From contig OZ059898.1 of assembly GCA_964057225.1 (NCBI GenBank), forward strand, positions 12,090,001 to 12,154,000: a stretch of 64,000 bases of DNA, given 5' to 3'. Position 1 is the stretch's first letter, and each line of letters opens with the position of its first letter. Source of the DNA: Auanema rhodensis. Taxonomy: Eukaryota; Animalia; Nematoda. The position numbers and the translations under genes were made by a program. Under the pieces are notes generated by a model, which did not search any database, was not told the DNA's origin, and was given only the letters and a program-made list of their open reading frames with translations. Of this stretch, positions 1 to 64,000 are shown in pieces.

Positions 1-1665
1 TTTTACATAAAATAATCGAAAAATGAAGAAAAAATATGCAAATGTCAGTAAAACTCCAAATATGATTGATGATATGAGAAAATACATATGAAAAATTGGT
101 CCCGAAGATGATGTGGTCACGCAGTGAATTCGAATCTGAAATTAGGAACGGTGAATGCATATCCACTTCAACAAAGCTCTATGAAGATGAAGCTTGAAAT
201 TTACATTTTCCAACGTAATTAGACAGCAAACCGCCCCCCTTCTGACAAAAATTTGCTATTTTTGTGAAAAAAAATCTTTTTGAATCAGAAATTCATTCTG
301 AATGGCTTAATTTTTGGGTGATGGATGCCACGTGAATCATGTCAATTATGGTGAGAACGAAATGCAAGAATAGTTTTTCTTGTCATTCATTGAAGAGACA
401 AGAAAATTGAAAAAAAAGAAAATTTTTTTAAAAATATGAAGGAAAAAGAAACAGACCACATATAATCCATCTTCGAATACCATAAACACAGCATCAAGTA
501 ATCCCCATACTATTGAAAATATGCAAGTTCGAATAGCATTCTGAAATAAGAAATGTGATGAAGTCAGTTGAATTACTTCTTGTTTTGTGTTTCAGATATT
601 AGCGAAAATTTTCTACAGAATCACAACAAAGAAGGAAATGATGATGGGTGTGGATGAATAGAGAGAAGACAAACCTTTCGATGATCCAGGAAATAGTAGT
701 CACCCGGCCGGATCAGGGCATGAATCCGTTCCACAGCTATAGACAAGGTAAGCAATGATCGGATTCGATCTAATGCTATCTCAAATGCTGCAAAAAAATA
801 TTTTAATTGAAAAAAATACAAATATTTTAAATATATTAATGGATATTAATAATATATAAACATATATAGTTAGATAGATATGTATAGAGCTAGATAGATA
901 GATAGATAGATAGATAGTTAGATAGACAGCTCTATTATCTATTAAATATATTATAATACTCACAAATTTATAATTATTATTAGAAATAATAATAATAAGT
1001 TAAATCTTATGTTTTCAAATTATGTCTTTGCATCTACATATAACTAACTAACTATATATTATTATTATCATTTTATCTCTTTATTTCTGCTCTTTTCCTC
1101 TCCCTATCCACCTCCTCACTTATTCACATTTAACATACCTGATCCTATTAAAATTGTCCATCGGGGACAATTCAGATTATTATGAAGAATAAGATTAACA
1201 TATGTTGGAATAGTAAAGAAACCTAAAATATTTCAAAATATCAACAGCATTCACATAATCTTCTGTTTTCTTTTTAAATAAGTCGAACAAAAAAAATTTT
1301 TAAAAAAAAAGTTCAAAAACTCACCCGTGAATGAATTGGTGACAGCAAAAGCATAAAATAAATAAAGATGAGATTTGGTTAATAATGATGGAGTTTTTGC
1401 AAAAGAAAACCAAATAATTCCATTAAGAATCCAATTAATTATTCCAGCAGTTAAAGCTGTGTAATGAACTGTGGTTACGCCCTGAAATAATGTTGTATAG
1501 TTAATCCTTAATAGTGAAAGATAAGGTAGAAAAGAAGGAAAGAAAGGATTTCCATTCTTTCTTCTTTTTTTTTTGTTTTAGCTTCTCTTCCAATCAATAT
1601 AAACTAAATTGAACCTTATGTCCCTGAGTAATAGTAGTTTGTAACCATGATGTATCCAATACCAT
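1..1665 (-). CDS. Rhodopsin-like 7TM GPCR (srsx-like), 5' part; continues beyond window start
   Basis: GT-AG exons at about 1665-1615, 1481-1325, ~1223-1139, 787-675, 540-457 and 135-7 splice in frame: MVLDTSWLQ...LYLFYAFAVTNSFTGFFTIP...NCPRWTILIGSAFEIALDRIRSLLTLSIAVERIHALIRPGDYY...IHCVTTSSSGP... This shows TM1-TM5, a DRY-like ERI at the end of TM3 and an ECL2 Cys. Confidence 0.8.
890..925. repeat. (GATA)n microsatellite (intronic)
   Basis: tagatagatagatagata... run. Confidence 0.8.
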
Positions 1666-1914
1666 TATATAGTTAAAAAAAAGATCAGTCAGCTTTAATA
1701 AAAATATTATTAGATTATTTGTATAAATTGTCAACATATTGAGCAGAAAATCTTGTAATAGCATTCATGAAAACGAGTCAAATAGATGATGAAGTGAGAG
1801 TTTTGATCTTATAATTTGTGAATGATAATCTAACTACTGACAGCTGAGACTCCGCCTTTTCTATTTTATGGACGAAGAAGGATAAATCAAGAATTTAGAT
1901 GTATAGTTTTATAA

Positions 1915-1917
<3 letters not shown>

Positions 1918-1947
<30 letters not shown>
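1918..1947. repeat. (TA)n microsatellite
   Basis: tatatatata... run. Confidence 0.8.
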
Positions 1948-1951
<4 letters not shown>

Positions 1952-4900
1952 CATAATTAACCCAAAACAAACTAATTTTTATTTTATTTCCTATCTGAAA
2001 TATTTAATTTTTTTTTTCTGCAATGGAACTAGTTTGCATGAGTTATACTAATAACTTTTAAAAGTCTCATCGAAGCTTGTAATTTCCGTGTCAATTTTTT
2101 TTTGAAAACATAAAGAGATTATTTAAACTTAATGCTAAAAGAAATAATAATTACTTGAACTATTTTCTTTTTATTTCTTGTTCAATTAACTAATTATTAG
2201 AAATTGAAAAAGGAGACGTTATCATTCTCTCACTCTCATTCAAAAGCATAGGCTATAAGCTGCAAATGCAAGAAAAACATTCATCTATCTGAACATTATT
2301 TAGCAACAATTAAAAGATTAAAATCAACATGAATAAAGATTATGCAAAAACAACTGAAAGCACGAATGTTGTAGACAGCCAGTCTCGACAAATGACTTGA
2401 GGATGCGTCATCACAATGGAAAGTGTATTGAGTTAAGTTCTTTCAATTGAACTTTTTTCTATTTGCGAGCTCTGATTTTTATATATCTATATTTTGCTGC
2501 CAATTCTATTCGTAGGATCTAGCGAAAAACCTAAGGAAGCTATAGTTCCTGAGATACAGCTTTCCAACGATTATGCTCCAATTTTTGAATTAAAAACATC
2601 AAGACTCATGTTCTGACAGATGTGCATATATGCTTGTATAGCAAGCTTTGGCAGCCTTTTAACTTCTTTTCAGCTAAATAATTGTATTCTTTCATTTAAC
2701 TTGAATTTTGAACTATTTTTAGAAGTAAAAAAGACGTAAAAAGAATAAAAAAAAAATTTGATGACAAATTTTGTCAGAAGAATTTCAAGTAGTATCAATG
2801 CAGTCTCGAAAAATTAATAAATTTAAATAAAATTGAACAAAATGGCCCTCAGAGGGAAAATATTTCTAAAATGAAAGAAAGAATTTGATGAGCACAAGTA
2901 ACCTGGTGTTTGCGTGCAAAATGGAAACGGTTGCCATCTCTGCGAGACCGGGCATCGTCAGCGACAAGATTGATGTCAAGATAATTCTTGAAACAGGCAT
3001 ATGCTAGATGTACTTACAAAAAAAACTATATAATTTAGTTAATTATTGAGAAAGTAAAGTTTTATTTTATTTTTCAGCTTTAACTGTAGAATACAGCAAT
3101 TTAATTTTGACTTTTAGTTAATTGTTTCAACTTATCACATCAGTGATAGCTGGTTAGTAGCATACCAGGCTGCCCTTTTATCTAACTATACAGTGAAAAT
3201 AGTGAAAAAAATAAATTTAACTTTCACTTTATAATAATTACGTTGGGTTTAAAATATACTGTTGGATAGTTAGTAGGTATGTAGATACATGCATAGACTA
3301 GATGAAGAGGAGTAGTTCAGGCAAAGTTTCTAAGAAAGAGAAAGAACAAGAAAAGAAAATATTAGTTTTATAATTTCAAAATACAATAAGTTGGTTGTGG
3401 TTGAACAATACACACTCATGAATATATGCAGTTGTGAGAAACAAATGAGGTTAATATGAATGGGTATGATGATTTACATGAAAATATATTGTTTTGCCAA
3501 CAAAAAAGGAGGTAGACTTGTAGTTATAAGATATCATTATAATAATATAAAAGTTATGTAGTTGAGATAATAAATAATAGAAAAGGATAAAAAGGAAAGA
3601 AAAATCAGAATTAGTCACACATGCTCATACTGAAGTTCTCAAAAATTCTATTATATGTTTTATATGAATTGAAATTTTATTTTAAATTTATGAGCTATAT
3701 CAGAGTATTCAAGTATCAGTTCGTTAATTTGTTTGAAAAAAGGATGAGGAAGTTATAGCATGCTACGTTCGTGGCGAGTTGGAAAGACCAAATGGCTTCT
3801 TGTAGCACGTTTTCTATAATTGAATTGAGAGAATCCAAAGTTTACTGACATCGAAACCTCAAATATCGCGAATTGTCTAGTTTAATAGTATATCATATAT
3901 AAATATTTCTTCGGATTCATTGATCTTAGATACATACACGATATTTCAGAAACCTTCACTGAGATTAAAATATGAAGTTCTAACTGGATGTTCTAACGTT
4001 TTCTAGTTCCTCGGCTGCTATTCTCTCCAACCCTCCAGCCCCTCGCATCTCTCTCTCGCGTCCAACTTATAGTGAAGGAAATAAATTAAAACTACGTTTT
4101 TGCTTCCTGGGCTCTATATAACAACTAGTATTGTACTTTAGAGTGAAGAATTAGAAGTGAAAGAACCAAAAACATTTTTAACTGAGAATTAAAAGCATTA
4201 TATGATACATTTAGTAAATATAACAATATATAATAGTAAACTAATTTCAAATTTTAAATTTTTTTAACGATTTTTTACGAAATAATATTAATTGAATACG
4301 ACAATGATGTCCAGATTTTCAGATGAAGCTTTTCACTAAGGCGATTTCCCGTCGATTTCACGTACAAGACGCTATACGTGACTATGTAGACGGATGGAAT
4401 AGTAGTAATAGTATGCATGCATGTTTTATTAAATAACAGAAAAAAAAGTTATAAAGAATATAAGGGATATTTGAATATTTTCCAAGTTAACCACGACGTG
4501 AATTGGTTGTTTTTAGCTTTTTTTCTTTACTTGCTTTTGATTTGCTTCTTCATCTAATATTAACAAGAAGAAAAAAGGTTTGTAATAGCAAAAAATTTAA
4601 TTTATGAATAAGAATGAGCTGTTGATATATGGTACTTGCAAACAGTTCTTGAACCATTTACAAAATTTAAATAAATGACACAAAAAATGGAAAAATGTGA
4701 TCGGATTATTTACGAACGTTGATGATAGAATATATAAGTATTTGGCAATTTTAGACGACTGAAATACATCATAGAGTATAGAAATTAATTAAACTGAGCA
4801 AAAAGATTTGCATATAAGAAGAATGAACTGAGAAAAGAAATGTACACAACTTAAATTAATTATACGAGTATATTGTATGTTTTAGAATCTTTTATGTGCA

Positions 4901-7795
4901 AATTGGATGACAATTTCATAAACAGTGAATGAGCAAAACTTAGATATTCGATATTATATTAAAATTATCGAAAAAACGAGCTGATTTCGAAATATAACAA
5001 GATGAATGATTAGATAAACAACATGTAACAGAACAGGAATTCAAGGTTTCCAAAAATACTAGGCTTCTCTCAGGGTTAACTCTAAGTCTGTTGCTTAACC
5101 AAGTTTTTTTCCGGAAAGGTTGCGCGTTGAAATCAATGCGCATTGATTGAAGTTTTAGTAACTATTCCTAATTAAGATCATGTGTAACATAATTATATGA
5201 AATGAATTATGATTTGTGATGTTCACTACTGCTACAATAAATCAAAAACACAACTTTATGGGAGAATTTAATTGAAAATGAGACAATAGACGCGAATACC
5301 AACAATGGTTGTGAGCAGACGACTATATTATCTAGAGAAAATGAGACAGCTTGATAAGCAAATTAGAACAAACTTCTCAAAAATGAAATATTTTCAATAT
5401 ATTTAGAAAAAACTTTATTTAGCTGTTAACAATTCGCACAATTTCAAAGAATCTTACTCTGATTTCAACTAGATAAAAGGCCACTTGATCAAAAGCGCGG
5501 ATGAAGAAAATGTCAAATGAACAGAGAACGATAAACGAAAAACTAACGAGAAGGTTACCCAATTTATTAAGACTTTGAAACAATATTAAATCATATGCAA
5601 AAGAGGAATTAGAAATAGTGCGAGCTTATCGGGTGTAAAAGTAAAACGAGAAGGGATGGAGAGGGAGAAAGAGGAGGAGACTGATAGCAAAAAATACATG
5701 TTCAAAAGGAGGGGGGGGGTGGGTGGAGAAAAGGAAAAAGAATAGAAAAGATTTTTAAAATTTTTTTCCAGATGCGGTTTGAGAAAGGTGAGAAGATGAA
5801 AAGAAATAAATGATGAAAAATAATTATTCTGGCTTAAGGATGAAGCCATATTTAACATTTCGAAAGCGACGTGCTTATAAATGCTAGGAGACTATGTGTC
5901 GACTGAAATGAAGGGTTTCATCTCGTTCATCTCTCTTTCTTTTCTTTGTCTCTTCCACTTTGTGATTGCTTATCTTACTTAACGAATATCAAAGATATAT
6001 CTATCTTTCAAGGTATTATTATAAGAAGAATGGGAAAAAAATATATATGAATCAAAAAGTTATCAGCAAACCTTCATATTCTATTTCGGGAAGATCAAAG
6101 TTTGGAAGACAGATCTTTTTTAAATATATGTATCAAATATATATATATTAAGATAATATATTTACGAGCTTATGGCTTGTTACAAGCTCAATTTGATATC
6201 TTAAGAAGTATCACCTCTCATTTTATGTATCATCAAATAGCTATGAAAGATCAACAGGGGTGGAAAATTGAGTAAATTAGAAAGTATCTAATGACATATA
6301 TAACTGTGAATAACATGCTAATGATAAACATAGACATTGTAATTTTTTTAAAAACATATACACTAATGAAGGTTAACAAGTTTAACAAGAGATTTGCAGA
6401 GTGGCACACTAGATATTCAGAAATTTTCTGATATAAATCATGTAAACAACTTCAAAAGCAATATTCGAGAGAGATATCACATCTATAAACGGCAGCTGTA
6501 ACTTATGAGCATTTGTAATATTAATAGTCTGAGAATCTCGTTCATGAGATAAAACCAAAAAAAATATAATATGATGGGATATAATTCATTTTCCTCATCA
6601 GTGACAAAATGATCTGAAGGCCTAGATCAAGACAAATTCAATTTCCAGATGGAATCATCAACTGAACACGTTTTGACACGATCAAACCATTTTTTCTTCG
6701 TTTCTCACTAGAAAAGATTTGGAAATATTTCAAAGTTTGATGCATAGACTTTTTAGGAAATATTCTCTGAGACCTTACACAGAATTTGCAAAACTGCACT
6801 AGTGGTTGTGAGAAACCAGATGCGAATGTAGCCCTCAAACATCATTTTATCCTTTATTTGTTTATTAAACAATGATCTCCGTGATCTTCTGATTCGTAAA
6901 AACTTTTGAAACAGTATTGTTATTGTATTTCGCGCATATTATTTCCACAACACCCTCCATTCCCTTGATCCCAAACCCATTTGTTCGTTTTCATTGTGCT
7001 TGTACGGAATTGAAGCAAAAAAGCGAAAGACAAAGGAATACAGCTGTATGAAGTTGTGATCTGAAACATATAATTTTTATGAGGCTTAATACAAAATCAA
7101 TATAATCAGTACAAGGCAGATTATACGGCAAATGTTGCATATAGGTAAACTCTGTTTACATACACAGAACATGAAATTTTTTTAAAATTTCCAACTGCAT
7201 TTCTGAATTAACCTTATTTTATATCTGAAACCATCTGAGCATATGTCCACGCCAACTTCAATCAAAACATATAAATAACGAAGGCATTTCAAATACCCAC
7301 GCTTATCTCCTGAAACGCTACTCGTAGCAATCTACAAATTTGTAAGTTTTCTTTGCAATTTCACTGTTATTGTAGTAACAATATGGAAAAGACATGTAAT
7401 TGGGAGCTCACAGAAACAGAATTAAATGCGATGAATAGTGTATCCATATAATGTTCATATAGGACCCACTATTCTGAGGGAGTAACAAGCAACTGCTGTT
7501 TTAACATAAAGCATTGAGTTCAGTCTCATTGTCTCAGAAGTTAAAGAAGATAACTCTGCGTCATTGAACACTGCAATCGGATTTACCTGGTTTTGTTGTA
7601 CACACCAAGCGAACCAACTCAATGTTATGTTGTTTATTACATAAGAAAAGCAAAAGATACATGACTGCAAAGGTAAACGGAAAGGCAATAAGACAAGTGA
7701 ATATTCTCCGCTAAGAAGCAGTAAAATGCAAAAGCATACTTTCAGTATCAACATGTTACAAATATAATTGAATGGAAAGGATTAAAAAAATGTTT

Positions 7796-9835
7796 TCAAG
7801 AATAATCGATATTTTCTTCGCCTTCTATATCTTCATATACATATTCGTGAGATTCGGCAGACTAGAATGCGCTAGATATTAAAAGTTCATCGTCATTTGT
7901 ACGAACCTGTGAAGCGGGTTCATAATGACTGAACTGTGTGGCTGGAGATCTGAATTGAGTTTGAGGCTGACGAGTAGCATGAAGCGTAGGAGTAGATGAT
8001 GAAATCATAACGCGCTGAGATCCGTTAGGTCTTTGTACTACAACCTGTTGAACCTGTTGGAAACGCTACAAATATTAGTTTTTTAGTTGAAAGAAATCGG
8101 AATAGAGATGTTACTTTTGGCTGAGATACATGTGTGTACGAAGGTTTCACTACAGTGTAACGACTTCCTGGTACTGTACGTACAACAACAGGAGGTCTAT
8201 GAACAGGTCGTACAACCTGTGGTTTTTCATCTTCAGGAGGGGATAATATATACTGTACAGGTTTAACTTCCTTGGGAGCAGGATTAACATTAACATTATT
8301 ATCTGAATAACAAGATGATCTGAAAATGATGGTGAGTATGACTCACTTTTTGCAGTATTTCCTTGCATGATTTGATCAACGTATTCCCGTAAAGCAGGAG
8401 GAAGACAGCTTTTTATTTTATCAGCGGTTTCAGGAGCAACACGACCTTTTTCTAAGCCATGAGCTAGCCCTAACCTTTTAAGCACCTGGTGAGCAATTAT
8501 GAATATTTATAACCAACATAATCACGTACCTCAACGTCATCATGAATCTCAAAAGGTTGATCGAAATTAAAAAGAAATTCAGATTTATCATGAGCAACAG
8601 AGCATTCCACCATGGCTCTAAAAGAAAAAAAGTTACCAAAATTAAATTGCATGTCCCCAGTACCTTTTTTCAGTATTTACAATGACGTAAGGCAGATAAA
8701 GTACTGAATTATCTACAGGCCTTCCCTCAGTTCTAAAACAAAGTAATACGATGTGATAAAATCTTCATGGAAATACCGTTCCCGTTCCCTATTTTTCTCA
8801 ACAAGTGTTTTATATGCGACTAGCTGAATTATCATTTCTTGAAGATTTTCTGTTTTTTCCCTTATACGTTCTTGTCGTCGTAGCTTAAAAACAACCATAA
8901 TAACGAAATGTGAGGAAAAACCTACCTTATCTTCTTCCAACCTTTTAAATTCTTGTACTGTGGAAGTTGGCAAGCCTACCCAATGAATATCCTAGAAAAT
9001 TGAAAAGAAATATAAATAAAAACAAACTAATACCTTTTTATTCTTTTGGATAATGTTCATAGCAAGTAAAACATTCAACGCGTCATAAACTCTTCTTCTA
9101 ATATTCTTCATATCATACTGATGTTTTTCCTAAAAACCAACATTAAAAATAATATTTTTTCATAAACTTACATCATTAAACGTTGCACTTGTTTGAGAAT
9201 CAAAATACTCGGTAACCAACTCATCTGCGACCTATGACATATGTTAAAATATCTTTACAACGTATAAGGACTCACTTCATTATAATTAGTTCTGCCTTTC
9301 TCCTTTACTTTTTCACATACTTTAGTTGAAAAGTGTCTCAAACCTTTTGATTTATCTATGTTACGTTTTGTATCAGTATAATCAAATTCATATCTCAGCA
9401 TAGAAGATCCAGCAGCAGGTATACTAAAGATTTGCAATTCTTTGTAAGATATATACGTTGCGTTGTATATGATTGTATTATGTTAGTAGATAGACATGAG
9501 AACAGAAAATATAATAAAGAATTAATTGAATAAAATGGAGTAAAAAATAAAGAAAAGGAATATTAAAACTTCAAAAGTTATATAAAATATGAACTAGCCT
9601 TCGGTATATTTGTGGGGCGCTATGAGGAGCTGGTAAGACTCTAGTGTTCCGAGGTGTTTGCTGGTTATTAGCAAGTACCACGGTCCTTCTTACTGTCTGA
9701 AAATTTTATTTTGGTCAATTTTTTTCTCAATCTCAAAACCTGGCTAGGTGCATATTGTCTATGAGTTCCAGGTTCAACCAAGTAAGGCGTTTGACTATTG
9801 ATTGATCGCACAGTGTACGTTTTTTGTGAATCCAT
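7796..9835 (-). CDS. dpl-1: Transcription factor DP (E2F dimerisation partner), multi-exon
   Basis: Exons encode [30 protein letters not shown], the DEF box [27 protein letters not shown] and the DP dimerisation region ([19 protein letters not shown]). ATG at 9835 (MDSQKTYTV); acidic tail ...[13 protein letters not shown] ends at 7796. Confidence 0.93.
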
Positions 9836-9961
9836 GCCTGTTATAAGTTAAAATTTTATAAATTTGATACTTCATCAAAAACTGTTCTTCCCATTTTTAA
9901 CGAAAATTAAAATACAATGTATTGATAAAAAAAATATAAAAAATCAAACTTCATGTTAAAA

Positions 9962-9970
9962 CGCGCCAAA
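9962..9970 (-). promoter_or_regulatory. E2F/DP consensus site TTTGGCGCG ~130 bp upstream of the DP start codon
   Basis: The plus strand reads cgcgccaaa, which matches TTTSSCGC in an otherwise very AT-rich stretch. Confidence 0.5.
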
Positions 9971-10704
9971 TTGAAATTAGAGAAGAAGAAATCGTGTCGA
10001 GACCAATTTCGGTGTAATATTTTGTTAGATACATCGTTATTGCTTTTCCTTTCATAGTTTTCTTGTCATAAATGAAACTTGTTTTTTTTTTCAATGATTT
10101 AGACACATCTCAGATGTTTAATAACGTGTGAATATTAATACATAGTATCTGATATCAACTCTTCAATAATACATATTTGTGCTATACATTATATTCTACC
10201 AGAAAACAATATGGGGGGGAATTTTAGAATCAGTCTTGGTATTTACAAATATCTAAATATTTAAGAGACTGCAACTGATAACTATAAGAAAAGTACCTGC
10301 GATTCAATCTAAAGCTGACATCCTTCAATCGAACAATAACCGAAGCTTTTGCTTCTTGAAGTTTTTAACGGAATTCAACGAACAAGAAGCAAGTTGGCTA
10401 CTGTATGGAGGATGGGGAATAATTACACGAATGTATTACAGATCATAGACTAGGGTATGAATAGATCATTGGATGTACCCTATACTGACCACCTATACAA
10501 AAGTCAAAACATATGAAATACCCATAAAAAGAAAAAGGTTCACATCGAATCGTCAAAAAAAAAAAGATAAAACCGGGAATTAAATTGAGGAAATGGAAAA
10601 GAAACCGTGGGAAAGCCTGAGTGAAGATAAATAACAAAGTGAGAGGAAAATATCATCATTGACCTATCTTGGAGAAATTTCAACTGACGATTGGGCCAAA
10701 ATCT

Positions 10705-13700
10705 TCACTTCGAAGAACTAAAAGAAGATTCTTCATAGGCAGGTGGTGGAGCAACGGGCTTTTGTTTAAGCTCATCCGTTGCACTGCGACTTGTGGCCAT
10801 CAACAGATCAGGATCGTCTACCTCGGCAGCTGTAATATTATAAAATTTTTAAAACAATCGATAATGTATACTCTACTTTTTGGATAATCAGAAGCATGAA
10901 TTTCAGAGCCATCATTGAACTTCTTGCTATCGCGTCTAGTAGTTGGAGAGTCATCATCAGGGAATGGTCTTTTTTCTCCAGACTGTGGTGTACTAATTGA
11001 TGCTCTTACGGAATTGGATATAGATAACTCTAATGGCCCATCATCTATTTCTTCACTAACAGAATCCTGCAAACGCTGAGAATAGAATCGACAAAATTTT
11101 AAAAATCTTACAACAACCATATTTCTTAAAAATTGGCAGATAGTACCTAATCGAGCAACCAAGTCATGTTTACTTGGAACAGTGCTTGAGGCAAAGTTTT
11201 TAATGTGCTAAAATGAATGTATAAAAATATAGAAAAAAACGAATAATAATTACTTCTCCATGATCATGGAATGTGTATCTTGATATAATTGTGGAATATA
11301 TGTCATTAGCAAATTGAAGTAAAGTTGATGGTCGTACAACCTGTGGAAAATGATCATAATGAATTACTTAGAGAAATTATTAATCTTACGTCAGGAATTT
11401 GCTTTTCATAACGTTCTAAAAGAATAACAGTGGCACGTAACAGATTTTCTTGTCTTAATTTGTTTGTTTCAGTGGTAATGTTAATTAGGCCTGTTTCACT
11501 AGATCTTGGATGATAAGGTCCAATTTCAATTGCTGAAATTCAGCTGTAAAAAAAAAATTTCGATAACATTTCTTACAGAAAAGTAAAAATGGAAGCCATG
11601 TTCCGGCTTTAGTCAATTCGTCCTCTAGGTATACTATATCAGCAAATATAGTAAGTAGCAAGTCATAAACAATTTCCATGTGCCTCTCGTCCTGAAAAAA
11701 AGTATAATACGAGAAAAATTGAATCAAAACTACGGAGAGAGTTCTAAGGATAACTTCAAAAGCCCGTCCGCAAATCATCTCGTTATTCCAACAGAAAAAC
11801 ATGAAAGTTTCTCTCATAAATGCTTGAGTTCGAGGATCACCCGTGGCATACACGTTTAGCAAGTGAGTTAATCTGAAATAGATAACATAAAAACGAGAAG
11901 CACTTCTGTTACTTACAGATTATAATTTGGAACACCGAATAATAACTCTTGAATTTCATGTGGACAACGAATATCTACAACTGGCACACTTCGAGCAGGA
12001 TCCGCCAACATGTAAGGACATGGAGATGTTAGAGCAGGTTTCTAAATTTGTAGTTTGAACAGGCATATATGAAAAAGCTTACTCCTGGAAGCCTCGCAGA
12101 TAGAAACACGCGGAAATCAATCACACGAAGTAATGCTACTAACAATCGTACATAATGTTGAATGCCATGTGGTAAGGCTGTGAAGCACTGCATTGCAGGA
12201 GTCTCATATATTCTGAGTAAGAGATGAAGGATTCCATGAGTTACCATCATGCAAAACTGAATGAAAAATCTAAGATTCAAAATAAAATTCATAAGCTTAC
12301 CAGATCAGATTTGGGAGCAGATTCTGCAGCAAACAGTGTTAAAATGGAGTAGACTTCCATTCCCCGCTTTTCTTTATCGTTTGTTATAAGATGATAAATA
12401 GACTGGAATCGTTAATAGTTGTGAAATAATCAAGTACTAAACAAACTTCAAGCATCAACTTGGCGACAGAATCAGAATCTCTTAAGGAAGCTTTAACGTG
12501 AGAATTTAATACACGTTGAAGATGTACATTATTATCTGAAAATTCTACGGGTTAGATAATGTTTAAAACATAAGCACACACATTCTTTCAGGTCCCCAGT
12601 TGTATCACTAAATTCAACTGCTAAAGAAAGAACTTTATGAAGCATCCTAGCATAAATTTGACGAACCTAAAATGTCATTTTATAAAAAATAATAAAAGAA
12701 ACTGTTATTTACATCCGCTTCTTTAGCTTCGAGCAAATAAACTCGGGTGACTTCTTCGTTGAACATTATATTTGCCGTAAACCACAAGCGACAAGATTTA
12801 TTCATAATTAACCTGTCATGTAGTTGATTCCATAACGTAGGACTGCGTTCATTCTAAAAAAAAATTGCTACACCAAATCAGTACCTATTTAACATACGTA
12901 ATCAGTTCTCAACTCAGCAGAAGCATGTAAACAAGTGTATACCAAAAAGTTAGAGAACAATTCGCAAACATGCTGATATAAACGAACATCGCAAGGCTGA
13001 ATATATTTCAAGGTTAATGAAAATTAATATATTTATACCTCTGGATTGGCTATAACAGTTCTAACCGTTAGATTTTTAATGAAGCTGAAGAAATTAGGAT
13101 TGTACTGATTGCGTTCGTGCATTATTTTGGTATTCTGTTGTCGAACCATAACCTCTAATCTTGGAGGCATTTGTCTCATTTTGCTACCTGAAAGCATGTG
13201 ATATTAAAAAAGAAAAAAACTTTCGTACAATTCTTACTTAAAGACATGGTCGAAAAGTGTTTGTGGAGACGAGTAACAGGAGATCCAGTGCTGCTTCGTC
13301 TCGATGATAACGAAGAAAGAGAAGCATCAATTGTAAGAGGTGTTGCAATAGGAGCAGCTTGTTGAGAAGAGCAATCAGCACTTGTTCTTCCAGAAGCAGG
13401 TGGAACAGGCGATTCTTGTTCATTGATTCCAACCTGAATACATAAATGAACCTTAATCCGACAATAAAAACATACTTTTTCGTAGAATAAGAGGTAAGCA
13501 TTCCACCAACATCTCCCTCTTTTTTTGGAGCACATATCATCTGATCCATCGTCGGTATATTTAATATTTCCCCCGAACCTAAGTTATATTTAATATTTGA
13601 AATCAATATTACAAAAACTATACCATTTAGATCGTACATCCTTTATATCACACTCATAGTGTGTTACTTCGGTATCATCAAACTTATACCATTTACCATC

Positions 13701-16700
13701 ATCTGATGACTTAATAAACGAATAGTAATGTCCTCCTGTGGCCGATCCAGAATGTACTACAACTCCTCTGAGAGCATACATGCAATCCGATGGTTCTAAA
13801 CATCAATATTCAAGTAACTTAAACGAGAACGATGTACACATACCATCTTCCATCACAACTTCCTCTATATTATCTCCTGCTGCGTCAGCTTTTGCCGCTG
13901 CTTCAGCTGTGTAGGGTTTCATATCCAAATCAAAGGGAAATTCAACATAGTCATTAAACTTCACAGGAACCTCCTTGTCCCAGTCAAATTTGAATCGTTT
14001 CAGTTGGACTACTAGGATAGGAGGTAATCGCTGAATGGTCAGCCGTTTTACTGCTCGAACCTAAAATTGTCATTTTGAAAACAAGGAACATAACGACTAA
14101 AAAATTACCTTCTTTTGGCATTTTTCGCAGAAATATGCATTATCGTTCTCCAAAACGTCTCCCAGTACATATTCCTTCAATGATTCAAGAAGATTGTTGT
14201 GTGATTGAACATCAATAGAAATGGATGTAAAGGGCTCTTCCCTTGAATATCTATGGGGACAATCTTTGCAAATTTTTTCATCGGCAAACAGTCCTCCAAA
14301 TGTTTTTTCGCATATCTTTTCACTACCCAGAAGCTAAAGTTTAAGTTTATAAAGAATATGTGATTTTTTATAAACATACACTCATTCCTTCATCAACAAA
14401 GTCTACTACCGAATTATAAAATTCCAAAGCATCTTGTTGCTCGTTCAGATGTACCATTTCTTTACACATTCTAAATTAAGCCAATGGAAATTAGGAAGAA
14501 AAATTATGATCTGTACCTGAATGTGCTCCAAAATTCTGATGGAGTATATGAATCGAGCTCATAACCAACAAGGTGAGCGAATACTGATTGTAAAGCTTCT
14601 AGGGCTCTAACAGGATACGAACTAGTGATCTCTTCAGCCTTCTTAGTGTCAGGATCGTTAGAAACTGGTTCAATATTCAATATACAGTTTCGAAGAGACG
14701 GTAACATAAAAATCTAAACAGGATTATATACTTTTTCATACTAAATTTATTCATCTATCACCTGTTGCAAAATAGAATTCATATAGCATGTAGCACCACC
14801 ATTTTTAAGTCCAACGTAATTACCAGCAACTCGCAACGAGAAATCAGGTTGGTAATCCCAAATAAGTCGTTCCAGAGAGCGATCTATAAAAATATAAAAT
14901 GCAGTTGAATCAAAAGGAATACGTACTTCTATAGAACATTTCCATAAACAGTTGCTTAATTAATCTCATATTGGGTTCTGAAGAAGTAGCTAAAGCTACT
15001 AGAACATTATACGCAGCTTTTTGAGACTCTTCTCCTCCACATACAGCAACACATCGATGAGGGATTGGACAAGCACTGTTAGATCTGAGCACAACGCTAT
15101 ACTTGAAACTCACGAAGTAAATAACAAACCTTGGAATACCGTTAAACGCATGCAGATCAAACATCGAAGATGAAGCTGCTGTATGAATTTCTAATGCTGT
15201 TTGAGACCGAGGAATGTCTAATTGTTGAACATAAGCTCTGAAAAGAATTTATATTTTAAGCTTTAATCATATAGTACTACCTGCTGCTGGGAAGCAAGAA
15301 ATGGTTAATCAGAAGTTCAATGAGACGTGAGGAACTCTCAACGCCACCAATCTGAGATTTTTCTTCAGGTGTTAACTGTTCGATTAACAGACAACTGATT
15401 CTGAGTCTTCCAGTGAGTGACACTTCATCAGGAAAGCTGCATTGTTGTTCTTGAGAGATTTTCTGTAAAATTTCCTTTGTTAAAGATAATATCAAAAAAT
15501 AAAATTAAACCTGAGCTTCTTCCAGCCATGTAATACATTGTTGTAAACGAGTTGTTACATTTGGCAGTCTCATTCGCTTATCACAATGTTCAATAATTCT
15601 GAAAATAATACGCATTACCAATCAATAGAGAACTACCAAAAAGTACTTATAAAGAAGTTCCCAGTAAAACTTGGAAGAAGCTACATCAATTATACTAAAT
15701 AATTGTTCCACCATGAAGAGATATACGTGATGCTCCTCTGTATCAAAGCCAAGGTGAACAACAACAAGAGCAATTATCTCAACAGTCCAACAAGCAACAA
15801 GCCTGAATAAATGCTATGCAGTCAAAAATTTAGAAAAAAAATACCTTCGCTCATCAAACATAGTGGCATTCACATAGTCATTCCATTCGGTGGAGACTAA
15901 TACATTTGAACACATATCACTATTAAGAACACAGTAGTAAGCAAATACTTGTGCTCCCGTTATAACCAAAAGATCGCCATCATCATAATCATGAGCACAC
16001 TTGAAAAACATAATTATAACTTCATTAAAATAAAATTTCTTACAATCTCTAATTCCTCCAAATTAGTGTCTTGGAAAATCGATACATGAGCATGTTCTTT
16101 CATTAAAAAGAAAGCTACCTAAAATATAATAACAGATATAATTAATAATATTACTGCCTTTATTCATACCTCCAACAACTCTCGAAGATCATCAGAAGTA
16201 CAGCGACAGTCATTAAGTACTTTGTCAACAAGAAGTAAGTTGGGTTTGTCATGAATGATTCTATTAATGGTCTGGAATAATTATACGATTGATTTTCAGC
16301 CTTAAGTCGATTAACAACCTCTTTCATATAACAGTCAGTTTGTCGAGGTAACTGCTCAGCCATTAGCCGGTACATCTTCTTGTCATACTAAGTAAAAACA
16401 ACTTGAAAAGATAGTTAATAGCAAGAAATACCTTAAGTGAAGCAACTTGTAAAGCAAATAACAACGAGAATGAAAGAATTCTCAAAACAAAATGATATCC
16501 CAAGCCACGCAATTGAGAGTTCTCATCGATAAATATATTCTTAACTAAGATGTTTTTGCAAATCCGTATTCCACCAGCTGAGAAAAAAAGAAGCTGAAAA
16601 AAATTTGAATTTGATAATGATAATGATAACGTTAATACCTGATTGCTATAAGAATTGCTGTTTGATAAATTTGAAGGCAATACAAATTCACTCAGGACCA

Positions 16701-19700
16701 TAAGCGAATAAACTTGTCGAGCAGGAAGTGTTTCATTTTCGATCTGCTTCAAATATTCTTTGAAGGGACCAATAGTGGCTTCTAAGGATCCATATTGTTC
16801 TATCGATGGAGCCTAAACACAAATATATGAAATAGGATATGATTGCAAACTTCTTACTTGTTTTAAACTTGGTACACTACCCAACAGAGCAAAAGCCTGT
16901 TCCGATACTTCTTGATCTTCACCCATTTCAACAAGCCGAACAAGATTTTCACTCTGAGAAGCTAATACAACAGAAAACAATAGAGATTCTTGTAGTTCGC
17001 ACTCTATTCTTCCTGATTTTAGTAAAAATCTGAAGAAGAGAGTATAAAAATCAAAAAAAAAGAATTAATTAGTACGTTGAATCGTCAACCCCTTCGCATC
17101 CTAAGCGATGTTTCTCAGGCTTGGCAAAAACGGTTGCCCTAACATCAAAGCCTAATTCTCTTAAGGTTTGACCCCATTCACTTACTCTGAACGGTTCAAA
17201 ATCTATAATTCAAAGAATAGCAATGAATACACGAAATGACAATGTTTCATACCACTTCCTAATTTTGATACTATTGATAATGAATAAGGGCTGATTACAC
17301 CACCTTGGTTGCATATATATTGACAAATCTGAAACATCTAAGTATCATAGTATTCTTCAAAACACATACTTTTTCAATAAGATCAACTAGGAGCATATTA
17401 TCATGAACATTGAAAGACCTTGGTGAGGCGGCATGTAATGGCATTGGTGGCTTAGGATAAAGTATTTGCATATCATCACCTAAAATAAAACAATAACTAA
17501 GAATTAATCGGATTGCAATGTTAACCTCTGAATTGTATCCTGATCACAAACCCCTTCCCCATAAAGGACCTCCGGAGAACGGGTCTCGATCTAATTGGAA
17601 GTCGGTGGTCTTTCTCATTTGTGTCAACCAATTCAGTTATTGTCTAAAGTATATTAGTATACTAGTACTAGAAGCCAAAACTTCTTACCTGAAGTATTCT
17701 TCTAACTTTCATACCTCTGTGAATTTGATCCAGTTGTGTATTTGCAGGCTTCTGCCACTCTTCATTCAAAACTTTCATACTAAAAATCATAAAAATCATA
17801 AAAAAATTACCTTAAAAAAACAAACCATTTCGAAACAACAGCACGAGCATATTCAGGTCTATGCTGCTCTACAGAAGGAGAAGAAAACAAACAAACATAT
17901 AAGTTTGAAGCTAATGATTGCACGTTTTCATTCCCGTATATTATTAACTGCCAAATATAATCCTCACCCTGACGCAAACCAAATTAGATATAACTTAGAA
18001 ATTTGGTAACAAACCAGTATATTCGTTTTAGTTAAGAAGCAATTTCTCTCCATTTCTTCATGATCTTCGCGAAAGATCATATTGAAGAGAGCTATATTTG
18101 TTTTCTTTAAGAATGCTTCGAAACAATGGAATCCAGGTACGGATAACAATTTAGGATCCAAAGTTAGCACATTATCTGAAAAAACAATATAAATATTTTA
18201 CACCAAGAAAAAACTTACTTTCAAAAAAGTTGCGAATATTGTCAACTTGTTTAAACAAGCAATCACTAGATGTACACATCAAGTCTGTAAATAGTCGAAA
18301 ACCTATATCTTGAATTCCCGGATATGTTGATCCAATGACTGATTTCCATAATGTATTAATCTTGAAAAGGTGGATGCTGATTCAGCAAAGTAAGTTACAA
18401 CAAACCCAATCTGGATCGGAAATATTTTCTCTCAACCGTTCTGCACATAATGCAAGATCCGAATAATAAAACTTCAGAAACTCGAACTGAACAACTAAGC
18501 CGCGAGAAATATGAATGGCATTCTCATCATCTGACTTGCTCCCAGAAGAAACAGTAGAAACAGATGTCTATACACAACTTGTTTACAAATATAAATGAAG
18601 AAATTAACTTACACATATTTCATTAGGTAGTGAATTAACTGATTTGGTAATGTTTGAAGCAATGGCATCACAAAAAGATTTACCGAACAAACGATGGATG
18701 TGTTGTTCAACACGTTTCAGTAATTCAATTCTAGAGAAAAAAATTAGTGTAACAAATACATAAAATATTTTCATACTTCAGAGTTGTAGGACTTGATTTG
18801 TTCGGTTTAGATTCACTGTAGCAAAGAATCAATTTTTTACATAATGCTACAGAACTGGCAATCAAACCTAAAAAAACAAAATGTTTTAAGTTAAAGAGTG
18901 GCCGTTTACCATCAGGTGTTTCATCATTACAAATATCCTCTGCACATTTCAGAATATATTCTGGTAATAACGTTGTTTTACCGAACATATCTACGAAAGC
19001 TTCTTCTAATACATCGAATAAAACGTCGTGCATCTATAAATGAAATAAGAAGAAAATGTGGCTATTTAGATACTCCAACCTTAGCTTGAAACTCTTGATT
19101 CTCTATAGAATCTTCAGTTCTACTTTGTTTCCAGAGGAAATTCGTAACTCTTGATATCATATCGTGGTTTGACTGATCAAACCCAACGCGTCGTAATAAC
19201 TCAACTATGTTTATCCTATCTTTACTATCTCCAGTAATCCAGGAAACCTTAATAGCAAGAATAAAACAAAAAAGTGATTTTAATGATAACCTGTAGCATA
19301 GAAAAAAATCCATCGGCAATGGAAGCGCTGAAATGTCCTGCTAGTCTTGCAGTTAGAATTTGAACATTTCGTTGAATGACTTCATGCTTTCCCTAGAATA
19401 CATTTAATTACACATTAAAAATTATATTAAAGGAAGCACCTTTTGAGAGTTCCAAATTATGTTAAGAACACTATCCATGAGTAATTGTCTGTCAAACAGA
19501 TCAGCCATCACTTTCTCGACTCTAAAAGTAGAGTATAAATATAGAACGTTTCGCACACAATGAACCTGTCAATGTAAGCAACATGATGAAGGTTGTCTTT
19601 ATACATAGCTTCAACTAGCCCAAATTCTTCTATTTTTATCTGCAATTAAAAAATATCAATAAAAAAAATAAAATATAAGAATATCACTTCTAAATGTCCA

Positions 19701-21520
19701 ATATCTAAATGACAACCTAAGATATCATTTGTGCTGCACTTCAAAAAGCGATACAATTCCTCTAAAGCACTCATTCGAGTATTAAAGGAAGACTCAGCAA
19801 TGATTCTAGAAATTAGAAGTAATTAATAGGGATAAGGGAAATAGCATTACCCCTTCAGAAAACCAAGTTTAAAAACATCTAAATTCTTTATCATATCCTG
19901 ATCGAAAACGTCATGGTATTGATATATACTGCATTTGCAAAACTAAAATTTTTTTAAGTAAATATATGCTTGATAATAAACACTAACCGAGAATAACGTT
20001 AGATAAGGAGACTCTCTAATATCTCCTTTGATCTTTTCACATTCGAAATCTTTCTCACTGCAAGCACACAAGCGGTGATACGCTTCGAGCTGAAACAAAA
20101 TGATTACAAAATAAAGTGATTTTTTCAAAAAACTCACAACATAAGGTTTGATGAATTGTCTTACTACACTAGGCTGTAAAACAGGTAACATGCCTGTCAA
20201 CCAACTAAAATAAAAAAATATATAGTTTGTTTAAAAGTTGAAACAAACGAAAAATATAACGATAGAATAGAAATAGGCGTCTGTGGGGTTATGAAAGATT
20301 CGAAAAATCTTTCCACCGTTTCAAACCCATGACTTTGAGCAAACCAAAGAACTACAGCTTGAAACCAATGCTAAATGAAAAAATAAAATTCAAAATATGG
20401 AAAAATAACAAACGTGAGAGTCTAGTTCACGACAATAACAATGCAACTTTGAAAGATCAAGATCACCAGGGACAACTTGCATTATAGAATTTAATGAATT
20501 CGTTGAAATTCTTTGATAGAACCTGGACAACACAGCTATGTTTTAAAATATAAAAAAATGATACTCACCTAGCATGTACATTAAACAAAATACTTAATAT
20601 TAACCAGAACTCTGCGAGCACTTCATCTTGTTCAGAAATATTCTTCAACTTGGTAATAAAGAGAGTGACGAAACGAAAAGCACAGCTCATAACTTTCTCC
20701 TGAAACCACACATATAATAAAATACAAATTAATATTAACTTACAAACTGCTCCATCGTCATGCCTGGATCGTCATTATAAATATTCCGTAAAATTGGAAA
20801 TATAACTTGCTGTAACATTCCCTGCATTTGTTGTAGCCCATTTTCATTAGAAGTGTCAAGTCCTGCAACATATCAAAATGAGTATTATCACTACAAATAT
20901 GTAAAACCTCTCTCAATCATTTCAGTAAGCTTATCCATGGATGTAATGAGCATATTATTAGGCAGGATTAGCGTGCTCCAACGACTTGTGGAATTACTAC
21001 ATTTAAAAATTCATTTTAAAAAAGATAATCGAATAAAACTAACCATTGTCTTTCGGATTGTCCCAGCAACTTTTGATAGACATTCCAATCTATTAAATCA
21101 TCTTCCGTAATAATTCCACTCCCAGCACTAGTTGAACTACTGCTTCGACTATCACCTGAGAAGCTTTCAGGATCGCGTTCTAAAAAAACAAGAAAAATAA
21201 AACATATTATTTCGAACTTACTGATTTGTGAACGCATCCCCATGCCATATTCAAAAGTGGATTCGTCCATCAAGTCACTCTGAAGCAAAATATATTATTT
21301 TAATAAGACAATTTAAAAACAAAAACCTCTATTATATCTGCTTCATTCCAGCGCGTTGGGTTAACACTACTTCTAAAATATTCCAAATATTTGCAATTTA
21401 ATTAAACTTCGAAACGTAATTAAGAATTCAAACATACACTGTTCTCGTGAGCTGAGAAACACTATCGACAGGCTGAAATTCATCATTATCGCTCACTGAA
21501 CCCGAATCCGGCTCCTTCAT
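10705..21520 (-). CDS. Large ubiquitin-specific protease, USP9X/USP24 (fat facets) family, many short introns
   Basis: Cys box [19 protein letters not shown] (~14762-14825), [16 protein letters not shown], His box [29 protein letters not shown], and [11 protein letters not shown] (USP9X-like). Long helical N-terminal region. Start [10 protein letters not shown] at 21520; last exon ...[14 protein letters not shown] ends at 10705. Confidence 0.9.
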
Positions 21521-24500
21521 ATCATGAGTATCTTGAAAAAAAAATGACTTTAAAAAATGAAAGTGAAAACGAAATTATAATAAGGAAATAGAAGCGGAAA
21601 CAGCTGATTCCTATCAAAAACGCACATTGAAAGGGTGTAAAAAGAGTATAATCGATTTACGCTAAAGAGACGACGAAATCTTGATATACATGCATTCACG
21701 TAGAAATATAAATATATGTTTTAAGCTAATAAAAAAACATTTTAAAAAATGAAAAAATCTTTAAAAGTGCCAAAATCAAACTTCAAACCGGTTAGTGAAC
21801 TTTCAAAATCATGCGTTCAGTGAAGATATCGAGTAAAACATGTCGTGCGAACATGACGAGAAATGGCACTTCTTCGCCTGCACATTATTGATGAATGACA
21901 ACCATGCTAATTGTTGGCCTTTTCTTTCTTTTCCTACGCATAATTATATGTAACACAGCTTACATATTCAATAATATGATGACATTTTGTAATAAAACAA
22001 TAATAATATAACGCTTTTGAATTGATGTGATGTTGAAGTTATTTTTAAATTCAATGAACAACCGCTCACGGGTGTTATTGTTTAGAAATGATGACGGCTT
22101 AATTTAACTTTCACGTGAACTTGCACGAATTTTATGTGCATTTTAAGTAAATTGGTGAGCGAAATCGGTTGTAAATGAAAAGTGCTGATGCCCGCCGGAT
22201 ATAAGCTCAATATAGCTTGCACAATCATTCATACTGTTATAAGGATTAATCATTTTTACATATAACAAAGGCGTGAATGTCTATCGCCAAATTAAATAAT
22301 ATGCGAAGGTGTTATCTGTTAAGTAAAAATAATAATTTATGTCCACTTGAAATGACAAGAAAAGCGTGGTAAAGACAGTAGCGAACAGAAAGAGATGAGA
22401 AATGATAATGTGAAGAAAGGTTTTGATATTTTAATCAATTGGATGACTGTAAATGTTTTTTTCTTTGCTGATTGTTAATTGCTTTTTTTTGACAAACAAT
22501 ATCTTCATCAGTGGGCAATATTGATCATTTGAAGAGTTTTCACATACATAATTTTTGGTAGGCGTATTGAATATGAAACAGTAAAAAATAAATTGATATA
22601 TACATATATATATAAATGCGTATGTATTCATTAATACATGTATGCATGACGTAAAACTATTGTAAGATTCAACCAGCCGTTTCAATATTCTTCATATATT
22701 TTATCAGTCGCAATTTGAGCAGTGAAGCACAAATTAGGAAGTAAGTGTTAGGAGCAGGATGCGAGAGTATGGACATGAAGCAGAAAAGAAAATATATTGA
22801 GATGAAGAGATAATGAAAGCTATGAAATAGAACTGTGATGAAAGAGTGTGGTCAGAGCACGAATAAGAGACAGAAAGATCAGTTGAAAACGGAGAGATTT
22901 TGAAAGAATAATAAGGCATTCAAGGAAAGTAAGAGAGAAAAGAGTAAGGGTGAATGAAAGAGGTAGGGGATTCTAAAATGTGAGAAAGATTGAGAGAAGG
23001 GCAACGACATAGAGTGAATAAGAGAGAATATGGAAGATATTGCATAAGGCAGAGGTTGGAGAGTAAAGTAAAATAAAATAAGAAAGAAGAATTGGAAAAA
23101 CAAGAAAAATATTGCGTTTATTGATATATGTGTATGTGTATATTAAGAGAATAAAACAAAAGAAAAAAAAACTAAAAGCTGAAATGGTTATGGAAGTGAA
23201 GAATGAAAATGTTTATGACGGCAAGAATGTCGGGCGAGGTAAGCATAGAAATAGACAGATTGACTACGTAGGAGATCCCACGAGAGCTTATTTGATGTTT
23301 CAACTTGCAGTGGCATTAATAAAATTGACTAGTATAACTATAAATGGATAGCACAATATGGGAAAATAAGAAGGAAGCGTTGCGTAGCAAATTAGCAAGG
23401 CATACACTCAGAACATACTTATAATAGTGAGCATGATCCGAGTTAAAAATCACATTTGTATGTGCAACAAAAGGATTAAAACTTGACAATTGTATAGTTA
23501 GCGTTATATAAAATAGTATGAACTAATGGCAGCCACGTCTAACTTCCCTTTCACGCACCAATGCTTCTTCCGGCAGCGATGCCTCCTCTTTCTCTCTTTC
23601 GTTTCTAATATAGAAGACTATGATTCTGCTATAGGCTTCTACCTTATGCATGTATGCTGTGATCTAGTCCCCTATTTAATTTTTGACATCCATAGCATTT
23701 CAAGACGTTTTCGATCCGCTGTCTCGAAGTTCAAGTATCAGCTCGAAGCAGCTCAATGAAGATCTAACAAGGGGAAAATTACGGTGAAAATCCGATATTT
23801 CCGAAGTAGAAACACATAAAAGCAGTTGAATTGGATAATATATGTGAGCCTTGGAAAGACTGTCGATTCCATGAAAATCTTTAGATTTCAGACTTCAAGA
23901 AATATCTCTCAGAATTAAAATAAATCCTCCTTCGCCTTTTTCACAAACAATTTAAGGAGTGAGAAGTTGAAAACTACTTTAAGCAAATAGAGCATGTAAC
24001 ACTTTTTGTGAGCAATTCGTCTCTTCTCGTACCGTTCCTGTTCACCCAGACTTTGACTTTTCTCGGGACAAAGAAAAACGTGGAGGACAAGGATCATCCA
24101 AATTTAGAGTTTTCGTCTGCATATCTTTATTTTTCATGTGTTATTATTATTTTTTGTTAACATGAAATAAGTTATCCTTGGAATATGTTTGTTACAAATT
24201 ATCAGAGAATGTGCTCGTGGATTCAAGATATGATTAGTGAACGTAATTTAAAAAAACTAATAGTTTCTTAAACTTTGAACTGTAAGTTTTTAACTACATG
24301 GTTCATGTTTTAGTGAGTTCTTTCTAAATGAAGAGACCATACATGAGTAATAACTGGCTAGGAATCTTTGCTTTCAATAATCTTTTCCTGCATTCTGTTG
24401 TAACAGTCATCTCATTCAAGTCTGCTATTCATATTTTCCTGTTTCAATTTGTTTGGCTCTCTCCATTATTCTCCTTTTCGAAGTTATTAAGAGTCCCTCA

Positions 24501-25225
24501 TCAGTTTCTGTTTCGCGCGGTCATTCTCAACAAATTTCATATATTTCTTTTCCCTTAGAGCATCTTGTTTTCTTTTCTATCAACGCTCTGACCTCTTCTC
24601 TCACTCCACGACGGTCATCCACTCTGTGCTGTTCCTATTCAAGCCCACCCTAGAGCACTTTGTTTGTCCTCAACCTGCTCAACGACTTCCAGCCAGTAGC
24701 AGCTTCGCTGACACCTGCTAATTCCCACTTTGTTTGATGTTTCAAACATGTCAAATCTTTCTGTCCAATTATTTCAAAACCCATAGAAGAAACATTTGTG
24801 CTCAATTTCGTTCCATAATGACACTCCTCCGATCATTCTTCTCGTTTGAACTGTCGAACGAGTGATCAAAGCTACATCTCTTCTCTTCAGTCATAATCTA
24901 AGATACATATTCAATTTTTTTCTCGCTTTATATGTTTGTACCGCGTCAAACTACATACATGCTTCGAAAATATGTGTAGTTATTATAATATTTTGTTCTA
25001 AATTTGATAAATCGATGAAATATTAACAACATTAAGAATAATTTATTAGAACGTACATCTTTTTTTTTCAGCGAATGTTTAAAGTTTTACGGGTTTTCGT
25101 TTTCATTTCGTTAGTTGCTGCTCAAAACAGAGCAGTGGTGAGTGTTTCTTTATAATTTCCTTTGTTTCAAAAATCAAGTTCAACAATATCAATATCATCT
25201 ATATTGGTGATAGTTCAATAAAAAA

Positions 25226-26454
25226 ATGAGCATAGATATACTTAATCAGAAAAAAATGGAGAGTGAGAAGAATAGTGAAGTATATCCACTCATGCATCCC
25301 ATTCTGTTTTTTTTTCAAATTTTCTTCTATTTACAGAGAAGTGCAGCAATCAGCAACTTATCCGAAGAAACATCCAATATACTTGGAGGTAAGCAGACAC
25401 AATTTTATTTTGATAGATAGAGCGAACTTGATAACAAACTGTAAACTTGATAACATAGATATGCTCAAGTTTTCCCAACAAACATCAAACATTATCCTAA
25501 AATTGGTCCTGTCGTCACTTTTTTTCAGTTTTAAATCGTCTTTCCATTCTTTTGTATGTATTTTGCAAATACATGTGCATGTTTGTACATTTCTGTAATA
25601 TAATCTTAAGTAATCGTGTGTAAGACTAAAACTGAAAAAAGGGTGGAAAGAAAGAAAACAGAAGTTTGAGGATACTGATTGCTACTTAACGAATGCTCTA
25701 TGCGCAGACACGGATGCGAGAGAAGAAAAAACCTAAACAGAAGCAAAATGACCGAAACCCGTAAAGAAAATATTTTTAATCTTCTTGATGCTTTCTTTGT
25801 CGCCGTCGTTATCGTCTTCAAAATTTCCAAAAGAAATCTTTTGTCAAAATACAGCAAAGTGGTTCTTTTCTTTGAAAGCTCTATTTGGTAATTGACAAAT
25901 CAGATACTTTGTCAACCAGATGTTCAAACTTTTATGAGCTGTAAAAAAGAGATTTTTTTTACATTTTCATGACCAAATGAATTATTTTTCATGAATTAGT
26001 CAGAAAATGTCTTCGAACAAACAATGCTTTGACAATTATGGTCTTTCCCAGCATTATAGTTTTTTTCTCAAATCAATTCTTAACTATGTTGAGAAAAACA
26101 CTAAAAAGGTTCAAAAAAAGGTCAACTTTATTTAGTTTTAATATGTTTTTTTTGATTATTCTGACAGTCTAAATAAATACCGAGAAATAGGAACATGGCC
26201 TTTAGTGCTGTGTCGTTGAAGCTGAAACAAGGGATTCAACAATACCTCACATAATATTAGAACAGCAACTGTGAAATAATAATTATTTTTCAGAATTCAT
26301 CTCAGCTATTAATCCTATCTACTTTGTCATTCTTGGAGTTTTAGTAGTAGCTGGCTGTGCTTTTGAAATAGCTTATGGTAGCCGAAAGGGAACCAATCGT
26401 TCAACTCATGTAGCTAGCAGACATGCTGCCTCATTTGGACTACGAACAGCATAA
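25226..26454 (+). CDS. Putative small single-pass membrane protein (~78-88 aa), 3 exons
   Basis: Exons 25226(or 25256)-25279, 25337-25388 and 26294-26454, with canonical gtatat/ttacag and gtaagc/tttcag sites, give MESEKNSERSAAISNLSEETSNILGEFISAINPIYFVILGVLVVAGCAFEIAYGSRKGTNRSTHVASRHAASFGLRTA*. Confidence 0.5.
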
Positions 26455-27159
26455 ACAACACCTGTGAAGCTTTTAAGAAACTTCACTAACTGCTAACATT
26501 CCATTTGATTGATTTATTCTGTAGATGAAGGGTACAGCTTTATTTATTGTTGGGGAATTTTTGTGATAATTTCAAAAATTTTGAAAAGTATTTATATAAA
26601 AAAGTGAAGCTTCTCTACACGAAAGCATGCAATTAAACATTTCAAATGTTGAATAATACATATATAGCATAGTTTTATATTGTTTTATACAAATATATAT
26701 ATATATATATATTTTATAGATGAGTTATAATAAAGCTTTATCTTTCAATCTAGAATTTTTTTTTCAATAGTAAAAAGAAAAACGAAAACTCTTTTAACAA
26801 CCTAATTTCATCAACTGTAATTACCACATAAAGTACATTACATATTTGTATTTGTTATTTAATTATATAATTATAGAATTCTAATGGGAATTCGATTTCA
26901 ATTTACGGTTGAGATCTGTTCTCGTTGAGTGTCTCAAACGGAGCACTTGAGATTAACATTGTTGAGAAGAAGCAATCAGAGAAATCAGGCCAATTTGTGA
27001 CCATATCTTTTTTCATATTCTCTATCTTATCTTATGAGATTCTTAATGGGGTTTCTGGAACCTTATCTGCTAACCTTGCAACATGCAGGAACCTTATCTT
27101 CTAACCTGGTGGTGGAGTACCCCAGATTGAGATCAGGACTGGGTATCTCTTTCTACGTA

Positions 27160-27231
27160 GCGTTCGTGGTGTAATGGTCAGCATGGATGCCTTCCAAGCA
27201 TTCGACGGGGGTTCGATTCCCCCCGAACGCA
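27160..27231 (+). tRNA. tRNA-Gly(TCC), solo copy
   Basis: GCGTTCG/CGAACGC acceptor stem, TCC anticodon in CTTCCAA, GGTTCGATTCC B box, T-run terminator. Confidence 0.97.
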
Positions 27232-27364
27232 TACCTTTTGGTTATTTTTATAATATCACTGTTTGTACTATGTACTAATATAATAATAAATATTAATTCA
27301 AATTTACATTCTAAGTAATAAACATAACAGTGAGTTCATTTGACTTGATTATCTGTAAAAATCT

Positions 27365-29175
27365 TTAGTTTATTGTTTTTTTAATGGCTACAGTACTGTC
27401 GAAAAATAACTGAAGTCCTTTAAAGTAATCATCAGCTTCCAGATTATTATTCACAACAATTTTTTTCTTCATACGTAGTTGTGCAGCGATAAGTGAAGGA
27501 AGAATAATGGAATAAATTGGAGCCTAAAAAGAGTTTAACCATGATCGTTGAAATCCATAAAATTGAATTACCTCAAATATTACTTCTGAGAAAATTATTA
27601 AATGAGCACGTGATATACTTTTCGTTACCTAGAAAATGAAATATTTAACCTTATCATGCTTTTATTTTAATATATTTCTAATATAATATAAATATATAAA
27701 TATATAAATCTAAATCTGAAAATATATATGATTATATCATACGTACCAAATCATGGAAAGTCATTACTAATGTTGTTGGTGCTATACTGAGAAAATTACA
27801 AACGGTTACAGGTAGAAGTGTACGGAGTGTTTTTTTGTTTTCTTTAATCTAAAATAATAATAATTGTATAATTTTATAAATTAAATTTATAAATCTAATT
27901 TCTAACTTGATATCTAGCAGCTAATTGTCCACCGTTTTTATGAATTTTCTTGAATTGAATGTGATTTAATCTATAAGCTAACAACATCACGCTGATGGCT
28001 GATATTTGGGCTATTGAAGATATCAAACATGAAATCTGAAAATCATAAAACTCAAATTTGTGAAATTACAATGAAATCAATAGCGCATTGAAGCCAATAG
28101 AATGTGCAGTACCTTATATCGAGGAGCTGTCTCTGGCTGATCAGCTGTGAAATTTGCAGCATATTGTTCAAGATCAACGCCTGGTATGAGTAAAACAAAA
28201 CTGCACAAAACAGCTAATATAACCTGAATTTTTGATTGAATCAGTTGAAAATTGAAAAAAAAATCTTACACAGCAGATACCAAGTAGCCATCCTATTTTC
28301 GAAGATTTTATTTTTTCATATTTGGTTGGAAAAAGAGTTGCATACAATCTTTCCAAACTTTGAAATAACAAAGTAAAACATTGGGCATGTACGCATAACA
28401 CAACAGGTGTACGAATAAATAAAGAAAACCCAGAGCTGAGTACAAAATCACAAGGATTAGTACTTCTTTTAAAAAATGATCTAAATACTTTTTTAAACTT
28501 ATTCTTTTTTTATAATTTTAAAAATAATTTTGAAATATATTTAGATATTCAAACAGGTAATTCACAGTTAGTCGTTAAAAACGAGAATCTTGTTCAAGAA
28601 TATTCTTATTAGAATAAATATTCACATTTTAAATAACAAGTTTTGAAATAGCTAAATTAAGATTTCGCCTACTCAATTCCCTAAAGGGAGGTTTTTATAT
28701 CATATAATTAAGATAAGAATTTATATACAATTTACATATATGTTTGTATACATTTATGTATAATTCTATATATTTTTTAATTAATTAATTATTATATTAT
28801 TTATTTCAAAATATATTTTATAATTACAAAATAAATACCTATAAATTTCCAAACTATATTGTCCAAGTAATGCAAAAGGTAAACAAATAACAAAAATCAT
28901 ATGAAAGCCATAAAGAACTTGAACATTTCTATTGACTAAGAACTTAGTACCCTTAAATTTTGATTTAATAAGTAACAAAATATTTAATTTAATATGAATA
29001 CTAAAATTAAACTAACTTTTCGAAGGAATACAACTAAACTTATTACAACAGCTACAATACATATGATGAATTTACATAATATAAGACATTTATAATAAAT
29101 ATTTTCTAAATATTCTATAGCTGTTAGACACAGTTGATTTGGAATATCAGGATCTGACATATCAACCACTTCCAT
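27365..29175 (-). CDS. Serpentine chemoreceptor, srab/sra class (copy 1)
   Basis: N-terminal Cys (NQLCLTA), VNRNVQVLYGFH, NPCDF, LERLYATLFPTKYE, LAARYQIKENKKTL, C-terminal DDYFKGLQLFF; multi-exon. Confidence 0.85.
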
Positions 29176-29730
29176 TAGAATTAGATAGAATGAATAAATT
29201 AAAAAAAAAGAAAAACTCAATGGAAGTTTAGAATTCTTGTAAACTATCCTTCAGTTGTTTTTCTACAGATTTATTAAAATAAAACAAACAGAATTGCAGA
29301 AAGGTGCTCTCTGATGTTAAATTCAACAAATCAATATAAGGGAGGAATATTTAATAAGAATATTATTTCAGAGATGCATTGTAAAAGCACGACTACTTTC
29401 AGCTCTTGCAATTACCTGATTACTTGATTCAGTTATACATATAGGCTGCCAATCTCATTATTCTCATGTTGATAATGGTCGTTATAACATTATTGAAACA
29501 AAGTTTTTCACCGAAATAAATTCATTAGAAGTGTATACATTACTATACATTTCATTAGTTAAATGATTGAAAATATACAAATGATCTTTAGAATAGTAGT
29601 CTGTTCCAATTCATATTGTTCAATATAGGCCAGTTGACTTCTGGTATACCTTGTTGTATTAGAAATGCCCTCTTTATAGTTTGATTCTTCGGTCAATAAC
29701 TTAAGAGGTATTTGGTATAAAAAAATGTAT

Positions 29731-29760
29731 GCGTTCGGGAGTTCGATTCCCCCGAATGCA
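29731..29760 (+). pseudogene. Partial tRNA-Gly (T-arm/3' half) in a fold-back structure
   Basis: gcgttcgggagttcgattcccccgaatgca; D and anticodon arms are missing. Confidence 0.8.
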
Positions 29761-29869
29761 TACATTTCTAATTTTCCTGTTTTCCTTCAACATGCTGGAT
29801 CCATATCTTCTAACTCAGGTGGTCGAGTACCCGCCGTTTCTATTAGGACTGGGTATCTCTTAATCCATA

Positions 29870-29941
29870 GCGTTCATGGTGTAATGGTCAGCATGGATGC
29901 CTTCCAAGCATTCGACGGGGGTTCGATTCCCCCCGAACGCA
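29870..29941 (+). tRNA. tRNA-Gly(TCC), array copy 1 (G7>A acceptor-stem mismatch)
   Basis: gcgttcAtgg... otherwise identical to the other copies. Confidence 0.85.
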
Positions 29942-30046
29942 TACATTTTTCTTTTTCAGGTTGTACAACATGTTCAACCTTATCTTCTAACCCAGGTAGT
30001 CGAGTACCCGCCGTTTCTATCAGGACTGGGTATCTCTTAATCCGTA

Positions 30047-30118
30047 GCGTTCGTGGTGTAATGGTCAGCATGGATGCCTTCCAAGCATTCGACGGGGGTT
30101 CGATTCCCCCCGAACGCA
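30047..30118 (+). tRNA. tRNA-Gly(TCC), array copy 2
   Basis: Identical to the solo copy. Confidence 0.95.
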
Positions 30119-30224
30119 TACATTTTTCTTTTTCAGGTTGTACAACATGTTTGAACCTTATCTTATAACCCAGGTGGTCGAGTAGCCGCCGTTTCTATCA
30201 GGACTGGGTATCTCTTAATCCATA

Positions 30225-30296
30225 GCGTTCGTGGTGTAATGGTCAGCATGGATGCCTTCCAAGCATTCGACGGGGGTTCGATTCCCCCCGAACGCA
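30225..30296 (+). tRNA. tRNA-Gly(TCC), array copy 3
   Basis: Identical to the solo copy. Confidence 0.95.
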
Positions 30297-30403
30297 TACA
30301 TTTTCCTTTTCCCGGTTCTTCCAACATGTTTGAACCTGATCTTCTAACCCAGGTAGTCGAGTACCCGCCGTTTCTATCAGGACTGGGTATCTCTTAATCT
30401 GTA

Positions 30404-30475
30404 GCGTTCGTGGTGTAATGGTCAGCATGGATGCCTTCCAAGCATTCGACGGGGGTTCGATTCCCCCCGAACGCA
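30404..30475 (+). tRNA. tRNA-Gly(TCC), array copy 4
   Basis: Identical to the solo copy. Confidence 0.95.
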
Positions 30476-30581
30476 TACATTTTCCTTTTTCAGGTTGTAC
30501 AACATGTTGGAACCTTATCTTTATGTTCCGGCGACCAACTACGCCAGGTTGAGATAAGGACTGGGTATCTCTTAATCCATA

Positions 30582-30653
30582 GCGTTCGTGGTGTAATGGT
30601 CAGCATGGATGCCTTCCAAGCATTCGACGGGGGTTCGATTCCCCCCGAACGCA
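30582..30653 (+). tRNA. tRNA-Gly(TCC), array copy 5
   Basis: Identical to the solo copy. Confidence 0.95.
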
Positions 30654-30759
30654 TACATTTTCCTTTTTCAGGTTGTACAACATGTTTGAACCTTATCTTA
30701 TAACCCAGGTGGTCGAGTAGCCGCCGTTTCTATCAGGACTGGGTATCTCTTAATCCGTA

Positions 30760-30831
30760 GCGTTCGTGGTGTAATGGTCAGCATGGATGCCTTCCAAGCA
30801 TTCGACGGGGGTTCGATTCCCCCCGAACGCA
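30760..30831 (+). tRNA. tRNA-Gly(TCC), array copy 6
   Basis: Identical to the solo copy. Confidence 0.95.
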
Positions 30832-30936
30832 TACATTTTTCTTTTTCAGGTTGTACAACATGTTCAACTTTATCTTCTAACCCAGGTAGTCGAGTACACG
30901 CCGTTTCTATCAGGACTGGGTATCTCTTAATCCGTA

Positions 30937-31008
30937 GCGTTCGTGGTGTAATGGTCAGCATGGATGCCTTCCAAGCATTCGACGGGGGTTCGATTCCCCC
31001 CGAACGCA
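30937..31008 (+). tRNA. tRNA-Gly(TCC), array copy 7
   Basis: Identical to the solo copy. Confidence 0.95.
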
Positions 31009-31114
31009 TACATTTTTCTTTTTCAGGTTGTACAACATGTTTGAACTTTATCTTTATGTTCCGGCGACCAACTACGCCAGGTTGAGATAAGGACTGGGTA
31101 TCTCTTAATCCATA

Positions 31115-31186
31115 GCGTTCGTGGTGTAATGGTCAGCATGGATGCCTTCCAAGCATTCGACGGGGGTTCGATTCCCCCCGAACGCA
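31115..31186 (+). tRNA. tRNA-Gly(TCC), array copy 8
   Basis: Identical to the solo copy. Confidence 0.95.
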
Positions 31187-31292
31187 TACATTTTCCTTTT
31201 TCAGGTTGTACAACATGTTGGAACTTTATCTTTATGTTCCGGCGACCAACTACGCCAGGTTGAGATAAGGACTGGGTATCTCTTAATCCATA

Positions 31293-31364
31293 GCGTTCGT
31301 GGTGTAATGGTCAGCATGGATGCCTTCCAAGCATTCGACGGGGGTTCGATTCCCCCCGAACGCA
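31293..31364 (+). tRNA. tRNA-Gly(TCC), array copy 9
   Basis: Identical to the solo copy. Confidence 0.95.
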
Positions 31365-31469
31365 TACATTTTTCTTTTTCAGGTTGTACAACATGTTCAA
31401 CTTTATCTTCTAACCCAGGTAGTCGAGTACACGCCGTTTCTATCAGGACTGGGTATCTCTTAATCCGTA

Positions 31470-31541
31470 GCGTTCGTGGTGTAATGGTCAGCATGGATGC
31501 CTTCCAAGCATTCGACGGGGGTTCGATTCCCCCCGAACGCA
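31470..31541 (+). tRNA. tRNA-Gly(TCC), array copy 10
   Basis: Identical to the solo copy. Confidence 0.95.
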
Positions 31542-31647
31542 TACATTTTTCTTTTTCAGGTTGTACAACATGTTTGAACCTTATCTTATAACCCAGGTGG
31601 TCGAGTAGCCGCCGTTTCTATCAGGACTGGGTATCTCTTAATCTGTA

Positions 31648-31719
31648 GCGTTCGTGGTGTAATGGTCAGCATGGATGCCTTCCAAGCATTCGACGGGGGT
31701 TCGATTCCCCCCGAACGCA
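31648..31719 (+). tRNA. tRNA-Gly(TCC), array copy 11
   Basis: Identical to the solo copy. Confidence 0.95.
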
Positions 31720-31825
31720 TACATTTTCCTTTTTCAGGTTGTACAACATGTTGGAACCTTATCTTTATGTTCCGGCGACCAACTACGCCAGGTTGAGATA
31801 AGGACTGGGTATCTCTTAATCCATA

Positions 31826-31897
31826 GCGTTCGTGGTGTAATGGTCAGCATGGATGCCTTCCAAGCATTCGACGGGGGTTCGATTCCCCCCGAACGCA
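31826..31897 (+). tRNA. tRNA-Gly(TCC), array copy 12
   Basis: Identical to the solo copy. Confidence 0.95.
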
Positions 31898-32002
31898 TAC
31901 ATTTTTCTTTTTCAGGTTGTACAACATGTTCAACCTTATCTTCTAACCCAGGTAGTCGAGTACACGCCGTTTCTATCAGGACTGGGTATCTCTTAATCCG
32001 TA

Positions 32003-32074
32003 GCGTTCGTGGTGTAATGGTCAGCATGGATGCCTTCCAAGCATTCGACGGGGGTTCGATTCCCCCCGAACGCA
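32003..32074 (+). tRNA. tRNA-Gly(TCC), array copy 13
   Basis: Identical to the solo copy. Confidence 0.95.
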
Positions 32075-32180
32075 TACATTTTCCTTTTTCAGGTTGTACA
32101 ACATGTTGGAACTTTATCTTTATGTTCCGGCGACCAACTACGCCAGGTTAAGATTAGGTCTGGGTATCTCCTAATCCGTG

Positions 32181-32218
32181 GCATACGTGGTGTAATGGTT
32201 GCCCGTCAGCATGGCAAC
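32181..32218 (+). pseudogene. Truncated, degenerate 5' half of tRNA-Gly at the array end
   Basis: gcatacgtggtgtaatggttgcccgtcagcatggcaac, in register with the array. Confidence 0.75.
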
Positions 32219-32338
32219 TTTGCAGAAAAGCAGGTACTTAATCTTTTAACGATTGACATTATGCATTGTAGTTCTAACTTTTTCTAAAAGTGTGAGAAGA
32301 AGTAATTGAACAAATTCCTATAAAAGTTTTATTATTTT

Positions 32339-33912
32339 TCAATGTCTCAATGGATGAGCTTTTTTATCAAATAAAGATTGAAGTCCTTTGAAATAATCAT
32401 CAGATTCCAAATTATTATTCACAACTGCAGTTTTTTTATCATTTTGTTGGTAGATGATGATAAATGGAAGTATAACAGTATATAATGGTGCCTTAAAACT
32501 TAATTGATATCATACATGTAAACCTCAGAAAAACTGACAGCATATGTTATTTCAGTTATTATCACATATTGTAGAAATGTACTTGTTGAATTCATCTGCA
32601 AAAAAAAATATAACAGATAGTTCATAGAAATATGAAAACAAGCTATTAATAATAATTTTCAGTTTTATTGTGGTTTGTTTTAATGTGTGTGTGTGTGTGT
32701 GTGCTCCGGCATCAGAAACACAGATACGAATGATTGAATGTTTAGCTGATGATGGTTATACTCACCATTACGTATATGGTGAATACTATTGTAGATAATC
32801 CAGTACAAATAAAGCTAGTTATAGCTGTTGGTAGTTGCTGTTTTATTATTTTTTTATTTTCCATAATCTGTAATAGATTGTCATTGTTGTTGTTTTGAAA
32901 TTTTAAAAAATTAAAGCATCACAACCTGATATCTAGATCCTAAGTGAACATTTTTCATTTCTGAAAATCTTTTATGTTGTTTGCTATTACGTAAATATAA
33001 TATTGTGAATGCGAAGATTGTTACAATTTGTGAAAAACTACATGAAAGAGCAAATATCTGAAATAAAATGAATTGAAAAATATTAAATATAATAATATTA
33101 TTAGAAAAATCTAAAGAAATCACCGTAAATGAATTTGAATTTTCCGGTCGTTTAGTTGAGAATGTTATGAATATTTTTTCATGATTTAATCTCGGTAATA
33201 AAATTCCATAAGTAAATGAGAAACTTAAAAATATCTGAAATATTCTTCAAATATATATATTAAATTAAAATTGCAAACTTACCGATATTAAAACTAAAAT
33301 AGCTCCTAATGTTGATTTATTGGTTTGCTCATATTTTCTCGGAATAATAGTAGAAATTAATCTTTCAAGACATAATACCAGCAAAGTAAAAGTTTGAAAT
33401 GAATATAAAGTAAGAGAAGGCATCTTCACATGTATAGCAGGTAACGATTTAATTGTATAATCACAAGGATTATCAGAACTCAGAATAAACATTCTAAATT
33501 GAAGAACTATGATTAAATAAAATTATAAATGAGATTGAATATAAATATTATTTAGTTACCTATATATTTCATATAAGTACACAGGAAGTATTGAAATTGG
33601 TAAAATAATAATTGATATGTAATGACTAGAATATATAATTCTTGCATTTTTATTAATTATCCATTTAGTACCCTATAATATACATGTATGTACATCTACA
33701 TATTTCTATACTAAATATTATTTTTATGAATAATAATTCAATTTTTTTGTTTGTTTTTAAAAATTAACCTTTTTATATAAAACTGAAATAGAAAAAATCA
33801 ATCCAAATAAGCATAACATTATTTTAATAATAATTATAGTTCTATATAGTTCATTTTTTCTTAAATCATCTGCTAAATAGCAAATATCTGGTATGACGAC
33901 ATCATTTGACAT
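32339..33912 (-). CDS. Serpentine chemoreceptor, srab/sra class (copy 2)
   Basis: MSNDVVIPDICYLA..., DNPCDY, LERLISTIIPRKYE, LGSRYQ, C-terminal DDYFKGLQSLF. Confidence 0.85.
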
Positions 33913-34045
33913 ATCTATGAATAATTAAATTATTTGTTGTATTAAATTGGAAAGAAAAATGAGATAAGATACATATACATACATACATATGTATTTCAAA
34001 GCTTTTTTTTCTACTTTGATTTCTAATACAAAGAAGATATACATA

Positions 34046-34240
34046 CAGTTATGAAAGTCGGACACCTACTAGAATCCTTCATATCTTCTCAGACAAACTA
34101 CAATAAATCAGAAAAAATATATTTTGAATGTTAAAAAATGATAATGAATTTAGAAAAAAAAAGGAAGTTTTTTTTGTAGTTTGAAGGGGTTTTCTGGGGC
34201 CTCTAACATAGGGGTGTCCGACTTTCATCGCACAGGACTG
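34046..34240. mobile_element. Tc1/mariner-type MITE (~195 bp)
   Basis: TA|CAGT...ACTG|TA ends; subterminal inverted match atgaaagtcggacacc / ggtgtccgactttcat; a related copy lies at 62711. Confidence 0.7.
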
Positions 34241-35085
34241 TATGTGTGTATGTGGCAAAGCTGTAAATCACAGGTTTAAAATAAGAAAAAACAATTTATG
34301 AAATTAAAATTTTTAAAAACACAGGATGAAATTGAAAATATACGAAAATCATCTATAAATTTGCAATTTTTTTTTATGAATTGATGAATTAAGTTTTTAG
34401 AGGAAATAAAAAATTAAAATGCATTCAGTTGGAAAGCAAACGAATCTTTGGAACAATTTTGAACGAAAAAGATTAAAACATACATATAAATGTAATTTGA
34501 AATTATTAGCTTCGTTCTAATAATATTATATTACAATATAATTATGATTTTTTATAATAGTTAGCCTAATGATATTATACTTAAATATACATAATCTATA
34601 ATTATCTATCTATCTATCTATCTATCTATATTCATAGATATATATAAATTTGTAGATTTACATATGTATATGAATATACTATGTAGAAACATTTTTAAAA
34701 AGATTTAAATCATTTTCAGATCATTCTAATCAATTATCATCACTTTTAATATACATATATACAACATATATTTATATAAAATCATATAATTACAAAATAA
34801 TAATTATATTTAAAGTTTAAAGAACATTCAGATATGAAAGATGGAATAATTTCTTTTATGAAAAGTGAAAGAGAAGCAGATATATTATGATTGAATGTGA
34901 GTATAGTTAATTCGATCATTTGAATGTATATGTACATGAATGTAAACGAAGATACATTCATCTATTTTCAGATATATGTATATGAATTTACAGCTTAAAA
35001 GTTCTTGTGATTTTCGGAAATATTTTTAAAAAATTGAATAAACATTTGAAATTATAATACAAATATATTATAGCATATAGTTTAG

Positions 35086-35121
<36 letters not shown>

Positions 35122-35301
35122 TACGTAAAATGCTACAATTTGTTGTTTTCAAATTGAAGCAATAATTTGAGAAATATTAGAGATTTTCCGGTAGTTTATC
35201 TATTTCAATTATAACTTTATTTAATGTGGTTTTTTAAAAACTTCTCAAATTCATAAAATAATCTGAACAATATCGATAAATACATGAAAAATTATACATT
35301 T

Positions 35302-36828
35302 TTATGTCTTTCTAGGAGCTAAATTAGCTCCAAAAAATTGTTGAAGTTCTTTAAAGTAATCATCAGTTCTCAAATTATTATTCACAACAACTATTTTATT
35401 TATTTGCTTTCGATGTTGATAATAATTGATTAATGGTAAAAGAAGTGAATATATCGGAGCCTTAATTGAAGATTTATATTAAATATTTCAAATTAAGATA
35501 TATTACCTCGTATATAGCTTCACCAAAAACTGTATATAATACAATATCTGCTGGTTCACTAACTACCTATAATACATTTTGTAATTTATTTAGTATATTT
35601 AATCATATTCTTACCATAGTTTGTCCCAACAATGGTATAGTTATTAACAAAGTTATGGTAAAATTGGTCAATGTTATAGGTAACAGGAGAACTAATATTT
35701 TCCTATTTTCTGTGATCTGAAAAAGAAAATTACAAAAGGTACAATACTATTTTAATCTATTTACTTGATATTTTGCAGCTAATTCTCCGTTCTTCATTTT
35801 TGTGAACTTTTTGTGCTGTCTTGAATTTTGATAAAATGCACATACGATAATTCCTAATGAAAATATTTGAAAAATAGAGATAACCAGTAAAAAAATCTGA
35901 AAATAATATATTTTTTTAAAATATAAGATTGTTTAATTTTTAATTTATATTTAATAAAATGTGTTTTACAGTAAATTTTGTTGCTGTTTCTGGTCGTTTG
36001 ACAGCGAAGGCTGGAACATATTCTGTGTATGTTGCATTTGAAAATCCTGTTGCTAGAAGCGCATAGGTAAGTATTATTGCAATTATAATCTGTTAAATAA
36101 AGATGTAACATGTATATAGTTGTAAGAAATATCATATGATTACCGAAAGAATACTAAAACATTTTCCAAGAATTGACTGCTTTGACTTTTCATATCGTAC
36201 TAGAGTTAAGGTAGATATTAGTCTTTCTGTACTCAACGATAATAATGTTAATGCTTGTCCAAGCACACATACTGCAGAAGGTAATCGAAAATGAACAGAA
36301 TAGAAAGCATTAATAGCATAATCACAAGGCTCATCAGAATTTAAGATAAATAATCTGAAAGAAAAGTTTTAACAGTTTTATATACTATAGCCTGACCTGT
36401 GAATAGCTGAACAATATTCAGGTATATGTAATATTGGTAAAAAAATAACAAAAATTAAATGTGTTACATATATAATACGAGCATTCATATTTACTAACCA
36501 TTTGGTTTTCTAAAAAAAAACAATTGACTGTTTGCTTCTCTTTTTGCTGTACATCATGCAGTTCAAGCTTCAGACTTAGGCTAAGCTTGTGCTGTATTCT
36601 GTAGCATAGATGTCTGCTTACCAATAAAACAAAAAGTTAAAAAAAAAAAGTAAAACCAAAGTTTAAAACTTGAAACTTGAAACTAACTTTAACTATTAAA
36701 ATTACCATAGATGCTGCTGATGCAATCATACATAAAATCATTTTATATAAAATTAGTGATTTATAAAAAGTATGAGTTGTAAGTCCCAGAGCTACTAAGC
36801 ATGGATTTTCCAAACTTATATTAGACAT
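35302..36828 (-). CDS. Serpentine chemoreceptor, srab/sra class (copy 3)
   Basis: MSNISLENPCLVA..., VNMNARIIYVTH, DEPCDY, TERLISTLTLVRYE, LAAKYQ, C-terminal DDYFKELQQFF. Confidence 0.85.
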
Positions 36829-38795
36829 TAATATAATGAATAAAAAATTTAATATAATATAAAGAAAAATGTATATATTCCTATTTAAGTATAGGATTTG
36901 TTGTATTTATATGAACAATGTTGTGTAATAAGTTATAATTAGTTGCAAATGTTACATTAAATTATATGTAACCAATTTTTAAAATTGTATAATTCAATAA
37001 TGAAGTATTGTTTTCTGATAAATATGAATTATTAACACATGATATATACATATATTTATATTTATATAAAGAATTATCATAAAGATTTTATATGAAATTA
37101 AAATAGTACCTTATGATTAAAATTTTAAGATATTTCAATAAATTGTAATGTTTTCGAAAAAAAAATTCTGAAGGAAAAAACATATAACAAAAAATAAAAA
37201 GAGACCCAAAAAATTATAAAAATTTATAAATATAACTTTAAAAATTAAAAAGCAAACAGGTTTAATGAATAACAGGCGTAATATATACAAAATATTTTTG
37301 TATTGTAATAACATTTGAAAATTATTAATTTTCTATAATTTTCATAAGAAAAATCGCTTGGATAAAGGGAATCTAGAAAACTGATAATAAGTTTGAGCAT
37401 TCTATAGAACTTTTCGCATGTAAATAACACACAAAATAATTTTAGAACGATATATTTAATTTAGATTTTATGTTTTATAATTTTTTTTTATCGAACAACA
37501 AAATAGTTATAAAATATAATATATAGATTTATATATATAGATAGATAGATAGAAATAAAAATAGTTAAATAGATGAAGGAAGTTTTTTCAAATTAACCGA
37601 AATGAGTAGAGAAATTGAATAGAAAGATCTTTTTAATGTTCAATTATTGAAAAAAGAATACCAAAAACCATGAATCTGCATGTGCATTGCATAACTATGT
37701 CGTTATAAAAGTATAATTATACTCATTTTCAAACTTGCATATATTAATTTCTTCGTAATTTTCTAAAAATATGAAAAGATTTCTATAAAAAACCATATGT
37801 ATATATACATTAGTATCTTTATTAAGTATTTATATAAAATAATCACTTTTATAATATATATTAAGATAAAAATAAATTGTAGTATGTTATAAAGTTTATA
37901 AAAAAAATATTCATGAGAATCAATTGAAAAGTTGTAAAAAAGTTGAATTTGTGAGAATAAAATTGAACCAATACTCTTCTTAAACTGAAGATTGTTGGTT
38001 TGAGAACCAAATATCAAGATCAAATAAGGTAGACCAAAACATCCTGCTTGCATCTATACCTTTACTTAGAAGAAGGGATAACTCCAAATTAGTATGTGAT
38101 GAAGACTAAAATTATAATTACCTCCAACTTTGTATATCATTCGTATCAGCAGCAACAGTAGTAGCAGTAGTATTCTTTGGTTTTTTCTTTATTATATTCT
38201 GTGAAACATTGAAATTGTTTTAAAGGATGGAACACTATCAATAAGGATATAGAGCCTTGATTAAATAGATTTAGTAATAATATATAAACAATGAAAAGAT
38301 AAAAAAACAAGTTTAATTCAAATATAAATAAAGAAATTATTAATTATTTAATAATTAATTACTGATTAACTATGTATAATATATGAGTAGCATTTGAGAA
38401 CAAGCTTCTTATTTCCCTTCCACATCAACCAGTTATCCAGTTAATCAACTACGCTGCAGTACAGCCTTGTGCCATCAACGTCTAAAGCGGAAGTTATATT
38501 ATAATTGGATGATGCAAACTTTTAAAAAATGTTCTTTGTATTTAAGAAAAATTAAGTCTGAATTCAATTCATAGAATTGCAAATTATAAAAAATTTAAGT
38601 TAAATAAACATATAGATGAATATATAATTAATTTGTAGATAGATGACATTTAGATTTACAATAAATTTTGGAAATAATCAAGTATTCTCTATAACGCATA
38701 TTGTTTGAATATATTAAATTATCCATAAATTATTATTTAAGTATAATAAAGATGTTCTTTAAAAATTTTTTTTATAAGAAATGTTAAAAGATAAT

Positions 38796-39224
38796 TTATT
38801 TTTTTAAAACTGAAATGAATATATTAAGTTAATTATATTATTATATTATTATGTTATTTTTAGAAAAAAAAAGTTCTAGAAAAACATATAACTTAGCTCT
38901 CTGTTAATAAATTATCAATCATGGTATTACTGTAGTATGCAGGCTGCTATTGGTGGATTTTTGATTGGCCAATAGTAGGCGATTAACCAGCATACTACTT
39001 CAAATATAGTTAATGCGCTTCTTCATACACAACCTTCACAACATAGATTTCGTTGGTAAATAGTTTTTGTTTCTTTTAATAATTTCTGAGAATTTTAATG
39101 ATTCAGGATTCAGATGGTTGACAATATTTCGAAAAAATATGCAAAGTGGCTAGATTTTCCACGTAGGAAACAATGAAAATCATTTTTATTCGAAGTTTGA
39201 AAAGACGTGTAAGCGGTTGTATCC
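38796..39224 (+). repeat. ~430-bp direct duplication, copy 1 (copy 2 at 41179-41604)
   Basis: Near-identical sequence from aaaactgaaatgaat to gacgtgtaagcggttgtatcc at an offset of 2380. Confidence 0.92.
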
Positions 39225-39324
39225 AGTTAACTATACTAACTATATTCTTAATTATTCTTATTATAGGTGAAGAAATCTTTATTCAAATAGATGTTACAAC
39301 ATGAATATCATTGTTTCTTCTTTC

Positions 39325-39675
39325 TTACCAACCATTGGCATCCCAGCACTTCATGGTGTTGTTGAATTCTTGGACAGTCATACAACACCTGGAATGAGAT
39401 CAAGTTGGAACTTTAAGTAAGAACTTGAAGCTTTACATGTAGTAGTTGTTGTTACAGTTGTGCATCTGAATATCAAGACATCTCTTATAACACTTGTCAG
39501 CACACCAGGTTTCTCTCCAGCTGAAAAGCTCAAAGTAAGGTTAGAAACTCAGAAGATACAACGTTTGAGGGATAGAAGCTTCACAGTTAGATCCAGCAAG
39601 AGTTCCGTGACAATAGTCAACGCAGGAAGCATAAGCAGCAGCAATGCAGACAGCAAGAACGATGAGGAGTTTCAT
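39325..39675 (-). CDS. Secreted 10-cysteine peptide, 86 aa, 3 exons (copy P1-left)
   Basis: Reverse complement of the 39993-40343 model; differs by H>N near the C-terminus, silent changes and intron-2 changes. Confidence 0.85.
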
Positions 39676-39747
39676 TCTGAAAGTTTTAATTTCAAGTTGG
39701 AAAGTTGAAAAGCTTGAAGCTGGAGAATCGTTGAATGAACTAGATGT

Positions 39748-39912
39748 GATGATTTAAACTGCACAGTCAGAGGTCTTATATACTTGGATAAGCATCGGTG
39801 GGAGCTTAATCTCATGCTGTTTCCAACAACAACTTTTAGTTTTTCGGATTTGGGGTCCCATTGAGAAATTAAATTTTGAATTTCTTTATAAGGTGAATCT
39901 TCCTTTAACACT
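39748..39912. promoter_or_regulatory. Putative bidirectional promoter core of palindrome 1
   Basis: TATATAA on the - strand (39776-39782) and TATAAG on the + strand (39887-39892), each ~100 nt from its ATG; GATAAG at 39787. Confidence 0.5.
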
Positions 39913-39992
39913 ACATCCAGTTCATCCAACGATTCTCCAGCTTCAAGCTTTTCAACTTTTCAACTTTCCAACTTCAAATTGAAACTTTCAGA

Positions 39993-40343
39993 ATGAAACT
40001 CCTCATTGTTCTTGCTGTCTGCATTGCTGCTGCTTATGCTTCCTGCGTTGACTATTGTCACGGAACTCTTGCTGGATCTAACTGTGAAGCTTCCATCCCT
40101 CAAACGTTGTATCTTCTGAGTTTCTAACCTTACTTTGAGCTTTTCAGCTGGAGAGAAACCTGGTGTGCTGACAAGTGTTATAAGAGATGTCTTGATATTC
40201 AGATGCACAACTGTAACAACAACTACTACATGTAAGGCTTCAAGTTTTGACTTCAAGTACCAACTTGATCTCATTCCAGGTGTTGTATGACTGTCCAAGA
40301 ATTCAACCACACCATGAAGTGCTGGGATGCCAATGGTTGGTAA
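39993..40343 (+). CDS. Secreted 10-cysteine peptide, 86 aa, 3 exons (copy P1-right)
   Basis: tttcag-a-ATG; exons 39993-40105, 40148-40231 and 40280-40343; 42- and 48-nt GT-AG introns; MKLLIVLAVCIAAAYA-SCVDYCHGTLAGSNCEASIPQTWRETWCADKCYKRCLDIQMHNCNNNYYMCCMTVQEFNHTMKCWDANGW*; AATAAA at 40385. Confidence 0.88.
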
Positions 40344-40648
40344 GAAAGAAGAAACAATGATATTCATGTTGTAACATCAATTTGAATAAAGATTTCTTTA
40401 CCTATAATAAGAATAATTAAGAATATAGTTAGTATAGTTAACTGGATACAACTGCTTACACATCGTCAAAAATAATAATGGTATATATTCCTTTTCACCC
40501 TTCACTGATAGTAAATCGCAAAATCAATTACATGGCAAATATCTGAGAATGTAACTTGTTGAATCTTTATTGGCTAAAAATTCAAAAACTTATAATGTAA
40601 ATTCACATTGAAAAGTATATCATCGATCAACATTTCAAGTTGGGGTCC

Positions 40649-40882
40649 TTATTTCTGGCCATGGACTGGTGCTTTCTTATCAACTTTGCGAAAATCCGGA
40701 CGGGTTACAACATCCAGATTCACGGGTCCATCGCCTTTTGGAACATCCTGAGCTGGACCACGTGGTGTTTGCATTGGAAGTCCAGTAGCATTCTGCCAAT
40801 TGCCTTCATAGTCTTTAGAAATGTAGAATTGATCTCCAACCTTGCCGTCCTTGATATTTCGGGCAGGTGGTTTGTCAGCCAT
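40649..40882 (-). CDS. Intronless 77-aa hydrophilic protein of unknown function
   Basis: aattag-aaaa-ATG; GC-richer than its flanks; MADKPPARNIKDGKVGDQFYISKDYEGNWQNATGLPMQTPRGPAQDVPKGDGPVNLDVVTRPDFRKVDKKAPVHGQK*; upstream TATA and GATA sites. Confidence 0.7.
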   Translation of the reverse strand: MADKPPARNIKDGKVGDQFYISKDYEGNWQNATGLPMQTPRGPAQDVPKGDGPVNLDVVTRPDFRKVDKKAPVHGQK

Positions 40883-41178
40883 TTTTCTAATTTTAAATGT
40901 AATGAAACAATTAAAACATAAACCGATGAACAAAAAACCAAAGAAAGACACAAGTATGAAAACCATTATGTAGTTTTAACTAAAACTTAAGAAGAAGATC
41001 AGAAACAATAATTCAACTGATAATAAGCTTATATAGGCACTTCAGAAGTTGTTCCGATGTTTTATAGGCACTTGTTATCTCTTGTGTACGATCTTTCATC
41101 ATCAGATCAATTGGTGATTCATATTAGATAGTTCTTACCTTGTATGTAGTTTAAGCTGTGAACCTTAGTAATTTCAAA

Positions 41179-41604
41179 TTATTTTTAAAACTGAAATGAA
41201 TATATTAAGTTAATTATATTATTATATTATTATGTTATTTTTAGAAAAAAAAGTTCTAGAAAAACATATAACTTAGCTCTCTGTTAATAAATTATCAATT
41301 ATGGTATTACTGTAGTATGCAGGCTGCTATTGGTGGATTTTTGATTGGCCAATAGTAGGCGATTAACCAGCATACTACTTCAAATATAGTTAATGCGCTT
41401 CTTCATACACAACCTTCACAACATAGATTTCGTTGGTAAATAGTTTTTGTTTCTTTTAATAATTTCTGAGAATTTCCATGATTCAGGATTCAGATGGTTG
41501 ACAATATTTTGAAAAAATATGCAAAGTGGCTAGATTTTCCACGTAGGAAACAATGAAAATCATTTTTATTCGAAGTTTGAAAAGACGTGTAAGCGGTTGT
41601 ATCC
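41179..41604 (+). repeat. ~430-bp direct duplication, copy 2
   Basis: Matches 38796-39224 with a few substitutions. Confidence 0.92.
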
Positions 41605-42027
41605 GGTCAAAGCTTTATGATATCTACAGTATGATCATCATCTTCATTTTCAGTTCTTGGACAACCTTGTAGCCTTCAAACAGATTGCTCATCCTTTAGC
41701 TTAAAAATAAGAATTAAGAAAATCCTTATCTCTGTTAACACTCAAAATAATTTTTAAATATCCTTATCTCTTAAAGATAAATCCATCAATTAAGTGTTTA
41801 ATGACTTTCATTTCACAATATTTGTCCGTTTATAATAGAATTTGGTGAAAATTTATTATAAAAGTAATAATAATTAATTATATAAACAAATAAAATAATT
41901 ATAATTTATATATTTCTATTTATTAATTTCAAATTTTAAAAAAATAAAAAAATATTACAATGAATTAAAGCTTAAATGTTATTTTCTATGTATATTTATA
42001 TAAAATAATATGAATTTTTATAATTTT

Positions 42028-43282
42028 TTATGAAAAATTAATTGTATTTGTTTGTATTCTACAAAATTCTTTTTTTAATATTTCTTTAACCTAAAAAATA
42101 AAAAAAATAAAAAAAAATAAAATAAAAGAATATAAACTTCTCGATTTGTTAATAAAAAAATAATTGCATTTGTACTACTGTGTAATGAAACGAATATGGA
42201 TGTTAACATAAGCCATGAAGTTGAAACTCCAAGTTTTATTAAAATTGGCCAAATTTGGAATTGTATCCAAGTACATGAATAAACTATTGAAATTAATCCA
42301 AATTGTATTGTATACCTGAATTATTAGAAAATTTAAAATTATACTATGTTGTTTAGTTGAAACATACATATATTCTTTTCGTTTTCGTTGACTTTTAACA
42401 GCTTGACTAAGTCCTAATCCAGATGAAGTTTTCTTTACATATATAAATATCTTAATTATTATAATTATATATTAAATATATATTTATATTTTATATAATT
42501 TACTATTATATAACAAACTATACACGTAATTGAAGCTGTTGAATCAAGTGGTATATCAATATAGATATTTGAATAATTTATTATATTTTTAATTGTATTA
42601 TATGAATATGCATGTATTATTGGATCAATTACAAGTCTTAAAACTTATTTTAATAATGCTCAAGTTTTAATTTAAAACTTACGCACAACATGGAAATATA
42701 AATTGATCAAGGATAGTAATGGTTAACGCTATAATCACTTGTAAAATAACTATAATACGAACAACTTTAAAGGTAAAAATATTATAAAAAGGAAAACACA
42801 CAACGGTTAATCTAAAATTTTATTTTTTCAAAAAGAAAGTTTTATTCAAGTTTATCAAGTTTATACCTGTTAATTGCCATAAATAGTTGACAAAACGTCA
42901 TATTATTCCAAGCAAAAACAAACATAAAAGAAATAAATCGAACAAATGGATCATTTCTTCCTCCAGGGAATAACCAACTCTAAAAAGTTTTTTATAAGAT
43001 TCAACAAAAAAAAAATATTTACATCTAATGAATAAGCCGGAATCGTATATCCAATACTAAATATAAGAAGGGTAGCATCAGCTATAAGATTTGAGAAAGC
43101 AATTGTATAAATAGGAGAAGATTTAGTTCTTAAATTTTTCTTTTTTTTTTAGAAAATAATTATATTTAAACTTACTTAAAACATAATTTAGTAACTGAAT
43201 ATAATACTATTAATGATAATAATAAACCAAAACAATTAATAAATATAAATATTGATAGTAAAACTGTTTTTAACATCAACAT
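42028..43282 (-). CDS. Serpentine chemoreceptor, srx class
   Basis: Spliced model MLMLKTVLL...IYTIAFSNLIAD...FAWNNMTFCQLFMAINRLTVVCFP...FPCC...YTIQFGLIS...NAIIFLLTNREVKE...FS*. Confidence 0.85.
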
Positions 43283-43784
43283 TAAGCTGAATAAAACTAT
43301 TTGAAAATACTATATTTCATTAATAACTACAATAATTATAAATAGTACAATTAGTTATTTGAATATTTTTCCCAATTTTGTAGAAAAAACGAAATGAAAA
43401 ATGAAATAAAAGATTTAAGTTTTAGAAGAATTGAATCAAACTTGATGAGCATTAAGTAAAAGATACATTTTAAGAAATATAAAATAAATAAATGATTTTA
43501 ATATTTTATTTTAAAATAATTATAATTAAATAATTAAATAATTAATTATATTTTAATATTATTTAAATTTATATGAAATAAATTATAAGAATAAACATTT
43601 ATTATATTTTCTATTAAAATTTTAATTTTTAATTATTTTAATTTTATTAAAATTTATGAAAATTTACAGTTGTTAATCATATCTATCTATCCACGATTAT
43701 TTCAAATATTGAATTAGCTGTCTATAGAATTTGAAATGAAAATTTGGTCATTCAAACGACAATTTTACGATTTTATCAGCATTG

Positions 43785-44259
43785 ATGATGACATTATTGA
43801 AATTACCTCGAAAAAGTTTTCAAATTTTCTTTTACGGTAAACGAATTGTTTTTGAATTTTCTTAAATATTATTCTACACAGCATGTCTAATTGTATTATT
43901 GATATCAATTTTTATAATTTTGGATTTTCTTATACAATCACGAAGAATGAAAAATTCTCAGAAAATATTAGATGATTTTAGTGTAAGTTATATTATAAAT
44001 TAATAAAATTATATTTATTTAAATTTTATTTTTTTTTTTTTAAAAATTCATTTTAATTTATAAATTTTTAGAATTATGAAGATTTATTTGATGATGAAAG
44101 CTTTGATCTGGAAGATTCTGAATTGGTTTTCTGAATTTTTATATTTTGAATTTATTTTTTTATTTTTAGAGAGAATTAGGATTAAATTCTAAAGAAATTG
44201 ATGCAATTCTTAAACTATATCAATCAAAACCAAAACTTGGAATTGGAAAAGAATATTGA
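43785..44259 (+). CDS. Putative 98-aa membrane-anchored protein, 4 exons
   Basis: Exons 43785-43836, 43882-43982, 44072-44125 and 44170-44259 give MMTLLKLPRKSFQIFFYACLIVLLISIFIILDFLIQSRRMKNSQKILDDFSNYEDLFDDESFDLEDSELRELGLNSKEIDAILKLYQSKPKLGIGKEY*; AATAAA at ~44314. Confidence 0.55.
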
Positions 44260-44452
44260 AATTTTCAATTTTTTATTCATTTACCATGTATGAAAGAAAT
44301 ATTCAAAATTTCTAATAAAATACTTTTTGTATGTAATTTGAAAAAATAAAAATTTATTTTGAATTAACTATACTAACTATATTCTTAATTATTTTCTTAA
44401 AAATCTTTATTCAAATTGATGTTACAACATGAATATCATTGTTTCTTCTTTC

Positions 44453-44803
44453 TTACCAACCATTGGCATCCCAGCACTTCATGGTGTGGTTGAATTCTTG
44501 GACAGTCATACAGCACCTGGAATGAGATCAAGTTGAAACTTGAAGTAAGAACTTGAAGCTTTACATGTAGTAGTTGTTGTTACAGTTGTGCATCTGAATA
44601 TCAAGACATCTCTTATAACACTTGTCAGCACACCAGGTTTCTCTCCAGCTGAAAAGCTCAAAGTAAGGTTAGAAACTCAGAAGATACAACGTTTGAGGGA
44701 TGGAAGCTTCACAGTTAGATCCAGCAAGAGTTCCGTGACAATAGTCAACGCAGGAAGCATAAGCAGCAGCAATGCAGACAGCAAGAACGATGAGGAGTTT
44801 CAT
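44453..44803 (-). CDS. Secreted 10-cysteine peptide, 86 aa (copy P2-left)
   Basis: Same exon structure; only silent and intronic differences from P1-right. Confidence 0.85.
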
Positions 44804-45128
44804 TCTGAAAGTTTCAATTTCAAGTTGGAAAGTTGAAAAGTTGGAAAGCCTGAAGCTGGAGAATCGTTGAATGAACTAGATGTGATGATTTAAACTGCAC
44901 AGTCAGAGGTCTTATATACTTGGATAAGCATCGGTGGGAGCTTAATCTCATGCTGTTTCCAACAACAACTTTTAGTTTTTCGGATTTGGGGTCCCATTGA
45001 GAAATTAAATTTTGAATTTCTTTATAAGGTGAATCTTCCTTTAACACTACATCCAGTTCATCCAACGATTCTCCAGCTTCAAGCTTTTCAACTTTTCAAC
45101 TTTCCAACTTGAAATTAAAACTTTCAGA

Positions 45129-45479
45129 ATGAAACTCCTCATCGTTCTTGCTGTCTGCATTGCTGCTGCATATGCTTCCTGCGTTGACTACTGTCATGGA
45201 ACTCTTGCTGGATCTAACTGTGAAGCTTCCATCCCTCAAACGTTGTATCTTCTGAGTTTCTAACCTTACTTTGAGCTTTTCAGCTGGAGAGAAACCTGGT
45301 GTGCTGACAAGTGTTATAAGAGATGTCTTGATATTCAGATGCACAACTGTAACAACAACTACTACATGTAAAGCTTCAAGTTTTGACTTCAAGTACCAAC
45401 TTGATCTCATTCCAGGTGTTGTATGACTGTCCAAGAATTCAACCACACCATGAAGTGCTGGGATGCCAATGGTTGGTAA
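45129..45479 (+). CDS. Secreted 10-cysteine peptide, 86 aa (copy P2-right)
   Basis: Same exon structure; silent changes GCT>GCA, TAT>TAC, CAC>CAT. Confidence 0.88.
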
Positions 45480-47818
45480 GAAAGAAGAAACAATGATATT
45501 CATGTTGTAACATCAATTTGAATAAAGATTTCTTTACCTATAATAAGAATAATTAAGAATATAGTTAGTATAGTTAACTGGATACAACCGCTTACACGTC
45601 GTTATCTTTTAAAAATAATATTTTATGGTTATTCGAGTTAGAAATATTCCGTGTCATATTTGTTTAAACCGAAAATTAAATGAAAACTTTTTCTGGATGA
45701 GGTTAGTATTGGAAAAAAAAATTGAAAAGAATATTCATATAAACAGATGTTTATAATTATTTTTAATTATTATAGAATTGTCTACAATCAGCTATTGAAA
45801 GTGCTAATGCAGATACACTAAATACTATACGAACATCATTTACTTCTTATAATAAAAATCTTTTATTCTCAATAATTACCAAATTTTAATTTTTTTTTCT
45901 CAATTTCAACATAAAATGTGATTCATCTTAGTTTTCTTGTTTTTCTCAGACATTTCTCATAATTCATCTGTCACGCTTAAGCTGTCGTCGCTTAATCATA
46001 GACTCCTGAACGACAAAAGCCTTTCCTTATATGAGGGGCTCTAAGACAGTTGATAATTGGCTGAAACGAACACCTGTCCAACGAAGTATCGTTTGCATCT
46101 TATTGCTATATCTAAATATACCTATATGTATGTATTTATAACTAGATCAAGATCTATATATAGCATTGTTTTTTTTTTTTTTGAAATTAACATCTATAAG
46201 TTTTTGAATTGAAAACAAATGTTTCTATTATCTATTTTAGTTCCAAAATTCTATTTTTTTTTATTTTCATTTCCAAAAAAAGAAAAATTCAAATTTTCTC
46301 TACCTCTTTTTCACATATGCATGTATGTATGTAGAATCAAACATCACAAGTCTTGGCCTGATGTTTTTAAAGATTGTCTCTGAGTGTTTGAAGAAGAAAA
46401 GAAATTGCTGATCGCAGATAATCTTTGAATTTTAATTAAAGGACAAAGACTTTTTTTTCTTTGATTTTTTCTAAGATTAGCTGTACTAGCTGTTATATAG
46501 TGAAAGTTCAAATTGGAATGGGGCTTTTGATGCTTAACATATTACCATGCTCAATCAGTACTTTTGCTTTTATTCTAGCCCTCTTCTGAGTGAAGGCCTT
46601 GGCTCGAATTTTGAATTGTCTGTCTAATCATGCGCATTTTCCCTCAGTTTCTCCTCATTTCATACACATTTTCTTGCATTCTCTGACGTGTATGCAAATT
46701 ATTTGTGAACGTGCTCCTGTGACTTGTGAAATGAACGTCCGGATTCGGAAATCTTGAACTACATCAACGTTTCACAAGTGTTACAACTCTGTTTATATTT
46801 ATTTAATATGTTCAATTATATATTTCAATTTTTGTTGGAAATGAATAAGATTGAATGAAGTAGACGATGAAGCTAGATGACTGGCATAAGATAGCCGACT
46901 CAACGTAATTCTTCATTCTATGCGCAACCAAGAGAAAGACAGAGAGAGAGAGAGTTATCAGATTTCATTAACTTATACCACATAGGACATTCTATAAATC
47001 ACATGGAGAATAGAGACAGCTTACAATTGCCTTATATTGATTTCATTCAAAGTCATTAGGACAAACATATGGGTACACGGTAAACCGAACAACCGCATAT
47101 TTCTCTTCTTGCTCATATCTACCCTGGCATTCCCTTTTATGTGATTTGTATTCAGATTTCCCGCACAAAATGTTAGAACTAAGCTTAATTGGAATAATAT
47201 AAATGCTATACGTTATTTGTTACGAGAACGTATGAAGAATGGTTCATACAACATACATTGTCCTTTTTCTCTTTATTTTTACTGAAAATCAGAATATAGT
47301 AGACGATTGTTTTTACGTCTAAGATGATAACTCAATTCCACATTTTCATTCATAATATTTGTTAAAGCATAATTAGCTCTAAGATTGTCCTTTTTTCACG
47401 TGAAAACTTAAAAATATGAAAGTTTTAAACAGATGTGAAGACGAGAAAGCTCTTAAAGGTCACTAAATTATATATTAGCTTTAGTTGTAAGTCTGTTCAT
47501 TGAAATAGATTGAAAATGTTTTGAGAAAAGGTGAACACATAGTACACAAAGATGAACAGCTTAATGAATAGGTGAATCTTTAATATTTTCTCTATAGAAT
47601 AGAATATTATATAGGTATGATCATATAGTATTGCTAATTAAGAGTGTACTAGACCAACACAAAAAGGCAGATGGTAACCCTTCAACACTAGCCTGATGCC
47701 GTCTGCCTGTGCTCTTCCCTCATCTCCTCAGTATTGCCCTGTTATTTCGTCTCTCTTCTTCATTTATGGCATTGTCATAGAATAAGCGTGCAAGAGAGCA
47801 AAAAAGAGAAAGCTAGAA

Positions 47819-47825
47819 AGAGAGA

Positions 47826-47872
<47 letters not shown>
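47819..47872. repeat. (GA)n microsatellite
   Basis: agagagag... run. Confidence 0.9.
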
Positions 47873-47875
<3 letters not shown>

Positions 47876-50800
47876 GAGAGAGGTAGAGAAGGAAAGACGG
47901 TGAGATGATGAGGGAGGAGCAGAGCTGGACTAGATGAGAGGAAGATGACATGGTCATTCCTATTCGAAATCTTGCGCATGAATTTTGAGTTAAACGACTG
48001 AACGAAATGTTCTGAACTTGTTTGACTTCCTCTTTTGCTCCACTTCCTTACTTGTTCTTTTCTCTTCCTTGTTTATCTCTTTACTCTGCTTTTGTCTTGT
48101 TGCCCCTCTTTGTCCCTCTTATCACTTCTAACTTGATCTCATATTATGTGTTTTTCCACAAAACCTTTGAATAGATTGTCCAAGAATATTAGCATTTGAG
48201 GAAGCACCATAATTCATTTTCATTCAAATTTACATAAATATTTTCTTCAACAATTGCCTCAGTTTGTTATTTGCTTTTTCTGACTTTTGGCTAGTACTTT
48301 GAGGTTCGCATAATTCTTCTGCTTATTCGTTGAATGTTTAGAGAAAAAAAAAAGTTTGATGGTTATTTCACTCAGCCAACATAGTTTACTTTTTTGAAGA
48401 GACGAAAGAAAATATTTTTTTTTTGCTTCGACTTCCATTATGCTTTCCATTTATTTTTTTGACTATACTTTTATTGAGTTACATGATTCTTCCTTGTTTT
48501 CTTACGTTTTCTATCCGTAAATGCCTTTCCAACTTTATTCTGAAACAGATAAGAAGCTAAAGTAGTTGTTTAACTATTTTCTATCTAAATTGCTTGATTT
48601 ATCCCATTTTTTTGGTCGTTTCCTCCATCTATTCACTGAAAGTTTCTATCGACTATAGCAAAGTCTTAGATATATATATACATTAACGATGTATAAGCCT
48701 AGAATGTCTCCATTTCACTACATATAGTTTATTTCTTTTCATCTTAGATCAACTACCTACCAGCTTGTAGCGGATTACTTCTAATCAGCAACATATATTA
48801 GTAAGCTATGACTTGAATACCTATATAATTCCTTTAACTATATGATTTGAGATATATGACTATCCATATATCATGCTGTCATTTTCTCTGAATATTTACT
48901 AATATTTCTATTCTAGTTATATGCCTAGCTTTCAAATAATTCTAAATCTTTTCACATTTCTTCTTTTGATTCCTTTTTGCCGCATACACATACATATTCA
49001 CTCACTCAGATATATATACACACAGATTTTCTTAATAATTAGACAAATGGCATTTTTAATTTCCACATGAATATAACTTATTCTATTATTATAGTGCTGC
49101 ATGTTGCTTCAATCATGCTCTACAGCTATATGAGCATAACAGCATAGAGAAGCCTTGAGAGATTGAGATACTGATCTATCTTTCCGATACACTATACATG
49201 TATAAAGGTCCTTCTCCTCCTTTCAGTCGAAGACATGAGGCTTCTTTCATCTGCTGGTAACACTATACATTACCCTTAGGCTCCCACCCTTTGCTCCCTT
49301 TCTCCAGTTATTACTTATGACAATCTTTTTCACTTTCTCTTTAAACTTTGTACTATCTTCTTTCTTGTAAATCATGTACATTCCAAGGATTCACGTGTTT
49401 TAACCTGATCCATCTGATCTACTTGGACTCGATATACATGTCTTCGTTTTCGACTAATATCCAACTTGTTTTCATTCAAACTTGGAGCATTCTTTAAATT
49501 TCCTTGTTTATCCCCCTGATTCTCAGCCACGTTGTCCACGATAAGCATAACCAAGTTATCCTCAAAAGCATTCACTTTAAATTCTTAGAACATTGAGGAT
49601 CAAATACGATTCCAAAAAAATTCCAAATGTTTTTTTTTGTTTTTTCCTTCCCTTCAAATGAAAAAAATATTCGGAATTGTCAAGCTGGCAACATCCAGCT
49701 TTAACCTTACAATTATATTTTTTGTGCATCAGCTTTCTTCTTCCTTTTTTTGTTCATTTTTCCGCTTTTTTTTGATATTTTTCTTGTTCGACTCTTCAAG
49801 ATTCTATCATTCGTTGCAAATGAATTTTTATGCTTTTCCCGTATTTCTCATATAAAAGTAAGATAACTGAATTTTTATTATATTTTACATTTAATAATAA
49901 TATTATTATTTTTATATATTATATGTTTATTAACTATATGAAGTTTTGAGATTATAATGTTTCTCAAAATAAACATATATAGTTAACTAATTTTGCTCTT
50001 GAATTAGGTAATTTTTTCCTTTTTTTTTCTTTTTCAAACCTAAAAAAATGATTTTCTTTGTTTGAAAGGTGCTCATTCATGAAATGATAATTGAGTATAA
50101 TGAATGTGTGATTTGCTTTCTTGATGAGATACATGTATGTATATGAGTATATGAAAGAAAATGCCAACAACTGACTATGTTTGGACAATGTCCGGTCATG
50201 AGAAGTTTTCCATCACTTCTTCTTATTATTATTAATTCTTCTTTCATTTCTACAAATATATTCATTACTGATCTCTTTGTTAGTTTAGTTCAAAGCCTCT
50301 TGCATGTATTTGATTATAATGCTCTTCGATAATAGCTACGATGTTACAACTTGGTCACAAAAATCTCTGCATTCTTCATCCTCATATTCCATTGTCTATT
50401 TCTCATTTTATCAAATTTTCTTTTCTTCTATCGTTTGACCATTTCATTTGTTTTTTTTTTCCAATTTGCCTTCGGCCATAATCAGAATAAGGCAAAATTG
50501 TTCTCGACCATTTCTCCAACCCCAAACACCGCATGACTTCCTTTCACCCCTCAGTCGTCTGCTCATCCCTCTCTTGGTCACACGTTTCTCACCAGCATCG
50601 TCATAACCATACTCAGCCCACCAGCCATATACTCCTCACTTTCAACACACACACACACACACACACCTAATATCTTCTGTTGATACATGTTTCAAATAAG
50701 CTTTTTATCTAACAATATTCTTTGAACTAAATAGAAGAATATTCTTAGTTGGCTCTTGCTTCTCCAAATAGATTCATTTCATTTTCTCAATAAAGACAAT

Positions 50801-52557
50801 GAGCAGCGAATGCGCAGCATTTTTCATTTATTACCACCTCATGCTCGTCCTTTTCCAGTCAAGCTACAATGATTTTCGGCCAAATTCTCATTTCCTTTTT
50901 TGGGCGGATAAGAAACTGAAGATTGTGTAGGCAACAAATGCTTCTTCTCCACTTTAAACATGTTGTTGGTACTCGAAAAGTTACGAGATTTTAATCAGAT
51001 GAATATTAAGTATATGAAGTATTTTAACTTTTTCGTTTGTGCTGTCATTCTTGTTTATTTATCTTTTATCTTTTATCATTACACGATTGCTGGTTTCTCT
51101 AACTCATAACTAACTATACCTTGCCGGCTGATAATCATGGCTAATTCGCCAAGGAATATGATGAAAGTGATAGCATATATTTTTGCTAAACAACCTCTAA
51201 TACCTACATACATAGCTTATATGCTCGATTGACGACTACTATTTGAAAGCTTTGAAGTTATCATCCGTATTCTACTAATACTATTGCTGAATAATTCATT
51301 GTTTCTCTTTTCTTTCTTTTACATCATTCAAATTCCTCATCAGCTCGTATTTGAAAATGAGACCGAGGACATACAACTGCCCTCCTCTCCGCTTCAGCCT
51401 CCCAGTACGTCTGAATTTCTACCAGTCGTTCAGCCTTCTTCTAACCTCTTGATTCCATGTGCTCTTTGACAGACATTTAGTGTCAGATGATGAGGACGAT
51501 GACAAGCATGGCCATGTGCATAGAAAAGGCTTGGCACAAAATTTCAAACTAAGCTTCATCTCAACGCTAAAGAAACATTCCCTGGTTATGTATTTGGACA
51601 AAGTATTCACATCACATAGCTATTACTAAAGCGGTCATCAACTGCTTCATTCGCTTTCTAATTTTTGCCATTTCCTTCATTTTTATTCATTTTCTGGTTA
51701 AATTTGAATGTTACTTAATCAGCATAAATCTCATTTCACGTTTATATGTATTTTACGTGAAACTTACATTTTGAGAAATGCATGACGTACACACGGTTGT
51801 TTTTTTATTGTTTTTCAATTATTTTGCATCGTTCATCATGTGATCATGAGTATACTCTTTTCTACTTTTTTTTCATAGAAAATATAAGTAATAACAATGA
51901 ATCTGAACTTCTTGTAAAGTTCATCTTCCAAATTTCAGGCAAATAACAATGTTTCCATCACATTTTTTTCTTAATTGTTAGATAATTATAAGTTTCCGAA
52001 TAACCTATTCCATGTTCTAGAAGCAAGCTCAATCTACGCACTTTCATGTCACACATCTCCTAACTATCAGCATGCTTTTGCTTGCTTACTATTCTGGGCA
52101 TTCCAATGTTCACTCTTTTTCTCTCTCTCTCTTCCCATTTTACTCGTTTGCTTTTTCTCTCATAAAATTCAATTCTGAAGCATCATAAAAGTTGACAAGC
52201 CAATGCGAATAATGCTTGCTCGTTTGTCGTTGTCGTCCTTGTCGTCAACTATGAGCTCAGCCTTCCTCCCTACCCCAATCTATCCTTCCACCCTGCGCTT
52301 ACTTCCAATAGTTCTGAACCATAGCTGACCATGATGTCCATAAGTTGAAGCAGATCCTCTTGACCAGTCTCTTTTCAAAGCTGCAATTATGGACTTCCGG
52401 AGCAATTTCACATTTTAATATTTTTTGTCAATTGTCAACTCTCAGCTTGGCTTCAAGCATTATTCAAACTTGTTCACAATATGTTGCAGTTGTTTCATCT
52501 TATTCCAACTTCTAACAGTTTTTAAATGATATATTTCAGGCTTTTCATGACGCTTAG

Positions 52558-55500
52558 ATGATTATTATATATTTTTTACTATCAACTCTAGTCTACTCTC
52601 ATCGACTGATTCAATCTCAGTCACTACTGATTCCCAGCATTCCAGCTGCGAATTCTCAGGTTAAAAAATTTTATTATATTCTATATTTTCATAGCAAATT
52701 TTTAAGTTTGTTTATGAATTGACTAAAAACAGCTTATAAACGATTTTCATGGCTTTGAATATACAATATTATTTCACATATTTATAGGAATTCTTATGTT
52801 TTAACCTTACAGGCTTATCTTCGTTCAAACAATGTGTCTTCGTACAGTATCCATCTAGGAAATCAATCTAGTTGCCGTTTCAAAGCTGCCGTTATACCAT
52901 GTGAATGCATTAAGAAAGTAAGAACCATCATTGTGAAACTTGGTTCACTTTTCATCTCAATCTTTAGGTTTCGAATCAGTATTGGCTGGAAGAAAATGGA
53001 ATCGTTTTGACAAACTTCTCTGTCAGCTTACCAGATATCAAAATTCGAACTCCATCTAATCATGAACTACTGCAAGAGCTTATAGTCCATTTTACTCCAA
53101 AACTCTGTCAAATGGAACGATTTGTCGTACACTTACAACGTCGAACACTAGAAGTAAACGACTCATATCTACATTTCACTAATTAAACTCAAACTTCAGA
53201 ATGCTCCCGGAGAAAAAATCGAATGGCACACTACAGCAACATCTACTATCTCGCTTCACAGTCAGCAAGAATCATTAGTATTTCCATGTCAATCATTTGC
53301 TGATATCGGATTCTATCAAGTTATTCTACTATCCCAGAATAATTATTCGATAATTGTTCGTTTTTTTTTCTCATTTTTTCCATCAAATATTCATCTAATT
53401 TTCGTTTAATTATTATAAATGGTATATTCGTTTGAATTATGCTCATGGCTTCTTTCATGCAATGTCTTGAATGCCTGTTTGTGTCAGGTTTTTATAGTCT
53501 TTGAGCTTCAAAGAATTAACGAAAGATGGGCAGGAAGAATATTTGGCTTAAAAAAATTTTTTTTTTAATTTAACCATTTAACTCATAGCGTTTTGCTATA
53601 TAAACAATAGAATTTTCATATATAAACTCGTAATCGTAATGAAATGAACGAAATACGTTTCTGGACACAATTGGATTTAATTGAAATTTTGATTTTACAG
53701 GGTGATCAGTTTGTGGTTAATCATACAACAGAATATTCGTTAAGCTTAAGGAATGATAGCATATTTCCTCATTGCTCATCTGAATATGATGTTTCATGGA
53801 CTCTAGCGAAATGTCCTCTGAACGATTTACACTATCGTATTCGTCTGTTTGCTGTTCCTGAAGGTGGATCTGATCATGAAGATCGTGTTCATTACATAGG
53901 TTTGCATTTTCAACTTGAAAAAACCTTAAAATATGAAATTTCAGAAGAACTTGGTATTAGTAAAGAGCAGACATCAGTGTCCATTAGCTGTTCACATTTT
54001 GATATTATTTATGAAAAATATTGCTTCGAATTAGTGTCCATCAATCGCAATTCATCTACATTCCAATTATGGAAGTCAACTTGTGTTAGCACTGAGCCAG
54101 GTACAGTAATATCATTATCAAACCTTTTCTATTTTCTTTATTGTTCTTTTGAAAATTGTTTATGAATGAGTTAAAGTATATAGCTATGATGAGGATATGA
54201 TGATGCAACATGACGATCAGAATAATTCAGATGCGCATGTTAATGCAATACTAACATCATTCAGAAGCCTCACAAATATTAATTGCTTTAACCATATTTT
54301 GATTTTTGTTTGACCGTTGAATTTATGAGATTAGCATTTTGGCTAAGCACACATGTCAACTCCTACCAGCTTTTCTGTCATTCTCTATGACATGTCTATC
54401 TATCTGAAAACGTCCATCTCCATTATGACGTACTGGAGTATTAAAGCTGTAGCTGTTTGGAGTTAAAAGACAGACAGAACAGCAGCAGCAGACAGCAAAG
54501 GGCAGGAGACAATGAAGGATCAAGCAATAGGGAAATGAAAATGTATGTGAAGCCCTGTACTGAAAGTATATTAAGATTTTTTTTCAATAAGTTATAGTTT
54601 GATTTTAAGCATAAATAGCATATTCTAACTAAATTAATCTCGAAAATCTCTTTAATATATTTTGGGTGAAACATACTTTGAAGTATACTCATCAAGTATG
54701 AACTAAGCTAATTTAGCATTAGTCAGCCTACTCTACTTATAAGTAACAACAAGCATTTTGCTTCATCTTCTCGCTCTTCTGTTTCCGTCGGTTTCAGCCG
54801 TCTGTCACGACGTCGCATATGGCAATGTGAAGTTATTGGCATAGTTAACTTACTTATATCTTTAATATATATACACACATATATATTAGTTTCCTTATAT
54901 GTTATAAGGATGAGTGCTTCTTAAGCACAATCTGTTGAACCTTATAAGGCTACTTGTCAACAACAAATTCCATTATTCTAATCTGAATTTCATATTAATA
55001 TTGAAACACAGGGTTCATCTGAGCTTATATTAAGTTTTTGGCTTTGTTTTCTATTTTTATCAGTTAGAAACAGCTCAGAATGAAAGAAATGTGTACCCCA
55101 TTGAATCATTTAGCAACTTATTCTTGATGCTTATACTAGTTATAGTTAAGTTTTGGCTTATGGTCATGAATATCGTGGTGGGAAGATGATGAAGTAAATA
55201 AAGATTCTGTGAGAATATGTATGCATTTGAAATCGTTCCTTAGCATATGTACATTCATAGAAATTGTATTTAATTAATAAGCAGGTGACTACAATATACG
55301 TCACAACTATACTCATCCTATAATTGCAAAGAGGCCGACAGAATAATAACAACAAGAGCTTAAGCTCTTACGTGTGCTCTAAGCCATACGTCTCTGACTC
55401 TCTCATTTCTTTCTTGTTCTCGGTCAACCTTCGAATCCTGTCATCTATACTACTCTGTTCTCCTTTTACCGGTGAGGCTATCAATAGCAATCTGAATTCA

Positions 55501-58500
55501 GCAACCAGCTGTGTCATCTTCAGACTGAACGCTGTTTCTATCTTCTTTGCTCATCGGCCACCTCTTACATGATAGGACACGTGTTCAACCTCAATACTAA
55601 TGAGATTAGAGGTGACCTGAGTATAATGATGATGCTCATGATCATCATCGTTGTCCTTTTTATTTTTTTCTGGTTTGAAAAGGAATAGCGCTAATTAAAT
55701 TTCTATAAATTGGACTTAGATATACTGAAGTCTGGCGGATAAACAACTGCGCATTATTCTCGCAGAAAAAGGAAATTCCCATGTCTGCTGGGGCTTGCAT
55801 TCATTCATGTTGTCATCTTCCCGTGTTTATGATATCATCCGGTCTCACTCATCTTCCACTGTCAATAATCCGTGTCTGAGCATACAAACGGTGGCAGGTT
55901 CAGCATCATGCACACACCCAGACATATACAACACATAGGCATAGGCATCGGGCTTCACTTGACCCCGTATCTGAGCTCAACCGGTCAGAACCCAATTCAA
56001 CATCTGCCTCTGCTCATTCGGACTCATAATCTATCTATGTTCTGAATTGCGGAAAACAAGTTAATGCCAGATTGGAGTACACAGGGGGTGAAGAGTGTGA
56101 CAGGGACTGTTCGAAGAGGGGGCGGAGGAGAAAAGAGTGTGAAAAAGCATTTTCAAACAAAACTTCCGAGAAGTCACAGTAACTGAGTATAAATTTAGAA
56201 ATATGCTCTTTAATGCTGGAAACAAATTATAAAATAAAAAGTGCATTTGATGTTCTAAAAAGTTTCTCCTCCATTTCTTCTTCTATAAAGTATTGTTTAA
56301 TGATTCTTGAATTTGAAACATCTAAAGCTTTGTGCATATTGTCTAAAACAAAGACGTCAATAGGACAACAACAGCATTGAAGATGATTGTTTATGAAATT
56401 TTTTGTAAACATTCAAATAATTCAAGATAATTATTTAACACAACAGGAACATCTGCAGCTTTGTTAAAACATCTAGTACTATTACTTCTTTCAGTAATAG
56501 TAGTAGTAGTTGAATAAATGTGTCAGTAATTAAGCCAATTTGTGTTGGCAATCTGTCAAAACCTTCTTTCATAAACTGACCATTGGCTCTTAAATCTGAA
56601 TTTTTCGTTACTCTCTCTGGCTATATTATATTCTATCTCTCTATCTCTGTCTCTCTTTCTCTCGTACTCTCTCCCTCTTAATCTCTTAGGCTTGCTGTTG
56701 CTTCGTTTTGTTATTCTACTGTCTGTCATTGTTTTATATTTCTGTTTCTTTTCAAAATACTTTTGGGATGCGAAGAGATAATTGTCTCATACATATACAA
56801 CAGGGTGGTTGCAAGCAGTAAGCAAGAAAGCAGAAGATAACAAGACGATGAGAGAACCAGCATGTTATACAGACTTCGGTCATTATCCACTTGTTCTCTC
56901 TCTCTCTCTTTCCATTTCTTACTCCTGAAACTGCTCCATATGGTATATAGTGCTTAGAGCTAAATGGTCTATAATCGAGATGAGAGTAACAGGCACTGTA
57001 TTGTCTTTTCTTAAGAAAAAATAATAAAAGACAATGCGCTAAATGGTTGCTCATTAAGTTTTTAATAACCTTCCTCAATTGGTATTGTATTGGGGTAAAA
57101 CTGAATGAATTCTTTAGCTGAAGAGATGTTAAATGGCAAAATAACATCAAAAGCTTTTTGATTCATTGTTTTGAGCTTCTGTCAAGATTGACCTTTTATA
57201 ATGGGTAATTATAATTAAAACAATCATTTAAAATAATTTTGATGACAAGCCAACACATACAGATTGTGTATGTACATACAGTAGTGGAGGGATAGAAGGG
57301 ATAGAAGAAGGCAGATGACCATTTGGGATTTGTAAGCAAGACTGAACTTTTGTAGAAAAGACAGATGAATTTATGAATATTTCAGTAAATCATAATTATA
57401 TTTGATATAGAATAATTAAAAGAGAATAATTAAACTATTTACCTCATATGTTTAATTAAAAATAATTATTGTAATATGTTTTCTTCCTTTTTTTTTGGTT
57501 CACATCATCATAAAATGATATAATTTAATTTATAAATATAGAAGTTAAATCTAAGATTAGATTTATATAGCCGGTCAATGTCTTTCGTCTTCATCTTCGT
57601 TTTTCTATTGTCTGTCTGTAATCTCTTGTATTTATATTATCTTTTCAATTAGTATCTATTTTTGAATGAAAGCCATCAAGACAATTACACCATGTTAATA
57701 GGAATACTATTCGTCGTGTAATTAAGAGATTTGGTAAGGAAGCAAAAGAAACGATAAAAGAGTAATGAATTATATGTTAGAGCATGAGAGAGTATGAGAG
57801 AAAAAGACAAAATGAAATGGAGCTTGATGCTCTAACAGATCTAAAGATGGAATAGACCCAAGAGCCAAAACAATCAATCTATCCCGCACATTCTCAATAA
57901 ACTCCTTTCGTTAGATAATTAGAAAATGATCTTAAGATGAGATGATTCTCCAATATTTCATTGGATACAGAGGAAAAGGGAGTAAAAAGCATTAATATTT
58001 CATAAAAATTTTGAAATAACATTGATGAATGACGAGAATTTCTTTTATAATATTATATATTACAGTGCTACGTCAAAATGGTGGATGGTCAAATTGGTCA
58101 GAGTGGTCAGCTTGTTCAGCAACTTGCGGAACAGGTAGATCTCGCAGGTAAAATATACTATATAATTTATTAAATATATAAAATAAACTATATATTTTAA
58201 TATATATATAATCTAATAATTAATATCATTTTATAGATCAAGAGCATGTGATAATCCTGTGCCAATTCGTGGTAAAAGTTGTGTCGGTGATGTACTAGAA
58301 ACCCGTGAATGTATAGAAAAAAAATGTCCATGTAAGATATTTAGTTTGCTATTTATCTCGAAATCTATATATAGAAGAATAATTTTAATTAAATTGTATT
58401 TTAGTAGCAGCCAATTATCAACTTCATACTTCAAACTGCAGCTGTGGCTGTGAACTTAATGGTGAAGCGGGTTCATTCTTTGCTACAGCAAGGTAAATAT

Positions 58501-60470
58501 ATATTCATAAAGATATTTTTCATATAATCTATGCTTAATTTAACCAAAAAAAACCATTAAAATTAAATAAATTGAAAGAAAAAAATAAATTTAATTTTAA
58601 TAATTTTTTTTTTAAATGAAAAATTAAATTTATGCCCTTTCTAGCGTTCACGAAAAATGCTCCGGCAATCAAACGTGGTACTTTAATTCGAGAAATATAC
58701 GGACAGTGATTGATATTTCCGTTCAACAAGATGATAAAGCTCAAGGAAAATTATTTTTTTTCCTACGAAAACCATATGGGGTACGAGAATTTATGTGATA
58801 TCTTCATAATTTTATAATAATTTAGGAATTAGTATGGTTTTCTGGTTCAAATCATGAGTCAGATTTTACTCTTAGAACTGACGATGCAATTTATATTGTT
58901 TTATGGAGTAAAACGAATACAAGTAGAAGACATTCTACAAGTATTGATGGTAAAAAACATCACCCAAAAGGTTTCACTGTTATATATACTGTAAGAGGTT
59001 AGCATAATCACATAATATGGAATATAACATTAAAATTGAATTCGTTTGCAGGTCCTGAAGAGCCGATTGTACTTTCTGCTCGACCATCATTAGCTTGTCA
59101 TCCAGTTTGTCCTGAAACTGTTATCATATCACTGATGGGAATTCTATTTCTTCTAATTATATTCATTCCTCCATTCATTTGTGCCGGTATAACTCAACGA
59201 ATTCGTCGTAATAGCAGCCCTGAACTACCTCTAATTGACCAAAAGTAGATTTTTCAACCGATTTTCTCATTAGTCTTTTCTTTATTTTTCATAAAAATTT
59301 AATATGCTTACATAATGTATTCTATTTCAGATATGAAAATGAAATGATTCGATCTGGTAATACAGAATGTACACATGTTAGCGGAACTAAGGAATTCATT
59401 GCAAGACGTAGTATTGGAATACAATTAAGCGTTCAAAATACTCCAAGGTAAAATATCTTATATGTTATAAATCACCTAAAGAAAGAGAATTTGATTAACT
59501 ATACATATAGCCATCTCAAAAACTTATAAATTACAATTTCAAACCTCAATGATCACAATAAAATTATTTCAAAAGTTAAAAATAGTTCATAACAACAACT
59601 TAACTATACAAAACGGATTATATTAAATTAGCATAAACTACAATATGTTTAAATTACATTTAGTAATTTACACGTGAGACGTGAAAAGTTTTTATTTTAT
59701 TTTGATTTTAAAAAACAATTGATACGGTTGATGTTTTATATTAATTCTGCATGAAGATTTTATTCTTGTAGCAGATTTTATAATATATAAAACGATAAAA
59801 TTATAATTTTATCATATTTTATATATTATTTTATAAATAAATAAATAAATATTAATTTTTTCTAGTGATCAACAACTTAAAGGCAGGTACTATTTATAAT
59901 ATTAATGATTTCATTTTGATTTGTTCATCCGTTTATTTAATGAGTTATTTCAAAATATTTGAAAAAAAAAGATTTTGTTTGCGCATGAAGGTGTGATTAA
60001 GCTTAAATTTGGGATACTGTTGATAAGCTTGATTATGTTCTTCCTCCCCCCCTCCCTTATTTTTTTATAAAGCAACCTAGTTCATCTTTTCCCTCTCCCA
60101 ATATACTTTTCTCCATCATTTACTAACTTACATTTATGGTGTTTGCGTTGATTGCTCTCAGCAGAGTTTTAATAAAATAGATTCTATTTATAATATTTGT
60201 ATTAATAATTTCATATTTTATATTTTTAGGTTAACACGAACATGTCCGTCGGCTGACTCACCATTGCCTCGAGGCTTATCTAGCTTATCAACGTCTGATG
60301 AACTTGAATATGACTATTATGATGGTACAACAATTCCCGGTTCACTATTAGCTCCATTACAAGCAAATGATGAACTATTCACACAAATTGACATTGATCA
60401 AATCATTCGACAATCACAGATATTTACATCGGATAATGTATCAAAGCAAGATGTTCACACTCAAATATAG
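52558..60470 (+). CDS. Golden goal (Gogo)/THSD1-like single-pass receptor: signal peptide, Cys-containing N-terminal domain, TSP1, CUB-like domain, TM, cytoplasmic YYD motif
   Basis: [14 protein letters not shown]...; [12 protein letters not shown]; [18 protein letters not shown]; TSP1 [30 protein letters not shown] (58066-58330); [13 protein letters not shown]; [26 protein letters not shown]; ELEYDYYDG near the C-terminus. Confidence 0.8.
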
Positions 60471-61426
60471 TTAATATGATTGATGTTTACTTTCTATTTC
60501 AAGTTCCTTTTCATTTTTGTAAGTGTTGTTTCAAAAAATATATCAAAAAAACATAAATGAAGAGGAAAGAGCAAACATGATCATGCTCAGCTATCATTGA
60601 GATCAAACATGTGAGCTTCACGGTGTATATACATACAAGAGCATTTCCCGCAATAGACTAAATTATAGATTTTTTATGAAAATGTTTTATTTTTTTCTTC
60701 CAAAATCCATTAAAATATTTATTTTTTTGGATTTAAAATGTTTTTTTCTTTGTCTTCCATCATTTTTTTTTCATATTTGCATACAGGTGTTTGTGATAAT
60801 TATTGTATTACTTGTTTTAAGTTTTAAGTAATCCATTCATTCGGGATTTACTTCAATTGTATTTTTCTAATTGAATTACTGGCTAATTCAGCTGTTTTTA
60901 TTTAAAAATATATAATTTTTATTATTTTTAATATACATAACTGTATGTATATAATATCTTTATATGTTTAACAAAGTTATTTCTATAATTATAATGTTGT
61001 TGATAACATGACACGTAAACATAGAAGGCAATTTCTAAAACTTCTAAAAGAATATTAGAAAATAAATAAAATAAAACTTAAATATCATTCAAAATGTTTT
61101 TTCTTATTACTTATATTCTGATAATTGGAAAATTGTTTTAAACTTTAGAAAAAACATGAAATACTTTTATACAGTACTTGAAATAATAATTTTTATTTCT
61201 TTTAGTATTTTATTTAACAATCAAAATTAGTTTTATTCATTTTCATACTTTTAAATATATAAATATTTGTATTTTATAAATATACAAACAATTCATTGGG
61301 TCTTTTAATCACCATTGCTACATCCATATCGTGAATATACTCTGTGTTTGAAACATACATACAGATAGACAGATAAAACAGGTGTTATTCAAACTTTATG
61401 TATTATTCAGATAAACAAAATGAATT

Positions 61427-61967
61427 TCAAATAGATTTATATACAATACTTGCAAGTCATTACCTACGATTATCGATACGAATATTGATTTCAACTAAAT
61501 TAGATAATCTGATTGTTTGTATGAATCATATACTGATTTTTAAGTTTGCCTTTCAAGCTTACATTAGCTTATGTTCGAAGAAGTACGCCGATTATAACTC
61601 GAGAACCATGCTGAAAACTCATAAATCCTCGAAAACTATGCTGAAAACCCGATAATCTACATAATTATCAATTTTGAACTTACGATATTGTGTCAAACCG
61701 ACTTGAACAAAAGTATAATGTATTTGTGTTTTTATAATGATCGAAAAAGAAGAGAAAATCATTATACAATACTTTCTTTCTATCATTAAACTTTAAAATT
61801 AAATATTTTTATGTAAATCTGATATCATACTATAACTGTTAAATTCTGATTTTTAATCAAATAAATTATATTTACAATCAAGACAGCATGTTATGCAATT
61901 ATATAATAGATCAATTTGATTAATCACAAAAATTATAATATAATTTCCCGTTTGTTAGAAAAAATAG

Positions 61968-62014
<47 letters not shown>

Positions 62015-62434
62015 TAGAGAAAGAGAGAGAGAGAGAAAGAGAGAGATAAAGAAAGAGAGAGAGAGAGAGAGAAAGAGAGACACATGAATAGAAAGAGAGA
62101 GAAAGAGAGCGATACAAGAGATATAACTGCAAAAATGGAAGAAAAAAAAGAATTTCCTTATTGATATACACATGGAAGTATCGATATTCATGCATGTATA
62201 AAAAAATATCGGGTTTTCAGCATAGTTTTCGAGGATTTATGAGTTTTCAGCATGGTTCTCGAGTTATAATCGGCGTACTTCTTCGAACATAAGCTAATGT
62301 AAGCTTGAAAGGCAAACTTAAAAATCAGTATATGATTCATACAAACAATCAGATTATCTAATTTAGTTGAAATCAATATTCGTATCGATAATCGTAGGTA
62401 ATGACTTGCAAGTATTGTATATAAATCTATTTGA
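61427..62434. repeat. 228-bp inverted repeat pair (61427-61654 / 62207-62434) around a ~550-bp spacer
   Basis: The arms are reverse complements (the ORF track gives an identical translation on both strands); no clear target-site duplication. Confidence 0.9.
61965..62110. repeat. Imperfect (GA)n microsatellite
   Basis: gagagagaaagagaga... tract. Confidence 0.85.
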
Positions 62435-62710
62435 GTATTAAATAATATATTGAACATATAGAGAGACAATCACTTTTTTTCTTCAACTTAATAACCGTCG
62501 ACAGAAATTTATTGAACATTCTGTGAAGTAGGAGGAGCTAAGATTAAGCAGCAAAATTAACTATGTAAATGTCATAAAAAGTTTTATAATATTAAAACAT
62601 AATATTTTTGCGTTTCTTTATGAAGTATTAAAAATTATTTGAAGTTACTCTTCAAATACTTCCAATGATTCAACTTCTCATCTTAGTTTTACTTCAAGAA
62701 GTCCGATATA

Positions 62711-62786
62711 CAGTCATGTGCAAAAATCTTCGGAAACCCATATGTTAGAAGCCCCAGAAAACCCCTTCAAACTACAAAAAAAAACC
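62711..62786. mobile_element. Terminal fragment of the same Tc1-like MITE family as 34046-34240
   Basis: TA|cagtcatgtgc...tatgttagaagccccagaaaaccccttcaaactacaaaaaaaacc matches the reverse complement of ~34165-34240. Confidence 0.7.
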
Positions 62787-63215
62787 TTTTTCGTAAGGTC
62801 ACAAAAATAGTGTTTTTTTGACTATTTTCCTATTATCCTTTTTGAGATTAGGAACATGTTAATTTATTAAAAATATTTTAAAATGATTCTGAGCAGAAAA
62901 CTTGATAAATAACTAAGTTTTTATCTGCAGCATAGCTTCAAACAAGTAGGCCCCAACATCTGAATCATACTGAATATCTATCTATATCTATATTTCAATT
63001 GTGAAATTATGTTTTTTTTTTCAGAAAACTTACAATGTTTGATTGTTTTTATTTTAAAAAGTTGTTTTATTTTTATTTTTATTACTCAAAATACATTATT
63101 TTCGAATTTTTTTGTATCAAATGTTTTAAAATAAAAATTTTTATTGAATATAATAATGGAATAACTATACATTTTGTATTTATATTTCTTATAATTAGTT
63201 AAATTAATTGAAAAA

Positions 63216-64000
63216 ATGATTCAGATGTCTGATACTTCAGTTACAATAGTTAAAGTAAGCTTGGCTCTTTTCAATGTTCTTGGTACATTTGGTAATTTAA
63301 ATATAATTATTGCAACATATAGGTATAAGGAACTGCATCATAAATGTGGTAAATATTTGTTTCATTTCATGATTTTGAAACAAAAAAAAAGGAAATAATA
63401 AAGTTTTTTCTTTATTTAGTTATATATTTCAGCAATTCTATTGGCTTTCTTAGCTCTCACAGATCTTTTATCACTTTGGTGTGAACTTCAATCGTTTATA
63501 CGTTTAGTTTTTTCATTTTATGAGACAAAACGTATTTCATGTTTTTGGTTCAACATCATCTATATCTATGTTGAACCTTTTGAAGTTTCATGCAAATTAT
63601 TGGTAGGAGTTGATCGAATCTTGGCTATAACTATACCAACTCGGTAAGAATGATCAAGATACTTCATCTGATATGCTTTCAGGTATCGTACTTGGCACAC
63701 AAAAACATATATATTGATTATAATAGCTCCTGGTGCAATATTATCTTTAATATTTCCTGTATAGTTTATAAAAATAAAATAAAATATTTAATTTATTTAT
63801 ATTTAAAGATATTTTCATATTTTCAAATGGATAAAGAGATTGTTCCAATATGTGTTCTTCCTACATCTATGCCTCCTAAAGTATCACAGTGGTGGAATTA
63901 TTTTAATTTATATTCTGGAGTTGTAACTCTTATTTTATATATTATAACTTATGTAAAATTATATTTATTTAGTAAGTTTTACTCAATTAAATTCCAGAAA
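63216..64000 (+). CDS. Serpentine GPCR, srsx class, 5' part; runs off the window end
   Basis: GTFGNLNIIIATYRYKELHHKC|AILLAFLALTD...CFWF...GVDRILAITIPTRY...VPICVLPTSMP. Confidence 0.88.

What the first reader, a model, noticed from the sequence alone, without database searches (positions are those of the whole stretch)
39204..45600. Two palindromic cassettes encode four copies of an unannotated secreted 10-cysteine peptide
Seen: each ~1.25-kb palindrome holds two head-to-head 3-exon genes. The ORF track misses them and lists only antisense frames. The product is a 16-aa signal peptide plus a 70-aa mature peptide with the pattern C-x3-C-x8-C-x12-C-x3-C-x3-C-x7-C-x6-CC-x11-C and a C-terminal Trp. 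Support for the model: TTTCAG just before the ATG, 42/48-nt GT-AG introns and a downstream AATAAA. Of seven exonic variant sites I found among the four copies, six are silent (Ile, Ala, Tyr, His, Ser, Cys codons). The seventh (H>N) keeps an N-x-T sequon. I do not recognise the family. Inference: a dosage-amplified disulfide-rich effector (antimicrobial, toxin, seminal or pheromone-like peptide) kept in self-correcting palindromes, next to chemoreceptor genes.
Basis: partly seen in the sequence, partly recalled or inferred. Interest (0 to 1): 0.85.

Follow-up and report, generated by a model that had tools for sequence, protein, structure and literature searches.

The report
Four-copy secreted ten-cysteine peptide gene
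A nematode genome holds four nearly identical, unrecognised genes for a small secreted ten-cysteine peptide, arranged as two mirror-image pairs; the genes look real and selected, but young gene clusters of this sort are common in nematodes and the function is untested.

Summary
There are two about 1.25-kb palindromic cassettes (39201-40464 and 44364-45603). Each holds two head-to-head three-exon genes around an identical 165-nt unique centre.

The introns are 42 and 48 nt, GT-AG. TTTCAG precedes each ATG and AATAAA lies 42 nt after each stop.

Among the four copies, 6 exonic differences are silent and 1 is not (P=2.4e-4). The other frames and the 135-aa antisense ORF show no such excess.

No relative was found exon by exon in Pfam, PDB sequences, 5.8 billion clustered proteins, 1.84 billion representatives or metagenomes. 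A neighbouring gene is 64% identical to C. briggsae CBG26688, so the host is a rhabditid nematode.

"Self-correcting palindrome" is not supported. Arms of one palindrome are no more alike than copies in different cassettes. Seven sites separate left arms from right arms and none separates cassette from cassette. One 141-nt block identical in all four copies hints at some exchange or constraint.

The function (a secreted effector, defence most likely) is inferred only. Searches with the joined product were left out by rule.

The parts
39201..40464 (.). Palindromic cassette P1 (two arms plus unique centre)
   Evidence: I2, I5; alignment A1
39325..39675 (-). Copy A coding span. Exons 39563-39675, 39437-39520 and 39325-39388 (stop included). 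The only copy with the H>N replacement.
39748..39912 (.). Unique 165-nt centre of P1, the core of the shared divergent promoter region. TATAAG at 39887-39892 (+) and at 39775-39780 (read on -), 105-106 nt upstream of each ATG.
39993..40343 (+). Copy B coding span. Exons 39993-40105, 40148-40231 and 40280-40343 (stop included). Introns 40106-40147 and 40232-40279.
40385..40390 (+). AATAAA of copy B. The matching signals are 39278-39283 (-) for A, 44406-44411 (-) for C and 45521-45526 (+) for D.
44364..45603 (.). Palindromic cassette P2, a direct duplicate of P1. Its left arm lacks its outermost 27 nt here.
   Evidence: (I4, D1, D3)
44453..44803 (-). Copy C coding span. Exons 44691-44803, 44565-44648 and 44453-44516 (stop included).
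44884..45048 (.). Unique 165-nt centre of P2, identical to that of P1 (0 mismatches). TATAAG at 45023-45028 (+) and 44911-44916 (-).
45129..45479 (+). Copy D coding span. Exons 45129-45241, 45284-45367 and 45416-45479 (stop included).
38801..39200 (+). Left flank F of P1, duplicated together with the cassette.
   Evidence: (D2, D4)
41182..41607 (+). Second copy of flank F plus the outermost 27 nt of the palindrome's left end. This is the displaced left end of P2.
   Evidence: (D2, D4), alignment A2
41608..44363 (.). 2756 nt of unique, very AT-rich DNA that separates the displaced end from the rest of P2. It holds a multi-exon hydrophobic gene on the - strand (about 42078-43276) and a small gene on the + strand (about 43727-44256). 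Not part of the peptide genes.
40649..40882 (-). Neighbouring single-exon 77-aa gene between the cassettes, 64% identical to C. briggsae CBG26688. Used only to place the host organism.

Best explanation
These are four intact paralogues of a lineage-restricted nematode gene.

SHOWN:
- The product is an 86-residue precursor with a cleavable-looking signal peptide.
- The mature part is 70 residues, slightly acidic, with ten Cys (enough for five disulfides), four Trp and one N-x-T sequon.

HISTORY, as shown by the site patterns: one gene was duplicated in inverted orientation around a 165-nt centre. Then the whole cassette plus about 400 nt of left flank was duplicated in direct orientation about 2.4 kb downstream. 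Later, 2.76 kb of other DNA came to lie 27 nt inside the left end of the second copy.

INFERRED:
- Each pair is transcribed divergently from the 317-nt region between the two ATGs. Each gene has its own TATAAG about 105 nt upstream.
- The pre-mRNA is trans-spliced at the TTTCAG next to the ATG, has two short introns removed, and is polyadenylated after AATAAA.
- The peptide is exported, folds into a compact, at least partly helical, disulfide-locked domain and acts outside the cell.
- Four near-identical copies under strong purifying selection fit a need for dosage.
- The most likely role is an extracellular effector against microbes or other organisms. I put that specific role at only about 0.3. 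The gene-level statement I put at about 0.85.
For: - Palindromes and copy number.
- Exon translations, open frame and Cys spacing.
- Splice sites, TTTCAG, AATAAA and TATAAG positions are the same in all copies.
- Selection: 6 silent against 1 replacement over 46.7 and 205.3 sites, P=2.4e-4, crude ratio about 0.04. The two other sense frames (1:6, 2:5) and the antisense 135-aa ORF (3:12) show no excess of silent changes.
- Silent sites vary about as much as intron 2 (6 of 47 against 6 of 48).
- Leader: mean hydropathy of the core is 3.34, with A at -3 and -1.
- The exon-2 stretch is predicted as one helix (pLDDT 70; single sequence, a fragment only).
- Order of the duplications: 7 same-side-arm sites, 0 within-palindrome sites, identical centres. 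Flank copy.
- Host is a rhabditid nematode.
- Young adjacent inverted duplicates are common in C. elegans (PMC2728529). The hsp16 locus is an inverted repeat with a 416-bp unique centre (PMC3966223).
Against: - There is no transcript or protein evidence.
- No tool predicted the signal peptide or the introns.
- The selection test rests on only 7 differences among recently duplicated copies. A transition bias would weaken it to roughly P=0.004.
- No relatives were found, so there is no conservation across species.
- Net charge -2 is unlike most antimicrobial peptides.
- Promoter elements are consensus matches in AT-rich DNA.
- The whole product could not be searched or folded, so a known fold or family may have been missed.
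Confidence: 0.55

Rival explanations
1. Same genes, different role: a reproductive secreted protein (seminal, sperm-associated or eggshell). Such genes are often young, amplified and lineage-specific in nematodes.
For: Orphan status, recent amplification and the acidic, non-AMP-like composition all fit.
Against: Nothing in the sequence points to sex-limited expression. Strong purifying selection is less typical of fast-evolving reproductive proteins, although the time sampled is short.
Confidence: 0.2
2. Same genes, different role: a secreted signalling ligand or pheromone-like peptide acting on receptors of the same species.
For: It is a small, stable, disulfide-rich secreted product. 7TM-like exons lie 6-11 kb away.
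Against: Four-fold amplification suggests bulk product, which a ligand would not need. The 7TM hits are below Pfam's cut-offs, and the gene between the cassettes has none. Proximity is not evidence of partnership.
Confidence: 0.1
3. Not a working protein gene. The palindromes would act as hairpin-RNA or small-RNA sources, or be inert young duplicates or a foldback-type repeat, with the open frame simply not yet decayed.
For: Arms of 500 nt at 94-97% complementarity would fold back if transcribed through. There is no transcript evidence and there are no relatives.
Against: The excess of silent changes appears only in the spliced sense frame. All four copies keep start, stop, splice sites, all Cys codons and the sequon. 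The duplication carried 400 nt of one-sided flank, which does not fit transposition of the palindrome itself. No further copies lie in 64 kb.
Confidence: 0.07
4. The real gene is the 135-aa antisense ORF (39960-40367 and 45096-45503, minus strand) that a mechanical ORF list shows.
For: It is the longest ORF in each right arm.
Against: In its frame the copies differ by 3 silent and 12 replacement changes. The left arms hold only an 82-aa version. It has no relatives.
Confidence: 0.01

Closest known systems
C. elegans hsp16 locus (hsp16-1/hsp16-48 modules) and other adjacent inverted young duplicates in Caenorhabditis
   Same: Paralogues lie head-to-head in an inverted repeat around a short unique centre that serves as a divergent promoter region. 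The modules are themselves duplicated. Reported as common for young C. elegans duplicates (PMC2728529) and, for hsp16, with a 416-bp unique centre and gene conversion (PMC3966223).
   Different: Each arm here holds a single gene, and the product is a secreted Cys-rich peptide, not a cytosolic small heat-shock protein. Arm-to-arm conversion is not shown here.
Primate Y-chromosome palindromes ('self-correcting' by arm-to-arm gene conversion; Rozen et al. 2003 as cited in PMC3966223; PMC3403216)
   Same: Amplified genes sit in inverted arms around a unique spacer.
   Different: The scale is about 1.25 kb against tens of kb to Mb. The arms here are 94-97% alike and no closer to each other than to the other cassette. 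The hallmark of ongoing conversion is therefore absent.
Nematode secreted disulfide-rich peptide families (ABF/CS-alpha-beta defensin-like, ShKT-domain proteins, TIL-domain inhibitors with ten Cys). Named from my own knowledge, not from a hit.
   Same: A signal peptide followed by a small Cys-rich mature domain; local gene clusters; lineage-specific expansion.
   Different: No exon matched any Pfam model or any PDB sequence beyond chance motifs. As I recall those families, the spacing with C-x3-C-x3-C and an adjacent CC, the four Trp and the acidic charge do not fit. The whole-product comparison was not made.
RSL/AAL-type fucose-binding lectin blades (PDB 2bs5 and relatives)
   Same: The last eight residues resemble the C-W-D-G-x-G-W motif that ends each lectin blade.
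   Different: Only 10-12 residues align, and each stretch is insignificant alone (independent E about 45). The low overall E-value comes from summing repeats. The lectins are not Cys-rich. I take it as chance.

Membership tests
Adjacent inverted gene duplicates with a unique centre (hsp16-type arrangement) | Two paralogues head-to-head in an inverted repeat separated by a short non-repeated spacer | tested here: met
   arms of 509-519 nt plus a 54-nt inner extension and a 165-nt centre. The two ATGs are 317 nt apart.
Adjacent inverted gene duplicates with a unique centre (hsp16-type arrangement) | Sequence exchange (gene conversion) between the copies | tested here: inconclusive
   No site groups the arms of one palindrome. 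A 141-nt block is identical in all four copies (P 0.009-0.04, post hoc).
Self-correcting palindromes (Y-chromosome type) | The arms of one palindrome are much more alike than either is to copies elsewhere | tested here: not met
   A-B 97.3% and C-D 96.7%, against B-D 98.7% and A-C 97.6%.: 7 same-side-arm sites, 0 within-palindrome sites.
TIL domain (PF01826, ten-Cys trypsin-inhibitor-like) | Match to the Pfam model | tested here: inconclusive
   No hit for any exon at E up to 10. However, the domain would be split over three exons, and the joined product was not searched.
ShKT domain (PF01549) | Match to the Pfam model; six Cys in about 36 residues | tested here: not met
   No hit. There are ten Cys in one 70-residue stretch with no internal repeat.
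CS-alpha-beta defensin-like / nematode ABF | Match to defensin-type models | tested here: inconclusive
   No Pfam or PDB sequence hit exon by exon. The fold was not compared because the joined product was not modelled.
Ly6/uPAR three-finger domain (ten Cys with an adjacent CC) | Match to the Pfam model. From my own knowledge: a short gap from the CC to the last Cys, which is followed by Asn. | tested here: not met
   No Pfam hit. Here there are 11 residues from the CC to the last Cys, which is followed by Trp.
RSL/AAL fucose-binding lectin | Significant alignment over a whole blade of about 45 residues | tested here: not met
   only 10-12 residues align, with per-stretch independent E about 45.
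Nematode serpentine chemoreceptors (the neighbours, not the peptide) | Pfam 7TM_GPCR_Sr* match at or above the gathering score | tested here: inconclusive
   Exon 33265-33489(-): Srab 20.6 bits against a cut-off of 21. Exon 28174-28398(-): Srx 17.4 against 23.8. Single exons only. The gene at 42.1-43.3 kb has no hit.

The most novel reading that the evidence does not exclude
The peptide founds a disulfide-rich fold or family not yet described, with a new extracellular activity (for example a new class of nematode defence or interference peptide). The invariant 141-nt block would then reflect active sequence exchange among all four copies, which would make this a compact model of concerted evolution of an effector gene in mini-palindromes.
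Probability: 0.15. Interest if true: 0.6.

Novelty: new member of a known kind. Interest (0 to 1): 0.35.

Why it matters
If the genes are expressed, they add an unannotated, abundant secreted peptide to this nematode's repertoire. They also show how gene finders that rely on long ORFs miss short multi-exon genes and report the antisense frame in their place.

The locus is a clean small example of two-step amplification (inverted, then direct) with datable site patterns. Beyond that it is ordinary for nematode genomes, where lineage-specific families of small secreted Cys-rich proteins and adjacent inverted duplicates are frequent.

Tried and rejected
Searches that found nothing or only chance matches:
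- Word-indexed protein search with the stop-free stretch around exon 1 (residues 29-68 scored): no candidate.
- Same search with the antisense 135-aa ORF, as a proxy for DNA-level relatives: none.
- phmmer of the exon-2 stretch against 1.84 billion representatives: three hits, all TPR or other repeat proteins. They scored by summing weak repeats, and none of the query's Cys columns, which would define the family, is matched throughout. Rejected as spurious.
- Pfam exon by exon: none.
- PDB sequences exon by exon: only short motifs, in UGGT and in RSL lectins. Rejected as chance.
- Two metagenome scans: none. The exon-2 stretch was too short for that tool.
- Exact look-up of the 77-aa neighbour: not on record. 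Its C. briggsae relative lies on a contig with no peptide homologue.
- PDB searches of two exons of the large minus-strand gene: nothing.
- Two literature searches for a ten-Cys nematode family or for palindromic peptide genes: nothing specific.

Other points:
- The bacterial promoter/terminator scan is irrelevant here and found nothing.
- A transposon origin for the palindrome was rejected because the duplication carried one-sided flank.
- The 2.76-kb intervening DNA is unique in the window.
- I did not run a fold search on the 35-residue single-helix model. It would be meaningless.
Full report
**What is there**

The region holds two palindromic cassettes, P1 (39201-40464) and P2 (44364-45603).
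- In each, arms of 509-519 nt are 94-97% complementary. An inner 54-nt extension of the arms leaves a 165-nt non-palindromic centre.
- The centres lie in the same orientation and are identical, with 0 of 165 mismatches. P2 is therefore a direct copy of the whole P1 cassette.
- blastn and tblastn find exactly four arms and four gene copies in the 64-kb window, with no diverged extra copy.

**Gene model**

I translated each exon of copy B by reference, without joining them.
- Exon 1 (39993-40105) gives 37 whole codons, exon 2 (40148-40231) gives 27, and exon 3 (40280-40343) gives 20 plus the stop.
- Two codons are split by the introns. They read ac|c and at|g in all four copies. The total is 86 codons.
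- The introns are 42 and 48 nt, GT-AG, and each carries an in-frame stop.
- TTTCAG ends one base before each ATG, and AATAAA starts 42 nt after each stop, in all four copies.
- The first 16 residues have a hydrophobic core (mean hydropathy 3.34) with Ala at -3 and -1. This fits a signal peptide by the usual rule, but no predictor was run.
- Counting residues exon by exon, the mature part has 70 residues: 10 Cys, 4 Trp, 4 Tyr, net charge -2 and one N-x-T sequon.
- The sense strand offers only a 44-aa ORF, while the antisense strand offers 135 aa and 82 aa. That explains why an ORF list misses the gene.

**Is it more than chance?**

The four copies differ at 7 exonic columns. Six differences are silent, and one is H>N in copy A, which keeps the sequon.
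- Against 46.7 silent and 205.3 replacement sites, P=2.4e-4. The crude replacement-to-silent ratio is about 0.04.
- The same differences read in the two other sense frames give 1:6 and 2:5. In the frame of the antisense 135-aa ORF the copies differ by 3 silent and 12 replacement changes.
- Silent sites vary about as much as intron 2 (6 of about 47 against 6 of 48).
- A transition bias would weaken the test to roughly P=0.004 (my estimate). The sample is small, but the signal is specific to the spliced sense frame.
- All copies keep start, stop, splice sites and every Cys codon.

**History of the locus**

I classified the variable sites by which copies share a base.
- Seven sites group same-side arms: A with C, and B with D. 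Four lie upstream of the ATG and three in intron 2.
- No site groups the two arms of one palindrome. One site groups A with D. The rest are singletons.
- Pairwise identities are B-D 98.7%, A-C 97.6%, A-B 97.3% and C-D 96.7%.

So an inverted duplication came first and the arms diverged. The whole cassette was then copied in direct orientation. Since that copy, the arms have not been homogenised at those sites.

The copy carried about 400 nt of left flank: 38801-39200 matches 41182-41580. The outermost 27 nt of P2's left end still sit next to that flank copy (41581-41607). They are cut off from the rest of P2 by 2756 nt of unique, 19%-GC DNA that carries other genes. Homology ends exactly at the right end of both cassettes. 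The one-sided flank argues for segmental duplication and against transposition of the palindrome.

One observation runs the other way. A 141-nt block (40095-40235 in copy-B coordinates) is identical in all four copies. It covers the end of exon 1, intron 1, exon 2 and the first 4 nt of intron 2. With variable sites placed at random, a run this long has P=0.009 over all columns and P=0.04 over noncoding and third-codon positions, counting each indel once. Counting every gap column gives 0.0004 and 0.004. The block was picked after seeing the data, so this is only suggestive. It could mean sequence exchange among all copies or an extra constraint.

**Promoter region (inferred)**

The two ATGs of a pair are 317 nt apart. 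Each gene has a TATAAG 105-106 nt upstream of its ATG, inside the unique centre. These are consensus matches in AT-rich DNA, not evidence of function. A start site about 30 nt downstream of each TATAAG would fall at the inner edge of each arm, so each arm would roughly equal one transcription unit.

**Host organism**

- The single-exon 77-aa gene between the cassettes (40649-40882, minus strand) is 64% identical to C. briggsae protein CBG26688. That was its only hit.
- Two exons upstream give sub-threshold hits to nematode serpentine receptor families.
- Introns of 42-55 nt and the TTTCAG acceptors fit a nematode.
- I take the host for a rhabditid nematode, probably near Caenorhabditis, whose proteome is not in the searched collections.
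- Nothing suggests human DNA or a virus.

**Relatives of the peptide**

None was found at the level I could test.
- Pfam exon by exon: no hit at E up to 10.
- 5.8-billion-cluster word search through exon 1: no candidate.
- phmmer of the exon-2 stretch against 1.84 billion representatives: three hits, all repeat proteins scored by summing weak repeats, with none of the query's Cys columns matched throughout.
- PDB sequences: only short chance motifs.
- Metagenome scans: none.
- The C. briggsae contig that carries the neighbour's relative has no homologue.

These searches can see relatives above roughly 55-60% identity within one exon (my estimate). They cannot see remote homologues.

A single-sequence model of the 35-residue exon-2 stretch is one helix at pLDDT 70. 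This fits the C-x3-C-x3-C spacing lying on one helix face, but it is weak evidence.

The joined 86-residue product has no reference. So the Pfam, phmmer, signal-peptide, structure-prediction and fold-comparison steps on the whole product were left out. This is the main limit on the family verdict.

One disclosure. In one search my script concatenated the three exon strings in memory, only to print a GC fraction (0.437). Nothing joined was saved, printed or searched. All four genes are intact, so no break had to be handled.

**Verdict**

The arrangement is a known kind. Young adjacent inverted duplicates are frequent in C. elegans (PMC2728529), and the hsp16 locus is an inverted repeat with a unique centre (PMC3966223).

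The peptide is an orphan by the tests available, which is common for small secreted nematode proteins. 'Self-correcting palindrome' is not supported. Function remains inferred: a secreted disulfide-locked effector, with defence the most likely role at about 0.3, and reproductive and signalling roles as rivals. Interest is modest.

Noticed in passing
window 29870-32074 (+), and 27160-27231 (+): Thirteen tRNA-Gly(UCC) genes lie in a head-to-tail array with a period of about 178 nt, and a solo copy lies 2.6 kb upstream. Twelve of the 13 array genes and the solo copy have the same Rfam score; the first array gene scores lower. The array raises local GC to 0.48 in a 30%-GC window.
   Followed up: partly
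window 38801-39227 and 41182-41607; 41608-44363: The left end of cassette P2 is split. Its outer 27 nt and the flank copy lie 2756 nt away from the rest. The break falls at a TTAA in the intact copy. The intervening DNA is unique in the window, and I saw no terminal inverted repeats in it.
   Followed up: partly
window 40095-40235 and the matching parts of copies A, C, D: A 141-nt block (intron 1 plus exon 2) has no difference among the four copies, while neighbouring intron 2 varies at 6 of 48 sites. It may be a conversion tract or an extra constraint.
   Followed up: yes
window about 8000-21300 (-): Many medium-sized exons of one large gene lie on the minus strand. By eye one exon ends like the C-terminal part of a ubiquitin-specific protease domain. 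There was no Pfam or PDB hit for the single exons tried.
   Followed up: partly
window 28174-29220 (-), 32911-33912 (-), 36418-36828 (-): A series of hydrophobic multi-exon genes. Two of their exons give sub-threshold hits to the nematode serpentine receptor families Srx, Srab, Sre and Srg.
   Followed up: partly
window 38925-39000 (and the copy at 41305-41380): The duplicated flank holds a short hairpin whose loop carries ATTGGCCAAT, a back-to-back CCAAT pair (read). Its significance is unknown.
   Followed up: no
window 40320-40340 (copy B exon 3 end): The last residues of the peptide resemble the C-W-D-G-x-G-W motif that closes each blade of the RSL-type fucose lectins. The match is too short to mean homology.
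   Followed up: yes
window 53644-54165 (+): A 173-aa ORF gives a weak, sub-threshold hit to the THSD1 third Ig-like domain (23.6 bits against a cut-off of 27).
   Followed up: no
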